From: Ignavibacteriota bacterium
GTDB taxonomy: Bacteria; Bacteroidota; Ignavibacteria; UBA10030
Length of the DNA stretch: 64,000 nt
Reading direction: 5' to 3'
NCBI GenBank assembly: GCA_963701295.1
Contig: OY969585.1
Span: 512,827-576,826, forward strand
Shown here: one piece after another, positions 1 to 64,000 of the stretch
Position numbering within the stretch: the stretch's first letter is position 1
Layout: each line of letters starts with the position of its first letter
Notes under the pieces: model-generated
What the model was told of the DNA's origin: nothing
Database searches by the model: none
Seen by the model: the letters and a program-made list of their open reading frames with translations, nothing else
Translations under genes and position numbers: made by a program

Positions 1-2
1 CA

Positions 3-275
3 AAACAAGCTATCACTGTAGAACCGGATAACTCCGCGTACCTTGATACATACGGTTGGATTCTTTTCAAATTGCAGAAGTACGAAGATGCTGCGATGTA
101 CATTGAAAAGTCCATTGCAACCGGAAAGGCCAGTTCTGTTGTTCACGAACACCTCGGCGATGTTTATGAGAAGTTGGGGCAAAAGGAGAAGGCCCTAGAG
201 TTGTGGAAAAAAGCATTCGAGATGGATTCCAAGAACAAAGATGCAAAAGAAAAAATCGCGCGCGGAGCGAAGTGA
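3..275 (+). CDS. TPR-repeat protein, C-terminal part (5' end lies outside the window)
   Basis: The reading frame is open from the window edge. TPR-like helical motif ...EKALELWKKAFEMD... Stop TGA at 273-275. Confidence 0.6.
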   Translation, partial: KQAITVEPDNSAYLDTYGWILFKLQKYEDAAMYIEKSIATGKASSVVHEHLGDVYEKLGQKEKALELWKKAFEMDSKNKDAKEKIARGAK

Positions 276-1048
276 TGGTACAACGTTTTTCTTTCGCATT
301 GGTTCTTTTCTTTCTCTCGTTCATAGGATGCCGAACAACGAGCACGTTGAATCTAAGCAACCGATCTATCACTTCAGCGGAAGTTCAGGAAATCGCTCGT
401 ACACATCACGCACGTATTCAATCCATACAAGGTAAAGGGCGGATATCTGTTGAAACACAGGAGATGGCTCAAAGCGGTGCATTCATCTTAACACTTAGAA
501 AACCTGACTCCGTTCTCATCAATCTTCAAGGACCGTTCGGTATCAAAGTTGGATCAGCACTTGTAACCCGCACGGGATTTTCTTTCTATAATAGTCTAGA
601 GAATCAACTCATCACTGGTTCTACAAGCATAGAAAACCTGAATCGCATCCTTCACGTCCAACTAGATTTTGATGACCTGCTGAACATCTTTTCCGGCGGT
701 GGGTTTCTTGATGACGACCTCCGCTCACCCGACGAAACACGCATTGAAGACGACCAGTTTGTTTTCATCTATACTTCCCACAACTCCAGCCGGCGGTATT
801 GGATCGAACCAACATCTTTAAACATCCAAAGAATCCAGTTTTTGGATCGAAGCGGGAAGGTTACTCTTGAGCAGGCCTTCAATGACTTCGAGAATGTCGA
901 TGGGCTTGCGATGCCGTACGCCATTTGTATCACACAGCCAAAAACGCAGCAAATGCTAACTCTAAAGTATTCCGATATCATGGTGAACGTCAAACAACTT
1001 CAGTTCACCTTTACGATTCCACAGAACGCAGAACGAATTCGCTGGTAA
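275..1048 (+). CDS. Lipoprotein, DUF4292/LolB-like (putative)
   Basis: The ATG overlaps the upstream stop as TGATG. Lipoprotein signal peptide LVLFFLSFIGC. Bacteroidota-type TPR / DUF4292 / M23 gene neighbourhood. Confidence 0.5.
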   Translation: MVQRFSFALVLFFLSFIGCRTTSTLNLSNRSITSAEVQEIARTHHARIQSIQGKGRISVETQEMAQSGAFILTLRKPDSVLINLQGPFGIKVGSALVTRTGFSFYNSLENQLITGSTSIENLNRILHVQLDFDDLLNIFSGGGFLDDDLRSPDETRIEDDQFVFIYTSHNSSRRYWIEPTSLNIQRIQFLDRSGKVTLEQAFNDFENVDGLAMPYAICITQPKTQQMLTLKYSDIMVNVKQLQFTFTIPQNAERIRW

Positions 1049-2307
1049 TGTGCTCTCTGTCTCGCATCTTTCTCTTCATCCTGTCTCTCCTCTTCGTGCT
1101 TCCTGCTACTGCCCAAAAAACGGAACGGGAGATTAAACAGAAGGAAGATGAGCTGCAAAAACTTCGCAGCGACATTCAAGCGTACGAAAAGATATTAAGG
1201 GAGAGCGACAAGAAAGAAAAAGCCACGCTTGAACGCCTCAATAATCTCGAACGGCAGTCCATTCTTATCCGCCAATTGATTCAGAAACTTCGAGAAGAAG
1301 AACTTGGAATGACTGCAGAAATCGACACCGCCAAAACAGCGATTGCCGGATTGGAGGGACAACTTCAGTTTCTGAAATCTCATTATGCCAACTATGTCTG
1401 TTCGGTATATAAACATGGACGTGTGTACGATCTCGAATTACTTTTCTCTTCTCAATCGATCAACCAGCTTTCTATCCGCATTCAATATTTGAAGAAATTT
1501 TCCGAGCAACGCGCTAAAGACCTCAAAGAAATCGACGAAAACAAAGTAATACTGGAACAGAAGAATGAGCAGTTGCAAGTAAAGCTGCAGAGCGAACGAC
1601 AACTTCTGATTGAGAAAACCCGTGAAGAGGAAAACCTCAAGAGAACATTTTCCCGGCGACAAACAGTGCTCAAGAAAATTCGGAAAAATAAAAAAACATA
1701 TCAAAAAGAACTTAACCGCAAGATGGGAGCGTTTCAGCAAATTGAAAAACTTATTGCAGATCTGATTGAGAAAGAACAAATTCGGAAAGAACGTGAGGAA
1801 ACCGAACGTCGGGAACGTGAGATAGCAGAAGCGCGGGAACGCGAACAAGTAAAAAGTATTCCATCGCCCACACTAAAATCGGTTGAACTGAAGACCTCTT
1901 TTGCCTTTGCACAGCAAAGAGGAAAGCTCCGATGGCCAGTTACACATGGATCAGTGCAATCACGCTTTGGCAATCAGATCAATCCTGTTCTGAAAACAGT
2001 CACACAGAACACTGGTATCGACATAGCCACACCAGTTGGTTCCGATGTCCTTGCTGTTGCAGACGGAGAAGTAGCCGTACTGTCTTTCATTCCCGGTTTC
2101 GGTAATGTACTCATCTTAAATCACTACAACGGTTACCGTACAGTATATGCACATCTCTCAGATGTTTCAGTCACAGAGTCACAACGCATCACAGAGGGAA
2201 CGGTCATAGCAAAAAGCGGCGACACTGTAGCAGGTGCTATTCTCCACTTTGAAATTTGGAAAGAACGGGAAAAACAAAATCCTGAATGGTGGTTGGCAAA
2301 ACGTTGA
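1048..2307 (+). CDS. Coiled-coil M23 (LytM) metallopeptidase, EnvC-like murein hydrolase activator
   Basis: Signal peptide. About 250 aa of coiled coil rich in E, K and R. C-terminal M23 motifs GIDIATPVGSDVLAVADGEV ... HLS ... ILHFEIW. Confidence 0.8.
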   Translation: MCSLSRIFLFILSLLFVLPATAQKTEREIKQKEDELQKLRSDIQAYEKILRESDKKEKATLERLNNLERQSILIRQLIQKLREEELGMTAEIDTAKTAIAGLEGQLQFLKSHYANYVCSVYKHGRVYDLELLFSSQSINQLSIRIQYLKKFSEQRAKDLKEIDENKVILEQKNEQLQVKLQSERQLLIEKTREEENLKRTFSRRQTVLKKIRKNKKTYQKELNRKMGAFQQIEKLIADLIEKEQIRKEREETERREREIAEAREREQVKSIPSPTLKSVELKTSFAFAQQRGKLRWPVTHGSVQSRFGNQINPVLKTVTQNTGIDIATPVGSDVLAVADGEVAVLSFIPGFGNVLILNHYNGYRTVYAHLSDVSVTESQRITEGTVIAKSGDTVAGAILHFEIWKEREKQNPEWWLAKR

Positions 2308-2523
2308 TAATTTTCAGTATTCACCAGTCGTTATCGTGTCGCTCCAATCATCAAATCAAACCTCTATCCATTTATCCAAAGCATCAATACTCCACAAATT
2401 TCCGCACTTCCAAAAATATATTTATGGATTGTAATAAGTTTCTCTTTTCTTTACAAAAACGTCAAAGAGTAATTGTTGTTTTGCCCCCATCTTTTCCTTA
2501 CATTAGAATCAGGTGTAAGAATT

Positions 2524-2598
2524 CGGGGTGTGGCTCAGCCCGGTTAGAGCGCCTGCCTTGGGCGCAGGAGGCCGGAGGTTCGAATCCTCTCACCCCGA
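2524..2598 (+). tRNA. tRNA-Pro (anticodon UGG)
   Basis: Cloverleaf: acceptor stem CGGGGTG pairs with CACCCCG. Anticodon loop CTTGGGC. T-loop GGTTCGAATCC. Confidence 0.85.
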
Positions 2599-2819
2599 CA
2601 TATTCTTACATATTTTATAGCATTTTTACAACAATTCCGTTGTATGGTGCATTCAGATTCATTTTTGAGGCAGCATCTATCAGACATCTTCGTCAGTGCC
2701 GCCTTCTTGTTCTTTTGAGTGACTTGGTTTATTGACAATATCTTGGAAATTATCTACCATGAATCGCCGAAGTGTATTTTTGCTAATAGAAATAATAAGC
2801 TCCTCAAAAGGAGAGAGCA

Positions 2820-5519
2820 ATGGCTAAAGGGCCAGAAAATCCAAGAAGTGCTGAGCAGTTAAAAGAAGTCGCGATATTCCTGAAGCAAGCTGATAAACTT
2901 GTACGAGAAGGGAACCACGTTGCTGCATTGGAAGAGATTGCCAAAGCACGCGCACGGGATCCAAGGAATCTGTATGCTTTAGCATATGAGGAACGAGTCC
3001 GTTCTCTTGTCACGGCTCAGAAAGATAAGAAACCGGAGATGGGTTACACTTCTCCGCAACCTACAACACCTCAACCTCTTCCGGCTGCTTTAGAACACAT
3101 CTCGAACCTTGCTATTGTGGAAGCGCAACGTTCTGCTGCCGTTGCAGTAAAGCAAGAACAAGAAGTAATACTTCGCAAAAAGGAGGAAGAAGACCGCCGG
3201 AAGAATGAAGAGCTTCGGCGACAAGCCATCGAATCTAAGATTACCACCTTCCTCACACGCTCAAAGGATTATTTAGAAAAAGGAGACTTCGATCGTGCGC
3301 TGGATGAAATTGCGCGTGCATACCTGCTTGATCCTGCTAATGAAAAAATTCATGCAGCAGAAAACAACATACGGAAGAGGCAAGAAGAGACCCGATTACG
3401 TGATGAACAAGAACGACTTCAGAAACAGCAGGATGACGAACGCAAGCGCCAAGAGCTTCTGAGAGCTCAAGTGGCGCGCATGCAAAAAGAGAAGGAAGAA
3501 AAGCGGCGCAAAGAAGAAGAAGCGCGCAGACAGGCACAACAACAGAAGATTACCCAATATCTTGATCGTGCGGAAGATTTCCTCAATAACGGACATCTTG
3601 ATGATGCGTTAAGTGAATTAGCATTTGTCGTTGTAATAGATCCACTGAATGAAGAAGTCCTGGCATTAGAGCGAAAAATTCGTGATGCCCAAGAACAGGA
3701 ACAAGCAGAACAATTTGAGCAATACCGTAAACGGGAAGAAGAGCAGCGAAAAAAGCGAGAAGCAATCTTTGGAGCGATTCAAAAGCACATCGAAAATGCC
3801 GAACGGCTCGCCGGTCAACAAAAATGGTCGGAAGCGTTGCGAGTTATTACACGGGCATATGTATTGGATCCTGTGAATGATGCATTGCAAGCTTGCGAGA
3901 AACGTATTCAGGCAGCACAAGAAGAGGCATTGGATATTGCTGGAGAGCAACGCCGAGTTCAAGAAGAAACCGTACGCCGCCGACAAGAAGAAGAACTTCG
4001 CCAGCTTGAACAAGCAGAACGTGAACGTGCCGTACTCGGCGAGAGTGCTGAAACCGAAGCGAAACGACGTGCTGACAAGGAGAAGGTTTTCCTCTACCTG
4101 ACCAAGGCCCGTGGGTACCTGACCGATGGAAGATACGAAGATGCTCTCGGTGAAGTCGCGCTTGCATTTATCGTCAATCCGTTTGATGAAGATGTAAAAC
4201 AGATGGAGCAGGAAGTTATTGCGGCACAGGACCAGAAAAAAGCACAAGAAGCAGCTTCAGCGAAAGAGGATTTAGCAGCTATTCCTGCTGACGAGACCGC
4301 TGAACAAATTTCCAATTATATCGCGGAAGCATCTCGTTATGCATCCGAGAGTGAGTTCAGTAAGGCACTCGACGAGGTTGCAAAAGCATTCATGCTTGAT
4401 CCTTTAAATGAGTCAATCCAGAAATTCGAATCTCAACTTCAAAAAGAATTTCACGATTACCAAGAGGAACAGCATAAGATACAACAAGAAGAAGCTCGAG
4501 AAAATGCCATCATCAAACATCAAGCACGGGCAAAGGAATTTCTTAATCGAGAAGCATTTGACGAAGCATTGACAGAAGTTGCAGATGGATATTCCTACGA
4601 CCCAAACAATGCAACACTCATAGCTCTCGAGCAACAGATTCAAGATGCCTATCAACGGTGGCAAGGAAGGCAGGCAGAGGAAGAGAAAAATACTCAAATT
4701 GAAGATTTCCTTTTCAAAGCAAAAGAGTACCTCGCAAAGGAATTATTCGAAGAGGCTCTCAAGACTATCACACAAGCTATCGTATTGGATCCAAAGAGAG
4801 AAGCTTTAAAATCAACAAAAGGGGAAATCGAAAAGGCACAAGAAGCATTCAAGAAACGGAAGCAGTCAGAAGAAAGCAATAAAGTCATCCAAAAACACAT
4901 CTTCCGTGCGAAGGAATGCAGGGTCCTCCGCAGCTACGAAGAAGCCATTGACGAAATCGATCAAGCGCTCACAATCGATTCTTCACGGGAAGATTTACTC
5001 CAGCTTAAAAATCAATTACAACAGGAGTTTACCGAGTGGCAAGCACAGAAAGATCAGAATACCCAACAGACATCGCTCAAACAGCATCTCCGTCAGGCAC
5101 GTGAACATCTTACTAATAAAGTATACGATGAAGCGCTTATGGAGATTGCCCTTGGATTATCGATCGATCCCAAAAACTCAGATCTCGTAGCACTTGAAGA
5201 AGAGGTTATCAAGACCCAGGCAGATGCTGAGCTGGCAGAGAGTGAACTTGCCGCGAAATCATCCGAATCTAGTTTCAAAAATGAGGAACGAGATCAGTTG
5301 ATATGGATTCATTTACGGGCGGCAGACGAACTCCAGAAACAAAATGAATTTGCTCAAGCACTTGATGAATTGGCGAAAGCATATGTCATTGACCCGTTGA
5401 ACAAGGAAGTCAAAAAAGCAGAACTCCGCGTACGGCAAAATGAAATCCGACATGCACAACAGACCGGTCAGACACTAAAATTGATTTACCCAAACGAAAA
5501 ATCAATGGGCGGAAGCTGA
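2820..5519 (+). CDS. Repeat protein: about 11 TPR-like units (A-x-YL-x-G-x-[FY]-[DE]-x-AL-x-E[IV]-x-x-A[YF]-x-[LI]DP-x-N) separated by ER/K-rich single-alpha-helix-like spacers
   Basis: 899-aa ORF with an RBS (AAAGGAGAG). The roughly 35-aa motif is visible about 11 times in the translation. No transmembrane segment or signal peptide. Confidence 0.7.
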   Translation: MAKGPENPRSAEQLKEVAIFLKQADKLVREGNHVAALEEIAKARARDPRNLYALAYEERVRSLVTAQKDKKPEMGYTSPQPTTPQPLPAALEHISNLAIVEAQRSAAVAVKQEQEVILRKKEEEDRRKNEELRRQAIESKITTFLTRSKDYLEKGDFDRALDEIARAYLLDPANEKIHAAENNIRKRQEETRLRDEQERLQKQQDDERKRQELLRAQVARMQKEKEEKRRKEEEARRQAQQQKITQYLDRAEDFLNNGHLDDALSELAFVVVIDPLNEEVLALERKIRDAQEQEQAEQFEQYRKREEEQRKKREAIFGAIQKHIENAERLAGQQKWSEALRVITRAYVLDPVNDALQACEKRIQAAQEEALDIAGEQRRVQEETVRRRQEEELRQLEQAERERAVLGESAETEAKRRADKEKVFLYLTKARGYLTDGRYEDALGEVALAFIVNPFDEDVKQMEQEVIAAQDQKKAQEAASAKEDLAAIPADETAEQISNYIAEASRYASESEFSKALDEVAKAFMLDPLNESIQKFESQLQKEFHDYQEEQHKIQQEEARENAIIKHQARAKEFLNREAFDEALTEVADGYSYDPNNATLIALEQQIQDAYQRWQGRQAEEEKNTQIEDFLFKAKEYLAKELFEEALKTITQAIVLDPKREALKSTKGEIEKAQEAFKKRKQSEESNKVIQKHIFRAKECRVLRSYEEAIDEIDQALTIDSSREDLLQLKNQLQQEFTEWQAQKDQNTQQTSLKQHLRQAREHLTNKVYDEALMEIALGLSIDPKNSDLVALEEEVIKTQADAELAESELAAKSSESSFKNEERDQLIWIHLRAADELQKQNEFAQALDELAKAYVIDPLNKEVKKAELRVRQNEIRHAQQTGQTLKLIYPNEKSMGGS

Positions 5520-5546
5520 TAACAGTACATACAACGAGACGACAAC

Positions 5547-6866
5547 ATGGAACCACAAGATATATTGACCACTCAACAATTCGTTGTCGATCGATTGCAT
5601 GATATTCAGCGAAAAGCGGAAACCAGTAAGTTCACTGATGCTCTTACGACCATAAAAGAAGTAAAGACGGCGGATTCAAAGAACATATACCTTATCGCCA
5701 TTGAAAAACAGATTGCAAAATTATGTGATAGTTCGTTGCCGGAGGAAAGCCGTTCTGGAATTGTAAGATCACTTCCTTCCATGATTGATCGCGCTATCAG
5801 CGATATCCAACGCCGTGCTTCAGTTCCTAAAGTAGATGATTCACAAAAGGAACAAAAGGAAGCCGCTCTCGAAAAACTAAAAAATCAGTATTTTCAACGT
5901 GCAGATGATTATGTTGAAAAACAAGAATATCAACGCGCACTGGAAGAAATCAGACGTATTTATATTATCGAACCGGGAAGCGTTGTTGCTAAGGAATATG
6001 AACAAAAGATTGAACAACTCGCTGCTTTGCATGCCCGCAACGAAGCAGAAGCAGCAACTTCAGCAGAAATAAAAGGAACTAAAGCAGATATAAAAGAACC
6101 GCAAGTAGAAGTCAAGAAGCCAAAAAAGACAGTTCCAGACATTGAGCCTCCAAAAGAAAAAGTCGCGTTGCAACCTGAAGGAAGTTCAAAGAAATCAAAA
6201 TTATCCATATTGATAGCAGCTGCAGCGGTAGTGATTCTTGCTCTTGGGGCATGGATTTTTTTCTCTCGTAATTCCTCAAGTGGTACACAGACAAATCAAC
6301 AACAGATACAACCACCATCGCCTCGGCAGGATAGCGTGATTATACTTTCACCCACAACTACTTCAACTCCTCAATCCGGAAAGGGATCTGCTCCTATTGC
6401 AGAAACATCGAAACAACCTGCAAAAATTGAAAAGAAACAACCAGAAGTGAAACCTGTTCAACCTGCTGTAGCAACAACGCAACCAACGAATACGAAGCCA
6501 CTAACTGGGCAGACTCCTTCCGCTACGCCAACACAACAACCTGCACAACAACCCAGCACGACAGAAAGCGCCCCAGCACCAATGCCTTTTGTCGCAATCG
6601 AAAATCCACCTGAGATTATTCGTCGTGAGCCCGCAAAGTACCCGGAAATTGCTATCAAGATGGGAATTCAGGGAAGGGTTACAGTTGAAGTCACTGTCGA
6701 TGTTCAAGGGAAACCGATTCAGACGAAAGTAGTGAAAAGTTCGAGCGATGTCTTTAATGATGCAGCTATTGAAGCTGTCATGAAGTATACATTTAAACCT
6801 GCAATGCAATCTACTGGTCCGGTAACCGCAAAAGTATATATACCTATTGATTTCCGCTTAAAGTGA
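5547..6866 (+). CDS. TonB C-terminal-domain protein with a long N-terminal cytoplasmic extension carrying two copies of the same TPR-like unit, one TM helix and a Pro/Thr/Gln-rich linker
   Basis: TM helix LSILIAAAAVVILALGAWIFF. P/T/Q-rich spacer. C-terminal TonB-type domain ...IIRREPAKYPEIAIKMGIQGRVTVEVTVD...KVYIPIDFRL. Confidence 0.7.
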   Translation: MEPQDILTTQQFVVDRLHDIQRKAETSKFTDALTTIKEVKTADSKNIYLIAIEKQIAKLCDSSLPEESRSGIVRSLPSMIDRAISDIQRRASVPKVDDSQKEQKEAALEKLKNQYFQRADDYVEKQEYQRALEEIRRIYIIEPGSVVAKEYEQKIEQLAALHARNEAEAATSAEIKGTKADIKEPQVEVKKPKKTVPDIEPPKEKVALQPEGSSKKSKLSILIAAAAVVILALGAWIFFSRNSSSGTQTNQQQIQPPSPRQDSVIILSPTTTSTPQSGKGSAPIAETSKQPAKIEKKQPEVKPVQPAVATTQPTNTKPLTGQTPSATPTQQPAQQPSTTESAPAPMPFVAIENPPEIIRREPAKYPEIAIKMGIQGRVTVEVTVDVQGKPIQTKVVKSSSDVFNDAAIEAVMKYTFKPAMQSTGPVTAKVYIPIDFRLK

Positions 6867-6875
6867 AAATAAAAA

Positions 6876-6910
6876 GGCTTCTTCATAATCAAGAAGAAGT
6901 CTTTTTATTT
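6876..6910. terminator. Bidirectional rho-independent terminator between the convergent TonB-like and RND genes
   Basis: Hairpin GGCTTCTTC-ataatcaa-GAAGAAGTC followed by TTTTTATTT. Preceded by an A-run that serves the opposite strand. Confidence 0.6.
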
Positions 6911-6935
6911 AATCTTGTTGTGACTCTATCGATGC

Positions 6936-9900
6936 TCACTGAATCATTTTCGCGGAGGACTTTGTTCGCTTTATATATTCAGGAACATGTTTTAGATCTA
7001 CCTCTTGCCCATTGTGCCTTCTTTTAAAAAGTGCCGATGGTTTTTTAAAGAATGCTGGGATTTTTTCTTTCCATTCATCTATTTTCATATAGACAACAGG
7101 TACAACAATTAATGTTAGGAACAATGAGCTTGTTAAACCACCGATGATTGCCCATGCTAGACCAGATTTAAATTCTGAACCAGAAGAAGTCGATAATGCA
7201 ATTGGCATCATACCAAAAATCATCGTAAATGTCGTCATTAAAATTGGTCGCAATCGGGATTTAGCAGCTTCTAATAAAGCGTCATGAACTGATAAGCCTT
7301 GTTCCGACCTGGTCTGAATGGTTCTATCAACAAGCAGAATTGCATTCTTGGTCACTAGTCCAACCAACATAATAATACCGAGGATGGTAAAGATACTAAG
7401 CGATTTCCCAGTAACTGCCAGTGCAATCATTGCACCGATTATTGCCAGTGGAATTGCAAATAGAACAACGAAAGGATAGACATACGAATCGTACAAAGCG
7501 ACCATAATCAGATAGACAAATAGAATGCCGGTTAACAAGGCAAGAAAAAGGTTGATGAAGCTGTCACCACGCATCTTTTCCATGCCAAGGTACGAGAGGG
7601 TAATTCCGGTTGGAAGCTGCACGCCCGCAATTTTATTTTTAAAATCTTGCATAATCGTTCCTGTCGGCCTGCCTAATGTTTGAGCATACACATTCACCAT
7701 GCTGATGCGATCTCTTCGTTCCAATTTTGTCGGTCCGGAAGACATAAATACATTGGCAAATTGTTTCAGTTCAATCAATTGGCCGCGATTGTTCATAAAG
7801 GTAATACCGCCGATACTTTCAGTACGCGAACGATTGTATTCATCAAACTGAATGCGAATATCATATTCGTTTGTACCATCACGGTACTTCGATTCATCGT
7901 CTCCGGTTAATGCCACACGCAGTGTCGTACCGACATCCGCAACAGATAAACCAAGCTGTGCCAACTTTGCGCGATCAATCGAAATCTGCATCTCAGGTTT
8001 TCCAGATTCAGAAGAAAGGCGGACATCAGTTGTTCCTTCTATAGAACTTAAGACATTCTTGACTTGATCTGCAGCTTGCGCAATAAGTTTGTTATCGGTT
8101 CCGTTAACTCCTATTTGAATAGCAGATTGATCTGAAGAGCCAAATATACCGATTGGATTTACATACACTTTTGCTCCCGGAATCTGACGCACTTTTGCTT
8201 TGATTTCTTCACCCACTTGCAATGTGGTTTTTTTACGATTCTCTTTTGGGATAAGCGCCACATTAAACTGTACCAGGTTATTGCTTGACAAAGTAAGAGA
8301 GCCACTTTCCTGTGCTCCGACCCCTGTAAAGACCTTTTTTATTTCCGGCATTTGAGATAGTATCTTTTCTATCTGTAATCCCGCCTGGTTGGTCTGTTCC
8401 ACAGAATATCCGGGCATAAATTCAACAGATACACCAAATTCACCACGATCCGTCTGAGGCATAAATTCATTACCTATAAGTCCAAAGGCGGGAATCAACA
8501 ATGCTAAAATAAATATGCCGGTTGCTCCGAGAGCAACCTTTCCTTTGTTCACAAGAGACCATTTTAGCATTTTTTGATAGAAATCAGAGAACCTGTGATA
8601 AAACCTTTCAAATGCAAGCGCAAATCTTCCCAGCAACGTCCGGTCCGTCAATCGTTCTAATTTTGCAAAACGCGATGCAAGCGTTGGTGTAACAGTAAAT
8701 GATACAAAGAGGCTCATTAAGGTCGCGCCTACGACAACAAGTGCATATTGCCGCATAATTTGTCCCACAATGCCAGAAACTAATGACAACGGTAAGAACA
8801 CCACCACATCTACCATAGTGATTGAAAGTGCTGCTAAACCGATTTCATTTCTTCCGCGTAACGCAGCAGTACGAGATTCTTCTCCTTTTTCTATGTGATG
8901 ATAAATATTTTCTAAGACAACTATTGAATCGTCTACAAGAATACCAATCACGAGCGACAAACCGAGCAGTGTCATTATATTCATGGAAAAATCAAATGCA
9001 TACATGAATATGAAAGTCGCTATTAAGGAACAAGGAATCGCGACTAGTACAATAAGCGAATTCCGAATGCTGTGTAAAAAGAGCAGCATCACGATAGCTA
9101 CCATCAGAACTGCCAGCATGAGGTCTTTTTTCACGGCATTCGCAGATTCCATCGTAAAAGTTGAGCTGTCTTGAGCAATATCAAAAACAATTCCCTGCTC
9201 TTTGTACTCCGCTTGAATTTTCTGCAATTCTTTCCGCACTAATTCACTAACACTCACAGCATTGGCGTCGGATTGCTTGACAACTTGAATTCCTACAGAT
9301 GTTCGTCCATTCACACGGTTCATTTGTTCATACTCTTTGATTCCATCCTGGACTTCTGCAATATCCCGCAAACGTATATCACCGCCTTGGCGAGAATGTC
9401 CCACAACAAGATCCCTGAGATCTTCAATAGATTTGAACTTACCTGCGATACGCACTACAAATTGTGCATCCTCATCTTTTATTTTCCCTGTTGGAAAATC
9501 CATATTGGCTGAACGTACCGTTTGAACAACCTGCATAATAGACATACCGTATGCGCGTACCTTATTCGCATCCATGTTCACTTTGATCTCGCGTTCTTCA
9601 CCGCCCGTGAGAGATACTTGAGCAACGCCGGCAATCTTGGATATTCTAGGTTGTACGCGATCCTTTAGGAATTGAAAGAATTCCCGGGAGTCCATTTGAC
9701 TGGTAACTCCCATTTTTAGAACGGGAATTTCATCGAATGCGATCTTCGATACAGTAGGCGTTTTTGCGTCTGTCGGAAGATTGGCAAGAATCGCATTTAC
9801 TTTGCGAGATGCATCTTGTACTGCAAAGTCGATGTTTGCATCCTGTTTAAATTCGATAATAACGAGAGACATACTCTCATACGACCTGGAACTTACAGCA

Positions 9901-10133
9901 TCAATTTTATCTATTCCGGACACGGCATCCTCAATAACTTTTGAAACATTGTTTTCTACCTCATATGGAGATGCACCGGGGTAAATCGTTTGCACCACGA
10001 CGACAGGAATGGACATTTTTGGAAGTAACTCATAATTCAACTGGAAGTAACTAAATAGTCCCAGCACGGCTATTACCGTGAAAGCTACAACTACAAGTGT
10101 GGGACGTTTTATAGATAATTCTGTAATCGTCAT
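6936..10133 (-). CDS. RND efflux transporter, AcrB/HAE1-like inner-membrane pump
   Basis: 1065 aa. 12-TM RND architecture with two large periplasmic loops. Operon position after the membrane-fusion gene. Confidence 0.9.
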   Translation of the reverse strand: MTITELSIKRPTLVVVAFTVIAVLGLFSYFQLNYELLPKMSIPVVVVQTIYPGASPYEVENNVSKVIEDAVSGIDKIDAVSSRSYESMSLVIIEFKQDANIDFAVQDASRKVNAILANLPTDAKTPTVSKIAFDEIPVLKMGVTSQMDSREFFQFLKDRVQPRISKIAGVAQVSLTGGEEREIKVNMDANKVRAYGMSIMQVVQTVRSANMDFPTGKIKDEDAQFVVRIAGKFKSIEDLRDLVVGHSRQGGDIRLRDIAEVQDGIKEYEQMNRVNGRTSVGIQVVKQSDANAVSVSELVRKELQKIQAEYKEQGIVFDIAQDSSTFTMESANAVKKDLMLAVLMVAIVMLLFLHSIRNSLIVLVAIPCSLIATFIFMYAFDFSMNIMTLLGLSLVIGILVDDSIVVLENIYHHIEKGEESRTAALRGRNEIGLAALSITMVDVVVFLPLSLVSGIVGQIMRQYALVVVGATLMSLFVSFTVTPTLASRFAKLERLTDRTLLGRFALAFERFYHRFSDFYQKMLKWSLVNKGKVALGATGIFILALLIPAFGLIGNEFMPQTDRGEFGVSVEFMPGYSVEQTNQAGLQIEKILSQMPEIKKVFTGVGAQESGSLTLSSNNLVQFNVALIPKENRKKTTLQVGEEIKAKVRQIPGAKVYVNPIGIFGSSDQSAIQIGVNGTDNKLIAQAADQVKNVLSSIEGTTDVRLSSESGKPEMQISIDRAKLAQLGLSVADVGTTLRVALTGDDESKYRDGTNEYDIRIQFDEYNRSRTESIGGITFMNNRGQLIELKQFANVFMSSGPTKLERRDRISMVNVYAQTLGRPTGTIMQDFKNKIAGVQLPTGITLSYLGMEKMRGDSFINLFLALLTGILFVYLIMVALYDSYVYPFVVLFAIPLAIIGAMIALAVTGKSLSIFTILGIIMLVGLVTKNAILLVDRTIQTRSEQGLSVHDALLEAAKSRLRPILMTTFTMIFGMMPIALSTSSGSEFKSGLAWAIIGGLTSSLFLTLIVVPVVYMKIDEWKEKIPAFFKKPSALFKRRHNGQEVDLKHVPEYIKRTKSSAKMIQ

Positions 10134-10155
10134 TGTTCTATTCCTTTATTTCACA

Positions 10156-10659
10156 TTACTTTCGGATAATCACTGGAGCATTATCGCTTAAATTATTCTG
10201 CCCGTTCATAACCACCAATTCACCTTCCTGCAAGCCATTCAAGATTTCGATGTTCGTACCAGCCTCTTTTCCCGTTACAACAGAACGAAGTTTCGCTCTA
10301 TCATTCTCAACAATGTAAATTTTTGCATCCTTTACACTTCCGATAATAGATTCACGAGGTATCACAATCAGATTACCGGAAGACTTTGGCATGAACATGA
10401 CCCGTCCAAACATACCGGCTTTTAATTGCTGCTTGGAATTTTTAAGCACTACTTCCACCGGATATGTATGACCTTCATCCCCCTTCGAGGAAATACTAAA
10501 GATTGAACCTGTGAACACTGCATTGGGGAATACATCCGTTGTTACATCAACTTTTTCACCAACCTTTAAACGAATAACATCTTTTTCCGCAACATTCACT
10601 TTTACTTTTAAGCGGGAAATATCGACCACATTAGCCATCGAGAGTCGCCTGCGGTGCAC
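10156..10659 (-). CDS. RND membrane fusion protein (HlyD/AcrA family), C-terminal part; the gene is split by a frameshift
   Basis: Beta-barrel and membrane-proximal-domain motifs VVDISRLKVKVNVAEKDV. The reading frame overlaps the upstream fragment. Confidence 0.6.
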   Translation of the reverse strand: MHRRRLSMANVVDISRLKVKVNVAEKDVIRLKVGEKVDVTTDVFPNAVFTGSIFSISSKGDEGHTYPVEVVLKNSKQQLKAGMFGRVMFMPKSSGNLIVIPRESIIGSVKDAKIYIVENDRAKLRSVVTGKEAGTNIEILNGLQEGELVVMNGQNNLSDNAPVIIRK

Positions 10660-11221
10660 CCATCACCATCGAACCGATATTCACATTGCGGGCAGTTACA
10701 ATCCCAGAAATAGGAGTCGTAATCTTTGTATCGCTTAATTGACGCCGTGCGACAATGTACTGCGATTCGGCCGATTGATAACTCCATCGTGCCTGCTCAA
10801 TTTGAGAATCAGAAATAGATCCCTCTTTATAGAGTGCCTCATATCGTTCAAGATCCTTTTTTGCCTTTTCGTACGTCACATCTGCTGCTTTATACGCGGC
10901 TTCCTTAAGTTCGCTGTCAACTTCGACAAGCACTGAACCTGCTGGTTTATAATCACCAACCTCAGCATCCACTTTTACCACACGTCCTGATGTTTCGGAA
11001 ATCACCGCCACATCATTATACGCCACAATCGTGCCAACCTGCGAAAAGCTATCAGTCACATCTTTCCTTGTCGCTGCTATCACGGAGACAGAATAGGATG
11101 TTGCAATCGTCGTGGTTGCACTATTTTGCCCGTCACTTTTCGCTTTGTTACACGAATAGAAGCCAAATACGAGAGCAACTAGCACCAGTCCTAAAGTGAT
11201 ATATTTTATTGTTGTATTCAT
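10631..11221 (-). CDS. RND membrane fusion protein (HlyD/AcrA family), N-terminal part (lipoprotein signal, coiled-coil hairpin); ends in stop ...GAPQATLDG*
   Basis: Lipoprotein signal peptide MNTTIKYITLGLVLVALVFGFYSC. The sequence continues in another frame as ...ANVVDISRLKV. A 1-nt indel lies near 10640. Confidence 0.6.
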   Translation of the reverse strand: MNTTIKYITLGLVLVALVFGFYSCNKAKSDGQNSATTTIATSYSVSVIAATRKDVTDSFSQVGTIVAYNDVAVISETSGRVVKVDAEVGDYKPAGSVLVEVDSELKEAAYKAADVTYEKAKKDLERYEALYKEGSISDSQIEQARWSYQSAESQYIVARRQLSDTKITTPISGIVTARNVNIGSMVMGAPQATLDG

Positions 11222-11346
11222 TGTTCTTATCCTTTTAGTAATAATTTTATAATTACTCACCTATTGCTTTGGAAAGCTGCGCGATGGCAAGTTCGTAATC
11301 GACTAATGATTGCGTTAAATTTAATTTTGCCTGAAGTAATGCTACT

Positions 11347-12600
11347 TCAGCATCTTGAAGTTCTGAATTTGTAGCAAGGCCCTGTTTGTATTTCCCATCC
11401 AGTGACCCTATAATTTTCTTCTGCCTGATTCACGCCTTGTTCCGAAACTACTTTTCGTTCTTTTGCTTTTTGAATATTCAGATAGCTCTGCGTTACTTCT
11501 AATGTAATGCCGTCCTTCGTCATCGAAAGCCCTTCTTGCGCCTGCGCTAATTGTGCTTGCGCCTGCGTTGTTTGGTGCCCGGTTTGATTCCAATTCCAGA
11601 GATCAAAAGAAACGGCAACAGATACATCCCATGAATTTTGAAACTCATCAAGTACAGGAAAATAGCGTTGATTCGGACGATTGTAATAATAATTTCCAAC
11701 TAAGTATATTTGCGGCCACCATCCACCGCGAGCTGATGTCAATCCTGCTTCGCCTGCCTTTACACGAGCATTCATACCTAATACTTCCGGACGTTTTTCA
11801 AATGCAGTTTTAATTAATTGATCTGCTGGCGCCCAATCCCGGTCTGTAATATTTATAGTAGAAGCGAGTTCTATTTCAGTTTGTAACGGAAGCCCCAGCG
11901 TATTGTTCAACATATACATTGCCAATTGCACAATATTTTTTGCATCTATTTGACGAACCATTGCATCAGAAAGCTGAACACGCACTTTCATAACATCGTT
12001 AGTCGTCAGGAGTCCTTGTTTGAACAAATTTTCTGCATCGACGGTATGCGACTTTATTTGATCGACATTCTCATCGACAAATTTTTTAAATTCGATTGCA
12101 CGATATAAATTCCAATATGATGCTTTGATATCATAAAGAACATCCGCTTCATCTTTTTTTAGATCTTCTTTTGTCGCCTCTGCCGTATATCCCGCTGCAT
12201 TGATGGCTCCTGATATTTTTCCCCCGGTGAATAGCGGCTGTTGAAGTGTTCCTTTTAGTCCATAATTATTAAGAATTGTAGGGGAAAGCACCATGCTCAC
12301 ATCGCTTGGCGGAAAACCCATACCAAAAGAGTTAGCTGGAAGCGTCACCGCCTCCGGCGGAACATTGCTTAATCGCGTATACGTTCCATTAAATTTCAAA
12401 GACGGCAGTCCAAGTGTATTAACCTCACTCGCTTTTGCATCTGCCGCATGTACTTTAAATTGCGATGTTCGGAGCGCCTTGCTGTTATCCATTCCAATTT
12501 GAACTGCCTGTTCAATCGTTAAAGACATTTTCTGCTGCGCGAGCAGAGGAAGCGCAAACAGACAAAGTGTTGTTATTCCTTTTATGAATCGTAGTATCAT
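11347..12600 (-). CDS. TolC-like outer-membrane efflux protein; the C-terminal roughly 30 aa continue in another frame to a stop at 11253
   Basis: Signal peptide MILRFIKGITTLCLFALPLLAQQ with an RBS (AGAGGA). TolC repeats. The frame break is at about 11400: ...NYRVT|GSLDGKYKQGLATNSELQDAEVALLQAKLNLTQSLVDYELAIAQLSKAIGE* is read in a different frame. Confidence 0.7.
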   Translation of the reverse strand: MILRFIKGITTLCLFALPLLAQQKMSLTIEQAVQIGMDNSKALRTSQFKVHAADAKASEVNTLGLPSLKFNGTYTRLSNVPPEAVTLPANSFGMGFPPSDVSMVLSPTILNNYGLKGTLQQPLFTGGKISGAINAAGYTAEATKEDLKKDEADVLYDIKASYWNLYRAIEFKKFVDENVDQIKSHTVDAENLFKQGLLTTNDVMKVRVQLSDAMVRQIDAKNIVQLAMYMLNNTLGLPLQTEIELASTINITDRDWAPADQLIKTAFEKRPEVLGMNARVKAGEAGLTSARGGWWPQIYLVGNYYYNRPNQRYFPVLDEFQNSWDVSVAVSFDLWNWNQTGHQTTQAQAQLAQAQEGLSMTKDGITLEVTQSYLNIQKAKERKVVSEQGVNQAEENYRVTGWEIQTGPCYKFRTSRC

Positions 12601-12631
12601 TGTTTCCTCTTGTCTAATTATTGTCCAACCA

Positions 12632-13306
12632 TCATCCATGTGTTAAAGCCGCATATTCAGTACGCCCACGATTTGTGAGGATCGATTCAAACAATAATGT
12701 ATTGGATATTTCTAGCGTATGTTCTAAATCGATATTAAACCGTTTTTTCCACATTTCACCTTCATTGTCTATCCGAAATAAAAGAGCTGTAGTATTGGAC
12801 CAAAGAATTACACCGAGTTCAATAGGGTTGAAATTCGGACACAGCACACCTTCTTCCACACCGCGTTGCAAAACGCTATTAATAACATTCCACACCTTTT
12901 GCCCATCTGCATCACAGCTCTGTTTCATTTCATCAGAAACTTGCTTGTAAAAATGTGGGGATTGTAAAAAATTAGTCATCCGAAAGAATTTTCTTTCTTT
13001 GTAAAAATAATCTACGTACGTTGCTTCAAGTTTTACCATCTTCTCAACCGTAGAGATATTGGACAATCCAATACGTTCAAATTCTGCATGTAGTCCTTCC
13101 ATCCCACGCATCATCACGCCAAGATACATATCTTCTTTGCTTTTATAGTAAAGGTATAATGTTCCCTTACTCAACTCTGCTGCTTCAGCGATTTCATCCA
13201 TAGTTGCTGTTGCAAGTCCTTTTTCAAAGAAGACCTTCTGAGCTGCATCTAAGATTTCCTCTTTTCTATGCTCTTTTTCTCGCTCTTTTCGCTCTATTAT
13301 ACCCAC
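12632..13306 (-). CDS. TetR/AcrR-family transcriptional regulator; likely regulator of the efflux operon
   Basis: N-terminal TetR helix-turn-helix EILDAAQKVFFEKGLATATMDEIAEAAELSKGTLYLYY. Located directly upstream of tolC. GTG start. Confidence 0.8.
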   Translation of the reverse strand: MGIIERKEREKEHRKEEILDAAQKVFFEKGLATATMDEIAEAAELSKGTLYLYYKSKEDMYLGVMMRGMEGLHAEFERIGLSNISTVEKMVKLEATYVDYFYKERKFFRMTNFLQSPHFYKQVSDEMKQSCDADGQKVWNVINSVLQRGVEEGVLCPNFNPIELGVILWSNTTALLFRIDNEGEMWKKRFNIDLEHTLEISNTLLFESILTNRGRTEYAALTHG

Positions 13307-13573
13307 TTTATCACCTTTTAATTACTGACCCATAGTCATTCATTACGATACAGTATAATAAAAGTTTCATCTTATGTCAACTATTTTCTATTAAGATTTT
13401 CTAATGAATCAGAAATAATATCTAGTTTTCAAATCAATAATCTTTTACTAAAATACCATAGGAAGATAGAAATGTTGCAAGAATTTCGGCGATTGGAGAG
13501 GAATTATCGGTCGATAACTAAAAAAGACATGAGGTTTTGACCATGTCCTTTTAACATACAGAAAGATTGAGAT

Positions 13574-15004
13574 TTATTGCTTTTTCTTCTGAAGATACTG
13601 ATGAATTTCATTCGCAGCTATCTTCCCATCGCGCATCGCAAGTATCACAGTTGCACCGCCGCGAGAAAGATCACCACCCGCAAAAATTCCTTCCCTGCTT
13701 GTGCGTTGAACATCATCCGCAATAACAACACCTTTCCGCCCTGTTTTTAAACCAGGAGTTGTCGATTGAATGATAGGATTGGGCGATTGTCCAACAGCTT
13801 CAATAACATTTTGCACTTCAACGACAAATTCCGGTTCGGTGGATGGAATGGGTTTACGGCGCCCGGATTCATCCTGTTCACCATGTTCCATTTTCTGGCA
13901 CTCGATGCTACGTACGTTTCCGTTTTGATCGCCAAGAATACGAGTCGGATTCGTCAGCATCATAAATTCAATACCCTCTTCCTCTGCATGATGAACTTCT
14001 TCCGCACGTGCAGGCATTTCCGTATGTGAGCGGCGATAGATTAAGTATGCATGTTCCGCTCCAAGACGTTTTGATGTGCGTACTGCATCCATAGCTGTGT
14101 TACCGCCGCCGATCACTGCGACACTTTTCCCGACTTTAATCGGCGTATCATACTCAGGAAATTTGTATGCCTTCATCAGATTGACGCGTGTGAGGAATTC
14201 ATTCGCCGAGTAAACACCATTGAGATTCTCGCCAGGAATTCTCATAAACTGCGGCGTGCCAGCACCGGTTCCAAGAAAGATTGCATTGAAGCCCCACTCT
14301 ACTAAAAACTCGTCGATGGTCGCGGTGCGCCCAACTAGAAAATTTGTTTCGATCTTAACACCTAGAGCTTTTATGCGCTCTACTTCCAAATCAAGAACAG
14401 TCCGTGGAAGGCGAAACTCCGGAATACCGTATCTTAGCACTCCGCCAACTGCATGGAGCGCTTCAAAGATCGTCACTTGATAGCCGAGCTTCGCTAGCTC
14501 AGCGGCGCATGTCAAACCAGCCGGACCCGAACCGACGATTGCGATTTTCTCAGAGCGATGCTCATTAATAACTGGCAGAGAAAATAATTTATGTTTCAAT
14601 TCATAATCGGCAACGAATCGTTCAAGCTTGCCGATCGCTACGGGATCATGCTTTTTGCCAAGTGTGCAAACCTGTTCGCACTGCTCCTCTTGCGGACAAA
14701 CGCGCCCGCAAATAGCCGGCAGATAATTCGACTCACGAATCTTGTTGACGGCGCCAACATAGTCTTTCTGATAGACCAATTGAACAAAGGAACGAATATC
14801 GATATTGACCGGGCAGCCTTCCTGGCAAATAGGGTTCTGACATTCAAGACAACGGGCCGCTTCGAGCAAAGCTCTTTCTTCATCTACTCCGAAAGACACT
14901 TCGGTGAAATTGCGTTTTCGCTCATTGGGTTGCTGCTCGAGAGAAGATTGTCTCGGAATTTTCATCCTCTCGGAGGGTTTCATCTTATTCACATTCGTCT
15001 TCAT
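13574..15004 (-). CDS. nfnB: NfnB: NADH-dependent reduced-ferredoxin:NADP+ oxidoreductase large subunit (GltD-like, 2x[4Fe-4S] + FAD)
   Basis: Cysteine clusters CLECQNPICQEGCPV. Dinucleotide-binding motif IVGSGPAGL. The start ATG overlaps the nfnA stop as ATGA. Strong RBS (GGGAGGG). Confidence 0.8.
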   Translation of the reverse strand: MKTNVNKMKPSERMKIPRQSSLEQQPNERKRNFTEVSFGVDEERALLEAARCLECQNPICQEGCPVNIDIRSFVQLVYQKDYVGAVNKIRESNYLPAICGRVCPQEEQCEQVCTLGKKHDPVAIGKLERFVADYELKHKLFSLPVINEHRSEKIAIVGSGPAGLTCAAELAKLGYQVTIFEALHAVGGVLRYGIPEFRLPRTVLDLEVERIKALGVKIETNFLVGRTATIDEFLVEWGFNAIFLGTGAGTPQFMRIPGENLNGVYSANEFLTRVNLMKAYKFPEYDTPIKVGKSVAVIGGGNTAMDAVRTSKRLGAEHAYLIYRRSHTEMPARAEEVHHAEEEGIEFMMLTNPTRILGDQNGNVRSIECQKMEHGEQDESGRRKPIPSTEPEFVVEVQNVIEAVGQSPNPIIQSTTPGLKTGRKGVVIADDVQRTSREGIFAGGDLSRGGATVILAMRDGKIAANEIHQYLQKKKQ

Positions 15005-15879
15005 GCCATACCCTCCCGTTTGCAAACGTGAGGCTCTTCTGTAAATCGGTCAACTGATATTTTTTCCATATCAGTATAGTTTCGATTGCGCAAGAGCATT
15101 TCGTCGAAATCTACTTCATGCCCTTCAAACTCTGGACCATCAATACATGCAAATTTCATTTGTCCATTTATCGACACACGGCATCCGCCGCACATACCTG
15201 TACCGTCCACCATCACGGCATTTAAGCTTACAACTGTTCGCACATTATATGGCATCGTAAGATTGGACACCGCCTTCATCATTGGCAATGGACCAATAGC
15301 GTAGACCAGGTTAATTCCAAGATTGGTATCGAGTAATTCCTTAAGTTGATCCGTTACAAATCCTTTACGTTTGTATGAACCGTCATCTGTTGTGATATAT
15401 AATGTATCAGAGACTTGTTGCATTTCTTTTTCGAGAATCACCAACTCCTTAGACCGTGCACCAACAATCGTGTAAATTGTATTCCCTGCTTCCTTTAATG
15501 CCTTTGTTATCGGATACAATTCAGCAGTGCCAACACCACCGCCTATACAGGCAATTGTTTTTCCCGTTTCGATTGGCGTAGGATTCCCCAATGGACCCAT
15601 AAGATCCATAATGTACTCTCCGGCATTTTTCGCAGCGAGCGCTTTTGTTGTTTTTCCAATGGCTTGCACTATTAAAGTAACAGTGCCCTCTTTGAGATTG
15701 CTGTCAACCAATGTGAGCGGAATACGCTCACCGGTTTCTTCTACACGAATGATGACGAAATTTCCCGCTTTTCGTTTTCGCGCTACATATGGTGCCTCAA
15801 TTATATATTTTGTAATGGTCGATGCAAGAATTTCTTTTTGAATAATCCGATACACAACAACTCCTTCATTTTTTTTCAC
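15001..15879 (-). CDS. nfnA: NfnA: small subunit (PyrK/SudB-like, FAD + 2Fe-2S)
   Basis: PyrK-like fold. C-terminal motif CGGCRV...C. Adjacent to and co-oriented with nfnB. Confidence 0.8.
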   Translation of the reverse strand: MKKNEGVVVYRIIQKEILASTITKYIIEAPYVARKRKAGNFVIIRVEETGERIPLTLVDSNLKEGTVTLIVQAIGKTTKALAAKNAGEYIMDLMGPLGNPTPIETGKTIACIGGGVGTAELYPITKALKEAGNTIYTIVGARSKELVILEKEMQQVSDTLYITTDDGSYKRKGFVTDQLKELLDTNLGINLVYAIGPLPMMKAVSNLTMPYNVRTVVSLNAVMVDGTGMCGGCRVSINGQMKFACIDGPEFEGHEVDFDEMLLRNRNYTDMEKISVDRFTEEPHVCKREGMA

Positions 15880-16130
15880 TGAACTAGAAAAGCACTATTA
15901 TGTCTGCAACCTTTATGCCGCTTTTTACAAAACGTGAGCTGTCAAAATCTTTGTCAGTTAGCCTTCTTCAATATAATTTATCGGGAGATCTTCTCAAATC
16001 CTATACACTGCTTCTAACAATTGAGAACGAGAGCATGAAAATAATCTTGCCTTTGCGTACACAATTCGATATCTTGATACAGCTACAATAAGCCTGTTAT
16101 GCAAATAACGGGCTTTATTGTCTATTTCAT

Positions 16131-16205
16131 GGTGGCCATAGTTCAGTTGGTTAGAACGCCAGGTTGTGGCCCTGGAGGTCGTGGGTTCAAATCCCACTGG
16201 TCACC
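16131..16205 (+). tRNA. tRNA-His (anticodon GUG) with an extra 5' G(-1)
   Basis: Acceptor stem GTGGCCA pairs with TGGTCAC. Anticodon loop TTGTGGC. The G(-1) pairs with C73. Confidence 0.85.
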
Positions 16206-16315
16206 CTAAGTGCATTGAGTGATTTGCGGTTTGATGAGTATATGATTGCGTGTATAGGTGACTTTTCTTTTTCTTCCAATCATTAAATCGTCAATCAGAA
16301 AATCTACAATGACTC

Positions 16316-16388
16316 GCCCCTATCGTCTAGAGGCCTAGGACACGGGCTTTTCAAGCCTGGAACACGAGTTCGAATCTCGTTGGGGGCA
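16316..16388 (+). tRNA. tRNA-Glu (anticodon UUC)
   Basis: Acceptor stem GCCCCTA pairs with TGGGGGC. Anticodon loop TTTTCAA. T-loop GTTCGAATC. Confidence 0.85.
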
Positions 16389-16457
16389 CAAGGGTTTTAG
16401 CATTTTCCTCTCCTAATTGCTAACACTTCTGCTAACACTTTTCTGCAGGAGTGCACT

Positions 16458-17537
16458 ATGGCTTCCTTGATTAAACGTTCTAACGGTATCTACTATTTCA
16501 TTACTCAATTCAATGGTGTGCGTCGTTGGATTAGTACGGGTGAGAAAACTCGTGAGAAAGCTCTCAAGAGAATCCCTTCCCTCAGCTTCGAACACAGACA
16601 CAAAAACAAAATTCCCAATCTTTCTGACTACATAGAGCAATTTCTCAGCATCGGATGCAATAGCTATCGAGAAGGAACGAAAGAAATTTATGAAAGAGCA
16701 ATGTATTCCTTTCTCGATTGCGTGGGTAATAAAAAGCTCTCTCTCATTAGCATAAAAGATATTGATAAGTACAGACAAGCAAAGCTTCAAATTATTCTCC
16801 CTACTACTATGAATATTTATCTTCGAACTCTCAAATCCGCATTTAATAAAGCAGTTCAATGGGAGCTCTTGCAGCATAATCCTTTTTCAAGACTACCACT
16901 CTGTCCTGTTCCTCAACGAGCTCCACAGTTCTTCACTCTCGATCATTTTAAAGCATTGACAAAAACGATCAAGGAACCATGGCTGTTGCAGGCCATCCAT
17001 CTTGCAGTCTTTACCGGAATGCGAAGATCCGAGATAGTAAATTTGCAATGGAAGCATATTGATTTTTCAAGGGAGTTAATTATTGTCGAATCGGATGCAA
17101 ATTTTCAAACAAAGACCGGAAAACGACGGCTTCTTCCGATGAACTCTATAGTATTTCAAATGCTACGGTCTATGTTTATCACAAGAACAGGAGAATATGT
17201 CATTATGTTGAATGGAAAGAAGTTGCGAGACATTTGGCTTTCAAGGAGATTTAAACAATACATCTGCAAAATGAATATTGACATTTCCATGCATTTTCAC
17301 ATTCTTCGTCACACTTTCGGCAGTTGGCTAGCACAGGCCGGAGTGCCTATATACGAAATACAAGCACTTATGGGTCATTCAAACATAAGGGTTACAATGT
17401 CGTATAGCCACTTAATACCGAAACAATTGAGAGCGAGCGTTGAGATGCTTGTACCGTTTGATCAATTAATTCATAACGGACAACCCTGCGAGGACATTGA
17501 TCCTCGCAAGACTTCTTCGCAAGCCATCGTTTTCTAG
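16458..17537 (+). CDS. Tyrosine recombinase / phage-type integrase
   Basis: C-terminal catalytic motifs ...HILRHTFGSWLAQAG...LMGHSNIRVTMSYSHL. Located 70 bp downstream of tRNA-Glu. Confidence 0.85.
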   Translation: MASLIKRSNGIYYFITQFNGVRRWISTGEKTREKALKRIPSLSFEHRHKNKIPNLSDYIEQFLSIGCNSYREGTKEIYERAMYSFLDCVGNKKLSLISIKDIDKYRQAKLQIILPTTMNIYLRTLKSAFNKAVQWELLQHNPFSRLPLCPVPQRAPQFFTLDHFKALTKTIKEPWLLQAIHLAVFTGMRRSEIVNLQWKHIDFSRELIIVESDANFQTKTGKRRLLPMNSIVFQMLRSMFITRTGEYVIMLNGKKLRDIWLSRRFKQYICKMNIDISMHFHILRHTFGSWLAQAGVPIYEIQALMGHSNIRVTMSYSHLIPKQLRASVEMLVPFDQLIHNGQPCEDIDPRKTSSQAIVF

Positions 17538-18488
17538 GTGGCAATAGATTTCGGTAGTGCTCAAATTTTTATGGCCCAGTAGCTTTTGAACTTCATAGAT
17601 GGGGGTTTGTGCTTGTGTAAGCCAAGAAGCACAGGTATCTCTGAGATTATGAAAATGATAATGTTCTGACAAACCACTTTTGTGGACATATTGTTTAAAA
17701 ACTCTTGTGATATAATGAGGTTTCAGTGCTTTTTCCTCTTTATTGACAAACACATATCCCTCTGTTTTCCTCAGCGTAAGTAGCATTTTTTTGATAAATG
17801 GATGCATCGGTATTGTTCGGGGATGCATACCTTTTACACGAAACGTACCTCTATTACGTATTCGGATCAGAGAATTTTGAAAATCTAGATCTTCCCACAT
17901 TAAATTACAAATTTCACCTCTTCTCATACCTTCATGAACTGCGATTATAATAATATTTCGGAATTGAATATCATTTACGCTATCCAATAATGTTTTAAAG
18001 TCTGTTTTTGTAAAATATGTTGGCTCCTTATCAGGGACTGGTATTTCCTTGCAGCGCTGGGCGGGATTATCTGATACTAATCTCCAGTTCACTCCCAAAT
18101 TAAATGCTGCCTGAATAGTGCGAAGATAAATATTAACTGTCACAGGCTTCACATCTGCTAAACATTTTTGTTTAAACTTTTCGATTAACAAGGGCGTCAC
18201 TCCAATTAACGCTATATCTCCCAGGGCATGGATTAATTTATCAAAGCTCCGTTGATAGATCGATAGAGTACCAGAAGATAAATTTGTCGATACATATTGA
18301 CAGACCAATTTTTGAAAGGCACTTAAGGTCATAAGTTTTGGTCTTTCAAGACTACTCGAGATAGTTTCGGCGATTCTTTTGGCTTCTTCTTGATCCCGGG
18401 AACGTGTAGAACGCCATCTACGATTTCCTTCAAAATCGTAAAATGCAATATAAAAGATCCCATTATTCCGTTTAAAGAGAGAAGCCAT
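17466..18488 (-). CDS. Tyrosine recombinase / integrase, a paralogue of the upstream gene; its 3' end overlaps that gene by 72 nt
   Basis: Motifs HNLRDTCASWL...LLGHKNLSTTEIYCHL. The N-terminus MASLFKRNNGIFY resembles MASLIKRSNGIYY of the neighbouring gene. Confidence 0.85.
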   Translation of the reverse strand: MASLFKRNNGIFYIAFYDFEGNRRWRSTRSRDQEEAKRIAETISSSLERPKLMTLSAFQKLVCQYVSTNLSSGTLSIYQRSFDKLIHALGDIALIGVTPLLIEKFKQKCLADVKPVTVNIYLRTIQAAFNLGVNWRLVSDNPAQRCKEIPVPDKEPTYFTKTDFKTLLDSVNDIQFRNIIIIAVHEGMRRGEICNLMWEDLDFQNSLIRIRNRGTFRVKGMHPRTIPMHPFIKKMLLTLRKTEGYVFVNKEEKALKPHYITRVFKQYVHKSGLSEHYHFHNLRDTCASWLTQAQTPIYEVQKLLGHKNLSTTEIYCHLENDGLRRSLARINVLAGLSVMN

Positions 18489-18560
18489 TGCTTTTATCTA
18501 ACCTTTACAATTACCCAACTTCATAACACTCTATTTTTGAAATTATGTGCATACGCTTAA

Positions 18561-19316
18561 TCATTTCTTTTTAGGGAAATGTTTATTTAAATATTCCTCA
18601 TCATTTTCAAACAACGATGCATTAATTTCTGCTCTTCGATTTATTTGATCAAACTCTTCATCAGAGATGCCTATCATTTGTGCTATGGAATAATTCAGTC
18701 TTTCCGATTCACTTTTAAAAACCCTTGGCGATTTGACCGAACCAGTAGGTGCTTGAATTGATGTAGGATCACTACTCCCTATTCCATATTGTTTTTTTAA
18801 CCTCTGAAATTCGGAATGAAAACCTAATTCCCAAGCTGGTCCCGAAATCATAACGCTTGCTGGTGAAGAAGGTTTAGGTTTGCGTGTGCTATTATATACC
18901 AGCCTATGGCAATCTCTGCATCCCAGCGTTTGCTCGCCCGGAGGCAGATAAAGAATACTCACTGTTTGGTTGCAAGTATTACCGTTTTCCCTCTCAAAAG
19001 GACAAGTTAGATAGAGACGTTCACCTCCACGCGATAATTTAGAAGGATAGGTCAATATTGAATAATCAAATTCATCAGTTTTTGGACTGTTTCCAGAATA
19101 AGCCGGATACGTTACATCGATATAAAACCTCCCTTGCCAATCCACAGTTGTTCTCCCCCAAATACATATTCTACCTACTTCACGATCTGTAGGAGGGTTC
19201 GTTATTTGAGTGATTTCACCAATATTTTCAGAAAATAAACCTGAGTCACAGAGTTCTCTAATGTTCAGCGTCCAGCAATCTTCAACTCTAAATTTTGAAT
19301 CATATTTTCCAGTCAT
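18561..19316 (-). CDS. Hypothetical protein with Cys/His clusters (island cargo)
   Basis: 251-aa ORF. No recognisable family. CxxC...CxxC-type pairs. Confidence 0.4.
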   Translation of the reverse strand: MTGKYDSKFRVEDCWTLNIRELCDSGLFSENIGEITQITNPPTDREVGRICIWGRTTVDWQGRFYIDVTYPAYSGNSPKTDEFDYSILTYPSKLSRGGERLYLTCPFERENGNTCNQTVSILYLPPGEQTLGCRDCHRLVYNSTRKPKPSSPASVMISGPAWELGFHSEFQRLKKQYGIGSSDPTSIQAPTGSVKSPRVFKSESERLNYSIAQMIGISDEEFDQINRRAEINASLFENDEEYLNKHFPKKK

Positions 19317-19368
19317 CTTACCTCCTAAATCTTTCTAAATTTTCAATAGAAATCATTTTTTAACCATT

Positions 19369-19920
19369 TTACTCTAAGAGCAAATTAGACTCAGAATTGT
19401 TCGTTTCCCCTGGTCTGGTTTCAGATATAACCGCTGACTGGGTCGAGTCTGTTTCTTCAGACTGTTTACCAGATTCCCTCCATTCACTTTCCACACGTTT
19501 TTTCACTTCTTGCAGATCCGTCAAATTTTGCCTGCAAAAATCAATGTGGCAGAGAATGAACTGCTTTGGAGTTATACCTACTACTTTTGCGATCGATCCT
19601 AAATTGCCAGGCCAGTACATTCTATTTCGTCGATCCTCTGGTCTCTGGGATATAAGCCATTGACTTATAATTGGGAACAATGTGAAATCACTAGCATCTA
19701 ATGAATAATCGCGATAATGTAATTTTAGTTTAGATTTCTCCATGTCAATTCGAAATAGATTTTCAAGCGTCGATAGTTTCAAGAGTCGAATTTTATGTCT
19801 TTTTTTCATCCTTTTTTTGGCCGCTGGTTTAACCGAAATGGCATCTCCTGATTCCTTGAAAATTTCCAATAATTGCACATTACTCATTTTATTCTCCTCT
19901 GTTTTTTCTATTGGTCTCAT
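19369..19920 (-). CDS. Hypothetical protein (island cargo)
   Basis: 183-aa ORF. The start may be at the internal Met (MSNVQLLEIF). Confidence 0.35.
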   Translation of the reverse strand: MRPIEKTEENKMSNVQLLEIFKESGDAISVKPAAKKRMKKRHKIRLLKLSTLENLFRIDMEKSKLKLHYRDYSLDASDFTLFPIISQWLISQRPEDRRNRMYWPGNLGSIAKVVGITPKQFILCHIDFCRQNLTDLQEVKKRVESEWRESGKQSEETDSTQSAVISETRPGETNNSESNLLLE

Positions 19921-20140
19921 TAATTTTCGTAATTGACATCATTTATATTCCTCATATGTCCAATATTTAGCCTTCCAGCAGAAAAAAGCAACTTTTTAAG
20001 TACATATAATTACACTTAATTATTTGAGTAATAGCCGTAATTCGCATGCTTTAGCAAATATTTTCCTAAATCTTCTTAATATTATCTCATATCCCCTTGT
20101 CATATTGGACAAAACGACTATTTCGATAAAGCCACATGGT

Positions 20141-20677
20141 TTATTTTACTGAACAAAACTCATGTTTTAATACATCGGACTTTCTTTTTGCTAGCCTTAG
20201 AGCAAGCTTCATGTATTTATCTGACTCACAATTATTAGGACATATGTATTTAATTTCTCGATCTTGAGTAATTTCAGCCAAACACTGCATATAAATTTTA
20301 ATTTCTGGATCGTTCCCTTGACCATTTTTCTTCCACCCACAATTATTTCTCCAGTACTTGCAATTTGCCAGATATTCCTTGATATCATGATCGGGACAAA
20401 TAACGATTATCGGTATGCTATAGTCAGTAATCGAACTCATAGCATGCGAACATGCTTCTAAAAGTGCTTTTTCTCGAGATCCATTAAATATGTACCCAGA
20501 ATTATTCAATTCCCTGTCAATTCCTACAATTACTAATCCCCATACCCATATATATTTTCCATTTTGTATGTTTTTTCTCAAGGCTGAAAGATAAATCATC
20601 TTTTTAAAAGGTCGATTTTCCTCGTTATAATTTTTAGTTTCTTTCAATTTTATAATCACTTTAATCCCCCTCCCCAT
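20141..20677 (-). CDS. Hypothetical cysteine-rich protein (island cargo)
   Basis: 178-aa ORF with many Cys residues. No recognisable family. Confidence 0.35.
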   Translation of the reverse strand: MGRGIKVIIKLKETKNYNEENRPFKKMIYLSALRKNIQNGKYIWVWGLVIVGIDRELNNSGYIFNGSREKALLEACSHAMSSITDYSIPIIVICPDHDIKEYLANCKYWRNNCGWKKNGQGNDPEIKIYMQCLAEITQDREIKYICPNNCESDKYMKLALRLAKRKSDVLKHEFCSVK

Positions 20678-21475
20678 TTTATCTAGTACAACACAAGTTT
20701 AATTTGATTTTTTTAATTCAGTATATTGTTGTTTGATTTGTCATTATTACTTCAGGTACAACAGTGTATACATGCAAACATCTTCGCACTTCGTGCGATT
20801 GCGAACACCTCGCAAATAACGCTCGTGTTCGCAAATTATGTATTTTTCTTCTTTCATTTTATCCTACCTTAGGGCGGATTTCAGCCAGCCCTTTTTTCTC
20901 AAGGGCTATTTTTCTATTAAACTCAAATTGTTACGTCTTATGAAAAGAAGTTATGAGCTTCTCTCTAGTTTTATCCTACCTCAGGTATGGATTCTTTACC
21001 ACATAGATCAAACTCTTTTAAGAAGATTGAATAGGCCGGGGTGCCCGTCTGCCTATGCGGATAACTTTCATATGTGAATTTATCCATTTTATGTGGTCCC
21101 AGTCCCGGTCTATAAACGACCCAGGAAGCACCGCTGGCTACTACTTGGATTTCCTTTTCAGGAAGAGCAATCCGTTAGAATCTTTTCGACATCGACATTG
21201 AGTTATTTTTTTCATTTAATTGCAATCTTATTTTGTTTAACATTTTCTGTTATTGTTGTCAATTTATAAAAGCTATATATAATGTTGATGAACATATTTT
21301 GTTCTTCTATACTATATATAGCCTTGAACAAAATTTTAGCAACTGAAATGAGTGTAAAAAGAGACGCCCATATAGGAACTTCCTATATGGAAAATCGAAG
21401 GAAAAATCAGTTTATGAAGAGATGGTTTGGTAGAAAAAACAATTCAGAACAATATAATGAACGACACCTCAATGA

Positions 21476-22111
21476 TCAGTCAGACAAGATTTCTACTTCT
21501 CCCGAAATAAAATCATCCAGCTTTATTTCCCTCTGACCTGAATTCTCAGTGTAAACTAAAGTCGGAACAACAATCACTATTTTCATAGGTTTGATACAGA
21601 GCTTCCTCCTGAATATTCTATTTTTCGCACCTAATCTTTTATCTTTCCTAAACGCTGTAACTAGGTTCATTAGATTCAAGAAATCTCTTATTTTTTTGTC
21701 AGATAGTGAATTGTCATTTTCAAGAATATTAATCTGACCATGTCTGAGTAATGCATAACACAGTGCTACTCGCAACAATTGGTTCCACATTTCATTAGTG
21801 ATTTTATCTGATAGACTATATCGCCATTTAGCCTGCTCATTATATTTTTTATCTATTTCAACATGTTCGAAACCCTCTGATGGCGCATCTCTATTATAAA
21901 TCCATCGACTACGCATTTTATCAATAAGGGTACTAATATCATCGTATGAGCACTTATGCTTGACAAGCCTGTCATTCATTTTTTCCATAATATCACTTGC
22001 AAAGATTCCTTTTTTTCTAATTTTCATATTTAGTTTATCTTCAACAAGGATTGCTAATAACTGCAAGGCTCGATATTCCATCTCTAATTCTTCAGTAGCC
22101 ATTTCACCCAT
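21476..22111 (-). CDS. Hypothetical protein (island cargo)
   Basis: 211-aa ORF with AT-rich flanks. Confidence 0.35.
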   Translation of the reverse strand: MGEMATEELEMEYRALQLLAILVEDKLNMKIRKKGIFASDIMEKMNDRLVKHKCSYDDISTLIDKMRSRWIYNRDAPSEGFEHVEIDKKYNEQAKWRYSLSDKITNEMWNQLLRVALCYALLRHGQINILENDNSLSDKKIRDFLNLMNLVTAFRKDKRLGAKNRIFRRKLCIKPMKIVIVVPTLVYTENSGQREIKLDDFISGEVEILSD

Positions 22112-22787
22112 AGGTCAATTCCTTCTTTTTCTGAGTTTGTTCATTCTTGTCTGACATCAATGCAGTGATACCAGACCCGTGTTCGTTAAACATATAGTAT
22201 GAATTTGATAATAGTCAAAAATCCTTTTACAGTTACTCGTTATGGACTCGAATGGCATTTCGCACTCTCGATACTTCCTTTAAAATCACTAAAACCATTT
22301 TGCGAGTTATGCATAAAATATCTTCTCTTTAAACTATCATCTTGAAAGTTAAGAATCAATAACGATTGCATTCAATGACAAGTGCCACCACAATTCCCCA
22401 TGTCAGAGGCCTTCAGTGCCAGATGATTTCCTGTTTCCTCTAACATTTTATCCAAAAAGTTTGGTGATCTATTTCAATCTGAAAATCACCAAATATTTGC
22501 TTAGTAAGGAGTTTATTTTAGATATATTTGTCTCATCACAGGTCCCTCTGCATACACTACAAACAATTGAAATAACCCCAAAAATGCTCCTATTACTGCT
22601 AAGAAGATTACGAGACCTAGCCATTCCCACATCATAATTGCTAATATCAGCCCTTCAAAAACTGCCATTACAACTAACTACACCATTGTTCCAGAAGAAG
22701 TGTCAGGTACTGCCCCCCGAATCATGGTCCAATTTGAATGTTAGTTTTTTGTTACATTCACATTATTGGAGCTAGGAGGAACAGACC

Positions 22788-23051
22788 ATGAAGAAACGAT
22801 TCACGGAAGCACAGATAGCATTTGCCTTGAGACAGGCGTCATCAGGGATACCCATTGGAGAGATCACCCGAAAGATGGGAGTCTCGGATGTGACATTCTA
22901 TCGATGGAAAAAGCTCTATGCAAATTTAGAAGTATCGGAGATACGGCGCCTGAAGCAGCTGGAGGAAGATAATCGCCGATTGAAACAACTTGTGGCAGAT
23001 TTGACACTCGATAAGCAAATGCTGCAGGAAGTATTATCAAAAAAGCTCTAA
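22788..23051 (+). CDS. IS3 transposase OrfA (helix-turn-helix)
   Basis: ...SSGIPIGEITRKMGVSDVTFYRWKK... plus a leucine zipper. Ends just after an A6G slippery site. Confidence 0.85.
   Translation: MKKRFTEAQIAFALRQASSGIPIGEITRKMGVSDVTFYRWKKLYANLEVSEIRRLKQLEEDNRRLKQLVADLTLDKQMLQEVLSKKL
23039..23045 (+). promoter_or_regulatory. Programmed -1 ribosomal frameshift site (A AAA AAG) linking orfA to orfB
   Basis: The heptamer AAAAAAG lies in the orfA frame. The -1 frame continues as KKALKPALRRELIQEV..., which is OrfB. Confidence 0.7.
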
Positions 23052-23071
23052 AGCCTGCCCTTCGCCGGGAG

Positions 23072-23890
23072 TTGATCCAGGAGGTGCAGGCAATCTATGG
23101 AGCAAGTGAACGGCGGGCTTTGAGAGTAATGAAATGGCCACGGTCAACACATCGCCAAAAAAGCGCTCGAGATCCGCAACTGCCATTACGGTTGCGCTTG
23201 CGGGAGTTAGCAGCAACACGCATAGCATACGGATATCGTCGGCTTCATGTGCTTTTAAGACGTGAAGGTTGGCAGATCAACCACAAAAGAGTGTATAGGC
23301 TATATCGTATGGAAGGCCTGTCAATACGTAAGAAAATACCTCGACGAAGAGTGGCTTGTGTAAAGCGGGAGATACGCCCGGCGGCATTGACGAGGAATGA
23401 GTGTTGGAGTATGGACTTTGTCTCTGATCAACTATTTGACAATAGACGTCTAAGAGTGCTGGTGATCTTAGAGAATTACACCAGGCAATGTTTAGCACTT
23501 GAAGTAAATGCAAAGATACGAGGTATCGATGTGGCAACGACGTTAGAACAAATCACACGTGAACATGGATTTCCGAAACAGATCAAGGTGGACAATGGAC
23601 CGGAATTTATCTCGAAGGATTTAGATCGATGGGCGTACTGGAATCATGTTGAATTGGATTTTAGTCGTCCGGGCAGACCATCGGACAATGCACTGGTGGA
23701 AGCGTTCAACTCTCGTTTTAGACAAGAGTGTTTAAATCAGCATTGGTTCCTGTCGCTGGAAGATGCAAAAGAGAAACTTTCTGCCTGGCGAAACGAATAC
23801 AATACCCAGAGGCCGCACAGCTCTTTAGGTTATAGAACACCGTTGGAAGGTAGGATGAAAACAAGCAATGCTGAAGCCTTTGCAGCATAA
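23072..23890 (+). CDS. IS3 transposase OrfB (DDE/rve integrase core); the OrfAB fusion arises by -1 frameshift
   Basis: rve-domain motifs ...WSMDFVSD...NGPEF...; the frame is open upstream back to the slippery site. Confidence 0.85.
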   Translation: MIQEVQAIYGASERRALRVMKWPRSTHRQKSARDPQLPLRLRLRELAATRIAYGYRRLHVLLRREGWQINHKRVYRLYRMEGLSIRKKIPRRRVACVKREIRPAALTRNECWSMDFVSDQLFDNRRLRVLVILENYTRQCLALEVNAKIRGIDVATTLEQITREHGFPKQIKVDNGPEFISKDLDRWAYWNHVELDFSRPGRPSDNALVEAFNSRFRQECLNQHWFLSLEDAKEKLSAWRNEYNTQRPHSSLGYRTPLEGRMKTSNAEAFAA

Positions 23891-23971
23891 AATCACAAAA
23901 AAACTTACATTGAACTTGGACCTGCGATGGGGGCAAGTACCCAATATACTTTTTACTAAATTTATATTGGA

Positions 23972-24340
23972 TCACTTTTTGGGGGGCAGGTCAGTCGCAT
24001 ACTTGACACTCTTGCCGATTAGATGCTGGAGGTAGGATTCAATATGTTGCTGCTGAATCCTGATAATGGCCGCTGGTTCGATTGAATCGACCGATATATC
24101 CTGACTTTGGAGAAATCCTTTCAGATCACTGATATAGGACTCAATGGAGTTTTCTGCGACCTTCTGCTTTTTCAAGGATTGAATAAAGGCACTTAACGAA
24201 ATAAAGTTCGATTCGGATGGTTGACTTTGATTCAACGAGATATCCTCTGGTTCGATTAACTCACCACTAGTCAGAAAAAATTCTTCTATAAGGCGATTTC
24301 CAAGCTCATAGATGCCAATAACAGCACTTTTAAAAATCAA
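23972..24340 (-). CDS. Hypothetical protein
   Basis: 122-aa ORF abutting the right end of the IS. Confidence 0.3.
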   Translation of the reverse strand: MIFKSAVIGIYELGNRLIEEFFLTSGELIEPEDISLNQSQPSESNFISLSAFIQSLKKQKVAENSIESYISDLKGFLQSQDISVDSIEPAAIIRIQQQHIESYLQHLIGKSVKYATDLPPKK

Positions 24341-24715
24341 TGTTATAGAATAACAGCGTTTTCAAAAAATTAGTGTTATTCGTTTGTTCACAGGCGGTTC
24401 TGATCTTTTGTGACCGCTGAATCAGAGAAGTTATTCTCTAATGATGGGGATACAATTAAAGGGATTCGAAAGGTGAAACAAGCAGGAATTTATTCCTGCT
24501 TGATTTTAAAGAAAATGATAATCGAAACATTACTCAACAATACAGATTATGAATGAAGGAAAGGATTACTCATCAAAAGATAAAAAAGGATGAGTCTTTA
24601 CCCTGTTTCCATCGGAACCATTGATATTTAGCATATGTTTAAATAGTATCGTCACTAATAATTTTGATGTAATCCGAAAAGCAAATATCAAAGAAACGAA
24701 AGGTGAAATTAATCC

Positions 24716-25654
24716 ATGATTGCCGTAATATTTGCTTCACGAATAAGTAAGTTCACGAGATCATTAATAGCAGTAGCCATCATCCTCCTATCGTTTCCTG
24801 CAGTGGGCAATGCGTGTGCATGTGGCTGCAATGTTTTCTCTGTCAGTTCAATGTGGGGGATGCCGACTTCTTCCGGCATCAGAATGGCTTTACTTTACGA
24901 TTATATGGATCAGCGCAATAACTGGTCTGACTGGCGAACCGCGGCATCAAATCTCAATAGCAATATTGAACTGCGAACGAATTTTTATACATTCGGATTA
25001 CAATATATGGCAGACCGGAAGTGGGGTGTGATGATTGAACTCCCTGTGTGGGATCGTTACTTCGTCACGACAGATGATGACGGTGTCACATCATCCGCAC
25101 AGCACACAACATTAGCGGATGTTAGGGTGATGGGCATGTATACAGGTTTATCTGAAGACATGTCAATGGGTATCCTCTTTGGTTTGAAGCTGCCAACCGG
25201 ATCTTTCAACCAATCACTTTTGGATAGGGATACACAGATTGGAACAGGAACAACGGATTTATTGTTGGGCGCGTACAGAATGGGACAGGAAAATGGATGG
25301 GGATGGTATACACAGGCATTGTTTCAACATGCACTGAGTCCGCGTGATGACTACCGACCTGGCGACAACTTCGATATAAGTATCGGGATGCATTATGATA
25401 ATCTTTTAGAGAGGTATAACATTATACCGATGGTGCAGCTTGTAGCATCCTTCCGAGGTATGGACAGCGGATTAAATGCAAGTCCCGATAATACGGGCTA
25501 TGAACGGTTGTACATTTCTCCCGGCCTCGAAGTTACTGCAATCGGTCATCTCAGTATCTTGGGAAACTTGAAGATACCCATCATGACACACGTGAACGGA
25601 TATCAACTTGTCGCACCAGCACTATCAACTGTAACCTTGAGTTACCGTTTTTAG
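24716..25654 (+). CDS. Outer-membrane beta-barrel protein (MetA-pathway/transporter-like family, putative) with an N-terminal CACGC motif
   Basis: Signal peptide. Alternating amphipathic beta-strands. C-terminal ...LSYRF ending in an aromatic residue. Confidence 0.5.
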   Translation: MIAVIFASRISKFTRSLIAVAIILLSFPAVGNACACGCNVFSVSSMWGMPTSSGIRMALLYDYMDQRNNWSDWRTAASNLNSNIELRTNFYTFGLQYMADRKWGVMIELPVWDRYFVTTDDDGVTSSAQHTTLADVRVMGMYTGLSEDMSMGILFGLKLPTGSFNQSLLDRDTQIGTGTTDLLLGAYRMGQENGWGWYTQALFQHALSPRDDYRPGDNFDISIGMHYDNLLERYNIIPMVQLVASFRGMDSGLNASPDNTGYERLYISPGLEVTAIGHLSILGNLKIPIMTHVNGYQLVAPALSTVTLSYRF

Positions 25655-25679
25655 ATTCAATAATTACAACTTTACATCT

Positions 25680-26732
25680 CTATTTTGAAAGAACGGTAAC
25701 GTGTCTTTCTTTAAGCCATAAAGAAACATTTACCAAACTGATAAGTACAGGTACTTCAACTAATGGGCCAATAACGGCTGCAAATGCAACACCGGAATTG
25801 ATTCCAAATACTGCAATAGAGACTGCTATTGCCAATTCGAAGTTATTGCTCGCAGCCGTAAAGGAAAGCGTTGCGGACTTTGCGTAATCGGCTCCCGCCT
25901 TCTTTGCTAGATAAAATGATATAAAGAACATCAAAACGAAATACACGACAAGAGGAAGAGCAATGCGTAATACATCCAGAGGAATTTTCACTATGTACTC
26001 ACCTTTTAGTGAGAACATAACTACGATCGTAAACAAGAGTGCAATGAGGGTTATCGGTGAGATTTTAGGAATGAACTTTTGCTCGTACCATTGCTTTCCT
26101 TTCAGTCGCAACATTGTGAATCGAGTAATTATTCCTGCAAAGAAAGGAATGCCGAGATAGATGAAAACGCTTTTAGCTATTTGTCCTATTGTGATATCCA
26201 CAGCAAATGTCCGCAAACCTAACCACGTCGGAAGCACCGTCAGAAACACATACGCATAGACAGAAAAGAACAGCACTTGGAAGATCGAATTGAAGGCAAC
26301 AAGTCCTGCAGCATATTCCGTATCACCTTTTGCAAGTTCATTCCAAACGATAACCATAGCGATGCAGCGAGCAAGTCCGATGATGATCAATCCTGCCATA
26401 TATTCTGGATATCCGCGGAGAAAAATAATAGCAAGAATGAACATCATCACAGGTCCAACAAGCCAGTTTTGGATCAGGGAAAGTGAAAGCACTTTTGTAT
26501 TCTTGAAAACATCGCCAAGTTCTTCATATTTCACTTTTGCTAATGGCAGATACATCATGAGAATCAAACCGATGGCAATAGGAATATTGGTCGTTCCGGA
26601 CTGAAAGGAATTCCAGAAGCCAACGATGCCTGGGAAGAAATAACCCGACAATACTCCAAAAACCATCGCGAGAAATATCCAGAGCGTCAGATACCGGTCA
26701 AGAAATGAAAGCCGCTTTATCACATTTTGCAT
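25680..26732 (-). CDS. acr3: ACR3-family arsenite efflux permease
   Basis: N-terminus [20 protein letters not shown] characteristic of ACR3/ArsB(Bsu). 10 TM segments. Next to arsC. Confidence 0.85.
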
Positions 26733-26741
26733 GTCAAGCTC

Positions 26742-27185
26742 TTAGTTTAATCTTGAGGGTTGTGGTTCAGCAATCCATTTTTCGATTTGAGCTTTTATTT
26801 GATTGCGGATATCTATTGTTTTGTGAAGTTTCTCTTCGAATGTCCCTTGCAGATTTGAAGGATCGGGAAAGCTCCAATGAAGCTTCTTTGCAATACCCGG
26901 GAATATTGGACATCGCTCACTGCTTGCTTCATCACAGACTGTAATGACATAATTAAAACGCCGTCCCTGCTTATAAAGATCAAACACATCTTGTGTCTTC
27001 TTTTGAGAAATATCAATTGCCATGTCCTTCATAGCTTCGATTGCAAGAGGATTAAGTATTCCGGGTTCAAGTCCGGCGCTTTCAGCAATGAACCTATTTC
27101 CTGCAAGATGGTTTAATAGCGCTTCTGCCATTTGGCTTCTCGCACTATTATGAACGCAAACGAAAAGAACTTTTTCTTTCTCCAT
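26742..27185 (-). CDS. arsC: Arsenate reductase, LMW-PTP / thioredoxin-coupled type
   Basis: P-loop [16 protein letters not shown] with downstream Cys residues. About 147 aa. Confidence 0.8.
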
Positions 27186-27329
27186 AGTATCTCCTTAACG
27201 ATTTAATGATTCCATTGAATATTCTTGCGGAAATATTTTAAGTCTGTTCCTGTCATTTAGATTACTTTCACGCAATGTAATATAATGGGAATAGACAATG
27301 GAGAGAAGTTACCTTATTGTTAACTTTTT

Positions 27330-28109
27330 TCAATTCTTCAACTTCTTGTATAGTGCATTCAATCTGTCTTGATAAAATCCTTTGATTGTGGTTTCTTCTT
27401 CAGCTAATGGTCTTACCGGCACTAAATCCATAACTTCGGCCGGTGTCAACCCAGATTCGTACATTGTCTTTGCAGCACCGTTAAGCATTTTTGGAATGGC
27501 ATCCTCCAGAGTATTATCCGATATGCCAAAGGATTTTGCTAGTTCCTGCAATTCATACAATTGAAACCAAAAATAGGTCGGTCCCATCGCTGTGGTAATT
27601 GCAAATGATTCTAGGAGTTCCTCCGGCACTTCCGGGCAATCACCTAGTATGCCGAACAGTTCGAGCACTGTCTTCCTTTTATCTTCACTTATAGTGCTGG
27701 AGAATGCAACCGGATTGTATCCGGCATTTACAACGGAGGGGGCGTTTGGATTAATACGAGCAATGTTTTTAAATCCACCGAGTCCCTCAGAGAGTTTAGC
27801 AATTGATACTTTTGGAGCTAGTGATATAACAAGCGCTGATGGATTCATAACGGATTTGATTTCCTGCAATATCTCACTAACTACCGGAGGGTGAAGTCCG
27901 ACAAGAACAATATCACACGATGCCGGTAGTTTTGCATTGTTGACTACCATTTCGATGTGTTGAAACTCGTTTTTTAGTTTATTCAAAACATCTGCATTGT
28001 TATCGCTCACGACGATCTTGTTCGGAAGTTTTCCGACACGGCTCCATCCCTTTAATATGATCTTTGCAACACGACCGCCGCCTATAAAGCCAATTGTCAA
28101 TTGTTCCAT
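27330..28109 (-). CDS. NADP-dependent oxidoreductase, pyrroline-5-carboxylate reductase (ProC)/F420-oxidoreductase-like
   Basis: N-terminal Rossmann motif IGFIGGGRVAKII. ProC-like C-terminal dimerisation region. Confidence 0.6.
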   Translation of the reverse strand: MEQLTIGFIGGGRVAKIILKGWSRVGKLPNKIVVSDNNADVLNKLKNEFQHIEMVVNNAKLPASCDIVLVGLHPPVVSEILQEIKSVMNPSALVISLAPKVSIAKLSEGLGGFKNIARINPNAPSVVNAGYNPVAFSSTISEDKRKTVLELFGILGDCPEVPEELLESFAITTAMGPTYFWFQLYELQELAKSFGISDNTLEDAIPKMLNGAAKTMYESGLTPAEVMDLVPVRPLAEEETTIKGFYQDRLNALYKKLKN

Positions 28110-28123
28110 ATCTGACTCTCCCC

Positions 28124-28531
28124 TTAATGTAATTTTTCAGTGTGATCTAATATCGTTCCGGCTATAACGGCTTGCACAGCTTCATCAATTGTTGTTATAT
28201 CCGTTACAACAGGTTTGATGTGTAATTGAAGCATACTTTGATACGCCCCGTTACCCATGCCGCGTGCAAGTAAAATCTGGCAATCCTTAATTGCTTCAGC
28301 CATACTGATATGCTTATTGTGGGATGACTCATCAAGGCCGTGTTGAGTGCCGGAATGATGATGTTCTTCGTGAGCGAAATTGTGATGGCCTATTTTCTCG
28401 CGGCGTTCTCTTTTAACAACTATGCCGTTTTCGACAAACAATACTTCATAGAACTTTGCTCTTCCGAAATGCTGACTGATTGTCAAGCCGTCATCTGTAA
28501 CGACCGCAATATTGATGTTTTTATTTTCCAT
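28124..28531 (-). CDS. NifX/NifB-C-terminal-like protein (dinitrogenase FeMo-cofactor biosynthesis family)
   Basis: IAVVTDDGLTISQHFGRAKFYEVL... pattern typical of the family. Confidence 0.55.
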   Translation of the reverse strand: MENKNINIAVVTDDGLTISQHFGRAKFYEVLFVENGIVVKRERREKIGHHNFAHEEHHHSGTQHGLDESSHNKHISMAEAIKDCQILLARGMGNGAYQSMLQLHIKPVVTDITTIDEAVQAVIAGTILDHTEKLH

Positions 28532-28543
28532 TTTGATATTCCT

Positions 28544-29245
28544 TTAGAATGATGAATAGAAAGTGTAGATTCCGCCAAGAATGACGAGAACTCCTGCAAT
28601 GCGTTTTATCCATAAAACGATATTCGATCTGTTTGTCCAATCGAGATATGCTTGTATACGGGAAGTAAGTCCGCCCGCTGCAACGATAACTCCGCAATGT
28701 CCGAGTCCGAAAGCGAGAAGCAACATTCCCCCTGCTATAACGTTTGTGCTCGACATCTGAAACACAATACCTAAAACCGGTGCCATAAATGCAAATGTGC
28801 ACGGACCAAGTGCTATTCCGAATATCAATCCGAGAACAAATGCAGACCAGAGCGCTGAACGATTCTGTATGGGACGTAGATTCACTCCTGTATCAGGAAG
28901 GCGAATAATGTCCATCAGGTACAGCCCAACGATAAAGAAAACAACTGCAACAGCATATTTTCCATATGCACCAACATCTCCCATAATTCTTCCGAGAGAT
29001 GCAGTGATAATTCCGAGAACAGCAATTGTCAGTAAGATTCCAACAGCGAAAACGAAAGCAAGAAATACACCCCGTGATGTCTTTTTCTCATTTTTTGATG
29101 TGAGGAAACCAATGATAAGTGGAATACTTGATAAATGACACGGGCTTAGAAGAATGCTTAATATTCCCCATGAAAAGGAAGCAAGCAATGCAAGTGCCAG
29201 GTTTCCGTATAGAGCTTCCGTGAGTGCTGTGAAGAGAGACTCCAT
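28544..29245 (-). CDS. ccdA: CcdA/DsbD-like transmembrane thiol-disulfide electron transporter
   Basis: 6-TM protein with two conserved Cys residues in TM segments (LSPCHL..., LGPCTF). Confidence 0.75.
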   Translation of the reverse strand: MESLFTALTEALYGNLALALLASFSWGILSILLSPCHLSSIPLIIGFLTSKNEKKTSRGVFLAFVFAVGILLTIAVLGIITASLGRIMGDVGAYGKYAVAVVFFIVGLYLMDIIRLPDTGVNLRPIQNRSALWSAFVLGLIFGIALGPCTFAFMAPVLGIVFQMSSTNVIAGGMLLLAFGLGHCGVIVAAGGLTSRIQAYLDWTNRSNIVLWIKRIAGVLVILGGIYTFYSSF

Positions 29246-29248
29246 CGG

Positions 29249-29686
29249 TTATCCTTTTGAGTTGGAATTAGGTTTCAAACCTTTCGATTGCAGGAAAGCA
29301 TCAATCTCTTTTTCCGGAAAATATCCTTCATGCCGCATAAGCTCTTTGCCGTTTGCATCAAGAAAGACTTGCGTTGGTATCAAGCGGATATTATAGTCTT
29401 TTGCAAAATGCGCTTGTTCTTCTTTCCATACATCGTAAAATACTATCTTGATTTGACTGCCGTATTTTTCTTCAACTGCTTTCATCACCTTTTGCATGGC
29501 TTTGCAGGGAATACAATTTACCGATCCGAGTTCAACGAATGTGATGAGCGGGTTGGCAATTGTTGCGCTGGTATCCTTCGTTACAGAAGTGGGTTTTGTT
29601 TTCTTCGTGGTTTTCTTTGATTGTGCAAATGCCGCTGAACCAAAAGCGATGCTTAGAATCAGAAATAATACTATTTGTCTTTTCAT
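29249..29686 (-). CDS. Periplasmic thioredoxin-fold protein (TlpA/ResA-like, CxxC = CIPC) with signal peptide
   Basis: Signal peptide MKRQIVLFLILSIAFGSAAFA. Active site VNCIPCKAM. Redox partner of CcdA. Confidence 0.7.
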   Translation of the reverse strand: MKRQIVLFLILSIAFGSAAFAQSKKTTKKTKPTSVTKDTSATIANPLITFVELGSVNCIPCKAMQKVMKAVEEKYGSQIKIVFYDVWKEEQAHFAKDYNIRLIPTQVFLDANGKELMRHEGYFPEKEIDAFLQSKGLKPNSNSKG

Positions 29687-29925
29687 GTGTGTGCTCCACT
29701 CAACCAAGAAAGGAGTTGTTCGTCTTTAGGAATTGAACCTGAACTCTTCACAGCGCCATCAACGACTAAGCCGGGAGTAGCGAGAATGCCGAATTTCATA
29801 ATTTCCTGCAGATCGGTCACTTTTTCGATTTCCAAATTAAGTCGATGCTTATCATTCAACGACCGGACTTTTTGTTCAAGTGTTTTACATTTCGCACAGC
29901 CTGAACCGAGTATTTGAATTTTCAT
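29683..29925 (-). CDS. Small thioredoxin-like 'redox-active disulfide protein 2' family protein
   Basis: MKIQILGSGCAKCKTLEQ... About 80 aa. Its stop overlaps the downstream start as ATGA. Confidence 0.7.
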   Translation of the reverse strand: MKIQILGSGCAKCKTLEQKVRSLNDKHRLNLEIEKVTDLQEIMKFGILATPGLVVDGAVKSSGSIPKDEQLLSWLSGAHT

Positions 29926-29946
29926 CTGTAGATTCCTACTATTTTG

Positions 29947-30972
29947 TTAATACACAAGGTTAAATACATACCCTACGATGATAATACCTACTGCAACGAC
30001 GCTAACAAAAATGAATATCAACGGCATTTTCAAAACTTTCCGCAATATAATTGTTTCAGGCAATGAGAGACCAATCACCGACATCATAAAGGCAAGCGTT
30101 GTGCCGAGCGATGCACCTTTTTCAAGCAGTGCATGAACAACGGGAATGATACCAGCTGCATTCGAGTAGAGTGGAACACCGATGAGGACAGCAATGGGAA
30201 CTGACCACCATGCGGACTTTCCCATAAGACTGGCCATGAAATTCTCCGGCACATATCCATGAATACCTGCTCCGACGGCTATGCCGACGAGAAGATATGG
30301 CCATACTTTTCCAACAATATCATTTACTGCGTCATAACCCGAGTGCATCCGGTCACGGAATGTTTGCACTGTTTCTTCCGGTGAAGCAGCATTGGAATGG
30401 ATTTGATAGACCCAATCTTCAACGAAATGTTCGACCTTCAACCTGCCAATGACGTAACCGGAAGTGATGGCGATGAGCAATCCTGTACTCACATAGAGCA
30501 AAGCTGTCTGCCAACCGAATAAACCGAATAACAATACAACGGCCACTTCATTGATCATTGGCGCTGCAATGAGGAAAGAGAATGTGACGCCAAGAGGGAT
30601 TCCCGACTCCACGAAACCAATGAAGAGTGGGATTGCTGAACATGAGCAAAACGGAGTGACAATGCCGAGCATACTTGCAAGAACATTGCCTGTAAAGAGA
30701 GATTTTCCTCCTAACATCTTGCGAGTACGTTCCGGGGAAAAGTATGTCCGCACAATACCGACTGCAAAAACCACAAGTGTAAGAAGCAATAATACTTTCG
30801 GCGCTTCGTAAACAAAGAATCTTACGGCTTCCATCAATCGTTGGCCTTGGACTAATCCTGTCAAAGAAATAAATGCGTCTGCAAGAGGCTGCAACGCTGT
30901 ATACAGTATAACCCAAAGCAGCAAAAGAATCGTTGCGGCGCTAAGCGTATATTGTTCAATCATCTTCTTCAT
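29947..30972 (-). CDS. arsP: ArsP-type permease (DUF318) with the TPFCSCS motif
   Basis: ...GIVTPFCSCSAIPLF... matches the conserved ArsP TPFcSCS motif. 8 TM segments. Confidence 0.75.
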   Translation of the reverse strand: MKKMIEQYTLSAATILLLLWVILYTALQPLADAFISLTGLVQGQRLMEAVRFFVYEAPKVLLLLTLVVFAVGIVRTYFSPERTRKMLGGKSLFTGNVLASMLGIVTPFCSCSAIPLFIGFVESGIPLGVTFSFLIAAPMINEVAVVLLFGLFGWQTALLYVSTGLLIAITSGYVIGRLKVEHFVEDWVYQIHSNAASPEETVQTFRDRMHSGYDAVNDIVGKVWPYLLVGIAVGAGIHGYVPENFMASLMGKSAWWSVPIAVLIGVPLYSNAAGIIPVVHALLEKGASLGTTLAFMMSVIGLSLPETIILRKVLKMPLIFIFVSVVAVGIIIVGYVFNLVY

Positions 30973-31217
30973 AATACACTCGTGTGCTCCAAGAGAATCT
31001 CTTTAAGCTTTTCTACGGTAGGCACAAAGCCCGCTATAGCGACCTTTTCGTCTATGACCAATCCGGGTGTCCGCATGATGCCGTAGGAAGCGATCTTCTG
31101 ATAGTCTTGGACCTTTTCAACGACAGCTTCGAGGTTCAATTCCTGTAACGCTTCCTTCGTCCGCTTTTCTAGTGTTTGACAATTCATACAGCCGGACCCT
31201 AACACTTTAATAATCAT
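30969..31217 (-). CDS. Second small thioredoxin-like redox-active disulfide protein
   Basis: MIIKVLGSGCMNCQTLEKR... It is a paralogue of the gene at 29683-29925. Confidence 0.7.
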   Translation of the reverse strand: MIIKVLGSGCMNCQTLEKRTKEALQELNLEAVVEKVQDYQKIASYGIMRTPGLVIDEKVAIAGFVPTVEKLKEILLEHTSVL

Positions 31218-31235
31218 TTTCCTTCCTTTCGCAGA

Positions 31236-31583
31236 TTAGATTTTGCAGATTTTCTTACGGTCTACTCGATGAAGTTTTATTGCATCTTCCTGAATTGACT
31301 TATCATCATCGAACGATTTTTTGATAAGCCCAATTAATGAACGAGTGAACTTATATTCCGATTTATCATTCAATCGAAAATTCACCCATTTGCCATCCTT
31401 TGTATCGAGCAAAAGACTTGCATCTCTGAGGATTGTCAAATGTTTTGACACAGTCGAATTGGAAAGATCGAGCACCTCTCGAATCTCGCACATACACAAT
31501 TCCCGTTCAGCAAGCATCTTAACGATACGGATGCGATTGGGATCGCTCAGGGCTTTAAAGATATTGACATAATCACGTTTCAT
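31236..31583 (-). CDS. arsR: ArsR/SmtB-family metalloregulator
   Basis: LSDPNRIRIVKMLAERELCMCEIREVLDLSNSTVSKHL. Winged helix-turn-helix with a CxC metal site. Confidence 0.85.
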   Translation of the reverse strand: MKRDYVNIFKALSDPNRIRIVKMLAERELCMCEIREVLDLSNSTVSKHLTILRDASLLLDTKDGKWVNFRLNDKSEYKFTRSLIGLIKKSFDDDKSIQEDAIKLHRVDRKKICKI

Positions 31584-31654
31584 AGATACTCCTTCATTTC
31601 GTCAACTAACGAAATATAAATACTCTTTCAGAATAAAGCAAGGGCATCACTCTC

Positions 31655-32563
31655 CTATCGCGAAAGACTCTTCAGATGTCTTAATGCACCATCAGTTAGC
31701 CCCAATGCTTGAGCGGCCTTTCTTTGGCAATTATTGTGCTTTTCCAATGCTTGTTGTATCAATCTCCTTTCCATCCTTGCGACGGAATATTTTAGTGTAA
31801 ATTCCCTTCCTTCCTCAGTCATCAGATTCATTTTAGCAAGTTGAATTCTGTCCTTCTGCCTAATTGCTTCATCATCAGGCATAACTTGGAGGGTTTTGAC
31901 AAATGATTTGAGCTCAAGAATATTTTCATTCCATCTGTTACGCTGAAGCAATTTGACGAAGTTATTATCCATTGGATTTCTTCGCTCTATTTGAAATTGA
32001 GTGAAGAAATGTTGTGCAAGCTCAGGAATATCCTCCTTCCGTTCTTTGAGTGTCGGCACGTAGATCAATTTGTATTTTGCGAGAATCTTTGAAAGCCCAG
32101 GGATAATGGAACCTGATTTGAATAGCCGTTGTGGATGTTTGTTAAATACGAAGATCAATCTGCATCGAACTGGGCGTTCATCCTCCGTGCCAAGTCGAAT
32201 CACTGTTCTGCTAAGGATAGCTTTCACCAATTGTTCTTGCAGGAATTTCGAAGCACTATCAATGTGTTTTAGAACTATAGTAGTCGGCAATTCGAGAACG
32301 CTGCGGCGGGTAGTCGGAAGCTCCGGTGGACTGCCTCCAAGTAATCTGACACGTTGATCTCGTTCACTTAGTATATTGAAATTGACGGTTTCGAGTTCAC
32401 GGTCCTTCAACAACGAATGGGCGTGAATGCGGGAAGACAAAAGAGATTTGCCGACTCCCAGGTCGCCGGTGATAACAAGCGGAAAGGTATCCGCCGATAG
32501 TTTTGTGAGGGAAGCTCTGATGCGCTTGATTGCTGGACTCCCCCCTATCAGGTGGTCTGGCAT
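31655..32563 (-). CDS. Sigma54-activator-like (AAA+ plus Fis-type HTH) regulator without a receiver/sensor domain and without GAFTGA; Walker B degenerate
   Basis: LIGGSPAIKRI...ITGDLGVGKS (Walker A). C-terminal HTH ...CQRKAAQALGLTDGALRHLKSL. LLGGSPPELPTT occupies the place of the ESELFGHEKGAFTGA region. Confidence 0.65.
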   Translation of the reverse strand: MPDHLIGGSPAIKRIRASLTKLSADTFPLVITGDLGVGKSLLSSRIHAHSLLKDRELETVNFNILSERDQRVRLLGGSPPELPTTRRSVLELPTTIVLKHIDSASKFLQEQLVKAILSRTVIRLGTEDERPVRCRLIFVFNKHPQRLFKSGSIIPGLSKILAKYKLIYVPTLKERKEDIPELAQHFFTQFQIERRNPMDNNFVKLLQRNRWNENILELKSFVKTLQVMPDDEAIRQKDRIQLAKMNLMTEEGREFTLKYSVARMERRLIQQALEKHNNCQRKAAQALGLTDGALRHLKSLSR

Positions 32564-32842
32564 TAAGCAGCATTTCAGTTATGTGATAGATTACTCGACA
32601 CGACCGTCCCAAACAACATGAAACAATGCATGAATTATTCATACGATACCCGATGCTTAAAGAGCTACAATGACTCTGTTAGACGGGATTAATGCTAAAG
32701 TGATTGTTTGAAGCAGAAAGTAAAGCGGCGTGTCTAAAAGATAGTGTCTGAAAAAAAGTTTGTCAAGGAAAATCATCCTTAAGACCATGAGGATTTTTCC
32801 TCATGTCATTAGGGTTTCCCCTAAAGTGGGTTAGGGATTTCC

Positions 32843-33181
32843 CTAATATATAGAATCAGAAAGAAATTCAACTCCATCATCCAACTTGATAGATGCAATG
32901 GCACGGATAATTTTCTCAAGTTCCTTACGCTCGCTTGAAACATTGACACCAAGAAAATCAATATCCTTAGTGGGCCTTGCTTTCTCAATATTGTAAGCGA
33001 GAAGAAGGAAGCCGCCTTTTAACACAAACTTCTTTACATACTTTGATGCTGCAAGACGTGCAAGAAAGCGCTCCTGAATGTATCGCAGTAATAGAAAATT
33101 AAAATCAAGGTTTTCTTTTTCAGAAATATTTTTAAGGCGCGCTAGAACTGATGCGGAAACATTGGTAGTCGGTTTTTTCAT
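32843..33181 (-). CDS. AbiEii/AbiGii-family nucleotidyltransferase toxin, truncated (N-terminal about 112 aa only)
   Basis: N-terminal AbiEii motif. Full-length proteins are about 280-300 aa. The ORF ends at a cluster of palindromes. Confidence 0.55.
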   Translation of the reverse strand: MKKPTTNVSASVLARLKNISEKENLDFNFLLLRYIQERFLARLAASKYVKKFVLKGGFLLLAYNIEKARPTKDIDFLGVNVSSERKELEKIIRAIASIKLDDGVEFLSDSIY

Positions 33182-33771
33182 CCCATAATCACCTTCACAT
33201 ATTGAGAGATGATACCTTTTACTCGACAAATTTCTGCGAACTTCATCAGTTTATTGAGATCACGATTGCGTTTTCGGAGATACGTTTTGAGACCCTCCAT
33301 TACGATATCTTCACCGAGTTTGTTCCTGAACCGGAAACAATCACAGATAGTTTTTTCAACACCGTAGAGTCGAATATGACCAGCTTTGGTTTCGTGGTGT
33401 TCAATCCCTGTTTTGTACTGAGCTTCGGAAAAATAGAAAGACTCCGTCGGTGGATGAGAAAGCTTGATCGGTTTATTCGCTCTTGGAATGGCATACGTTA
33501 TAACTGTAGGAACGAATGTCGTAAGCTCGTGAAACGCGAGCGCTGAAGAAAGGCTGATAACTGCTTTCGGGATAGCAAGACAGACTTCTACGAGTCCGCT
33601 CGATTCACCAAGCTCAAGCTGCGAAAGCCGATATAGGCCAGCTTTCACCTTTACGATGTCGCCTCCATCAACTGCCTTCAGGATTTCCCTTGTGTGGATA
33701 CCGCTCGCTTTCATTTCCTTCATTCGAGCGTAACCCTTATGGGCTTTGAGATATTTTAGTATTTGATTCAT
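33178..33771 (-). CDS. AbiEi-family antitoxin/transcriptional regulator (type IV TA system)
   Basis: MNQILKYLKAHKGYARMKEMKASGIHTREILKAVDGGDIVKVKAGLYRL is the AbiEi N-terminal winged HTH. Its stop overlaps the toxin start. Confidence 0.65.
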   Translation of the reverse strand: MNQILKYLKAHKGYARMKEMKASGIHTREILKAVDGGDIVKVKAGLYRLSQLELGESSGLVEVCLAIPKAVISLSSALAFHELTTFVPTVITYAIPRANKPIKLSHPPTESFYFSEAQYKTGIEHHETKAGHIRLYGVEKTICDCFRFRNKLGEDIVMEGLKTYLRKRNRDLNKLMKFAEICRVKGIISQYVKVIMG

Positions 33772-34188
33772 ACGGATGGTTCTAATTAGCTGCACATAAT
33801 ATAAACGTGCAGTAGAAAAGAAGCAAGAGGCTGGCAAAGATTTAATCAAAAACGCCTGACGCATTACCAGACGCCAGTCGTTTAGGGAGTCTAACTATGC
33901 GCTGTCGGGGAGACGGCACGGGAATATTGTATGAAATGTTCTGGTTTTTGTCAATTAATATTTTAGATGAAAAATAAAGACCCCGGCACATTTATAAGTA
34001 CCGGGGCTCAAGGGGAAGGGGGTAAAGAACCACTGCGCGCCAACACAGTGATGCTACTGAAAAATAGCCGTTGATATCTTCGGGGGATTGATATCAATTT
34101 ACCCCCTTTTTAATTTCCGATTCATAAACTTTTTATTGCTTGGCATAATGATATTTACTAACAAAGATTTAAATAGTCAATTTCTCGT

Positions 34189-34542
34189 TTATTCAAGTAT
34201 GCCAAACGCTTGTTGCTCTATGGGAACAATTCCCTGTAATACATCCATCATATTTCGCGCACCGTCAGGATTAAACGAATGCACAACAACTCTCTCATGT
34301 AGTTTATCTTTCGTCATTTGTGAAATAAATTTCGCTACCGCGAATCCGCTTACTTCATCGCTTGGACAAAATATCTCCCCGCCTAAATCGTGATCGAGGC
34401 TTACTAAGTCATAAGGAGAATTTTGTTCCAGCATTTCTATTGCTTGTTCCACCGTTTCTACCTTGGTCAATTCATCTTCGACAAATTTAATCTCTGCCTC
34501 TTTCATTCTATCTTTGTCGTCATCGAGAAATAATACTTTCAT
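34189..34542 (-). CDS. Stand-alone receiver (REC-like) domain protein
   Basis: MKVLFLDDDKDRM...DLVSLDHDLGG... Acidic pocket and DxDL pattern of a CheY-like fold. 117 aa. Confidence 0.5.
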   Translation of the reverse strand: MKVLFLDDDKDRMKEAEIKFVEDELTKVETVEQAIEMLEQNSPYDLVSLDHDLGGEIFCPSDEVSGFAVAKFISQMTKDKLHERVVVHSFNPDGARNMMDVLQGIVPIEQQAFGILE

Positions 34543-34686
34543 TTTGATTTACAACTTAACGAATGGCAACTTTACTGACAGATCAATTCTTCTTCGCCTG
34601 CTTCTCCATCCCTCGATACCAGTCATGTCGAGCTTGAGCGCCTGGTTATACCGCTTGCTTTAAATAACCGCAAGAGAAGAAAAAGA

Positions 34687-35008
34687 ATGCCACCGAACAC
34701 GAGAAAAACGGATGCGCCATACCATCCGATGACCCAAGGAAAGATCGAACGGTATCATCGCTCGATGAAGAATGAAATCAATTTGCAGAAGTATTATATG
34801 CCGTGGGAGTTGGAACAGGAGATCGAACGATTTATTGATTACTACAACAACAAACGATATCACAGCCCTGGACAATGTCACCCCAGCTGATGTATATTAT
34901 GGCAGGCAATGTGAAATTATTACTAGGAGGGAACAACTTAAACAACAAACTTTGAAAGCACGAAGACGGTACAATTTATCACAACAAACGGCTCAAATCA
35001 TCTCTTAG
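34687..35008 (+). pseudogene. IS481-family transposase C-terminal fragment, 5'-truncated and internally frameshifted
   Basis: ...HPMTQGKIERYHRSMKNE...DYYNNKRYHS|ALDNVTPADVYYGR... The C-terminal motifs are split across two frames. No N-terminal DDE region is present. Confidence 0.7.
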
Positions 35009-35010
35009 AA

Positions 35011-35299
35011 AATATTTAATTCTGTCCATTTGACTTTGAAGACATACATTTTATCTCCCTCCATCAAACACCAATAACCTTTTTTTAATCCGTTAATCTC
35101 AATGCCATCTTTGCTTCCAAGATCTTGAAGCCAATATTTTCCTTCACTATCACAGTAAATCCCGGCATGAAATCTTAGAAGAGGAATCAGTTAGCACGAT
35201 ATCGTTCAATGGATCTCTTCCGATTGACAATGCACGAATTCCGAACAGTGATTTTTCTGCGTACAGGACACCGTTTTTATAAATTGCTAATGAATACAT
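35011..35299 (-). pseudogene. FHA-domain small protein with a frameshift near 35165
   Basis: Reverse-strand translation gives MYSLAIYKNGVLYAEKSLFGIRALSIGRDPLNDIVLTDSSSKISC in one frame, then HAGIYCDSEGKYWLQDLGSKDGIEINGLKKGYW...NIF* in another. Together these make an FHA pattern. Confidence 0.5.
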
Positions 35300-35779
35300 A
35301 CTCTCACCCTCATACTTAGATGATTTGAAATATAAAACTAAAAGATAATTATTAGGATGTTGCGCAAATAAGTGTTTCTGTTTCTTCGTAATGCATCTTG
35401 TTGATGGTTGTCTTTAAGTTCTCCTCCTCAATAGAGTCTCCCTACAAAATGGGTTGCATGAAATGTATATGTCCAGAGACATATTACATTTTTATCGAGA
35501 CAAATTTCCATAGTCATCTGATTTGACTGTGATTCTTCATTCGCATTCCATCGAAGATCAACGCCTGAAATTTTGTTCGATCCGCTTTCGCCACAGGGGG
35601 GATCCCAGATACACATTATTTCATCGACCTTGGTAAGCCTCCTAATCCTCCCAGAGCATCTTCCAGTTCGCCGTGTATTCCTTAATCAAGTCCAGCCCAA
35701 GGTGCGGGCTATTTGATGCTTGTGTAGAAGCCACGAGTACATCGCAACACTCATCAAAGGCGTAGTTTGGGTTTTCGAT

Positions 35780-35998
35780 CTACCAAAACCTCCACCAAGG
35801 TTTCCTTAATCCCTTAGCTATGAATTTGACATCTTTGTCTTTCATCCACATCGTAGCAAAAATCGAGGTGCCACAGTGCGGGCAATTATGCACCGGCTTT
35901 CCATTCGGGCTCACGATTTCTTTCTTACATTCGGGGCACGCAATACGATCTCTGAACTGCATAGACATTATCTCAGACAATCTCTTATCTTCTTTCAT
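35780..35998 (-). CDS. Small zinc-ribbon protein (CPECK...CPHCG)
   Basis: Start chosen at MKEDKRLSEIMSMQFRDRIACPECKKE... The longer upstream extension contains a duplicated segment. Confidence 0.4.
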   Translation of the reverse strand: MKEDKRLSEIMSMQFRDRIACPECKKEIVSPNGKPVHNCPHCGTSIFATMWMKDKDVKFIAKGLRKPWWRFW

Positions 35999-36233
35999 AA
36001 TATCATTCCTCCTTTTATTTGTTTTTTTCCCGATTTGTCCACGAACGAATATGACAGTTAATTTATATAATTTGCGCAGGATATACAAATTTGGTTTGCG
36101 GGCAATACGATCTCTGAGTCGAATGGATATCATTTCTCCCCTTTATTAATATTTACATCACAATTCGGCCATATTGTTATTTGTCGCAAAGAGGCGATCT
36201 CCAGCTGTCAATACACATGACCCTGGATTGTTG

Positions 36234-39200
36234 CTATTCGCCACAACCCTCCAACCGAAATAAATAGAAATTGCCTAAGAAATCGCCGCAGGCGATGAGA
36301 TGGCTGTCCGGCGAAATGCTCACGGCAAATACTTCTGCATCACAACAGTAGCTAAGTATTACCTGTCCTGTCCGGCGATCCCATACCTTGACGGTATGAT
36401 CAAAGCTACCTGATATGATAAACCTGCCATCTGATGAGAACGCACATGTTACGACGGTGTCTTGGTGACCCACCAAGGTGGTGAGCGGCTGTCCTGTGTG
36501 GCGATCCCACAGTCTGACGGTGTGATCGTAACTGCCGGAGACGATCCATTGGCCATCCGGTGAAACTGCACATGCCGTGATACTTCCCGTGTGACCGGTC
36601 AGGGTGGCAAGATCTTTTCCTGTTCGGCTTTCCCAGAGTTTTAATGTGGTATCGTTACTACCGGACACAATCAAACTCCCCTCCGGGGAAAAAGCACATG
36701 ACTCAACGGAACTCCGGTGCCCACGCAACGTTGCCAGTTCGTGTCCCATCTTTGCATCCCAGAGTTTGACTGTCGCATCACCACCGCCGGACACAATGCG
36801 GCTGCCCTCCGGCGAAAAGGCACACGTGTTGACGCTTGTTTCATTATGCCCGATGAACGTCCAGAGCTGTTCGCCATTTGAACTGTCCCAAAGTTTCAGG
36901 GTCTTGTCCTTGCTACTCGAAACGATGCGGCCTCCATCTGGCGAAAAGTGAGAACATGTTACTTCATCGTCGTGCCCGGCCAGCGTTGCAAGCTCCCGGC
37001 CTTGGCGGCCGTCCCAGATCTTCAGGGTCTTATCTTTGCTGCTTGACACGATCCGCGCACCATCCCGCGAAAATGCCAGGTGACTGATACACGCGTGATG
37101 TCCTGCCAAGGTAGCCAACTTTTTGCTGCCTTTGGTATTCCAGATTTTGAGCGTGTTGTCGGTACTGGTCGAGACGATATGCGAGCCATCCGGTGAGATC
37201 GCGCATGACTTGGCGCCCTCGTAATCATTTGCCAAGGTTGCCAACTCTTTTCCAATTACGGCATTCCACAGTTTAAGTGTGGAGCCTCCTGACACTATCA
37301 AGTTTCCATCTGAAGAGAATTCACAAGTGGATACACTGCCGTCGTGTCCTGTAAAAGGTGGCATCTCTTTTCCCGTCGCGGTATCCCAGACCTTTATACC
37401 AACTCCGGTCCCGCAGACTATGCGGCTGCCATTCGGCGAAAATTCGCAACTATGTATCTCAGAAATACCGTGGTTTTCTCCCGTGAACAGTGTTCGCTTC
37501 TCACCTGTCTTGATGTTAGTTAACGTCAGTGTTTCATTCCAATTGAAACCTACATTTTCCCTGTTCTCTCCCAATGCCAAGAAGTTACCATCTCGCGAAA
37601 GACGACAGAAGCCAAGTGCAATACCTTGTTGCCTTGTCCGCGTAGAGAATGCGACTTCTCCAGTGTAAATGGACCGGATTTTTAGGATACCATCGATATT
37701 ACTATACGAAGCAATGCGATCACCGTTAGCCAAGTAGGTACAGTAATCGACACCGGATTCATATCCGGTCAGAGTTCCCTGCAACTTCTCGGTGGCCCGA
37801 TTCCAGACCTTGACAGTTTTGTCTTTACTGCTCGACGCGATGAATTTCCCATCAGGAGAGAACTGACAGCAAGTCACGGTGTCGGTATGGCCGGAAAGTG
37901 TGACGATTTCGCTCCCGGTATCTACATCCCAGAGCTTGACGGTTTTGTCTTTCCCCCCGGACACGATGACCTTTCCATCCGGTGAAAAGGCGCATGTCTC
38001 GACACTCTCCGTGTGCCCAGTTAGCGTCATTAGTAAATGAGATTCCATGAGTTGCGGTTCCCGGCATTGGCGGAGAAATTTGCCACCACGCGCTAGGAAT
38101 CGCTTCCGCAGGGCGTCGAATGCGTCACTTATTTGACCTGATTTCCAGGAAAGGTTGTTATACAGGTATTGAAACGCATTCCGCGGGTCTGAGCGTAGAC
38201 GATGCTGCTCCAACATAACGGTATTATAGTATGTAGCGATCTCGGTCGGATTGGCTATAGGTGGCTTTAATTCCAGCGCTCTTTGGTAATCTGCTAACAA
38301 ATCATTTAGCAAATCTCCTTTCACTTTGGCTTCAAGGAACAATAGGTCGCTCAACGTCGCGTTCAGAACATCTCTGTCTCCAGCGTTGATCTCCTGGAAG
38401 GGAAGCTCTACCAAAGCGTGGATATCGCTGCCAATCCAGGTTTCATTGCCGGTGGGATCAGCCTTCCACAGAAAGAACCGGGCGAGACGGGCGTGGTATG
38501 CTGGCCTGAGATAGCGCTGTTTGATTGCTTCGCCGATCTGCCGTTGGTAATAACTCATCAGCACTGTGTTATCGGCTGCGCGCTCAACCAGATACGGAGC
38601 CAAGTCATGGTAGAGTCTGAGCCAAACGACCACCGGAATTCCTTCCGCCTCCGGGGATTTGGCAGAGCGCGCTTTCAGGTCGTCCATGACGTCTTGGTCA
38701 GAAAGGAGCACGATGATTTCACTCTCGGACAATCCATTCCGGGCGGCGGATAATAGGCCAAGAAAGGTCTTGACTAACAGTTCCCCATGGTGGCGCTTGT
38801 CTTGCAGCCTGGTGAGCATATTATCTACCATCCCAGCTACATCCTCGGCAAGAACCGACACATCGTCCCAGGATTTCCACCTTCGAACCTCTTCAAAGGC
38901 CAGCTTCAAGTAGAGAGGATAAGGACATTTTCGGAATCCCGCCAACACGCGCTTCTGCTGCTGTTTTGTCAGCGAGCGATGGACATCGTGGAGCCAATGC
39001 TGCAACACCTGTGCCCCTTCCTTTTGCCGCATGTGATCTAGGCGAAGGAACATCCGTTCAGAATCCCGCGATTTTCTTGACATGTTGGTCGACATCCTAC
39101 TCAGCCACGTCACAGTTTTCTTGAGCATCTCCCGAACGAATGTCGGCCGTTCATCTTCGGACTCTATTAGGGATGCGACAATGCGCACATACGGCGGCAA

Positions 39201-40559
39201 GACTCTTGGCAGCCAGCTAATCATATTGGCCAAGTCAGAATAAGCCAACTCAGATACTTCGAGCTGATCGAGGGCGTCGAGAAAGATGATGAGTGGTCGC
39301 TGTGTTGTCGCTAAATCAAGGAGACGTATGAACTCCTTCTCCAGTTCTTTAGCTCCGGACGGGATGTTGCCAAGTTTCACATGATACGCCTCGCTGATCT
39401 CGCGAACCAGATAATATAGGAGTCCACGCATTTCTATCGAGTGAGGTGTGGCTCCAATGAAGCGTTGGATAACATAGGCGTGCGCCTGTGTGTCAACAGC
39501 TTCGCGCGCCGCCTTCGCCATCAGGGCGGATTTACCGCTACCCGTCGGGCCAAAGATAAAAAGGGTGTATTCGTTTTCGTTACGGAGGTAAGCCGTGATC
39601 TGGTTCAATTGAGTCTGTCGGCCTACGAAGTTCTTGCACCGATCTGCACCGAATTCCTGATGCGCTGATCGCTCGAGAGATAAGGCGTCGACGTCTGCTA
39701 GCCGTTGAAACTCCTCTTCCAGGATGTTCCTCAGCGACGCCAACGCATCGGCGGCGAACTGGGCGAGGTGTTCATTTAGCGTCGTGCCGTTCCATATGAC
39801 AGCATAATCGAAATGATTGATCCCGGGTTTCTGCCGGATTGCTTCCTTGAGGGCGCGCGCCTGTTCTATACCATCGTCAACGTAGGGACTATTATGAGGG
39901 AGTTCTTCGACATTCTCGATATTGCGCAGAAAGGCGACAACATGTTCCTGCTGATCCGGCAACGCTAGCGCTCCATGGATAATTTCTTGATGCGTAGCCG
40001 AGCACTCATATTTGATCCGGCGTTGGTCATTCATCGGCCATCCAAGATGGTTTATAGCGTCTAGCAAGATGGCGTGCAACGTCCGTTCTGTCTGGAACCA
40101 GGCGTCATAGTCTTTTTCCTCAGGCACATACTCACGGCGCGAGCGTAATAAATATTCTGGGGGCATGGCGTTGGTGTCGAGCCGGTACCAGTCCGCTAAT
40201 AGAGGACGGTGGGCGACTGGGACCGCGGAGCGAATCGTGTCGAATTCAGTTACCTCGATCTGCGGCGGCAACGGCAGCCACCCATAGCGGTCACCGAAGA
40301 GGATGAGGAAGTTCGGTCGGGGCGAAACGTCCTGGCACCGTTTGAGCTCAGTCAGGCAAATATTCATCGTTTGCTGGTCGAGCGCCGCTTCTTCGGTGAC
40401 CCCCCAGCGTAGGTCAATGGCCTGAAAGTGGCACTGGTTCGCCTCGCAGAATTTCTGCAGTTCAGGGAACACCTTCTCCTGGAGCGCGTTGCGTTCCTCT
40501 TTCATGTCGGCAAAAGTTGAGCTGACAAATACACGGAATATCTTGGTTTGTTTTTGCAT
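36234..40559 (-). CDS. STAND NTPase: DUF4062 N-terminal domain, NACHT ATPase and C-terminal WD40 beta-propellers (about 14 or more repeats); NWD1/TEP1-like architecture
   Basis: N-terminus IFRVFVSSTFADMKEERNAL... matches the DUF4062 pattern. Walker A IFGPTGSGKSALM. Many LxGHxxxVxxCAFSPDG...WD repeats. GC content is visibly higher than the surrounding DNA. Confidence 0.8.
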   Translation of the reverse strand: MQKQTKIFRVFVSSTFADMKEERNALQEKVFPELQKFCEANQCHFQAIDLRWGVTEEAALDQQTMNICLTELKRCQDVSPRPNFLILFGDRYGWLPLPPQIEVTEFDTIRSAVPVAHRPLLADWYRLDTNAMPPEYLLRSRREYVPEEKDYDAWFQTERTLHAILLDAINHLGWPMNDQRRIKYECSATHQEIIHGALALPDQQEHVVAFLRNIENVEELPHNSPYVDDGIEQARALKEAIRQKPGINHFDYAVIWNGTTLNEHLAQFAADALASLRNILEEEFQRLADVDALSLERSAHQEFGADRCKNFVGRQTQLNQITAYLRNENEYTLFIFGPTGSGKSALMAKAAREAVDTQAHAYVIQRFIGATPHSIEMRGLLYYLVREISEAYHVKLGNIPSGAKELEKEFIRLLDLATTQRPLIIFLDALDQLEVSELAYSDLANMISWLPRVLPPYVRIVASLIESEDERPTFVREMLKKTVTWLSRMSTNMSRKSRDSERMFLRLDHMRQKEGAQVLQHWLHDVHRSLTKQQQKRVLAGFRKCPYPLYLKLAFEEVRRWKSWDDVSVLAEDVAGMVDNMLTRLQDKRHHGELLVKTFLGLLSAARNGLSESEIIVLLSDQDVMDDLKARSAKSPEAEGIPVVVWLRLYHDLAPYLVERAADNTVLMSYYQRQIGEAIKQRYLRPAYHARLARFFLWKADPTGNETWIGSDIHALVELPFQEINAGDRDVLNATLSDLLFLEAKVKGDLLNDLLADYQRALELKPPIANPTEIATYYNTVMLEQHRLRSDPRNAFQYLYNNLSWKSGQISDAFDALRKRFLARGGKFLRQCREPQLMESHLLMTLTGHTESVETCAFSPDGKVIVSGGKDKTVKLWDVDTGSEIVTLSGHTDTVTCCQFSPDGKFIASSSKDKTVKVWNRATEKLQGTLTGYESGVDYCTYLANGDRIASYSNIDGILKIRSIYTGEVAFSTRTRQQGIALGFCRLSRDGNFLALGENRENVGFNWNETLTLTNIKTGEKRTLFTGENHGISEIHSCEFSPNGSRIVCGTGVGIKVWDTATGKEMPPFTGHDGSVSTCEFSSDGNLIVSGGSTLKLWNAVIGKELATLANDYEGAKSCAISPDGSHIVSTSTDNTLKIWNTKGSKKLATLAGHHACISHLAFSRDGARIVSSSKDKTLKIWDGRQGRELATLAGHDDEVTCSHFSPDGGRIVSSSKDKTLKLWDSSNGEQLWTFIGHNETSVNTCAFSPEGSRIVSGGGDATVKLWDAKMGHELATLRGHRSSVESCAFSPEGSLIVSGSNDTTLKLWESRTGKDLATLTGHTGSITACAVSPDGQWIVSGSYDHTVRLWDRHTGQPLTTLVGHQDTVVTCAFSSDGRFIISGSFDHTVKVWDRRTGQVILSYCCDAEVFAVSISPDSHLIACGDFLGNFYLFRLEGCGE

Positions 40560-40822
40560 GGTAAATCTCTTTAGTTATATAATACTTGTGGTAGTGTTTT
40601 TATGATGCTTTTTTTCACCCAGCATCACCTGTTCTGCAGTCACTCTTTAGGGCGGGTCACCGTCCACTTGATAAGTACGCCGCAGAAACGGGAACACAAA
40701 GCACACTAGGTGGTCGCGTTCCATATGCATGTCACGAAAGGTGCTGTTGATAGATACTCGCCCTGTTTTTCCTCCTTCAGCTATTTATTCCTTAAGGATA
40801 TATACTCACAAGTAATGTACAC

Positions 40823-42442
40823 TTAGATATGTTCCACTTTTACAAACTTCATCAGCGTAAGCCATTCTTGTGTTTCCTGCAACATTAGTTTCTCTGTATC
40901 GTGTAAAAGATCCTTGAACTTCTGAATTGTTGTCGTCTCAGCGAATTTGTGATCAAGTCCATTCAAAGCTGCGGCCATATCCTTGCTTCTTTTTTCCAAG
41001 CGAGCGTATTCACGATGAGTACGGATACCACCAATGGAGGCACCAACGACAGGCAGCACAATAGCGAGGAAGAATATTGGTTGCTCCAACCAGTTTGTCC
41101 CCTCCATATTGTTTAAGATCGTTGATAAAAGATGTATCGCTGCTATTCCTATTGCTATGAAAAATATTAGCATACCAAAATTTTCTAGCCTCTTGCTAAT
41201 CTTTCCAGTTTGATACGATTTCTTTAGGTGAAAATTAATTTGATCTTGGATGAATTGCTTCCGAATAAAGTCCACATGCGAATTTAAACTCTCTTTGCAG
41301 CATTTCTCCAAATTGCCTACTCCTCTTTCGATTTCATCAAATACGCGTATTGCCCAATCAATAGAACTCAATGATGATTTCATGTAACGTGGAATTATTA
41401 TTGGAGAGGGTTTTACTCCACATGAAATCAAAAAAATCGCTGAGCGAATACGCTCTACCAAGAACCTACTCTCTATCCATCTTTTGTGTGCTTGTTTCCT
41501 GTCTGTTTTGAATATGACTATAAATATGAAAAGCAAGACTATGAACTCAATGATAAAAGCAGGAAGAGATAATGAACGATTCAACATCCCCAGTGTAACG
41601 GCAGCAACGGCCAGTGGAGAAAGTATATACACCAGCAAACCCGCTGCAAGATAGCTCCTCTGATTGACCTTTGCTAAGATTGATGAATGTACATAGAATG
41701 GCAACAACTTTTCTCTGATACTATTTTTTACTTCATCAGGTATTCGCATACCTTCAGGCGTGTCAAACAAATTCCTGTAAACATTGTTGATATAAGTTTC
41801 ACGAACTTCCTCTCGAACAGAGAAACGATCGAACATATTAAGTCTTAATAAAGATTCACTATTTAATCCAATTCCTTTTTCTACTAAACAAATATTAGGA
41901 TCCTCTGATGAAAGGATAATGAGTGGACATTTCATTTTGCGCGTATAGGTTACTATATCAGCAGTCCCTCCCTTTCCTCGAGATGGCTTGCCATCCCATA
42001 TAGCGATGAGCATATCACAATGATCTACAATATATTGTCCAGTACCTTCATATGCTTTCTGACGATCTTTAGCGACATTTCTTTTCTCATGTAATTCCTT
42101 TAGCATGTCTTTTTTTATGATTATGTGATGATGGGATATCTGGTAGAGTTCTTCAAATTCTTTTTTTGATGTCAGGGTCTGAAAGTCTTTCACATATTCA
42201 TTCTTTGCAAAGGGCAGAATGACTTCAATTTCCGAATCAGGTGTCCTCATAATTTCATTTGCAACTAATCGATCCGCACCTTCCGCTAGCGCTGTGACAA
42301 CTGTAAATGCAAAAGGCGTTATAGACTTATACTTTGAAATCGGTTGATCAAACAACTCGTAGATTGAAGATTTTAGTATTTCCCTGACTTTGGAAGCAAT
42401 TATTTCGGGTTCCTTCAGGTACTCTATGACCTGTGACACCAA
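40823..42442 (-). CDS. SLOG-like Rossmannoid N-terminal domain fused to a C-terminal 4-TM SLATT-like membrane domain (predicted nucleotide-sensing membrane effector)
   Basis: N-terminal ...ALAEGADRLVANEIM...DHCDMLIAIWDGKPSRGKGGTADIV... is a LOG/SLOG/DprA-like motif. Four C-terminal hydrophobic helices. TTG start. Confidence 0.6.
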   Translation of the reverse strand: MVSQVIEYLKEPEIIASKVREILKSSIYELFDQPISKYKSITPFAFTVVTALAEGADRLVANEIMRTPDSEIEVILPFAKNEYVKDFQTLTSKKEFEELYQISHHHIIIKKDMLKELHEKRNVAKDRQKAYEGTGQYIVDHCDMLIAIWDGKPSRGKGGTADIVTYTRKMKCPLIILSSEDPNICLVEKGIGLNSESLLRLNMFDRFSVREEVRETYINNVYRNLFDTPEGMRIPDEVKNSIREKLLPFYVHSSILAKVNQRSYLAAGLLVYILSPLAVAAVTLGMLNRSLSLPAFIIEFIVLLFIFIVIFKTDRKQAHKRWIESRFLVERIRSAIFLISCGVKPSPIIIPRYMKSSLSSIDWAIRVFDEIERGVGNLEKCCKESLNSHVDFIRKQFIQDQINFHLKKSYQTGKISKRLENFGMLIFFIAIGIAAIHLLSTILNNMEGTNWLEQPIFFLAIVLPVVGASIGGIRTHREYARLEKRSKDMAAALNGLDHKFAETTTIQKFKDLLHDTEKLMLQETQEWLTLMKFVKVEHI

Positions 42443-42605
42443 TTTTGATCCGATAAGGAATATTGGATGGAGGCATGCTATTTTAGTTTCTCAAAATTAT
42501 AACGTATATGTATTTCTCGATTGGACAATCGCCTTACCTTTAGAAATGTTATTGCAATGACAAATCTTGGTTGGATATTAAGATAGGCACCGTAGTCCTA
42601 TTTGA

Positions 42606-45359
42606 TTATATGCTTACCTCTATCGGTGCTTTCCGCTCGAACGCCTCCAAAATAAGGTTATTCTTAACTTTGTCAAACGAGATCATCGTACCGGAAAGGT
42701 TGAACTGTTCAGGACAAGTACCTCGATATACACTGCCCTCGGATGTCTCGACGACCACAGGCGTTTCTATACAGTCCAGATCCACAGTGATACGTCTGAT
42801 CTCAGGAATACTGATACGCATCCAGCCGAGTGACTTCTCAACAAACTGGATATAGCCGTCATAGCCCAGCTTGTCAAAGTGCCCTACGATTGCACGGGGT
42901 TGTAACAGGAATTTCAGTAGAGAGGTGTCCCAATAAACTTGCTGGGGAATCAATGATGGTCTTTCCACCTCAGCAATCCGTTTGATCGTAAGGGGGGATG
43001 TTCTGTTGGTGCGGACGAGTGCAATCACAGCATCGCGGGTTACCAGACAGGGTCCCATCGTCAGGAACCTATAGTCATCATAATTCCCGAGCTTTCGTAG
43101 ACCTCCTGTGAAACAACCAATGTCTTTTGTTTCTATGGACATCTCGTTCTTCTTTGCGGTCATTGAGATAATCTGATCTGTCCTAATCTTGACTTCACCC
43201 AACAGATTATCGAGCACCGCAATTTCTTCGATAGTACCCCCTGCGGCATAGTCCAAAAGATAGCCAACTTGCCCTGTTTCGGAAATCTTGAAGAAAACCC
43301 TGTTGTCGTGAGAATCCACAAAAGTAGCATTCCAGCCCGTCAACCATATTTCCTTGCCACGCACGCTTGGTAACTGATACCAGGGCCAGCCATTCATAGA
43401 ATACTTTATGCCACTCCATTTGTCATCCATGCCCTTCTTCGCGTATTGCAGAGGCGTGCCCGGGAGGTAGGAAAAAGAGAGGACTTTCGAGTCCTTCGCT
43501 CCGATAGTAAAAGCTAGATCATTCGTTGCAAAAAGGAAGCGTTCAGAATTCGACTGAGTTTGTACACGCTCAGCCTGGACTTCCGACGCATCAGCTACCA
43601 CCTCCTGAGCCTGCTCCAGGAGAACTGCTCGCTGGGATGGTTCAACTTTCACAATCTCAGGAACGGGCGATGGTAACGATTTCGAGATATCTTTGGAGCT
43701 CGCTGCTTCCTTGTTTGCAGAAGGCCCCCCTGTTTTCCTGACCATATCGAAAATCCAGATATTTCGGTCGTCACCGCAGAACATCATGTTGCCTGATATG
43801 TGGGCTACATAGAAGAGACCGTCTTTTGCAAATCCGAGCCTCGGCTGTGTAGGTTGTGAGATGTCGTACACAAACAGTCGGCCACTATCGTTGTAGTATA
43901 GCCAATCATCGGATATATAGACTTGAACGCCAAAAAGGGTTTTGATTGTATGCTCTAAGGGCAGTTCGTAGCATGAATCGGACTCAAGCTCCTCTGGAAA
44001 ATTCTCGAGACTATACACGGCCAGTAGGGGACGAGAGGTTCTAAAGTCCTTCCCAAAAACGTACAATCGCCTGTTGCCAGAGACAATTCCTCCTGGGACA
44101 AGGCAACCGTCGGGGAACTCTACGGTTACCGTCTTGATCTCCACTACTTCTTCTTCCCTGAGGCGAACGATGCGTAATTGAGGATCTTTATAGTTGCCAA
44201 GAATCAAGTAGTCATCGAAGAGGGCGCCCGACCCTGCGCTGAAGTGAACAACACCGATTTCGCGAACATTCTTGCTGACTTCTTGCCGGTCAGAGAAATC
44301 GAGGACCTTAACGCCACAATTTTCTGAGTGGCACAAATCGATCACAATGTTCTTGTTATAGACAAGGAGTCCATTTCCGCAGTTATTGAAGATATTCCTG
44401 TGATAGTTCTCGAAAAACACTTCCTTCGGGTTCGTCGGATCCTTATAGTCGATGACTCTTATAGAAGCATCACGGCCTCGCAGCAATCCAATCTCCCCAA
44501 TGAGCTCAAACCACTTTGTGTCGATATAAGGAACAGGAAAGAGCGATATGAGTTTGGGTGACCGAGGGTCGGAGATATCAAACGCACGCATCCCGTCGTA
44601 CGTTGGCAAGAATGCGAGCGAACCGGATACAAGCAGGTTCATCGGATCCCCAGACTTCTTCTTGGAAATGAGATGCTCTTTCGCGGATGTACCAACAAGC
44701 TTCAATTCGACTGCTGTTCCGGATACCCACTCATTTTCAATAAGCGCGAAGCTGTCGTTTGTCGTGGTTTCATTGCTGACGATCGATTGAAAAGTCTCCG
44801 ATATTGGTGCAGGTTCATTCGATCTTGTTCCAATATGCTTCTGAGAAATAGATCGTTTCTCTGTTAATCGTTCTGATAGATTGCTACGTTGGCTGACAAC
44901 ACCATCAGTTGAATCCTTGTCTCTTAGCTCATCTGGAATCCCTTTGATTAGTTTTTTAAAATATGTGTTTTCATCAAGTTGGAACTTCAGGATTCCTTGA
45001 AGACGACTCATTCGCAAAACCATCCCCTCGGGCAACTTAACGTTTTCAAGAGAGACATAGAGAAAAGTCTTGTTTTTTATGATTGCGTAATTAATCTCAT
45101 CCTTGACATATTCTGATTCACGTGACCGCGCTGTGATGAAAACCAAAAATAATGAACAACCTTCTAATTGCTTCTCGATCACACTTGAAAACTCCGACGT
45201 AGCAACGATACCGTCGTCATACCAAATCCGGTAGCCCATAACATGCAGTCGTTTAATCTCTTTAAAAACGATATCACTGTCATCATGAGAATAGCTTACA
45301 AAAACATAGGGCTCTTTACCATCGTAAGCATCAAAAGGGGGTGAGATCTTAGTTGCCAT
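42606..45359 (-). CDS. TIR-domain protein fused to a large beta-propeller (LVIVD-like repeats)
   Basis: N-terminal TIR motif YVFVSYSHDDSDIVF...WYDDG...ESEYVKDEINYA. Recurring ...DISDPRSP... and ...YDISQPTQPR... motifs downstream. Confidence 0.75.
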   Translation of the reverse strand: MATKISPPFDAYDGKEPYVFVSYSHDDSDIVFKEIKRLHVMGYRIWYDDGIVATSEFSSVIEKQLEGCSLFLVFITARSRESEYVKDEINYAIIKNKTFLYVSLENVKLPEGMVLRMSRLQGILKFQLDENTYFKKLIKGIPDELRDKDSTDGVVSQRSNLSERLTEKRSISQKHIGTRSNEPAPISETFQSIVSNETTTNDSFALIENEWVSGTAVELKLVGTSAKEHLISKKKSGDPMNLLVSGSLAFLPTYDGMRAFDISDPRSPKLISLFPVPYIDTKWFELIGEIGLLRGRDASIRVIDYKDPTNPKEVFFENYHRNIFNNCGNGLLVYNKNIVIDLCHSENCGVKVLDFSDRQEVSKNVREIGVVHFSAGSGALFDDYLILGNYKDPQLRIVRLREEEVVEIKTVTVEFPDGCLVPGGIVSGNRRLYVFGKDFRTSRPLLAVYSLENFPEELESDSCYELPLEHTIKTLFGVQVYISDDWLYYNDSGRLFVYDISQPTQPRLGFAKDGLFYVAHISGNMMFCGDDRNIWIFDMVRKTGGPSANKEAASSKDISKSLPSPVPEIVKVEPSQRAVLLEQAQEVVADASEVQAERVQTQSNSERFLFATNDLAFTIGAKDSKVLSFSYLPGTPLQYAKKGMDDKWSGIKYSMNGWPWYQLPSVRGKEIWLTGWNATFVDSHDNRVFFKISETGQVGYLLDYAAGGTIEEIAVLDNLLGEVKIRTDQIISMTAKKNEMSIETKDIGCFTGGLRKLGNYDDYRFLTMGPCLVTRDAVIALVRTNRTSPLTIKRIAEVERPSLIPQQVYWDTSLLKFLLQPRAIVGHFDKLGYDGYIQFVEKSLGWMRISIPEIRRITVDLDCIETPVVVETSEGSVYRGTCPEQFNLSGTMISFDKVKNNLILEAFERKAPIEVSI

Positions 45360-45388
45360 AATTTAGCTCCAAATACTCTTTTAAAAAG

Positions 45389-47980
45389 TCAACTCAAGCT
45401 TGACACAATCTTATATTTTGCTTGTTTTAAAATATCAGGATATTTTCTTACGGAATTCCTGTCCTTCTCTTTGTTCTCTTCGGACAACTCGAGATACGGT
45501 TTCAGACAGTCATGTATTTTTTTTGAATCGTCTCGAGGTTTTCCACAGGTCCAACCATTTTCAATTTTATGGTCCATCCAGTCATTGTGTTCGGCTTCTG
45601 CAAGCATCTCAATGTTCGCTTCGATGATCTCCATAATCTCCACTATGGGTTGGGACTTTGAATAAGTCTCAGGTACTACATATAACCCTACCAGATCGAG
45701 TACATTAGGGATTCGAGCCGCGGCAGCCCGATTGTCGTCCTTGTAATCTTCTGATAATAAATCGAAATCCCGATTCATCTCTGACCGGATCCACTTTCCT
45801 TTTATTCCCGATTGCCAATAAAAATCGTGGACGAAGGGCGCCAGATCCTCCGCGTGGGTTTTGAACTTCAAATCCCGATTAACGATACCAATAAAATCTG
45901 CAGAATCTGCATGCATGGACAGGATCTCCTCAGACGGCAGATCGGATCTGCGTATTGAAGGAATGTCCTGCTTTTTCAACTGGAGGATAATTTTTTCTAA
46001 AGACCGGGCGCCATGTTTGAACCGATTGGTCTCAATGAGCGCTGAAAGGATACCATGGTCAATGGCCAGCGGTTCGGTTTCCTTCAATCCGAGCATTGCC
46101 CTGATCAGCAAGCCTCTTCTGACCGGGTAACATACGTCTTGGGAATCATCGATCCATTGTTGTTTTTTTGTATTGTAAGTCTGTTTCTGGTTCGGTCCGA
46201 GCACGTTCAAATACCCGCTAAGCCTGCTTATGAAGTCCGGACCTTTTTTCAATTTGAATTCATTCCACTTCTTTTCATCTGTCTCTTTTGGACCGAAGTT
46301 CTCCATATCATAGCTGGTACCGCCCGCGAACACAAAAACGCTTTTCCCAATCGGGTGTGAAATCTGACCCTCGAGAAATTTCCCATCTTGCATCGGCGCC
46401 AGAAGGTACTGCAACCATTGGTATTCCTTGGAATCAAATTCATCCCAGAACACAATCGGTAAAGTACCCTGAAGCACTTTATCTCTCACCTGATGGAAAG
46501 CCCCAATTAAAGCATCGGGATCCTTGAACTGAGATAGGTTAAATTCCAAAATGGGAACGTCTTTGCCGAGAATCCCTTTTGCGATCTCGCAGATTCCGAA
46601 GCTCTTGCCTGCTCCTGGAGGTCCGAACACAGCAAGGCTGAGCGGTTTCTTGCCTTTATCGTGATCTTTATAATCTATGATCATCGCGCGAATATTCCGC
46701 AGGCTTTCGATTTCATTTCGATCCGCGGTGTACAGTTTTCCAAATCGGGCACACGGAACCTGGGTCAACGCCTTGGGACCTTTAACAGCAACCCTACGGC
46801 CAATGCCAAAGAGTGGCCTTGGGTTTTTATGGATGCCTTCCAGAACAGCTGTCATAATCGTCCAGGTCTTGCGTTCTAGCTCGATAGACTTTTTGGGATT
46901 CGGTATCTGAATTATGGGATACCAAAATTTCGGATTCAGGACATCCTTAATCACATCGACGAGTGGGAATCCGGGGTTACTGCATCCCGCAGTCCCGTGC
47001 CCCGAGAGGTGCATGGTCCGCATCGCTGAAAGTCCTGCACGGATGCCTTCATAAATTGAATCTGAATGATTCGGTTGGAGTAGACGATCGATGATTCCTG
47101 AAGTGAGGCAGGCCATATAGCCGAGACCTTGTCCTTCAATTGGATCGCTCCATTCACGTTCAAGGTGTTCCGGATCGTAAACAAGATGAAAGATTTTCTC
47201 GCTAACGTTGTTTTCCACATGGAGCGCGCCTTCCGATCCGAAGTGAACAATGAGATGCCGGCAATTCAGCAGGGAATTAATTTCTGAATTGAAGCACAAT
47301 TCCTCTGCAAGTTCCAGAGCTGTTCGCTCCCACGAAATTCCCCTGCTCACTTTCACTTCTTCCCGTCGGATATCCCCGATTGAAACCACAACCACCAGCT
47401 TGTCGCGGAACTGGGTACTAAGATACCTCCACAGATCACCCTGACCCACTGGGCTTGACATTTTTAGGACAATCCACTTCAGTTCTTGTATCTCCTTTTT
47501 CAGAATCGACTTTGGCCATGCTCCCTTCTGTGTATTTTGCCTGAACCCAAGTCCACCGTCATCGATTACTACGACTGTGGGTTTGTTCGACGTTTCGGCT
47601 GCATGTTCCACGTAAGAGAAAGAAGATTCTATTTGACTACCATATCCTAGGGGCTGTGCCATTCTCCAAACTTTTTTATCCTTTTCAAAAGGAAACGGTT
47701 TCCAGAGTGCGTATCCATTCAAGGCCGCAGGAAGCTTTTTAAAAATATCATCTCTTAATCCGAACTGAACGTCAAACGGATTTTGAAGTTCTTTACTCTC
47801 AGATCTCTTTTTCCCTATTTCTTCGAGGATTCGAAAAAGAAGTCCAGCCCCGCCGTCTGTCGTTTGCTCCTGAGTTCCTGTTTTTTCTATAGCATTGGGA
47901 ACAAGACGTTCGCCCATATAAATTTGATGATCAACGACCACATCACCAGTAACTAAAACCGTTCTGGAGTTTCGAGGCAT
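45389..47980 (-). CDS. AAA+ ATPase with a C-terminal RyR (ryanodine-receptor-type) domain and a long N-terminal Rossmann-like region
   Basis: Walker A VFGPPGAGKSFG and Walker B IVFWDEFD. C-terminal EHNDWMDHKIENGWTCGKPRDDSKKIHDCLKPYLELSEENKEKDRNSV is the RyR-domain signature. Confidence 0.7.
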   Translation of the reverse strand: MPRNSRTVLVTGDVVVDHQIYMGERLVPNAIEKTGTQEQTTDGGAGLLFRILEEIGKKRSESKELQNPFDVQFGLRDDIFKKLPAALNGYALWKPFPFEKDKKVWRMAQPLGYGSQIESSFSYVEHAAETSNKPTVVVIDDGGLGFRQNTQKGAWPKSILKKEIQELKWIVLKMSSPVGQGDLWRYLSTQFRDKLVVVVSIGDIRREEVKVSRGISWERTALELAEELCFNSEINSLLNCRHLIVHFGSEGALHVENNVSEKIFHLVYDPEHLEREWSDPIEGQGLGYMACLTSGIIDRLLQPNHSDSIYEGIRAGLSAMRTMHLSGHGTAGCSNPGFPLVDVIKDVLNPKFWYPIIQIPNPKKSIELERKTWTIMTAVLEGIHKNPRPLFGIGRRVAVKGPKALTQVPCARFGKLYTADRNEIESLRNIRAMIIDYKDHDKGKKPLSLAVFGPPGAGKSFGICEIAKGILGKDVPILEFNLSQFKDPDALIGAFHQVRDKVLQGTLPIVFWDEFDSKEYQWLQYLLAPMQDGKFLEGQISHPIGKSVFVFAGGTSYDMENFGPKETDEKKWNEFKLKKGPDFISRLSGYLNVLGPNQKQTYNTKKQQWIDDSQDVCYPVRRGLLIRAMLGLKETEPLAIDHGILSALIETNRFKHGARSLEKIILQLKKQDIPSIRRSDLPSEEILSMHADSADFIGIVNRDLKFKTHAEDLAPFVHDFYWQSGIKGKWIRSEMNRDFDLLSEDYKDDNRAAAARIPNVLDLVGLYVVPETYSKSQPIVEIMEIIEANIEMLAEAEHNDWMDHKIENGWTCGKPRDDSKKIHDCLKPYLELSEENKEKDRNSVRKYPDILKQAKYKIVSSLS

Positions 47981-48308
47981 GACATATCTCCTGATTAAAA
48001 AGTTGTATTTATACTTTACACGTCAGTTGCGTTGATAGAATAATATTTTTCATCTCCGAGGGAGCTCACACCAGTAGCAAATGTGAATGAAACACATAGT
48101 GAATCTTGTAATAAATCTCGATAAATACAATTAGTCGTTTTAGTATTGACTACACATTATGCAGAGGTTGTAAAAGAAGATTATTAGACAGAAATAATCA
48201 TCTTGAATCACACCGAATTTCTGCAAATCTTTATGAAAAATAGGGGATTTGAATATATACAGAATCGCTTGGTCTGTAATTAAGCGGTGAGATTGATGGA
48301 TGCATGAT

Positions 48309-48377
48309 CTGACCTGCCCCCCAAAAAGTGATCCAATATAAATTTAGTAAAAAGTATATTGGTACTTGCCCCCATCG
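48309..48377 (-). repeat. Solo 69-bp remnant of the IS3 right end (inverted copy of 23925-23994)
   Basis: ctgacctgccccccaaaaagtgatccaatataaatttagtaaaaagtatattggtacttgcccccatcg is the reverse complement of 23925-23994 apart from one indel. No transposase follows. Confidence 0.8.
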
Positions 48378-48418
48378 TGGCAACAGAACAAACTATATTA
48401 ATAATAAAGGAGAGAAGT

Positions 48419-48631
48419 ATGGCACAGGAATGTGAATTGCTTGTTAAGTGTGGTTTTTTCAAGAAGTATCAAACCACAAAGGATTTGGCTTGCAAAGGTT
48501 TTATAATGCAGTATTGCACTGGACCCAAAATGAACGAGTGTGTAAGAAAACAATACCGTCAAGAACATGGTACACCACCATGTGACGATTTGATGCCTTC
48601 TGGTCAGATGATTGTAATTGGGAATAATTAA
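48419..48631 (+). CDS. Small Cys-rich hypothetical protein (70 aa, 6 Cys)
   Basis: Strong RBS (AAGGAGAG) 6 nt before ATG. MAQECELLVKCGFFKKY... Confidence 0.4.
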   Translation: MAQECELLVKCGFFKKYQTTKDLACKGFIMQYCTGPKMNECVRKQYRQEHGTPPCDDLMPSGQMIVIGNN

Positions 48632-48745
48632 TTTGCAAGGCCTTCTTACTGCTGCCTAACCAACAGCTCAAGCTAACGAAATTAGCGTTAGCACATTAAG
48701 CTTGGTTTGCAACGGTGCAGCGCAGATTTGAAAGTGTGCTATGCT

Positions 48746-48786
48746 AATAAAAAAGAAAATCTCGATGCGCTACTTAACATCGAGAT
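48746..48786 (-). terminator. Rho-independent terminator downstream of the rhodanese-domain gene
   Basis: Perfect hairpin ATCTCGATG-n10-CATCGAGAT with a T-run on the minus strand (A-run 48746-48758 on plus). Confidence 0.55.
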
Positions 48787-48867
48787 GGTGATAAGAATGA
48801 CTGATTTATGTGAAATATTCTTTGGATATGAAAATTAAAGCAAAATATTATATATACAAGTTTTCGA

Positions 48868-49623
48868 TCAACACCCGCCCTGTATCTTCTTTTGAACCTT
48901 CGTAGCTTTTGGCTGCTTATTCTTTGCGTCGGCGATCAACCGAGAAATTATCGTAGAAGCGTTTACACGAAATGTATTTACATCTGTATCCCACCGAGTG
49001 CCTGTGTTAACTGATTTGGGTGTAAGAATGGTGTGCTGGAAATTTTCCAAACCACCTTGCAACATTGCGATATTCTCATATCCTAATTCTTGCAAGAGTA
49101 ATGCCGCCGTCCTACTATCGTCTTCATTTGCACCTATGACTACTTTGGTCACACGCCGATCTGAAAGAATCGGAGTCAATTCTTTTCCAAATAGGTCTTT
49201 TACTTGCACATTGATCGAGCCTGGCAAGGCGAGTACTGCAAATTGTTCTGGCAAACGCATATCCACAACTTGTACGCTGCTTTCCTTGTCAATGATGCGA
49301 TATGCAAGCTCATCAGGTGACATGATCTTCACATTATGCGATGCACTGTATGATGCACTTTTGACTTTTTCTATTAAGCGTGCTTGACGAGACGGCAAAA
49401 ATAAAAACACAATACCCAACAAAATAATGCCAGCTCCGGCAATTTTATGCTTCAATGGTTTGAATTCCAATGACGGTGCTGAGGATTTATTCAATCTTTT
49501 TTCTATCACCGTCGTGATTGTGAAAGCACCGACTGCTACAGCAATAAGGATGAATGCAAATAATCCTTGCGAAATTCCGAGTGAATCAAATACTTTAATC
49601 GGTCCCAAGTGCTGTCGATTCAT
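48868..49623 (-). CDS. Membrane-anchored rhodanese-domain (sulfurtransferase-like) protein
   Basis: Two N-terminal TM helices, then a rhodanese fold ...VVDMRLPEQFAVLALPGSINV... The start is uncertain; the ORF extends to 49701. Confidence 0.55.
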   Translation of the reverse strand: MNRQHLGPIKVFDSLGISQGLFAFILIAVAVGAFTITTVIEKRLNKSSAPSLEFKPLKHKIAGAGIILLGIVFLFLPSRQARLIEKVKSASYSASHNVKIMSPDELAYRIIDKESSVQVVDMRLPEQFAVLALPGSINVQVKDLFGKELTPILSDRRVTKVVIGANEDDSRTAALLLQELGYENIAMLQGGLENFQHTILTPKSVNTGTRWDTDVNTFRVNASTIISRLIADAKNKQPKATKVQKKIQGGC

Positions 49624-50062
49624 AAAAAGTATGATAGAGCGGATAGAGTTCGCCGAACGCAAATACGCCCAAAATTCCGCCACCAACAAAGAACATAGCA
49701 TCGATCTTTCCGATTGCTGCTGCGCAGACCGATGTTCCCGGACAATAGCCGCCTATGATGAATCCGAATCCCATTATCACTCCGCCAATAATTGCAGGCA
49801 TCAGCCATGTTGGGTTAACATAAATGGATTGGAGGTCAAGGTAACCGAAATATGCAAGCAGTAAACTGCCGCTCATTGCCGTTACGGCCGCGGTGAAGAA
49901 TACGCGCAGTACGGTGAAATCATAACCATAAAATACTCCTGCCAATCGGCGTGAAGAGGAAAAACCGGCTTGCTCGAGCACAAAACCGAATGCAATGCCG
50001 ATGAGCAAGCCAACAATCAAATTTAATTGATCGGAAATAAGTTCAGGAACGAATGGTCCCAT
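49595..50062 (-). CDS. YedE-like sulfur-transport protein (YeeE/YedE family, second half-gene)
   Basis: MGPFVPELISDQLNLIVGLLIGIAFGFVLEQAGFSSS... with a GGYCPG motif. Confidence 0.7.
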   Translation of the reverse strand: MGPFVPELISDQLNLIVGLLIGIAFGFVLEQAGFSSSRRLAGVFYGYDFTVLRVFFTAAVTAMSGSLLLAYFGYLDLQSIYVNPTWLMPAIIGGVIMGFGFIIGGYCPGTSVCAAAIGKIDAMFFVGGGILGVFAFGELYPLYHTFYESTALGTD

Positions 50063-50073
50063 GGTCGTTTCTC

Positions 50074-50586
50074 CTATATCCACAACTTGCGGAAGAAGTA
50101 TGCAATCATATATCCGGATCCGAAGATCGCCATCATTGTTATGAAGCCGGCTGTCGAAAGTACAGCCATGCCGGTAAGTGCAGCACCACTGGTGCATCCG
50201 CGAGCAAACTGAGCACCGATTCCGAATAAGGCACCGCCAATTGCTGCGAATATCCAACGCGATTTAACGCTGATGCACGGACCGCCTTCACTCACGAATT
50301 TTAGCCTATCCGAAATCAATCCGGAGAGAAATCCGCCAATAAGCACTCCGGCAATTTCAAAGACAATCCATGATTTTAGGGGATTGTCTTTTCCTGCACC
50401 GACGTACGATCCATAGAATGATGATTGCTCGGCGTGTGCTGGTGCGACACCGTCAACCGTTGCCACAACGATGCTTTTGATTGCTCCACTGGCACCGAGG
50501 CCACGGCCTGTTACAAAAATTGCTGCCAGCAGCACAAGTCCTAAAAAAAAGCCAGCAAGATACGGATTCATATACTTCGTTTTCAT
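50074..50586 (-). CDS. YeeE-like sulfur-transport protein (YeeE/YedE family, first half-gene)
   Basis: ...GIGAQFARGCTSG... motif. 4 TM segments. Adjacent to its YedE partner. Confidence 0.7.
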   Translation of the reverse strand: MKTKYMNPYLAGFFLGLVLLAAIFVTGRGLGASGAIKSIVVATVDGVAPAHAEQSSFYGSYVGAGKDNPLKSWIVFEIAGVLIGGFLSGLISDRLKFVSEGGPCISVKSRWIFAAIGGALFGIGAQFARGCTSGAALTGMAVLSTAGFITMMAIFGSGYMIAYFFRKLWI

Positions 50587-50618
50587 AATTATCTCCTCAA
50601 AGACTCTTTTTAGATTTT

Positions 50619-51239
50619 TCAGGCGATGATTGCTCGTCGGGTAAGTCTTCGTACCCGGTCAAGCATTGCTTTCAAGTTCGATGTAATCGTACTTCCAGTT
50701 GTGATCAGATAAATATGTGCAATGAAGAACACCACGAGTAAAAAAGCACCAAGTGTATGCAAAGTCGCTACCACTTTTAATCCGGCAATATTCAGACTGA
50801 TGACCTCGTATCGCTGGGGATAGCGGTAAAACATATACACGAGTCCGCTTGAAACCATCAATGGTATTACTATCACCTTCAATCCGGCATAGACAATTTT
50901 TTGCAGTGGATTCAATTTGCTCAGTAATGTTTTCTTTGTAGGATGCGGTGCATTGCGAAATATTCCAAAAATGTAATACTCCATCTGTGCACGAAGGTTT
51001 TTTCGCGTAGGCAAGTATTGCCTCCATTCACCCGTTGTGACATGCCAGAAAATGGCAAAGACAATCAAGACCAGAAATGCAATAGCAGCAATGTTGTGTA
51101 ATTTTACTGCCTGTTCAAAACCAAAGAAATGGATGCTGCCATGAATTTCAAATCCTGTGAACCCGAGAAAGATAATCAACAGTGCCTGCATCCAATGCCA
51201 GAAGCGCTCGAATCCCTTATAGACATATTCGCGTTTCAT
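50619..51239 (-). CDS. Membrane di-heme cytochrome b (PhsC/FdnI/hydrogenase cyt-b family)
   Basis: MKREYVYKGFERFWHWMQALLIIFL... with conserved His residues in TM helices. The ORF has an upstream extension to 51473. Confidence 0.65.
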   Translation of the reverse strand: MKREYVYKGFERFWHWMQALLIIFLGFTGFEIHGSIHFFGFEQAVKLHNIAAIAFLVLIVFAIFWHVTTGEWRQYLPTRKNLRAQMEYYIFGIFRNAPHPTKKTLLSKLNPLQKIVYAGLKVIVIPLMVSSGLVYMFYRYPQRYEVISLNIAGLKVVATLHTLGAFLLVVFFIAHIYLITTGSTITSNLKAMLDRVRRLTRRAIIA

Positions 51240-51532
51240 GTGTTGTTCTCCTTCCGCTTTCTTGATGATACTATGCGCACACCGCCATGAATCAACACAC
51301 CGGCAAACGCGATCAGAATTAATCCCGTGCCGATATATTCTACCCAAGAAGTATAATCTCTTCCGGGAACGTAGAATCCAGTAAGAGAAGCGATTCGCCC
51401 ATTGTCGCGTGTGTGGCATTCTGCACACGGCACGGTTTTGTTTTTCGGTGAAATCATATGATTCACCGGCCAAGTCATTTCAGTTTCAACGAAACCGTAC
51501 TTACCGCTATAGGGAAGATTAACCATCTTCAT
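51236..51532 (-). CDS. Small monoheme c-type cytochrome (CAECH) with a C-terminal TM anchor
   Basis: Start MKMVNLPYSGKY follows directly after the upstream gene's stop. One CxxCH motif. Hydrophobic C-terminal helix. Confidence 0.5.
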   Translation of the reverse strand: MKMVNLPYSGKYGFVETEMTWPVNHMISPKNKTVPCAECHTRDNGRIASLTGFYVPGRDYTSWVEYIGTGLILIAFAGVLIHGGVRIVSSRKRKENNT

Positions 51533-51539
51533 TCCTTCT

Positions 51540-52811
51540 TCAGATGCCCTGTTCCAATTGAACTCTTTCCAGTATCCTCCATCCCCTTCCTTTGTTGAAA
51601 CGGTTTTCGGTTGAATGAGATATTTGTATCTGAGTATCGTAAATTTGTTTTGCACGATGTATTTTAACCGGCACAATTTTCGAATCGGGATCATCATAAC
51701 TGCCGTAAAGTGTATTGATCTTCACAGGTATTGATGGATCAATCGTATCTCCGACCAAATAATGTGAAGCAGTTCCATTGAACCAGATATAGTCCGGTTT
51801 CAAATTCTTTCCCCATACAAATGATCCCTTGATAGACATATAGATATCAGTTCCATTGGAATCCGTTTCCTCATACGGCTTGCCATCCTTCAGCTTTCCT
51901 GCTGTCGACCAATCCCAATAGAGTTTTGTCGGATTCACTTTGGCATATTCTGGGATATGACAGGTCTGGCAGGCAACCTTTAAAGTATGCTTATTAAGAA
52001 TATCGTCTGTGTGAGGCAGCTCAGTGTGGCATTGCTCGCACTCGACGCGATTGCGGTTCATTGAAGAAACAGAATACATCTTGCCTAGCATTTGATGCTT
52101 GCGAGCGGTATGGCAATCCACGCATTGCATATCTTCACCATCTGACGCCATATGAACATCGACATCGCGCGAGGGATCGAATAATGCTTTTTCGAGATCG
52201 CCATGCTTCACATTATTACCGCCGCCGCCGAAGAAATGGCATGTGCCGCAATTCGCACGCATCGGCTTTCCGACATGCTGGGCCACATTTGTTAAATTCA
52301 CCGAAGCATCTGGCATTCCGGCTCCACCAACTGCTTTTATGTAGGTGTTGCTATTATCATGGCATGCGAGGCAGTCCACATTCAACGGATTCTTAAAGTC
52401 AAATTTTTCATCTCCCCAGCCGTACCCGATATGGCATTTGTTGCAACTTTGTTCATTGCCGGAAATACCAATACAAAAATTGTTCAGAATATTTTTCTTG
52501 CCGAGCGTCCGAATGCCTTTGCCTTCCACATACTCCTGCCGCTCCCAATTCCAATGGCTGGATTGCATCACTTCTTTATGGCGTTCATTATGGCAAGCAA
52601 TACATGCAGAAGTAACTTCCTGGGGTGTCGAAAAATGTTTTTTGAGTTGCGTAAATTGCGTATGATCGACAGATGGTGTTTCTTTCTGTCGGTACTTCAT
52701 GCGCAAGGTTGTAAGCGGTGTCGTTGGTGTGCCATGGTCAGTCAGGGTCAACATGACCGTCAACGAAAGCACAAGAACACCAAGCCCGACGCTGATAATC
52801 GTTTTTTTCAT
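51540..52811 (-). CDS. Multiheme c-type cytochrome (7 CxxCH motifs; octaheme tetrathionate-reductase-like family, putative)
   Basis: Signal peptide. CIACH, CNKCH, CLACH, CGTCH, CVDCH, CEQCH, CQTCH. Confidence 0.7.
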   Translation of the reverse strand: MKKTIISVGLGVLVLSLTVMLTLTDHGTPTTPLTTLRMKYRQKETPSVDHTQFTQLKKHFSTPQEVTSACIACHNERHKEVMQSSHWNWERQEYVEGKGIRTLGKKNILNNFCIGISGNEQSCNKCHIGYGWGDEKFDFKNPLNVDCLACHDNSNTYIKAVGGAGMPDASVNLTNVAQHVGKPMRANCGTCHFFGGGGNNVKHGDLEKALFDPSRDVDVHMASDGEDMQCVDCHTARKHQMLGKMYSVSSMNRNRVECEQCHTELPHTDDILNKHTLKVACQTCHIPEYAKVNPTKLYWDWSTAGKLKDGKPYEETDSNGTDIYMSIKGSFVWGKNLKPDYIWFNGTASHYLVGDTIDPSIPVKINTLYGSYDDPDSKIVPVKIHRAKQIYDTQIQISHSTENRFNKGRGWRILERVQLEQGI

Positions 52812-52829
52812 GTGAATGGATTCCTTGTT

Positions 52830-53294
52830 TTAAGAGGAAGAATCTTTATACTCAGAGATACTGAATGATCGTTGAATCAGTTTCTTAATATTCCCGCAAT
52901 CGGATGAAAGTTGATACACTTTGCAGGCACGGCATTCGCGTGTTGCACAATCGGTGTTCTTTTGCTCGAAGGTCCAGCACCCAGCATCATGCGAGCCGTA
53001 TGCAGGGCAGTCATTTCGTTTTTCTGGAGGGCAACTCACTATTTCCCAGCAAGGTATCAAAGAATGAATCCTGCGAATACCTTCCATACTGATTTTCTGT
53101 TCGTTGATGGCGTTGCGAATACATCGAATGCGTTCAATATCATCTTCTGTATAGATGCGCTGATTGCCTGCACTCTTTTGTATAAGCACAAGCCCGCGTT
53201 CTTCATAAAGCCGGAGTATTTGGACTGATACCCCAAGCAATTTGGCAACTTCACCAATAGAATAGATTGTGGACTCTTTTGTCTCGGTTCTCAT
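52830..53294 (-). CDS. MerR-family regulator with a Cys-rich C-terminal sensing region
   Basis: YSIGEVAKLLGVSVQILRLYEERGL (MerR helix-turn-helix), followed by CWEIVSCP...C...C...CRAC. Confidence 0.7.
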   Translation of the reverse strand: MRTETKESTIYSIGEVAKLLGVSVQILRLYEERGLVLIQKSAGNQRIYTEDDIERIRCIRNAINEQKISMEGIRRIHSLIPCWEIVSCPPEKRNDCPAYGSHDAGCWTFEQKNTDCATRECRACKVYQLSSDCGNIKKLIQRSFSISEYKDSSS

Positions 53295-53481
53295 AGCTAC
53301 ATTTATAATTAGCAACTATTGTGCCGCATAAACATAGGCAATAATGCTAATTATAGCAAATTGAGCTTGGACTAAACGCAAAAATGGAAATAAGCTTTGA
53401 GCTTTATAAAAAATAGGAATGAACAAAAAAGAACAAATGCTGGTAAAATTACCTTATGCAGAAACTCTTGCAAAGCAATTA

Positions 53482-54025
53482 TCAGACAGTAAACCTGAAG
53501 AAAACCATATGCTGTAACTGAATTGTTTCTACAGAAGAGAAGCCCACTTGTTTTGCAGCTGAAAGAATTTCTTCAGTTTTGAGACGATGTTCTAATGGCG
53601 GACCGCTTTCTTCCTGTTTGTAAGGCCATTCGAGGATACAAACTTTTTGCTTTGCGACGCGTTTGGATTCAGAAAGTGCTTTGACAATATCGCTCAGATT
53701 CATGCAACACATGACCCAAATAGACAATATCACAAGAGCCATCTTTTAAAGGAATTTCCTCCACGACTCCATCGAGAAATGTTCCGGTCGGTACAAACTC
53801 TTTAGCTGTTTTCAGCATTTCTGGATTCGGATCGATCCCTGTGACATTCATTCCTCTCTTTGAAAATGCCTCTGCGAATATCCCGCTTCCTGTTCCTATA
53901 TCCAGAACAGTCAAAGCTTTAACACCTTCAAGACAGAGATCAACAACCCGATCTACTTCGAGTAATGCAACTCGTTGCGGGGCTCGAAGGCGTTCAATTT
54001 CTCCATTAAACCTGCGTTCGTGCAT
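53482..54025 (-). pseudogene. Class I SAM-dependent methyltransferase (UbiE/type-11-like), frameshifted near 53700-53730
   Basis: Frame A ...VLDIGTGSGIFAE...IVYLGHVLHE then stop. Frame B continues ...SDIVKALSESKRVAKQKVCILEW... Confidence 0.6.
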
Positions 54026-54043
54026 ATCGTCCCTTGAATAATA

Positions 54044-54298
54044 TTATTTCTCACTCCAATAGTGCATTACTTTAGCTTGTATATATTGCGCAAGTGCCAT
54101 ACGGACTATGCTGCTCGTGCATTCACTCTCGAACTTGCTACAAGCATTGCTCGCAATCTTTTCTGCTTCTTCTTTAGATCGTGCATCGTGAATGCGTTCT
54201 TCAATTCCGGAGCAGTGTTTTGCGATGAGCTCGGATTGGCGGGTCTGATTAAGTCGCAGAAATTGTTGCTCGTTGATTAGCTCTTCATTCCGTATCAT
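54044..54298 (-). CDS. Hypothetical small protein
   Basis: 84-aa ORF with no recognisable motifs. Confidence 0.3.
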   Translation of the reverse strand: MIRNEELINEQQFLRLNQTRQSELIAKHCSGIEERIHDARSKEEAEKIASNACSKFESECTSSIVRMALAQYIQAKVMHYWSEK

Positions 54299-54307
54299 TA
54301 TTTTTTA

Positions 54308-54670
54308 TTACTTTCCAAAGATCATCTTCATTCCAAGGAGCACAAGAAATACGCCGAATATTTTTCCGAGAATATCGTTTGATATTCCTGTCGCATAACG
54401 GGCACCAAATAAGCTACCGACAATAAATCCAGTCGCAATGATTGCTGCTACCTTAATATCCACAAACCCATGTTTGTAATAGGTCCACGCGGCAAGAATA
54501 CCGATGGGAGGAACAAGAAGCGCAAGCGTTGTTCCCTGCGCCTGCTGTTGTGAGAATCCGAAAAGAAAGACAAGTGCCGGAACAATCAAGATTCCGCCGC
54601 CTATCCCTACGAGTCCGCTCAGAATGCCAGCACCTAAACCTAAGAGTAGATATGCAATAATATTTCCCAT
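54308..54670 (-). CDS. TauE/SafE (TSUP)-like small membrane protein (single 4-TM unit)
   Basis: Gly-rich TM helices LLLGLGAGILSGLVGIGGGILIVP. Confidence 0.55.
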   Translation of the reverse strand: MGNIIAYLLLGLGAGILSGLVGIGGGILIVPALVFLFGFSQQQAQGTTLALLVPPIGILAAWTYYKHGFVDIKVAAIIATGFIVGSLFGARYATGISNDILGKIFGVFLVLLGMKMIFGK

Positions 54671-54790
54671 ACAATTGTGTCCTTTTTATTGCTTTATGAA
54701 TATTCCCCTGTTAATAAACAGGAGAATTGCAATAAAAACAAGATTTGGTCAATACGTTACAGAATTTGAGACTGTCTCTTTGATTTCATC

Positions 54791-54997
54791 CTATATATAA
54801 GATGCCGGACTGAAAGGATCAAGAGGACACTGCCTACCGAAATCTGTAACACCAAGAAAGAGTGCAGCAGCGGAACCAATCAATAAGTAATAACTCCTGG
54901 GGCTTCCTAGAAGAAAGAGTATGATCCCCAGGATTCCAATTCCCTTCAACATATTTCTAATCATGATTCGTTGTTGCATTTGATTCTCTTTAAGCAT
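54791..54997 (-). CDS. DUF2892 (YgaP-like) small membrane protein
   Basis: 2-TM protein ending ...GRQCPLDPF... Confidence 0.45.
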   Translation of the reverse strand: MLKENQMQQRIMIRNMLKGIGILGIILFLLGSPRSYYLLIGSAAALFLGVTDFGRQCPLDPFSPASYI

Positions 54998-55199
54998 CTT
55001 TCTTTTTTATCGTCGAAAGCTTCAGTGGCAGATACAACGGGCAGAACCCGATTGCGCTTGTCAATAAAAAGACCACGGCAAAGATGCCAAGAATAATGGC
55101 TGCCGTACCAGTGATTTGATTAGTGAAGTATAGAACGGCTATTACTGCAGCAACAAGAACGCGAACTACTTTATCGATTGAACCCATATTTTGTTTCAT
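54990..55199 (-). CDS. DUF2892 (YgaP-like) small membrane protein
   Basis: MKQNMGSIDKVVRVLVAAVIAVLY...GFCPLY. Commonly found near rhodanese and thioredoxin genes. Confidence 0.5.
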   Translation of the reverse strand: MKQNMGSIDKVVRVLVAAVIAVLYFTNQITGTAAIILGIFAVVFLLTSAIGFCPLYLPLKLSTIKKKDA

Positions 55200-55365
55200 G
55201 ATAATGCTCCTTTGTAATTGGATTGTTTATAAATAGGATGCAAGAAGCCCAAATAAGATTCCGTAGTCCAGAAAATATTTTATTCAAAATTGGCGAATCG
55301 TTTTCATTTCCCCATCATCGTATCTATAACAAAGAAAATGTAACGATAAATAAAGGAGAATAGCC

Positions 55366-55746
55366 ATGTCAGAACATCTCAACAAAGAATCTTTTCGTGA
55401 TAAAGTCTTTAACTTCGAAAAGAATAAAGAGTGGAAGTATGAGGGAAATCTTCCAGCACTTGTCGACTTTTGGGCACCTTGGTGTGGTCCGTGCCGTATG
55501 GTGGGTCCAGTCATCGATGAACTTTCCAAAGAATATGAAGGAAAAGTGAATTTTTATAAAGTGAATACAGACGAAGAGCAAGAGCTTGCAGGGATGTTCG
55601 GTATTCGAAGCATTCCATCACTGCTATTTATTCCAGTCACCGGAGAACCAAAGATGGCAATGGGCGCCTTACCAAAAAAGGAACTGAAAAGAATTATTGA
55701 CACTGACTTGATTCCATCCATCCAAGAAGCAGCGGTAGTTCGATGA
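55366..55746 (+). CDS. trxA: Thioredoxin
   Basis: WAPWCGPC active site. 126 aa. Confidence 0.85.
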   Translation: MSEHLNKESFRDKVFNFEKNKEWKYEGNLPALVDFWAPWCGPCRMVGPVIDELSKEYEGKVNFYKVNTDEEQELAGMFGIRSIPSLLFIPVTGEPKMAMGALPKKELKRIIDTDLIPSIQEAAVVR

Positions 55747-56066
55747 AACAAATTATTCATCAGTTCAAGGTGTACTTCACAGGTTCGATTTGGCGAAAAC
55801 GAATACCGTTTTCTCTCATCGGGGCTTTAGGTGGTTATGCATTATTATTTTATCAGGTGCCGTTCTGGGGCATATCCGATTTCAAGCAATCCATGGATAA
55901 GCACAGCATATGGTCTCGGCATGGGGTTTATCTTGACTATTGGAGAAAGAAAAAAACCACAATCTTAAGATTACAAGTTTGTAATGGATACCCTGTAAAC
56001 AAAATTGTGAATTCGTTTTATTGTTCTAACTTCAAATCGTATTACAGATTTATTAGATTTCATTAA
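55743..56066 (+). CDS. Hypothetical small membrane protein; a degenerate partial copy lies at 62872-63031
   Basis: ATGA start overlap with trxA. TM helix IPFSLIGALGGYALLFYQV. Confidence 0.45.
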   Translation: MKQIIHQFKVYFTGSIWRKRIPFSLIGALGGYALLFYQVPFWGISDFKQSMDKHSIWSRHGVYLDYWRKKKTTILRLQVCNGYPVNKIVNSFYCSNFKSYYRFIRFH

Positions 56067-56201
56067 ATATTTCAATGATTACGCTTTCACGATTTTGATT
56101 TTTAGGTAAAATGAATTACTGGTACCATCAAATTCAAGTAATATGAAAATCGCCTAACACGAAATTAAAACTGTTCGACCAAAGAGAATTTGTATTAATA
56201 T

Positions 56202-56948
56202 CTACATACGACGGATCTGATCTGCGTATCGACGACTGACAATAAGCTCGGTTTCTCTCTTGTCTTTGAGTTTCGCTTTGTATCGTCCGGCAAACCACTT
56301 GACAAACTCACGAATAAAATTCACATTGACGATGACAGCGCGATGAATGCGAATGAAATCAGACTTGTCCAGCTTGACCTCGAGTTCGGTGATTGTTTCA
56401 TCAATCATATACTCCCGGTCTGATGTATGGAGAAATGTGTATTTATCCTTCGCCTCAAAATAAACAACATCTGAAAGATCAAGGAGAAGTATCTTTTCTC
56501 CGATTTTTACTTTCATACGCTGCAGCGATGGTGATACAAGTTGCGACAACATTCGTTCAATGTTTTCATTAAATCGAAGCTTTGAATTTTCGAAGAGCCT
56601 TCGAATTTTTTCCACTGCCTTGTCGAGTCGCTTCTGGCCTATTGGTTTCAATAGATAATCGATTGAGTTCTCGTCGAATGCTTTCAATGCGTATTCGTTG
56701 TATGCTGTGGCAAAGACGATAAAGGGCTTTGTCTGTAACCGGCGGATGACTTCAAATCCGTCGCACCCCGGCATTTGAACATCCAGAAAAATCACATCTG
56801 GCCGTAGGGCAGATATTTTTTCAACAGCTTCTTCACCATTTTGTGCTTCAGCGACAATTTCTAGTTCCGGTTGATATTTCTGGAGCAGCTTTCGCAAGCG
56901 CTTTCGGGCAAGTTCTTCATCGTCCACAATGATTGTGCGAATATGCAT
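56202..56948 (-). CDS. LytTR-family response regulator
   Basis: REC domain IIVDDEELARKRL...DVIFLDVQMPG. C-terminal LytTR DNA-binding domain. Confidence 0.85.
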   Translation of the reverse strand: MHIRTIIVDDEELARKRLRKLLQKYQPELEIVAEAQNGEEAVEKISALRPDVIFLDVQMPGCDGFEVIRRLQTKPFIVFATAYNEYALKAFDENSIDYLLKPIGQKRLDKAVEKIRRLFENSKLRFNENIERMLSQLVSPSLQRMKVKIGEKILLLDLSDVVYFEAKDKYTFLHTSDREYMIDETITELEVKLDKSDFIRIHRAVIVNVNFIREFVKWFAGRYKAKLKDKRETELIVSRRYADQIRRM

Positions 56949-56956
56949 AGGTGGCC

Positions 56957-57979
56957 TTAAGAAAGAGGAATTGAGATATGTATGTGTGTGCTTCCATCGT
57001 GAAACATATTCAAGGCTGCCTTATTCCCGTAGATCAGTTTTAAACGCTCCCGGATACTTTTCAATCCGAATCCTGTTTCACTGGCTTCAATCGTAAAACC
57101 TTTTCCGGAATCAGTCACTGAAATAAGGCATTTGTCATCGATTTGTTTTGCTTCGACGCGTATTGTGCCTCCATCTACTTCGATTGCAATACCATGCTTG
57201 ATGCTGTTCTCAACCAACGGTTGAATAAGAAGAGCTGGCACGTCAATATTGTTGAGCCGATCATCATTTGTGATTTCGAATTCCAATCTATTCCCGAACC
57301 GGATTTTCTCAATCTGGAGATACGAACGAACAATTTCTAATTCCTCAGTAAGTTTGACAGTACTGTTTGCTGTGCATTGTAAGGTGTACCGGAAAAGTTC
57401 TGATAGTTTCTCGACCGTTGATTCTGCTGCTGCCGGATTTTCAGAGATGAGGCTGGCAATTGAGTTAAGAGTGTTGAAAAGGAAATGTGGATTGACCTTA
57501 GCTTGCAGCGCTTCTAATTCTGCCTGCGTTTTGAGACGCATGAGTTTCTCTTCTTGGATTTCTTTCTCCTTCAGCTTTTCTGCCATATGTTGTACCTTCC
57601 CTCGGAGTGAAAAATAGAGGAAAGCAATACCCCCAAAGACTATCGCAAGAAGGAGATTAAAAAGAAGAAGTCGGAAATGACCTTGCATATCAAGATTCAT
57701 TTTTAATATTATAGTTCCGATTTCAGTGCCGACAAATCCACCTATCAAAAAGAGAACAAACAGAGCGCCACTTCTAGGAATCAGAGAAAGCAGTTCAAGT
57801 CGGTGTAAAAAGATGTGAAGGAGGATTGAAATTGAAATACCGATGCAGTACGAAAAAACGAACGAGGCATATACGTAGATGATCCAATGAGATGGGTCTA
57901 TAAACGTCAACGCGGCTGCCACAATTACTGTGCTGACCAAACAAATCATTCCTGTTCGAATGAAATCTTTCTTCGTCAT
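56957..57979 (-). CDS. LytS/YehU-type sensor histidine kinase (5-6 TM + His_kinase + HATPase)
   Basis: ...VNPHFLFNTLNSIASLI... motif of the LytS family. Start at MTKKDFIRTG. Confidence 0.8.
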   Translation of the reverse strand: MTKKDFIRTGMICLVSTVIVAAALTFIDPSHWIIYVYASFVFSYCIGISISILLHIFLHRLELLSLIPRSGALFVLFLIGGFVGTEIGTIILKMNLDMQGHFRLLLFNLLLAIVFGGIAFLYFSLRGKVQHMAEKLKEKEIQEEKLMRLKTQAELEALQAKVNPHFLFNTLNSIASLISENPAAAESTVEKLSELFRYTLQCTANSTVKLTEELEIVRSYLQIEKIRFGNRLEFEITNDDRLNNIDVPALLIQPLVENSIKHGIAIEVDGGTIRVEAKQIDDKCLISVTDSGKGFTIEASETGFGLKSIRERLKLIYGNKAALNMFHDGSTHIHISIPLS

Positions 57980-59259
57980 AGTTGGACTCCAATTCCAAGG
58001 TTCAATGCATCGGTTGTAAATAACGAGCCAAATTCTGAGCCGTCTCTTCCCAGATATGCAGTATAACGCACATAGAGAGAATAATTCTCCCAAACTCTTT
58101 TAGTAATACTCTGGACCAAGACAGTGCTCAGGTCGGTCGCATTCATAAAACAGATCATTTCAAAGCTCCAGCTTTCTGCTGAAAAGAATCCACGCGCGAA
58201 CAGATAATCCTGCATTGTTCCACGCGGTGAAAGAGTTCTGAGCGACCAGAGCAGGTTCATGCGTGAAGGCTCAACCAACTCCGGTGGAACGGTGATCGTC
58301 CCTTTCTGGACCGCATTCTGAAATTTAACAAAGTTCATCCATCTATTCCATTCCTGCGAACTCAATCCTTCGGCATTGTGGTAATATTCTAACGCCAGAT
58401 TTAAGCCGTTATCAAATGTATATTGTCCACCAATTAACACCTTGTAAAAAATCTGTTTTGAATTATCATATAATGATATATATGGATCAGAAACAAAAAT
58501 CTGCTTCTCGTTATCAGTCGTAATGATCCGATGGTACTGATATGATGAACCCATTTTTGCGATACATTCACCGTGCAGCTCTAATTGATCACCAATAACA
58601 TAAGAGAAATTTACGCCACATTCGAGCCTGTCGCTTTGTTTGTAATGCCCAACGAGAGAAACGTCAAAGCCGCTCAGGAAAGTGTTAGCCCGGATTGCGT
58701 ACTCGTTAGTACCCCAATACAACGCGGAGTTTACTATCTGAACATCATTCAAATAGACAAATGTCAGCGAACTTTTTTCGTGATACGCGGTCAGGGAGAG
58801 GAGCGTTCTGCCGTCGTTCTGGTTGAGCCTGTCTGATGGATCGGAAGGGGAGCGTGGCGGCTCGACGACACCGGTAGGATTAAACGCATATCCTGTCCCC
58901 CACTTAAGGATTTTTTTTCCGATCAGAAGGTTCATCTCATCGGTAACAGAAATATCCGCTGAAAGTTCACGGATTCTATAATTGTATTCCGGTCTGCTTA
59001 TATCGTTCGTGATGGCAGTAAACCCAAACGAGCCACAAAACACACTATATCCGAGAGAAAGAGATGCAGTTCCCATTTGCCCAAACGTCGGCTGCGGCAG
59101 TATTCGATTATTGTAATTCAGAGGAGTTGTTGTATTGATCTTGTAGTACGTTCCTTCTTCCACAAACGAACAACCGGTTTCCAGAGGTTGAGCATAGATT
59201 GCAGGCATAGCGAAAAGAATTGTTTGCCAAACGATCATCAAGCGTGGTAATCGGGTCAT
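57976..59259 (-). CDS. Outer-membrane protein (predicted beta-barrel), hypothetical
   Basis: Signal peptide MTRLPRLMIVWQTILFAMPAIYAQ. C-terminal ...NLGIGVQL. Confidence 0.45.
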   Translation of the reverse strand: MTRLPRLMIVWQTILFAMPAIYAQPLETGCSFVEEGTYYKINTTTPLNYNNRILPQPTFGQMGTASLSLGYSVFCGSFGFTAITNDISRPEYNYRIRELSADISVTDEMNLLIGKKILKWGTGYAFNPTGVVEPPRSPSDPSDRLNQNDGRTLLSLTAYHEKSSLTFVYLNDVQIVNSALYWGTNEYAIRANTFLSGFDVSLVGHYKQSDRLECGVNFSYVIGDQLELHGECIAKMGSSYQYHRIITTDNEKQIFVSDPYISLYDNSKQIFYKVLIGGQYTFDNGLNLALEYYHNAEGLSSQEWNRWMNFVKFQNAVQKGTITVPPELVEPSRMNLLWSLRTLSPRGTMQDYLFARGFFSAESWSFEMICFMNATDLSTVLVQSITKRVWENYSLYVRYTAYLGRDGSEFGSLFTTDALNLGIGVQL

Positions 59260-60054
59260 CGAAGTTTTTCCAGATAATCTTTGTTGAAATACTTTGCCGG
59301 AATGTCGCGTTGTGTATATCCAGTAAAGGTCATAATTGTTGTCCTCCCTTCGCGAAGCGCATCGAAAATTGTCATCTGCGAAAGAAGGACTTTGTTGGAA
59401 ACAAGACTGTACTTATTATAGAGAATAGTCTTGTAATGTTTTCCTGAGGTTAAATAGATTTCCGCTTTCTTTGGACGGAGATTCTCTTTTGCTACCCAGT
59501 ACCTCGATTCTCTGATAGGTTGCGCCATCCCGTTTTGCCGTTAATTCAAGCATGAAACAGTGAACTCCATCTATGACTTCTCCACGTTTGAATGTTGCAG
59601 TATAATCATCCGCGTAATGTGTACGGGCAATGTCACCATTTGAAGCATCGCCCATCAGTCGTTGCAAAGGAGTAATACGGATCGGCTTCCGTGTGTTCGG
59701 CATGTAAATCCACATAGCATCGTCGAGCATAAGTAGGTACTGACCCTTGACATCGGCATTCAAGAACTTCACCAGCGTCTTATCGGCTCCTTTCATAGAC
59801 ACCTCGAAACTGCCTTCGTCCTTTAATTCCTCATCCACATAGTTTTTAATGTTCGTGATGTTTGTGTAAGATTCCCATCCGTTCCGGCTTAGATCAGACT
59901 GTTGCAGAATCTCTTCTGCCGTCGGTGTATCATTTTTGTGTTGTATCGATTGTTCCACTTGAGCGGAAGTTGTTTTAATCGCGAGGAGTATTACCACGCA
60001 CAAAGCTAAACAAATAAAGTTATATCTCATTTGATTTATCCTTTTCACACTCAT
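59256..60054 (-). pseudogene. LolA-like / outer-membrane lipoprotein-sorting-like protein with a 1-nt frameshift near 59505
   Basis: Frame A ...DGATYQRIEVLGSK...*. Frame B ...RYWVAKENLRPKKAEIYLTSGKHYK... One extra G in GAGGTACTGG. Confidence 0.5.
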
Positions 60055-61277
60055 ATATGTCCAAGAGCATCGACTATTTTCATACGGGATGCTTTGAGAG
60101 CGGGAATGATCGTCGACAAGACTGTTGTTACAATAATGAGCAGGAACACACCTGCAAAGATCTGGGGTACAAGGTCGACGAATAACGGATAGCCATTCGT
60201 GAATCCGGGTGGCGGCGGCATTGTCATTCCGGAATAATTGATCAAGAGTGATAACCCGAGCGCAATGATCAATCCAAGTCCGCCTCCGAGAATTCCAACG
60301 ACTAATCCTTCATAGAGGAAGTTCACAAGCAGCCTTACACGGGATGTGCCGACGGCAAGCTGGGTTCCAATTTCTTTCGTACGTTCAAATATGGACATCA
60401 TCATTGTGTTCGAACTGCTCAACACGACAATAACAAAGATGATAACCCCAAGGAATACAAAAATGGAATTGTATAATTGAACAACCGCTTTATAGAATGT
60501 CGCAAGTTCGTCCCACCTTTTTGAAACCGTATTGGGCAGAAGTTTGTCGAGAACCGAAGCCACCTCTTGTGTCTTTTCGGTTTCATCCAGAACGACAACC
60601 AGTTTTGAAACCTTTTGTGTGACAAGAAGCTGTTGGGCAGTATGCAGATTCACCATAAGCGCACGTTCATCGTATTCTGGGATTCCTGTCGAGTAAATAC
60701 CTGCAACCTTAACATCCATTGCGTTCAAGGCGCCTTTTGATGTTGTTGTCATGAGAGTGAGATACTCCCCGACTTTTGCTTTGAGAGTTTTCGCAAGTCC
60801 TCGTGCGACGATCACTTCCGCATCAGATTCGTTTTGTAGATTCTCCCCCAGAAACTTTCCGGTATCGACGTTCAGGGCAAATCCGGTAAGCTTGCTCTCC
60901 TTCTCCGGCTCAACACCGCGGCCAAGGAACACTGCAGACTTGTCGCCGTTCGAAAGGAGACCAGAGAATTCTATTCGTGCCATGGTGAATCGAACATGGT
61001 TCAGTGTGAGTATAATCCTAGTGATCTCCTGCACGTTATCTAGTCCAAACTGGAGTGGTTTTTCCTCTTCTACTTGAAAGAAGTCCTTGTGATAAATCTG
61101 AATATGTCCAAGCTGGCCACGGATGGTGCTTTCACGAAGTCCCCTGAAAGAAAACGAAATGAATCCACCGGCAAGAATGAGAGCCGTGGCACCGAATACG
61201 AGAACCAACCCTGTGATAATCGTCCTTCGTCGGTTACGAAACACATTCTTAAAAGCAAGTTTGATAAATTTAAACAT
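60051..61277 (-). CDS. ABC transporter permease, FtsX/LolE/MacB-type
   Basis: N-terminal TM segment, large periplasmic domain, C-terminal 3-TM FtsX domain. Confidence 0.8.
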   Translation of the reverse strand: MFKFIKLAFKNVFRNRRRTIITGLVLVFGATALILAGGFISFSFRGLRESTIRGQLGHIQIYHKDFFQVEEEKPLQFGLDNVQEITRIILTLNHVRFTMARIEFSGLLSNGDKSAVFLGRGVEPEKESKLTGFALNVDTGKFLGENLQNESDAEVIVARGLAKTLKAKVGEYLTLMTTTSKGALNAMDVKVAGIYSTGIPEYDERALMVNLHTAQQLLVTQKVSKLVVVLDETEKTQEVASVLDKLLPNTVSKRWDELATFYKAVVQLYNSIFVFLGVIIFVIVVLSSSNTMMMSIFERTKEIGTQLAVGTSRVRLLVNFLYEGLVVGILGGGLGLIIALGLSLLINYSGMTMPPPPGFTNGYPLFVDLVPQIFAGVFLLIIVTTVLSTIIPALKASRMKIVDALGHI

Positions 61278-61292
61278 TTTTTATTCTCCTCG

Positions 61293-61976
61293 TTAGGTTT
61301 GTCCGTCAACAATCTCGCCATCATGAAGCCGTATCACGCGTTTTGCATACTTTACCACAACAGGATCGTGTGTGGAAAACAGGAATGTTACATTGTCTTC
61401 TTCATTTAACGTACGCATCAGGTCAAGAATCTCCGCAGCGGTTGCAGAATCGATATTCGCAGTTGGTTCATCTGCAAGAACGAGCTGAGGATGGTTTACC
61501 AGAGCACGCGCGATTGCTACTCGTTGTCGCTGGCCGCCGGAAAGCTCATTAGGTTTATGATGGCGGTGTTCCCAGAGCTTGACTTCCCGCAGAATGCGTT
61601 CAACCAGAGTTCTTCGTTCTGCTGAACTCTTTGCGGTCAAGAGGAGAGGATATTCTACATTCTCATACGCCGTCAACACTGGGATAAGATTAAATGTCTG
61701 GAAAATGAACCCGATTTTTTCGAGGCGGAGTTTGTGATGGTTCGAACGACCGTTGTATGTGATCCTGACGCCATCAAAAAACACCTCCCCGCTTGTTGGA
61801 GAGTCGATGAATCCGAGAAGGTTCAGCAAAGTGGTTTTTCCACTCCCTGATGGACCACATATCGTAGCGAACTCACCTCGCTCCATTTTCATTGTAACGT
61901 TATGGAGTGCCGGAATGATTACTTTTCCAAGTTCATAGCGTTTCACAATATTTTCTGTTTGTATGAGAGCATTCAC
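61293..61976 (-). CDS. ABC transporter ATP-binding protein (LolD/MacB-type)
   Basis: Walker A GPSGSGKTT. Signature LSGGQRQRVAIARAL. GTG start with an RBS (AGGAGA); the ORF is open to 62042. Confidence 0.8.
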   Translation of the reverse strand: MNALIQTENIVKRYELGKVIIPALHNVTMKMERGEFATICGPSGSGKTTLLNLLGFIDSPTSGEVFFDGVRITYNGRSNHHKLRLEKIGFIFQTFNLIPVLTAYENVEYPLLLTAKSSAERRTLVERILREVKLWEHRHHKPNELSGGQRQRVAIARALVNHPQLVLADEPTANIDSATAAEILDLMRTLNEEDNVTFLFSTHDPVVVKYAKRVIRLHDGEIVDGQT

Positions 61977-61996
61977 AATGTGTATCTCCTGAATGG

Positions 61997-62647
61997 TTAT
62001 ATGAGTTCTTTTAATTCTTCCTTTGCTTTTGCCGCCATCCAAGATTCTGGAGTGAGTGAAACAGTCTTTTGAAGCAGCTCTTTTGCTTTCTTAGTTTGAT
62101 TATCATGCTTATATGCGATGCCAGCCCAAAGAAAGATTTTCGATTGAAGGCTCATATCGAAGTACGAAAATTCACGGCAGTTCAATAAATAGTCAAAGTC
62201 TTTCAATGCAATCGATAATCTCTTGAACATGGAAGGTAGTTGTACATTGTTGATACCTCTGACAATCCGAACTGTGACATTCGTCGGCATCAATTCGACT
62301 GCTTTATCCATTTCATCTATTCCTTTATCCACACGGCTCATCTTTGTAAATGGCCACCATGCATCCCTTGCCCGCATTGTCCAGAGACTACCGCGGTATA
62401 CTAATGCTACACCGTTAGTTGGTTCAAGCTCCAAGGCTTTGTCAAGATAGGTCATTCCTTTTTCGACAGCCTCCTTATTTCCATCGGCACCCTGGTCATG
62501 ATACACCCTCCCAAGTTGAACCAGCGTATGGACATCATTCGGATTTTTGGTCAGTGCATTCTCAAGGTCTTGAATTGTTACTTGTGCCATGGATGTGTTT
62601 ATTAATAACCATCCAAACATAATAGAAAATGTAATTGCGTGTTTCAC
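61997..62647 (-). CDS. Secreted TPR-repeat protein
   Basis: Signal peptide MKHAITFSIMFGWLLINTSMA. TPR-like helices. Confidence 0.6.
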   Translation of the reverse strand: MKHAITFSIMFGWLLINTSMAQVTIQDLENALTKNPNDVHTLVQLGRVYHDQGADGNKEAVEKGMTYLDKALELEPTNGVALVYRGSLWTMRARDAWWPFTKMSRVDKGIDEMDKAVELMPTNVTVRIVRGINNVQLPSMFKRLSIALKDFDYLLNCREFSYFDMSLQSKIFLWAGIAYKHDNQTKKAKELLQKTVSLTPESWMAAKAKEELKELI

Positions 62648-62871
62648 GGTGATACTCCTTTTAATAAGACATGTTGGTGAACTACGATGACAAAATAATA
62701 TTGAATGCGAGAGTAAAACAGAATAAACCGACGGAAGGACGAAAGAGGGGGATGAAATTCACAATAAGGCAATGAAATGCATCTACTGATAAAAAATTAT
62801 TGAAATTCGATCATCCCTACAATCAGTGGTTGCTCAATGGACCAAATCATTCTTCGATTTAAAAATATATT

Positions 62872-63031
62872 CTTCGGACCGATCTGACGAAAACGAATAC
62901 CATTTTCTCTCATCGGGGCTTTAGGTGGTTATGCATTATTATTTTATCAGGTGCCGTTCTGGGGCATATCCGATTTCAAGCAATCCATGGATAAGCACAG
63001 CGTATGGTGCAGGTATGGGATTTATCTTGAC
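62872..63031 (+). repeat. Degenerate direct-repeat copy (about 90% identical) of 55778-55937, part of the 55743-56066 gene; non-coding remnant with stops
   Basis: cgaaaacgaatacc(g/a)ttttctctcatcggggctttaggtggttatgcattattattttatcaggtgccgttctggggcatatccgatttcaagcaatccatggataagcacagc is shared by both copies. Confidence 0.75.
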
Positions 63032-63102
63032 AATCGGGAAACGTAAAAAGGAACGAACTTGAAGTCTACAATCAATTCGTTACAATATGTGGAAAGCTTT
63101 TT

Positions 63103-63285
63103 TTAATTCTGTTGCACTGCCTGCATTGGGCAAGAACTAACGCAATCCATACATTCTGCACATTTGCTGTCATCAATAAAGGGCAATCCTTTGCCGTCTT
63201 GAGATATCGCTTCCATAGGACAAACTCTAATAATAGGACAACGATGGTTCTGCGGACACAAATCAGGATTTATTGTAAGTGCCAT
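63103..63285 (-). CDS. Small 4Fe-4S ferredoxin-like protein
   Basis: CPQNHRCPIIRVCP and CAECMDCVSSCP Cys clusters. Confidence 0.55.
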   Translation of the reverse strand: MALTINPDLCPQNHRCPIIRVCPMEAISQDGKGLPFIDDSKCAECMDCVSSCPMQAVQQN

Positions 63286-63436
63286 AGTATAATTTTCAAA
63301 TTATTTAAGAATCCATATTTCTAATTCAAGTGTTCAGTAATAGGATGCAGAATTGGATAGAAAGGGTTCAAATAAGAAAAGAAAAATAATTATCAGTAGC
63401 AGAAATTAAGCAGCGCATTACGGCTATAGCAGGGGA

Positions 63437-63694
63437 CTATTTCTTTGTCATCATCGATGACAAACCAGCTATCAACTTTCTATGGGTTTGATTTGAAATG
63501 CCCGGAGCAGGACAATTCCGATAGAGGAATACGGTTTTTTTAAGTGAATCAAGTTGTTTGGAGCACTTCAGACAAGTTTGAAGATGTTTTTTGATTGCGC
63601 GGCATTTTCGGGAATTCAAATATTCATCCAGATTCTCGCAGACATACTTTGCCACTTCGGTACATCGCAATTTGTTTACAGATTTCGTTTTCAT
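63437..63694 (-). CDS. Zinc-finger anti-sigma factor (zf-HC2-like)
   Basis: ...HLQTCLKCSKQ... H/C motif. Its start overlaps the stop of the upstream sigma-factor gene. Confidence 0.55.
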   Translation of the reverse strand: MKTKSVNKLRCTEVAKYVCENLDEYLNSRKCRAIKKHLQTCLKCSKQLDSLKKTVFLYRNCPAPGISNQTHRKLIAGLSSMMTKK

Positions 63695-64000
63695 ATTTCC
63701 ATGTACTCCTGAAGTTGTTTACGAAGAAACACGCGTGCTCGGCGGAGCCTGGATTTTACTGCCGGAATAGAAACCTTCAGTATCTTTGCAGCTTCTTCTG
63801 ACGATCGGCCTTCAACGTCGCGTAAAATGAAAACAATCCGCTGCTCTATCGGGAGTTTCAGAATAGCTTTATCGAGAAGCTCACGAAGTTCCTTGTTCAC
63901 CAGTTCATCCTGCGGTGTCTCTGTTAATGATACAAACGTTTGAAGCGGTGCCCCATCGCTTTTATGTTCCGAATCTTTCTGTATGCTATCAGGTGATTCA
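63691..64000 (-). CDS. ECF (sigma-70 family) RNA polymerase sigma factor; its 5' part lies beyond the window edge
   Basis: Region-4 helix-turn-helix ...EQRIVFILRDVEGRSSEEAAKILKVSIPAVKSRLRRAR. The frame is open to position 64000. Confidence 0.7.
   Translation of the reverse strand, partial: ESPDSIQKDSEHKSDGAPLQTFVSLTETPQDELVNKELRELLDKAILKLPIEQRIVFILRDVEGRSSEEAAKILKVSIPAVKSRLRRARVFLRKQLQEYMEI

Follow-up and report, generated by a model that had tools for sequence, protein, structure and literature searches.

The 'SLOG and 4TM' protein was listed as a putative Thoeris effector in a December 2025 preprint (10.64898/2025.12.03.692087, Tables S1/S2), in which two such systems were tested in E. coli and defence was not seen. 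The same study validated the combination of TIR and SLATT proteins as type VII Thoeris, with cADPR as the signal, and reports that the SLOG domain of ThsA senses 3'cADPR (10.64898/2025.12.03.692087). RyR-domain proteins of phages show nanomolar binding or hydrolysis of 2'/3'cADPR (PMC13232231), and DUF4062 is a TIR-like NADase domain converting NAD+ to ADPR (10.64898/2026.05.01.722283).

The gene pair flagged by the first-pass annotation of the window (the whole stretch of 64,000 nucleotides that was analysed) looks, by its predicted domains, like a Thoeris-type phage-defence system with NAD-derived signals. As that annotation described, the two genes are adjacent and co-oriented (open reading frames 42606-45359, 917 aa, and 40823-42442, 539 aa, both on the minus strand), and the domains of the STAND NTPase and the AAA–RyR protein that it named as neighbours were both found by profile search. 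It took the TIR and SLOG–SLATT genes as the unit; however, the AAA–RyR and DUF4062–STAND genes belong to the conserved neighbourhood. The functional unit is probably a defence cluster of four genes, of abortive-infection type and built around NAD+/ADP-ribose (ADPR), because TIR, RyR and DUF4062 genes and the SLOG family co-occur in locus surveys. The features of the cluster are as follows:

36234-47980, minus strand: cluster of four genes (genes 1-4), all on the minus strand
45389..47980, minus strand: gene 1, ribokinase (PfkB)-fold–AAA+–RyR, 863 aa
42606..45359, minus strand: gene 2, TIR–predicted LVIVD-type beta-propeller–C-terminal domain without family match, 917 aa
44925..45311, minus strand: TIR domain of gene 2, aa ~17-145 (TIR_2 9.5e-14)
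45096-45098, minus strand: codon of the catalytic glutamate E88
43725..44717, minus strand: predicted beta-propeller module of LVIVD type, presumed sensor, aa ~215-545 (LVIVD match, conserved in homologues P0122-P0128)
42609..43547, minus strand: C-terminal domain without family match, aa ~605-917 (homologue alignment)
40823..42476, minus strand: gene 3, SLOG-2xSLATT putative effector, 550 aa after frame repair
42418..42419, minus strand: frameshift site, CC in the window against a single C in the independent assembly L083 (blastn)
41756..42476, minus strand: SLOG domain, YpsA-like, aa 1-~240 of the repaired protein (fold)
40826..41728, minus strand: two SLATT 2-TM modules (NCBIfam SLATT_1, SLATT_3, hydropathy)
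36234..40559, minus strand: gene 4, DUF4062–NACHT/AAA_16 STAND–NWD1-type wHTH–WD40, 1441 aa

The end of gene 1 and the start of gene 2 are 29 bp apart, and 129 bp separate gene 2 from the start of gene 3 on the same strand. Profile searches with the gene 2 product revealed matches to Pfam TIR_2 (9.5e-14) and ThsB_TIR (3.9e-5). TIR_2 was matched by all 73 TIR domains found next to SLOG–SLATT genes, and in the alignment of these 73 domains E88, the glutamate of ...SEYVKDEINYA, is the sole invariant column, which bears out the TIR domain and catalytic glutamate context reported earlier. The propeller, previously put at about 750 aa, shrinks to a conserved module of only about 330 aa (aa ~215-545), the C-terminal part being a separate domain. 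Scanned alone, one LVIVD repeat scored above the Pfam cut-off (24.3 bits versus 20.2), and PF08309/PF09826 are present in distant homologues. Residues ~605-917 gave no Pfam family match; the domain that they form is mobile, and in the alignment with homologue P0122 it is placed between the TIR domain and the propeller.

Gene 3 is split as assembled by an additional C at about 42418 that causes a +1 frameshift. An upstream ATG at 42476 begins the frame for the near-invariant N-terminus MPPSNIPYRIKIGVTGHRV, and the annotated product of 538/539 aa is without strand 1 and the GVTGHR loop. L083, an independent assembly with 99.957% identity across 9.3 kb, does not have the extra base and encodes an intact 550-aa protein (P0178); the 539 aa given by the first-pass annotation were the length of a frameshift-truncated reading. 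If the additional C is not a sequencing error, the frameshift may leave this strain without an active system. The gene 3 protein was modelled with AF2 (pLDDT 92.4, pTM 0.90), and its N-terminal domain has the characteristics of the SLOG superfamily: a Rossmannoid fold like that of YpsA, DprA and LOG, in which strand 1 leads into a Gly-rich loop and a loop of GGT type is present. Pfam, NCBIfam and PDB sequence searches did not recognise the SLOG domain directly, and weak Nuc_deoxyrib_tr, cpYpsA and YpsA matches were obtained for some homologues only, so that the proposed N-terminal SLOG domain holds by its YpsA-like fold but not by direct sequence recognition. The SLATT type of the C-terminal four-TM region was substantiated: NCBIfam SLATT_1 matched residues 397-530 with 41.2 bits (cut-off 41), SLATT_3 weakly matched residues 250-335, and a hydropathy scan found four TM segments (aa 274-299, 303-326, 429-457 and 463-486). 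Pfam SLATT_1 scored below its cut-off on the window protein (21.3 versus 26.3); within the SLOG–SLATT family it matched 29/30 members (down to 4e-10), DUF4231 matched 24/30 and SLATT_3 23/30. Searches with Pfam, NCBIfam and PADLOC revealed no SIR2 domain in the proteins of the cluster, which differs in this from the layout of type I ThsA.

The product of gene 1 contains a ribokinase (PfkB)-fold domain (aa ~5-345), an AAA+ ATPase (~400-620) and two C-terminal RyR repeats (~700-863; PF02026, Pfam 3.4e-16). The N-terminal domain conforms to the ribokinase fold; the PfkB catalytic signatures (GG..N and GAGD with the catalytic Asp) were not recognisable by eye, a provisional observation, and GGAGLL and GLGYM stand at the expected places. 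Sequence comparison indicates that the RyR repeat retains the four residues with which phage RyDEP binds or cleaves cADPR isomers, the tetrad H798/W801/H823/D840 being conserved with identical spacing. Three host architectures with RyR repeats were found, namely ribokinase-fold–AAA–RyR, TrkA_N–RyR and RelA/SpoT–SLOG–RyR; in the TrkA_N–RyR partner proteins other residues stand in place of the tetrad's second His and its Asp. The gene 4 product begins with DUF4062 (PF13271, 47.2 bits versus a cut-off of 24.7) at the N-terminus of a STAND NTPase, followed by AAA_16/NACHT (AAA_16 1.3e-14), HTH_NWD1 and WD40 (2e-119). As it carries this TIR-like NADase domain, gene 4 is a potential second signal generator; by domain, two of the four proteins, the TIR–propeller and the DUF4062–NACHT–WD40 protein, are sensors of a type that cleaves NAD+.

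A survey of 82 loci homologous to SLOG–SLATT, with TIR genes counted within 10 kb, found a TIR gene within this distance in 56 loci, within 3 kb in 51 and within 300 bp in 29. TIR density decreases from 1.46 per 10 kb at 0-2 kb to 0.04-0.10 per 10 kb at 6-10 kb, a decay of 15-fold or more. RyR genes occur in 33 of the 82 loci (within 300 bp in 24, 22 of these on the same strand) and DUF4062 STAND genes in 12; one or more of the three types are found in 71/82. The expectation that homologues of the two flagged genes would co-occur is borne out for TIR genes generally (56/82), but not for the specific TIR–propeller family: the closest TIR–propeller homologues reside in other TIR/NADAR islands, and their neighbourhoods show no coupling of this family to SLOG–SLATT. 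What is coupled to SLOG–SLATT is thus any TIR carrying a sensor domain. Reciprocally, among 80 AAA–RyR loci, the SLOG family is present in 40 and adjacent or fused in 32, including four in-frame AAA–RyR–SLOG fusions; no gene is tied more closely to this SLOG family than AAA–RyR, which had been treated simply as a neighbour. TIR or DUF4062 was found in 36 of the 80 loci, and in 31/41 of those whose flanks reach 5 kb or more. The gene types of the cluster are found together in several phyla; in the closest relative L169, a SLOG–SLATT gene (65% identical) is followed by a DUF4062–STAND gene (42%), and the gene order is kept.

The earlier core idea of a Thoeris-like system, in which a TIR generator with a repeat sensor acts with a SLOG–SLATT effector, retains its basis in domain identity, fold and conserved neighbourhood, but not for the pair alone. 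A mechanism can be proposed in which a phage component would engage the propeller or WD40 sensors and cause their oligomerisation, whereupon the TIR and/or DUF4062 domain would convert NAD+ to a second messenger derived from ADPR, which may be a cADPR isomer. The messenger would be bound by the YpsA-like SLOG domain, as in the ThsA SLOG, and the two SLATT hairpins would oligomerise or open in the membrane, so that membrane integrity would collapse before the phage cycle is completed. The AAA–RyR protein would bind the same messenger via its RyR repeats; it may set a threshold and end signalling, as a host 'off-switch' glycosidase or sponge, or may couple signal binding to an ATP-driven second output. 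Points that speak against this reading are the two 'SLOG and 4TM' systems that gave no defence in E. coli, the TIR–propeller homologues away from SLOG–SLATT, the frameshift in gene 3, the lack of recognisable PfkB signatures and the replaced tetrad residues of the TrkA_N–RyR proteins.

Another reading, which we regard as rather unlikely, is that the true system consists of AAA–RyR and SLOG(–SLATT), with or without the DUF4062–STAND gene, and that the TIR–propeller is an independent single-gene defence inserted between them, its sensor being fused to a NAD+-depleting TIR effector. TIR-STAND and TIR-repeat proteins are known as stand-alone NADase effectors. One locus (L002) has AAA–RyR immediately upstream of SLOG–SLATT and no TIR in the available sequence, and several others likewise contain both genes and no TIR, so the TIR may be dispensable; the AAA–RyR–SLOG fusions and the TIR/NADAR islands without SLOG–SLATT that house the closest TIR–propeller homologues point the same way, and Avs-type TIRs were excluded by the preprint itself (10.64898/2025.12.03.692087). 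This independence is, however, at odds with the strong local enrichment of TIR genes beside SLOG–SLATT in many phyla and with the nearest relative of the AAA–RyR gene (L168, 85% identical), where a TIR gene follows at the same spacing of about 30 bp; its TIR domain is 75% identical and its sensor domain is different, which suggests that the module has kept its TIR.

It is also conceivable, if improbable, that the SLOG here is an enzyme, a LOG/YpsA-like N-glycosidase or nucleotide processor making or modifying the signal, with RyR as the receptor and SLATT, where it is present, regulated via AAA–RyR. SLOG-only proteins (~190-220 aa, without an effector domain) are the commonest AAA–RyR partner (23/43 SLOG-family matches), and since so many of these loci have SLOG without SLATT, SLOG may have a role other than pore gating; its polar residues H17, R18, E65, D68, R69, D161 and T171 are each at least 90% conserved, and catalytic SLOG domains are allowed by the comparative-genomics literature (PMC9503650). 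Yet the ThsA SLOG, the sole experimentally characterised SLOG in a TIR system, is a sensor, and the direct SLOG–SLATT fusion is a classical sensor–effector arrangement. A decaying remnant, its effector pseudogenised and without current function in this organism, seems very improbable: the single-nucleotide frameshift, together with a truncated AbiEii-like ORF and an rve transposase remnant in the adjacent region, would fit it, but the independent assembly, whose DNA is essentially the same, carries the gene intact, the other three genes have their full length and closely resemble intact homologues, and no other lesion is seen in the remainder of the effector ORF.

Under the preferred reading of a four-gene cluster, the link of host-encoded RyR to TIR/SLOG immune signalling appears to be new. 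More tentatively, host RyR-repeat proteins could be integral third components of TIR/DUF4062–SLOG immune signalling, acting for the cell as a receptor of ADPR-derived messengers or as their off-switch. In that case the RyDEP enzymes of phage counter-defence would be regulators captured from hosts, and the two nucleotide-sensing modules of animal Ca2+-channels, the RyR R12 repeats and the TRPM SLOG, would trace to one bacterial immune module. A missing RyR partner could also explain the failure of two-gene 'TIR + SLOG-4TM' constructs to protect E. coli.

Animal TRPM2 combines SLOG-like MHR1/2 with an ADPR-gated channel, and the Pfam name of LSDAT is 'SLOG in TRPM'. The cluster resembles TRPM2 and RyR channels only in its domain logic, by the fusion of SLOG to a module predicted to permeabilise membranes and by RyR repeats for nucleotide binding; the TM parts are without homology. 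Searches of NCBIfam and PADLOC gave no Thoeris effector match for the cluster. The architecture is outside the characterised Thoeris types, as had been stated, inasmuch as 'SLOG and 4TM' is unvalidated, but it had already been predicted in the December 2025 preprint. The putative 'TIR + SLOG and 4TM' systems likewise have a TIR gene beside a SLOG-plus-four-TM gene, a likeness drawn from architecture and weak TIR-domain similarity; the preprint describes two-gene operons, with Avs-type TIRs excluded, whereas the TIRs here are long sensor fusions, with AAA–RyR and DUF4062–STAND genes in the conserved neighbourhood.

Type VII Thoeris (ThsB and ThsH, canonical cADPR) shares the TIR generator and SLATT membrane effector, and its model has SLATT oligomerisation induced by the signal; ThsH is annotated as SLATT only, with ligand pockets proposed between SLATT protomers, whereas here a dedicated SLOG precedes two SLATT modules. 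In type I ThsA (SIR2–SLOG) and the type III/IX SLOG effectors, SLOG is the receptor for a TIR-made cADPR isomer; the likeness here is that of a SLOG by fold, with YpsA similarity detectable at fold level only, and the predicted output is a membrane hairpin pair rather than SIR2 or TIR. With phage RyDEP/R12 (PF02026) the RyR repeat shares the identically spaced H, W, H, D residues of ligand binding and catalysis (PMC13232231), but the RyR repeats here are host-encoded, in tandem, joined to a ribokinase-fold domain and an AAA+ ATPase, and lie inside a defence cluster rather than in phage counter-defence. With the DUF4062 NADases (Swarozyc and Evangelion) gene 4 has in common a layout like that of human TEP1/NWD1, in which DUF4062 stands at the N-terminus and a NACHT NTPase and WD40 repeats come after it. 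The bacterial systems described so far work as single proteins that deplete NAD+, whereas gene 4 is embedded with SLOG–SLATT and RyR genes, a setting in which its predicted ADPR product may be read out.

Four long ORFs are arranged head-to-tail on the minus strand of the window. The gap after gene 1 is 29 bp, the true start of gene 3 lies 129 bp beyond gene 2, and genes 3 and 4 are separated by 263 bp. Their domain identities and genomic coupling are directly observed, and the best-supported reading is that of a multi-component NAD+/ADPR-centred defence cluster.

Genes of the cluster and features on its downstream side
45389-47980, minus strand: gene 1, AAA-RyR, 863 aa
42606-45359, minus strand: gene 2, TIR-propeller, 917 aa
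40823-42442, minus strand: gene 3 as assembled, SLOG-SLATT, 539 aa, TTG start
36234-40559, minus strand: gene 4, DUF4062-STAND, 1441 aa
34687-35008, downstream side: rve-type transposase remnant, frameshifted
34189-34542, minus strand: cREC_REC gene, 117 aa (PF20274, 1.2e-17), downstream of the cluster, 1.7 kb past the STAND gene
33178-33864, downstream side: AbiEi antitoxin-like gene, overlapping the next ORF
32843-33229, downstream side: truncated AbiEii-like ORF

The first-pass annotation had placed genes 2 and 3 in a defence island; the defence setting holds, but this is a small islet and not a large island, the upstream side from 48.8 kb being occupied by housekeeping genes (rhodanese, sulphur transport, cytochromes). 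For the cREC_REC or 'cyclic-phosphate processing receiver' domain, published work predicts a role in acting on or processing ADPR derivatives, and the gene could be a member of the same ADPR-centred island. A further 117-aa ORF (35780-36133, minus strand), lying 100 bp past the end of the STAND gene, contains a CxxC...CxxC zinc-ribbon motif; it gave no family match, and gene calling in the independent assembly L083 likewise predicts it. A promoter and terminator scan performed no better than shuffled controls, and the Rfam search found distant tRNAs only.

The homologue search with gene 3 yielded 241 matches; the full-length family members, about 550 aa long, all open with the near-invariant strand and loop IPFRIRIGVTGHR, absent from the 539-aa ORF. 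The corresponding sequence MPPSNIPYRIKIGVTGHRV is encoded just upstream in another frame, from an ATG at 42476 (minus strand), the real start of gene 3, and an additional C near 42418 disrupts the frame. A 550-aa protein (P0178) from an independent Logan assembly (run ERR10755942), identical to the repaired gene 3 sequence, falls in the same 90% cluster as the deposited 538-aa protein (P0001). Its contig, L083, matches the window at 99.957% identity across 9.3 kb and shows only one C at the frameshift site; the lesion is therefore an assembly error or else a mutation of very recent origin. This exposes an annotation problem, the deposited product being a frameshift-truncated reading.

Assignment of the SLOG domain by sequence alone failed: residues 1-240 of gene 3 gave no match in Pfam, NCBIfam or PADLOC (the last has no model for the SLOG-SLATT protein), and the family profile found only spurious matches for this domain among PDB sequences. 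The AlphaFold2 model of the repaired protein, built on a 111-sequence alignment, was confident (pLDDT 92.4, pTM 0.90), and a Foldseek search with it revealed YpsA as the only significant match (E 1.1e-4, target TM 0.70). The C-terminal half contains four hydrophobic helices (aa 274-299, 303-326, 429-457 and 463-486) and matches NCBIfam SLATT_1 at 41.2 bits (cut-off 41) and, weakly, SLATT_3; among 30 family members, 29 match SLATT_1, 24 DUF4231 and 23 SLATT_3. Model and profile matches together confirm the SLOG + 2xSLATT architecture, in agreement with the suggestion of a SLOG-like N-terminal domain fused to four SLATT-type transmembrane helices. The profile check proposed for both proteins thus recognised TIR and SLATT, but SLOG came to light only via AlphaFold2 and Foldseek.

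The TIR domain of gene 2 (aa 19-124) is clearly indicated by Pfam TIR_2 (9.5e-14) and ThsB_TIR (3.9e-5), and PADLOC gave weak ThsB-type matches. TIR_2 was found by Pfam in 73/73 TIR domains adjoining gene 3 homologues, and E88, the glutamate of ...SEYVKDEINYA, is the sole invariant column of their alignment, which bears out the catalytic glutamate context noted earlier. The middle region is an LVIVD-type beta-propeller, one repeat of which scored 24.3 bits (cut-off 20.2) when the region was scanned alone, and distant homologues carry PF08309 and PF09826. The proposed propeller of roughly 750 aa was too generous: the conserved module is limited to aa ~215-545, and aa ~605-917 form a separate domain without a family match, which in the homologue P0122 is placed between TIR and propeller. 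At the loci of the closest TIR-propeller homologues, L085 and L086, 3-4 TIR genes are clustered together with NADAR and HATPase_c_3 genes and several ORFs lacking annotation; these TIR-rich islands possibly represent another multi-TIR system with a different effector.

At least 522 SLOG-SLATT loci came to light when one genome per GTDB species was scanned; 80 of these were examined and, with two loci from metagenomes, formed the survey set (n=82), in which partners were called by iterative searches seeded with the window domains and then checked with Pfam. The anticipated co-occurrence was observed: a TIR gene was present within 10 kb at 56/82 loci, within 3 kb at 51 and within 300 bp at 29, and, with the density at 6-10 kb as an internal control, TIR gene density fell from 1.46 per 10 kb at less than 2 kb from SLOG-SLATT to 0.04-0.10 per 10 kb. 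RyR-domain partners were found at 33/82, 29 and 24 loci at the same distances (22 of the 24 on the same strand) and DUF4062 partners at 12/82, 4 and 3; any of the three was present within 10 kb at 71/82. Among the partners, the TIR proteins are long fusions to sensor domains (TIR-NB-ARC/AAA_16-TPR, TIR-WD40, TIR with unknown domains), and the RyR partners have three architectures: AAA-RyR, as in the window, TrkA_N-RyR and RelA/SpoT-TPR-SLOG(LSDAT_prok)-RyR. The last, a protein of ~820 aa adjoining SLOG-SLATT in Dehalococcoidia (L021:5895-8402, L022:11383-13827), carries a (p)ppGpp-synthetase-like domain, a TRPM-type SLOG and RyR repeats on a single polypeptide. At L169, a SLOG-SLATT gene (65% identical) precedes a DUF4062-AAA_16 STAND gene (42% identical); the window STAND protein has DUF4062 at 47.2 bits, then NACHT/AAA_16, an NWD1-type wHTH and WD40 repeats. 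DUF4062 is a TIR-like NADase domain producing ADPR, according to two 2026 preprints (including 10.64898/2026.05.01.722283).

The coupling is also seen from the AAA-RyR gene, gene 1, which most likely belongs to the system. The AAA-RyR family comprises more than 2,400 matches with 44-85% identity over the full length, and 40/80 metagenomic AAA-RyR loci contain the SLOG family of gene 3, adjoining or fused in 32. These loci carry 43 SLOG-family ORFs, of which 23 have the SLOG part only (mostly proteins of ~190-220 aa), 14 SLOG and SLATT, and six only the SLATT part. At L123, L127, L144 and L147 the SLOG-only match belongs to an in-frame AAA-RyR-SLOG fusion, an ORF of 1034-1154 aa with the order ribokinase-fold-AAA-RyR and SLOG at the C-terminus; these four fusions provide a 'Rosetta stone' link between both genes. 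TIR or DUF4062 genes occur at 36/80 AAA-RyR loci, and at 31/41 where the flank is at least 5 kb. At L168, a TIR gene begins 30 bp after the AAA-RyR gene (85% identical); its TIR domain is 75% identical to that of the window, and its C-terminal domain is FGE-sulfatase-like in place of the propeller, an instance of the sensor swapping typical of immune receptors. Another close AAA-RyR relative, L088, is uninformative, long ORFs being nearly absent downstream of the TIR gene. At L165:432-8095, an AAA-RyR gene is preceded by a run of six TIR genes, five tandem ~350-aa paralogues on the same strand and then one of 638 aa on the opposite strand; the 21.5 kb of sequence gave no SLOG-family match.

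The gene 1 protein (AlphaFold2 model, pLDDT 91.2) ends in a tandem RyR repeat (Pfam RyR 3.4e-16; PDB RyR repeat domains down to 2e-26). The N-terminal ribokinase-fold domain (aa 5-345) keeps the GD (G12, D13) and GG (G43, G44) motifs, and the PfkB signatures are unrecognisable, with GGAGLL and GLGYM where GG..N and GAGD are expected (a provisional comparison by eye); the domain seems to lack the GAGD catalytic Asp and is possibly a ribose- or nucleoside-binding pseudo-kinase.

In the defence cluster proposed here, TIR-propeller and DUF4062-STAND would be infection sensors cleaving NAD+ into a messenger, SLOG-SLATT a membrane effector gated by it, and AAA-RyR a further component that binds the messenger and either regulates or terminates signalling or provides an ATP-driven output. 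In the main rival reading, the TIR-propeller would be a stand-alone NADase defence, unrelated to the AAA-RyR/SLOG-SLATT system into which it was inserted. The window's TIR-propeller subfamily is not coupled to SLOG-SLATT, and its closest homologues occur in islands alongside other TIR genes, NADAR and HATPase genes; at the level of the TIR domain, the L168 neighbour and the distance-dependent enrichment of TIR genes speak against this rival and for a TIR retained within the module. SLOG may be catalytic in the gene 3 family, a second rival raised because SLOG-only partners are common; the window protein itself has the four-helix SLATT half. A decaying locus is the third rival: the AbiEi/AbiEii overlap and the rve remnant point to a mobile or defence region in decay; against this reading, an independent assembly carries gene 3 intact.

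Thoeris-type signalling is by now recognised as widespread, but the SLOG-4TM configuration still awaits validation. In a December 2025 preprint cataloguing Thoeris diversity (10.64898/2025.12.03.692087), type VII combines TIR and SLATT, with canonical cADPR as the signal, and 'SLOG and 4TM' appears among the putative effectors; two systems of this kind (Streptomyces sp. GKU 895, Ca. Nitrospira nitrosa) gave no defence in E. coli. The '4TM SLOG' TIRs of that catalogue showed only weak BLAST similarity to TIRs of the surveyed loci (28-40% identity, E 1e-3 to 2e-5) and no match to the window TIR. The pair, taken by the first-pass annotation to lie outside the characterised Thoeris types, is not wholly new; it belongs to a configuration already predicted and tested elsewhere without success. 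The new, testable element is the conserved coupling of SLOG-SLATT with host RyR-repeat proteins and DUF4062 sensors, which suggests that the two-gene view of the SLOG-4TM configuration is incomplete, and the conserved three- to four-component module defines a concrete construct for testing.

The literature search found no paper tying bacterial RyR proteins to SLOG or TIR loci. Phage RyR-domain proteins (RyDEP, PF02026) either bind 2'/3'cADPR with nanomolar affinity or hydrolyse it, through H75, W78, H100 and D117 (PMC13232231, May 2026 preprint). Among the RyR partners, the H/W/H/D tetrad was scored by alignment, regular expressions being too strict; the TrkA_N-RyR partners retain no more of it than the first His and an aromatic residue. 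The gene 1 protein resembles RyDEP in having H798, W801, H823 and D840 at exactly equal spacing, invariant or at least 90% conserved among 86 homologues. Because a host RyR-repeat protein with the exact cADPR-isomer binding and cleaving residues of RyDEP is placed inside a bacterial immune cluster, two questions become testable: the origin of the phage RyDEP domains and of the ligand-sensing domains of animal RyR and TRPM, and whether bacteria regulate or terminate their own ADPR-based immune signals, as ring nucleases do in type III CRISPR.

Follow-up and report, generated by a model that had tools for sequence, protein, structure and literature searches.

A ribokinase-like, AAA+ and RyR Repeat12 protein encoded among TIR, SLOG and DUF4062 genes

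Introduction

What might a protein that carries both an AAA+ ATPase and a ryanodine-receptor (RyR) domain do directly beside a TIR gene? The question is raised by a locus of an Ignavibacteriota bacterium (assembly GCA_963701295.1, contig OY969585.1). The window, that is, the whole stretch of DNA analysed, is 64,000 nucleotides long, and the gene in question, hereafter the hub, occupies its positions 45389-47980; all coordinates below are window positions and all features given with coordinates lie on the minus strand. The open reading frame encodes 863 amino acids, starts at an ATG with an AGGAG ribosome-binding site 8 nt ahead of it, and has 2472 homologues, with full-length matches reaching down to 43% identity; judged from its sequence, the hub protein is far above chance level.

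The hub architecture is that of a stable family, with 1431 clusters at 50% identity, patchily spread through many bacterial phyla and two archaeal genomes. An AF2 model of the hub (pLDDT 85.5, pTM 0.82) comprises a ribokinase-like domain, an AAA+ module and a RyR Repeat12 module, and the hub is a widespread, previously undescribed three-part protein in which a sugar-kinase-like domain is joined to an ATPase motor and a RyR-type nucleotide pocket. No match to the family was found in the literature searched or in searchable defence-system databases, and the sole match of the hub in PADLOC-DB v2 was to mad8, a spurious P-loop match (E 0.0037). Domain folds and motifs, conservation of pocket residues, and gene neighbourhoods and fusions are matters of observation, with residue conservation scored over 60 homologues.

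The ATPase module

An earlier note on this DNA had described an 863-residue protein with Walker A and Walker B motifs, and both were read in the translation: GPPGAGKS at residues 453-460 (46601-46624) and IVFWDEFD at residues 509-516 (46433-46456). They lie in an AAA+ ATPase module plus lid, residues about 425-690 (45911-46708). Among the 60 homologues, G453, P455, G456, G458, K459 and S460 of Walker A and W512, D513, E514, F515 and D516 of Walker B are invariant, as are R586 and R659 elsewhere in the module. Pfam AAA (PF00004) scores 20.6 bits on the window hub (cut-off 21.2), and several homologues pass with 27-31 bits.

Searched against the PDB, a profile built from the family's ATPase region matched NBD2 of Hsp104, ClpB, ClpE, ClpC and Skd3 (E 3.5e-7), and the Clp/Hsp100 NBD2-type ATPases (ClpB, Hsp104, ClpC, Skd3) are the best sequence-profile relatives of this module. 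Shared with them are Walker A and B, an LLxxMDDG-like segment, the PxF-x-R arginine region, where the invariant S585-R586 aligns to PEFLNR of Hsp104 in the arginine finger region, and the GAR sensor-2, which in the helical lid of the hub reads HGARSLE with R659 invariant. Unlike Clp/Hsp100 proteins, the hub has just one ATPase ring module, lacks both the middle and the N domain and comes with no protease partner, and the segment bearing the GYVG aromatic pore loop is missing from it in the profile alignment to Hsp104; protein threading is therefore doubtful, and a Clp-like unfoldase was rejected for want of the pore loop. Membership of the MoxR-vWA ternary systems was also rejected, the bpMoxR match being weak and below cut-off and a vWA partner being absent. 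Kaur et al. 2020 (PMC7159879) described MoxR-vWA and STAND-based multi-gene conflict systems of multicellular bacteria, in which RyR or ribokinase-like domains go unmentioned. These systems share with the hub an AAA+ core, variable TIR, STAND, WD40 and TPR partners, and hosts rich in such genes, but the hub ATPase is Clp-NBD2-like rather than MoxR, with no vWA partner.

The N-terminal domain

The N-terminal region had been called Rossmann-like and about 300 residues long. It is larger, spanning residues 1 to about 400 (46781-47980), and its fold can be sharpened to a divergent ribokinase/PfkB fold with lid hairpins. Foldseek searches of the PDB matched it to LacC (2awd; E 1.5e-8, TM 0.57) and further to ribokinases, HldA, nucleoside kinases and pseudouridine kinases, with more than 40 PfkB structures matched at E 1.5e-8 to 1e-6 and probability 1.00. 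With PfkB/ribokinase kinases it shares a three-layer alpha/beta fold bearing a beta lid; its first strand reads GD...D(H), and this motif and a GG dipeptide lie at the positions of the ribokinase substrate-binding motifs. Unlike those kinases, the hub domain has no profile-level sequence similarity to the group: there is no Pfam match even to E 10 and none in NCBIfam or PADLOC, a family profile searched against PDB sequences returned only noise, and hhalign to a hand-entered E. coli RbsK sequence was not significant (probability 0.2), its alignment being limited to the first-strand and GG motifs. The domain is essentially restricted to the hub architecture.

Residues G12, D13, G44, D141, R147, W217, D269, E274 and G287 are invariant among the 60 homologues, with E218 conserved in 59 and K173 in 56. 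At the position of the Asp of the DTxGAGD motif the hub has Y288, and the family Tyr, Phe or Gly, an assignment made from motif and secondary-structure position rather than structure superposition. A further departure from the PfkB/ribokinase kinases is an 18-residue insert, containing the invariant E274, ahead of Y288 and the anion-hole helix. Because the canonical catalytic Asp is missing, the domain may bind a ligand without catalysis.

The RyR Repeat12 module and its predicted pocket

The RyR signature that the earlier note had placed at the C-terminus corresponds to residues 808-844, and Pfam RyR (PF02026) matches residues 780-858 with 59.7 bits (cut-off 27.4); of the two profile matches by which that note had proposed to judge its assignments, this one is above threshold, and the AAA match of the window protein falls just short. 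The module as a whole extends over residues about 700-863 (45392-45883) and consists of a degenerate repeat 1 (residues about 705-765) and a canonical repeat 2. Matches of the hub C-terminus in phmmer were RyR1-3 and a Bacteroides RyR protein, Foldseek aligned 174-195 columns to 6uhi and to RyR3 Repeat12 with ATP/AMP-PCP (TM 0.53-0.60), and phage RyR proteins in BFVD also match the module.

According to preprints of 2026, Repeat12 RyR domains bind cyclic ADP-ribose isomers or cleave them, as reported for phage anti-defence proteins only. These phage proteins are dimers; 3'cADPR is bound by six pocket residues in phage RyR Tad, the glycosidase activity of RyDEP rests on an H/D dyad, and most of the RyDEP homologues tested, with the same residues, bound the signal and did not cleave it. 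Repeat 2 of the hub contains a predicted nucleotide pocket (45461-45589) composed of H798, W801, R816, H823, K839 and D840, each of them either invariant or conserved to 90% or more across the family. Their spacing (+3, +18, +25, +41, +42) is the same as that of the gcADPR-binding H129/W132/K147/H154/K170/D171 of RyR Tad, and the pocket also matches H75/W78/H100/D117 of RyDEP in spacing, both comparisons resting on published residue numbering and spacing rather than on direct alignment. The equivalents of the RyDEP dyad, H798 and D840, are invariant, and because this dyad is conserved the predicted pocket might degrade a signal instead of sensing it. Hub and phage proteins thus share PF02026, the Repeat12 fold and ligand-contact residues at identical spacing. 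They differ in that the phage anti-defence proteins are small and homodimeric, whereas the hub module, known from sequence and model, is encoded by the host at the C-terminus of an 863-residue ATPase and carries both repeats in tandem in one chain, with repeat 1 degenerate.

The gene cluster of the window

Hub and TIR gene lie on the same strand, as the earlier note had stated, and the spacing that it put at 30 bp is a 29-bp spacer (45360-45388) containing a GGAG ribosome-binding site; the same 30-bp arrangement is found with an 85%-identical relative (L084). The TIR protein (42606-45359, 917 aa) has a TIR domain at residues 17-130 (TIR_2 52.4 bits, ThsB_TIR 24.4 bits), an LVIVD-type beta-propeller and a conserved C-terminal domain. 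Glu at the catalytic position (E88) is kept in 51 of the 52 TIR domains that neighbour hubs. Beyond it is a SLOG-SLATT gene (40823-42476), whose intact product has 550 aa; in this assembly a 1-nt insertion at 42418, an extra C, shifts the frame and separates the first 18 codons from the rest. Because an independent assembly (L083) lacks the extra C and encodes an intact product (P0378), a sequencing error or strain variant is as possible as a pseudogene. The AF2 model of the SLOG-SLATT protein has pLDDT 90, its N-terminal domain matches YpsA (2nx2; E 9e-5, TM 0.71), and NCBIfam SLATT_1 scores 41.2 bits (cut-off 41). Since hub, TIR and SLOG-SLATT genes are on the same strand with gaps of 29 bp and 129 bp, a three-gene operon is plausible. 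Scans for sigma-70 promoters and terminators were at chance level, as was the sigma-54 promoter pattern, which is absent upstream of the hub. Sigma-54 activators recur near hubs.

The next gene (36234-40559) encodes, by Pfam profiles, a 1441-aa protein with a DUF4062 (TIR-like NADase) domain, NACHT/STAND and WD40 (DUF4062 47.3 bits, AAA_16 55.5 bits, HTH_NWD1, WD40 385 bits); DUF4062 is described in the literature as an NADase with ADPR as product. The GC content of this gene is 0.49-0.52, against about 0.38-0.48 in its cluster neighbours. The earlier note had included neither this gene in the partner set nor the frameshift of the SLOG-SLATT gene. PADLOC models applied to the cluster gave weak ThsB matches only and none for the hub. 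Metabolic genes form the immediate flanks of the cluster, and an AbiEi-type gene is nearby.

Neighbourhoods and fusions across the family

Whether AAA-RyR proteins adjoin TIR or SLOG genes elsewhere, a point that the earlier note had raised, was answered by a survey of 81 hub loci from many phyla, 44 of them fully flanked. The association is kept across phyla and is not a local coincidence. SLOG genes occur in 37 of the 81 loci (26 of these 37 within 100 bp, overlapping or fused), TIR genes in 39 of 81, and DUF4062-STAND homologues in 20 (20/80 genomes). At least one of YpsA-like SLOG, TIR and DUF4062-STAND is present in 39 of the 44 fully flanked loci (89%); the remainder, about 10%, have no partner genes, some showing housekeeping neighbours only. 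About half of the hub loci have no SLOG inside 10 kb. Contigs with Pfam annotation independently confirmed the same partners, and unbiased clustering of hub-locus neighbours gave no further conserved family. Natural fusions join the hub to SLOG (L056, L078) and to TIR (P0237), and its ribokinase-like/AAA part to NACHT-TPR (P0148). The AAA+ and RyR assignments and the TIR/SLOG link of the earlier note are supported.

SLOG, not TIR, is the tightest partner of the hub. Neither this nor the two-repeat Repeat12 module with its full cADPR-isomer residue set figured in the earlier note. Of eight standalone SLOG genes of the hub-partner family seven adjoin a hub, and SLATT fusions of this SLOG are found where there is no hub; the hub therefore stands in the effector's place. 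TIR and SLOG-SLATT pairs also exist without a hub, and the hub of the window is therefore dispensable for minimal signalling and could be an accessory regulator. About 24 of 80 hub loci, the window and most others not among them, encode one to three additional RyR Repeat12 proteins. In those loci the module ends proteins built on RelA_SpoT-LSDAT(SLOG), NUDIX-RelA_SpoT, TrkA_N and DSP phosphatase; in a TIR-NACHT STAND protein of hub loci it occupies the sensor position, and small, sponge-like standalone RyR proteins lie directly upstream of some hubs (e.g., L065, 124 bits).

A close known system is Thoeris (ThsB TIR plus ThsA; several TIRs plus a SLOG effector in type III; a SLATT effector in type VII). 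In Thoeris and hub loci alike, one or several TIR genes that keep the catalytic Glu are found next to a SLOG-bearing protein and to a SLATT membrane effector, and, as far as the genes of the hub loci show, both follow a logic in which variable sensors feed a constant partner. Unlike Thoeris, hub loci have no SIR2, Macro or caspase effector, DUF4062-STAND NADases stand in for TIR in many of them, and their constant gene, the ribokinase-like/AAA+/Repeat12 protein, is absent from the Thoeris descriptions searched.

A proposed role and its alternatives

The hub probably reads an ADP-ribose-type alarm signal of the neighbouring NAD-cleaving enzymes, to judge by its sequence. We tentatively favour, at somewhat short of an even chance, the reading in which it is a Repeat12-gated, ATP-dependent effector or transducer and the conserved core of a Thoeris-like conflict system, not described before, that signals through NAD+-derived nucleotides; in this reading we infer which ligand is bound, which way the signal runs and what the hub does as its output. 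The sensor-NADases would be TIR proteins fused to propellers, TPR, Kelch or STAND, together with DUF4062-NACHT-WD40/TPR proteins, which when triggered would cleave NAD+ to ADP-ribose or a cyclic ADP-ribose isomer. Repeat12 would be the receptor of this nucleotide, and its occupancy would switch the Clp-NBD2-like AAA+ module, which, because the hub lacks a substrate-threading pore loop, is likelier an ATP-driven assembly or conformational switch than an unfoldase. The switch would in turn control the N-terminal ribokinase-like domain, with ATP-dependent action on a ribose-containing small molecule as the likely output. A YpsA-like SLOG, adjacent or fused to the hub, would be a co-receptor or partner, and the SLOG protein of the window would bring its own SLATT membrane-disrupting effector.

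Counted for this reading were the ribokinase fold, AAA+ module and Repeat12 in one confident model, the invariance of all ATPase motifs, the six-residue pocket set, the neighbourhood counts, the fusions, the competent NADases, and Repeat12 as a C-terminal sensor-type module. Counted against it were the TIR-Repeat12 fusions, also compatible with Repeat12 as a homotypic adaptor, the missing catalytic Asp, the lack of PfkB sequence similarity, the hub-free TIR and SLOG-SLATT pairs, the conserved H/D dyad and the partnerless loci.

Some of these observations suit other roles. The hub could be a host-encoded signal sink or off-switch, with Repeat12 hydrolysing (cf. RyDEP) or sequestering (cf. RyR Tad) basal TIR-made cADPR isomers so as to set a threshold, prevent autoimmunity or reset the system, and the kinase-like and ATPase parts recycling the product or regulating turnover. 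The invariant dyad equivalents, the autonomy of TIR and SLOG-SLATT elsewhere, which makes the hub an add-on in loci like the window, and the sponge-like RyR proteins upstream of some hubs all agree with this. It is unlikely, however, given that a sink needs no 860-residue protein with a conserved ATPase and a conserved 400-residue kinase-fold domain, that standalone SLOG proteins without an effector domain depend on the hub, that hub loci also encode clear effector-type enzymes (RelA_SpoT, phosphatase) with Repeat12 as their C-terminal part, and that most tested RyDEP homologues bind without cleavage. Signal maturation is quite unlikely: here Repeat12 would capture ADPR, or open cADPR isomers to ADPR, and the ribokinase-like domain would phosphorylate the terminal ribose with ATP to give a second messenger read by SLOG. 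The top fold matches are indeed phosphosugar kinases (LacC, fructose-1-P kinase, HldA) that phosphorylate a sugar phosphate on its anomeric carbon or next to it, many polar residues are invariant (D13, D141, R147, D269 and E274 among them, with K173 nearly so), the link with SLOG, fusions included, is very tight, and TIR and DUF4062 partners both give ADPR-type products. Yet the GAGD Asp is replaced, kinship with PfkB enzymes is lacking at the sequence level, about half of the loci are without a nearby SLOG, and the role of the AAA+ module is left unexplained.

It is very unlikely that Repeat12 is mainly a homotypic adaptor, comparable to effector-associated domains of other multi-gene conflict systems, recruiting Repeat12-ending proteins (TIR, RelA_SpoT, TrkA_N) onto an AAA+ oligomer. 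The loci with further Repeat12 proteins and the dimeric state of phage RyR proteins would fit such a scaffold, but the most conserved positions are ligand-contact residues, not just dimer-interface helices, and the window, like most loci, has no second Repeat12 protein. A non-immune role, as a housekeeping or stress regulator of NAD/ADP-ribose or nucleotide metabolism that tends to variable genome regions, is highly improbable; loci with housekeeping neighbours only, the want of PADLOC-DB matches and the metabolic genes flanking the window cluster can be set beside it, against partner genes in 89% of fully flanked loci with direct fusions, a patchy distribution through many bacterial phyla and two archaea, and the AbiEi-type gene nearby.

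Significance

Beyond the favoured role as a transducer, a wider and rather unlikely reading would make Repeat12 an ancestral cellular receptor of NAD-derived messengers and not just a phage counter-measure. Animal Ca2+ channels would then owe their ADPR- and cADPR-related regulatory domains to a prokaryotic toolkit represented by the hub family, the SLOG proteins that accompany it and the Repeat12-ending RelA_SpoT-LSDAT(SLOG) and NUDIX-RelA_SpoT proteins of sister loci. On this equally speculative account RyR would have drawn Repeat12 from the toolkit and TRPM2 SLOG plus Nudix, and, in its boldest version, the hub kinase-fold domain would turn ADPR into a phosphorylated messenger read by SLOG.

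In summary, TIR-based nucleotide signalling is common to bacterial, plant and animal immunity, and with the hub family the cADPR-isomer Repeat12 pocket would for the first time be seen in use on the host side, joined to an ATPase and a kinase-fold domain. If the effector/transducer reading is true, it would add a new class to Thoeris-like immunity and assign a function to the roughly 1,400 clusters of the family, and the hub would be a tractable bacterial model for the long-debated action of cADPR-type ligands on the Repeat12 region of the ryanodine receptor.

Domain architecture of the hub protein

The hub reading frame, at 45389..47980 on the - strand, encodes 863 aa, and its translation contains the AAA+ motifs named in the earlier note (Walker A, GPPGAGKS, aa 453-460; Walker B, IVFWDEFD, aa 509-516), with a Pfam AAA score of 20.6 bits, slightly below the 21.2 cut-off. 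The RyR signature that had been placed at the C-terminus lies at aa 808-844, and the Pfam RyR profile scored 59.7 bits against a cut-off of 27.4; PDB sequence searches likewise matched the hub to RyR repeats of RyR1-3 and to a small Bacteroides RyR protein. Homologues numbered 2472, the best 120 of which are almost all full-length (~850-950 aa), with identities as low as 43%, and represent many phyla. An AlphaFold2 model built from 60 homologues was confident (pLDDT 85.5, pTM 0.82), and the domain architecture described here is very likely correct.

The N-terminal region had been described as some 300 Rossmann-like residues. A structured domain is indeed predicted there, but it extends to residue ~400 and the model has a ribokinase/PfkB fold, with LacC as a Foldseek match in the PDB (E 1.5e-8, TM 0.57) along with ribokinases, HldA, and nucleoside and pseudouridine kinases. 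This kinship was not visible by sequence, either with Pfam to E 10, with the family profile against the PDB, or with hhalign against an approximate RbsK sequence. The GD...DH first strand and GG dipeptide are retained at the ribokinase substrate-motif positions, and invariant polar residues include D13, D141, R147, D269 and E274, with E218 present in 59 of 60 sequences. Tyr, Phe or Gly stands where the GAGD motif has its catalytic Asp, and an 18-residue insert precedes this site. When the domain by itself was searched against 1.84 billion representative proteins, 1431 clusters were returned, nearly all of 850-950 aa, and thus the domain is essentially confined to the hub architecture.

The ATPase profile is nearest to NBD2 of Hsp104, ClpB, ClpE, ClpC and Skd3 (E 3.5e-7), with which it shares the Walker motifs, the arginine region and a GAR sensor-2. 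However, the GYVG pore-loop segment of Clp/Hsp100 proteins is absent in the profile alignment to Hsp104-type NBD2, and the module is thus more suggestive of an ATP-driven switch than of an unfoldase that threads its substrate.

The RyR Repeat12 module and its predicted pocket

By Foldseek, the last ~165 residues match the two-repeat Repeat12 of RyR3 and of a Bacteroides/human chimera, and phage RyR proteins also match. Of the two repeats in the hub, the first is degenerate and the second canonical. Phage RyR-domain proteins were reported to bind or cleave TIR-made signals (2026 preprints). RyDEP is a glycosidase acting on 2'/3'cADPR through H75, W78, H100 and D117, while RyR Tad uses H129/W132, K147/H154 and K170/D171 to bind 3'cADPR (KD 43 nM) as well as 2'cADPR and cADPR (2026 preprints). 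Comparison of published residue numbers, rather than direct alignment, gives a predicted hub pocket of H798, W801, R816, H823, K839 and D840, with spacings (+3, +18, +25, +41, +42) identical to those of the phage proteins. Each of the six is invariant or at least 90% conserved across the hub family.

Additional Repeat12 proteins are encoded in ~24 of 80 hub loci (the best 80 of at least 259). In those checked with Pfam, the module is C-terminal to other enzyme or effector domains: RelA_SpoT with LSDAT(SLOG), NUDIX with RelA_SpoT, dual-specificity phosphatase, TIR-NACHT, or TIR alone (fetched loci L004:3448-6018, L014:1807-4356, L020:3713-6625, L077:7619-8656, L066:13545-15983 and L071:12352-14331). 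In the TIR-NACHT protein it occupies the usual sensor position of STAND proteins. Such a pattern is expected of a shared ligand-sensing domain. A recurrent TrkA_N-Repeat12 protein of ~580-660 aa, adjoining the hub or hub and SLOG (L031:7672-9501, L047:13155-15143, L014:68-1807, L026:17585-19471, L077:2394-4202), could act as a second effector controlled by the hub's ligand. Small standalone RyR-domain proteins of ~90-115 aa also occur near the hub (L065:9932-10213, L062:9932-10219; also L002, L010, L013 and L051), in most of these loci directly upstream (e.g., 94 aa), and one scored 124 bits over the full Pfam model. Although host-encoded, these are similar to the sponge-type RyR proteins of phages.

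SLOG, Nudix and RyR Repeat12, which in animals serve TRPM2 and RyR channels as ADPR-related regulatory domains, occur together in single bacterial hub loci.

Genomic neighbourhood

The adjoining TIR gene (42606..45359, TIR_2 52.4 bits) begins 29 bp downstream of the hub, as had been noted to within a nucleotide, and the two are preceded by ribosome-binding sites GGAG (TIR) and AGGAG (hub). Upstream of the hub lies an AT-rich gap of 888 bp, which holds a 90-aa cysteine-rich ORF (48359-48631, +). A hairpin with a 10-bp stem followed by a T-run, just 3' of a rhodanese-domain gene (48759-48786, -), is consistent with the hub opening its own transcription unit, in a terminator scan that was overall at chance level.

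Whether AAA-RyR proteins are conserved beside TIR or SLOG genes, a check suggested in the earlier note, was examined in 80 hub loci, with a single locus per species and a spread over many bacterial phyla and two archaea, and the association was supported. One or more partner types (SLOG, TIR or DUF4062-STAND) are present in 39 of the 44 loci having at least 5 kb on each side. In these 80 loci, the best-ranked of at least 259, together with the window, SLOG domains with homology to the 539-aa window protein are present in 37 of 81, TIR domains in 39 and DUF4062-STAND proteins in 20. The counts are approximate, having been obtained with jackhmmer profiles built on neighbour genes in the window and applied to ORFs that we called ourselves, and divergent DUF4062 is under-detected (e.g., L005). 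The SLOG lies within 100 bp of the hub, overlapping or fused, in 26 of the 37, mostly co-oriented and downstream. Unbiased clustering of all hub neighbours gave no conserved group beyond the partner types, the next largest cluster covering 6 loci.

Pfam-confirmed partners include TIR_2 fused to Kelch, TPR, FGE-sulfatase or STAND modules, and DUF4062-NACHT-WD40/TPR proteins. In a relative with an 85%-identical hub, the same TIR gene follows after 30 bp; the order in a 76% relative is TIR, hub, standalone SLOG, TIR; and a 71% relative comes after a TIR-STAND-WD40 gene. Rarely the hub core is itself fused, to SLOG (loci L056, L078), to TIR (protein P0237) or to NACHT-TPR (protein P0148). The catalytic-position Glu of TIR (E88 in the window) is kept in 51 of 52 neighbour TIR domains, and DUF4062 was shown to act as a TIR-like NADase making ADPR (recent DUF4062 preprints). 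It is highly probable that the hub belongs to an NAD-derived conflict system.

The window's DUF4062-NACHT-WD40 gene (36234-40559) has a GC content of 0.49-0.52 versus ~0.38-0.48 in its cluster neighbours, which suggests separate acquisition. An AbiEi-type antitoxin-domain gene (33178-33864, with overlapping downstream ORF 32843-33229; 26.6 bits, cut-off 25) lies 2.4 kb from the cluster, so that metabolic genes may here enclose a small islet of defence genes. ATPases of the sigma-54 enhancer-binding type recur near hubs, in a cluster of 4 loci and two annotated contigs (window 31655-32563; L058:7798-9453; L081:21704-22712). The window copy, of just 302 aa, has no N-terminal sensor domain, and the sequence upstream of the hub showed no sigma-54 promoter motif.

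The SLOG partner and a frameshift

The SLOG-SLATT gene (40823-42476, -) carries a 1-nt insertion at 42418 (extra C, GTAC[C]TGAAG), which changes the reading frame after 18 codons and removes the near-invariant IGVTGHR strand. In an independent assembly from Logan (ERR10755942, L083), 99.96% identical over 9.3 kb, the extra C is missing and the gene encodes an intact 550-aa protein (P0378); the insertion reflects an assembly error or else inactivation in this strain. Several pairs of ORFs that overlap on one strand in different frames, at 48868-52811, 56957-59259 and 203-2307 (e.g., 48868-49701/49595-50257/50074-50586 and 50619-51473/51236-51697/51540-52811), suggest further frameshifts or indel errors in the assembly, including within a multihaem cytochrome region.

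The modelled 550-aa form (pLDDT 90) has an N-terminal domain predicted to match YpsA of the SLOG superfamily (E 9e-5, TM 0.71) and a helical C-terminal SLATT half (NCBIfam 41.2 bits, cut-off 41); family members have weak Pfam matches to YpsA, YAcAr, DprA and nucleoside deoxyribosyltransferase. A reciprocal metagenome search with the SLOG-SLATT protein returned 80 loci, ~20 with the hub. More distant SLOG-SLATT fusions there are mostly without hub and often beside TIR genes, which argues that TIR and SLOG-SLATT form an autonomous pair. Standalone SLOGs of the window's family adjoin the hub in 7 of 8 cases, and thus a SLOG without effector domain appears to depend on it.

Proposed mechanism and alternatives

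The best-supported reading, still a tentative one somewhat short of even odds, is that the hub is a receptor-effector for an ADPR-type nucleotide made by TIR or DUF4062. These sensor-NADases would produce the nucleotide, the predicted Repeat12 pocket would receive it, and the AAA+ module would turn binding into an ATP-dependent change of state, with the ribokinase-like domain and SLOG partner as output.

Since the RyDEP catalytic dyad is at the same positions as the sponge residues, the pocket residues fit sensing and degrading alike. A hub acting as host-encoded signal sink or hydrolase is rather unlikely. A signal-maturing kinase would draw on the ribokinase-like domain, with its substrate motifs kept and its GAGD Asp replaced, and is improbable. 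A scaffold acting via Repeat12, a module found in hub loci behind varied enzymes, is slightly less probable again. A non-immune role is the least probable of all. Neighbours are solely housekeeping in about 1 of 10 hub loci.

As for earlier descriptions, the open-access literature consulted (a Thoeris survey preprint, the DUF4062 and phage RyR preprints, and the eLife analysis of NTP-dependent conflict systems, PMC7159879) does not mention the hub protein, and PADLOC-DB has no model for it. Nucleotide signalling by TIR and SLOG proteins is known; what is new is the hub as a widespread core component of such signalling.
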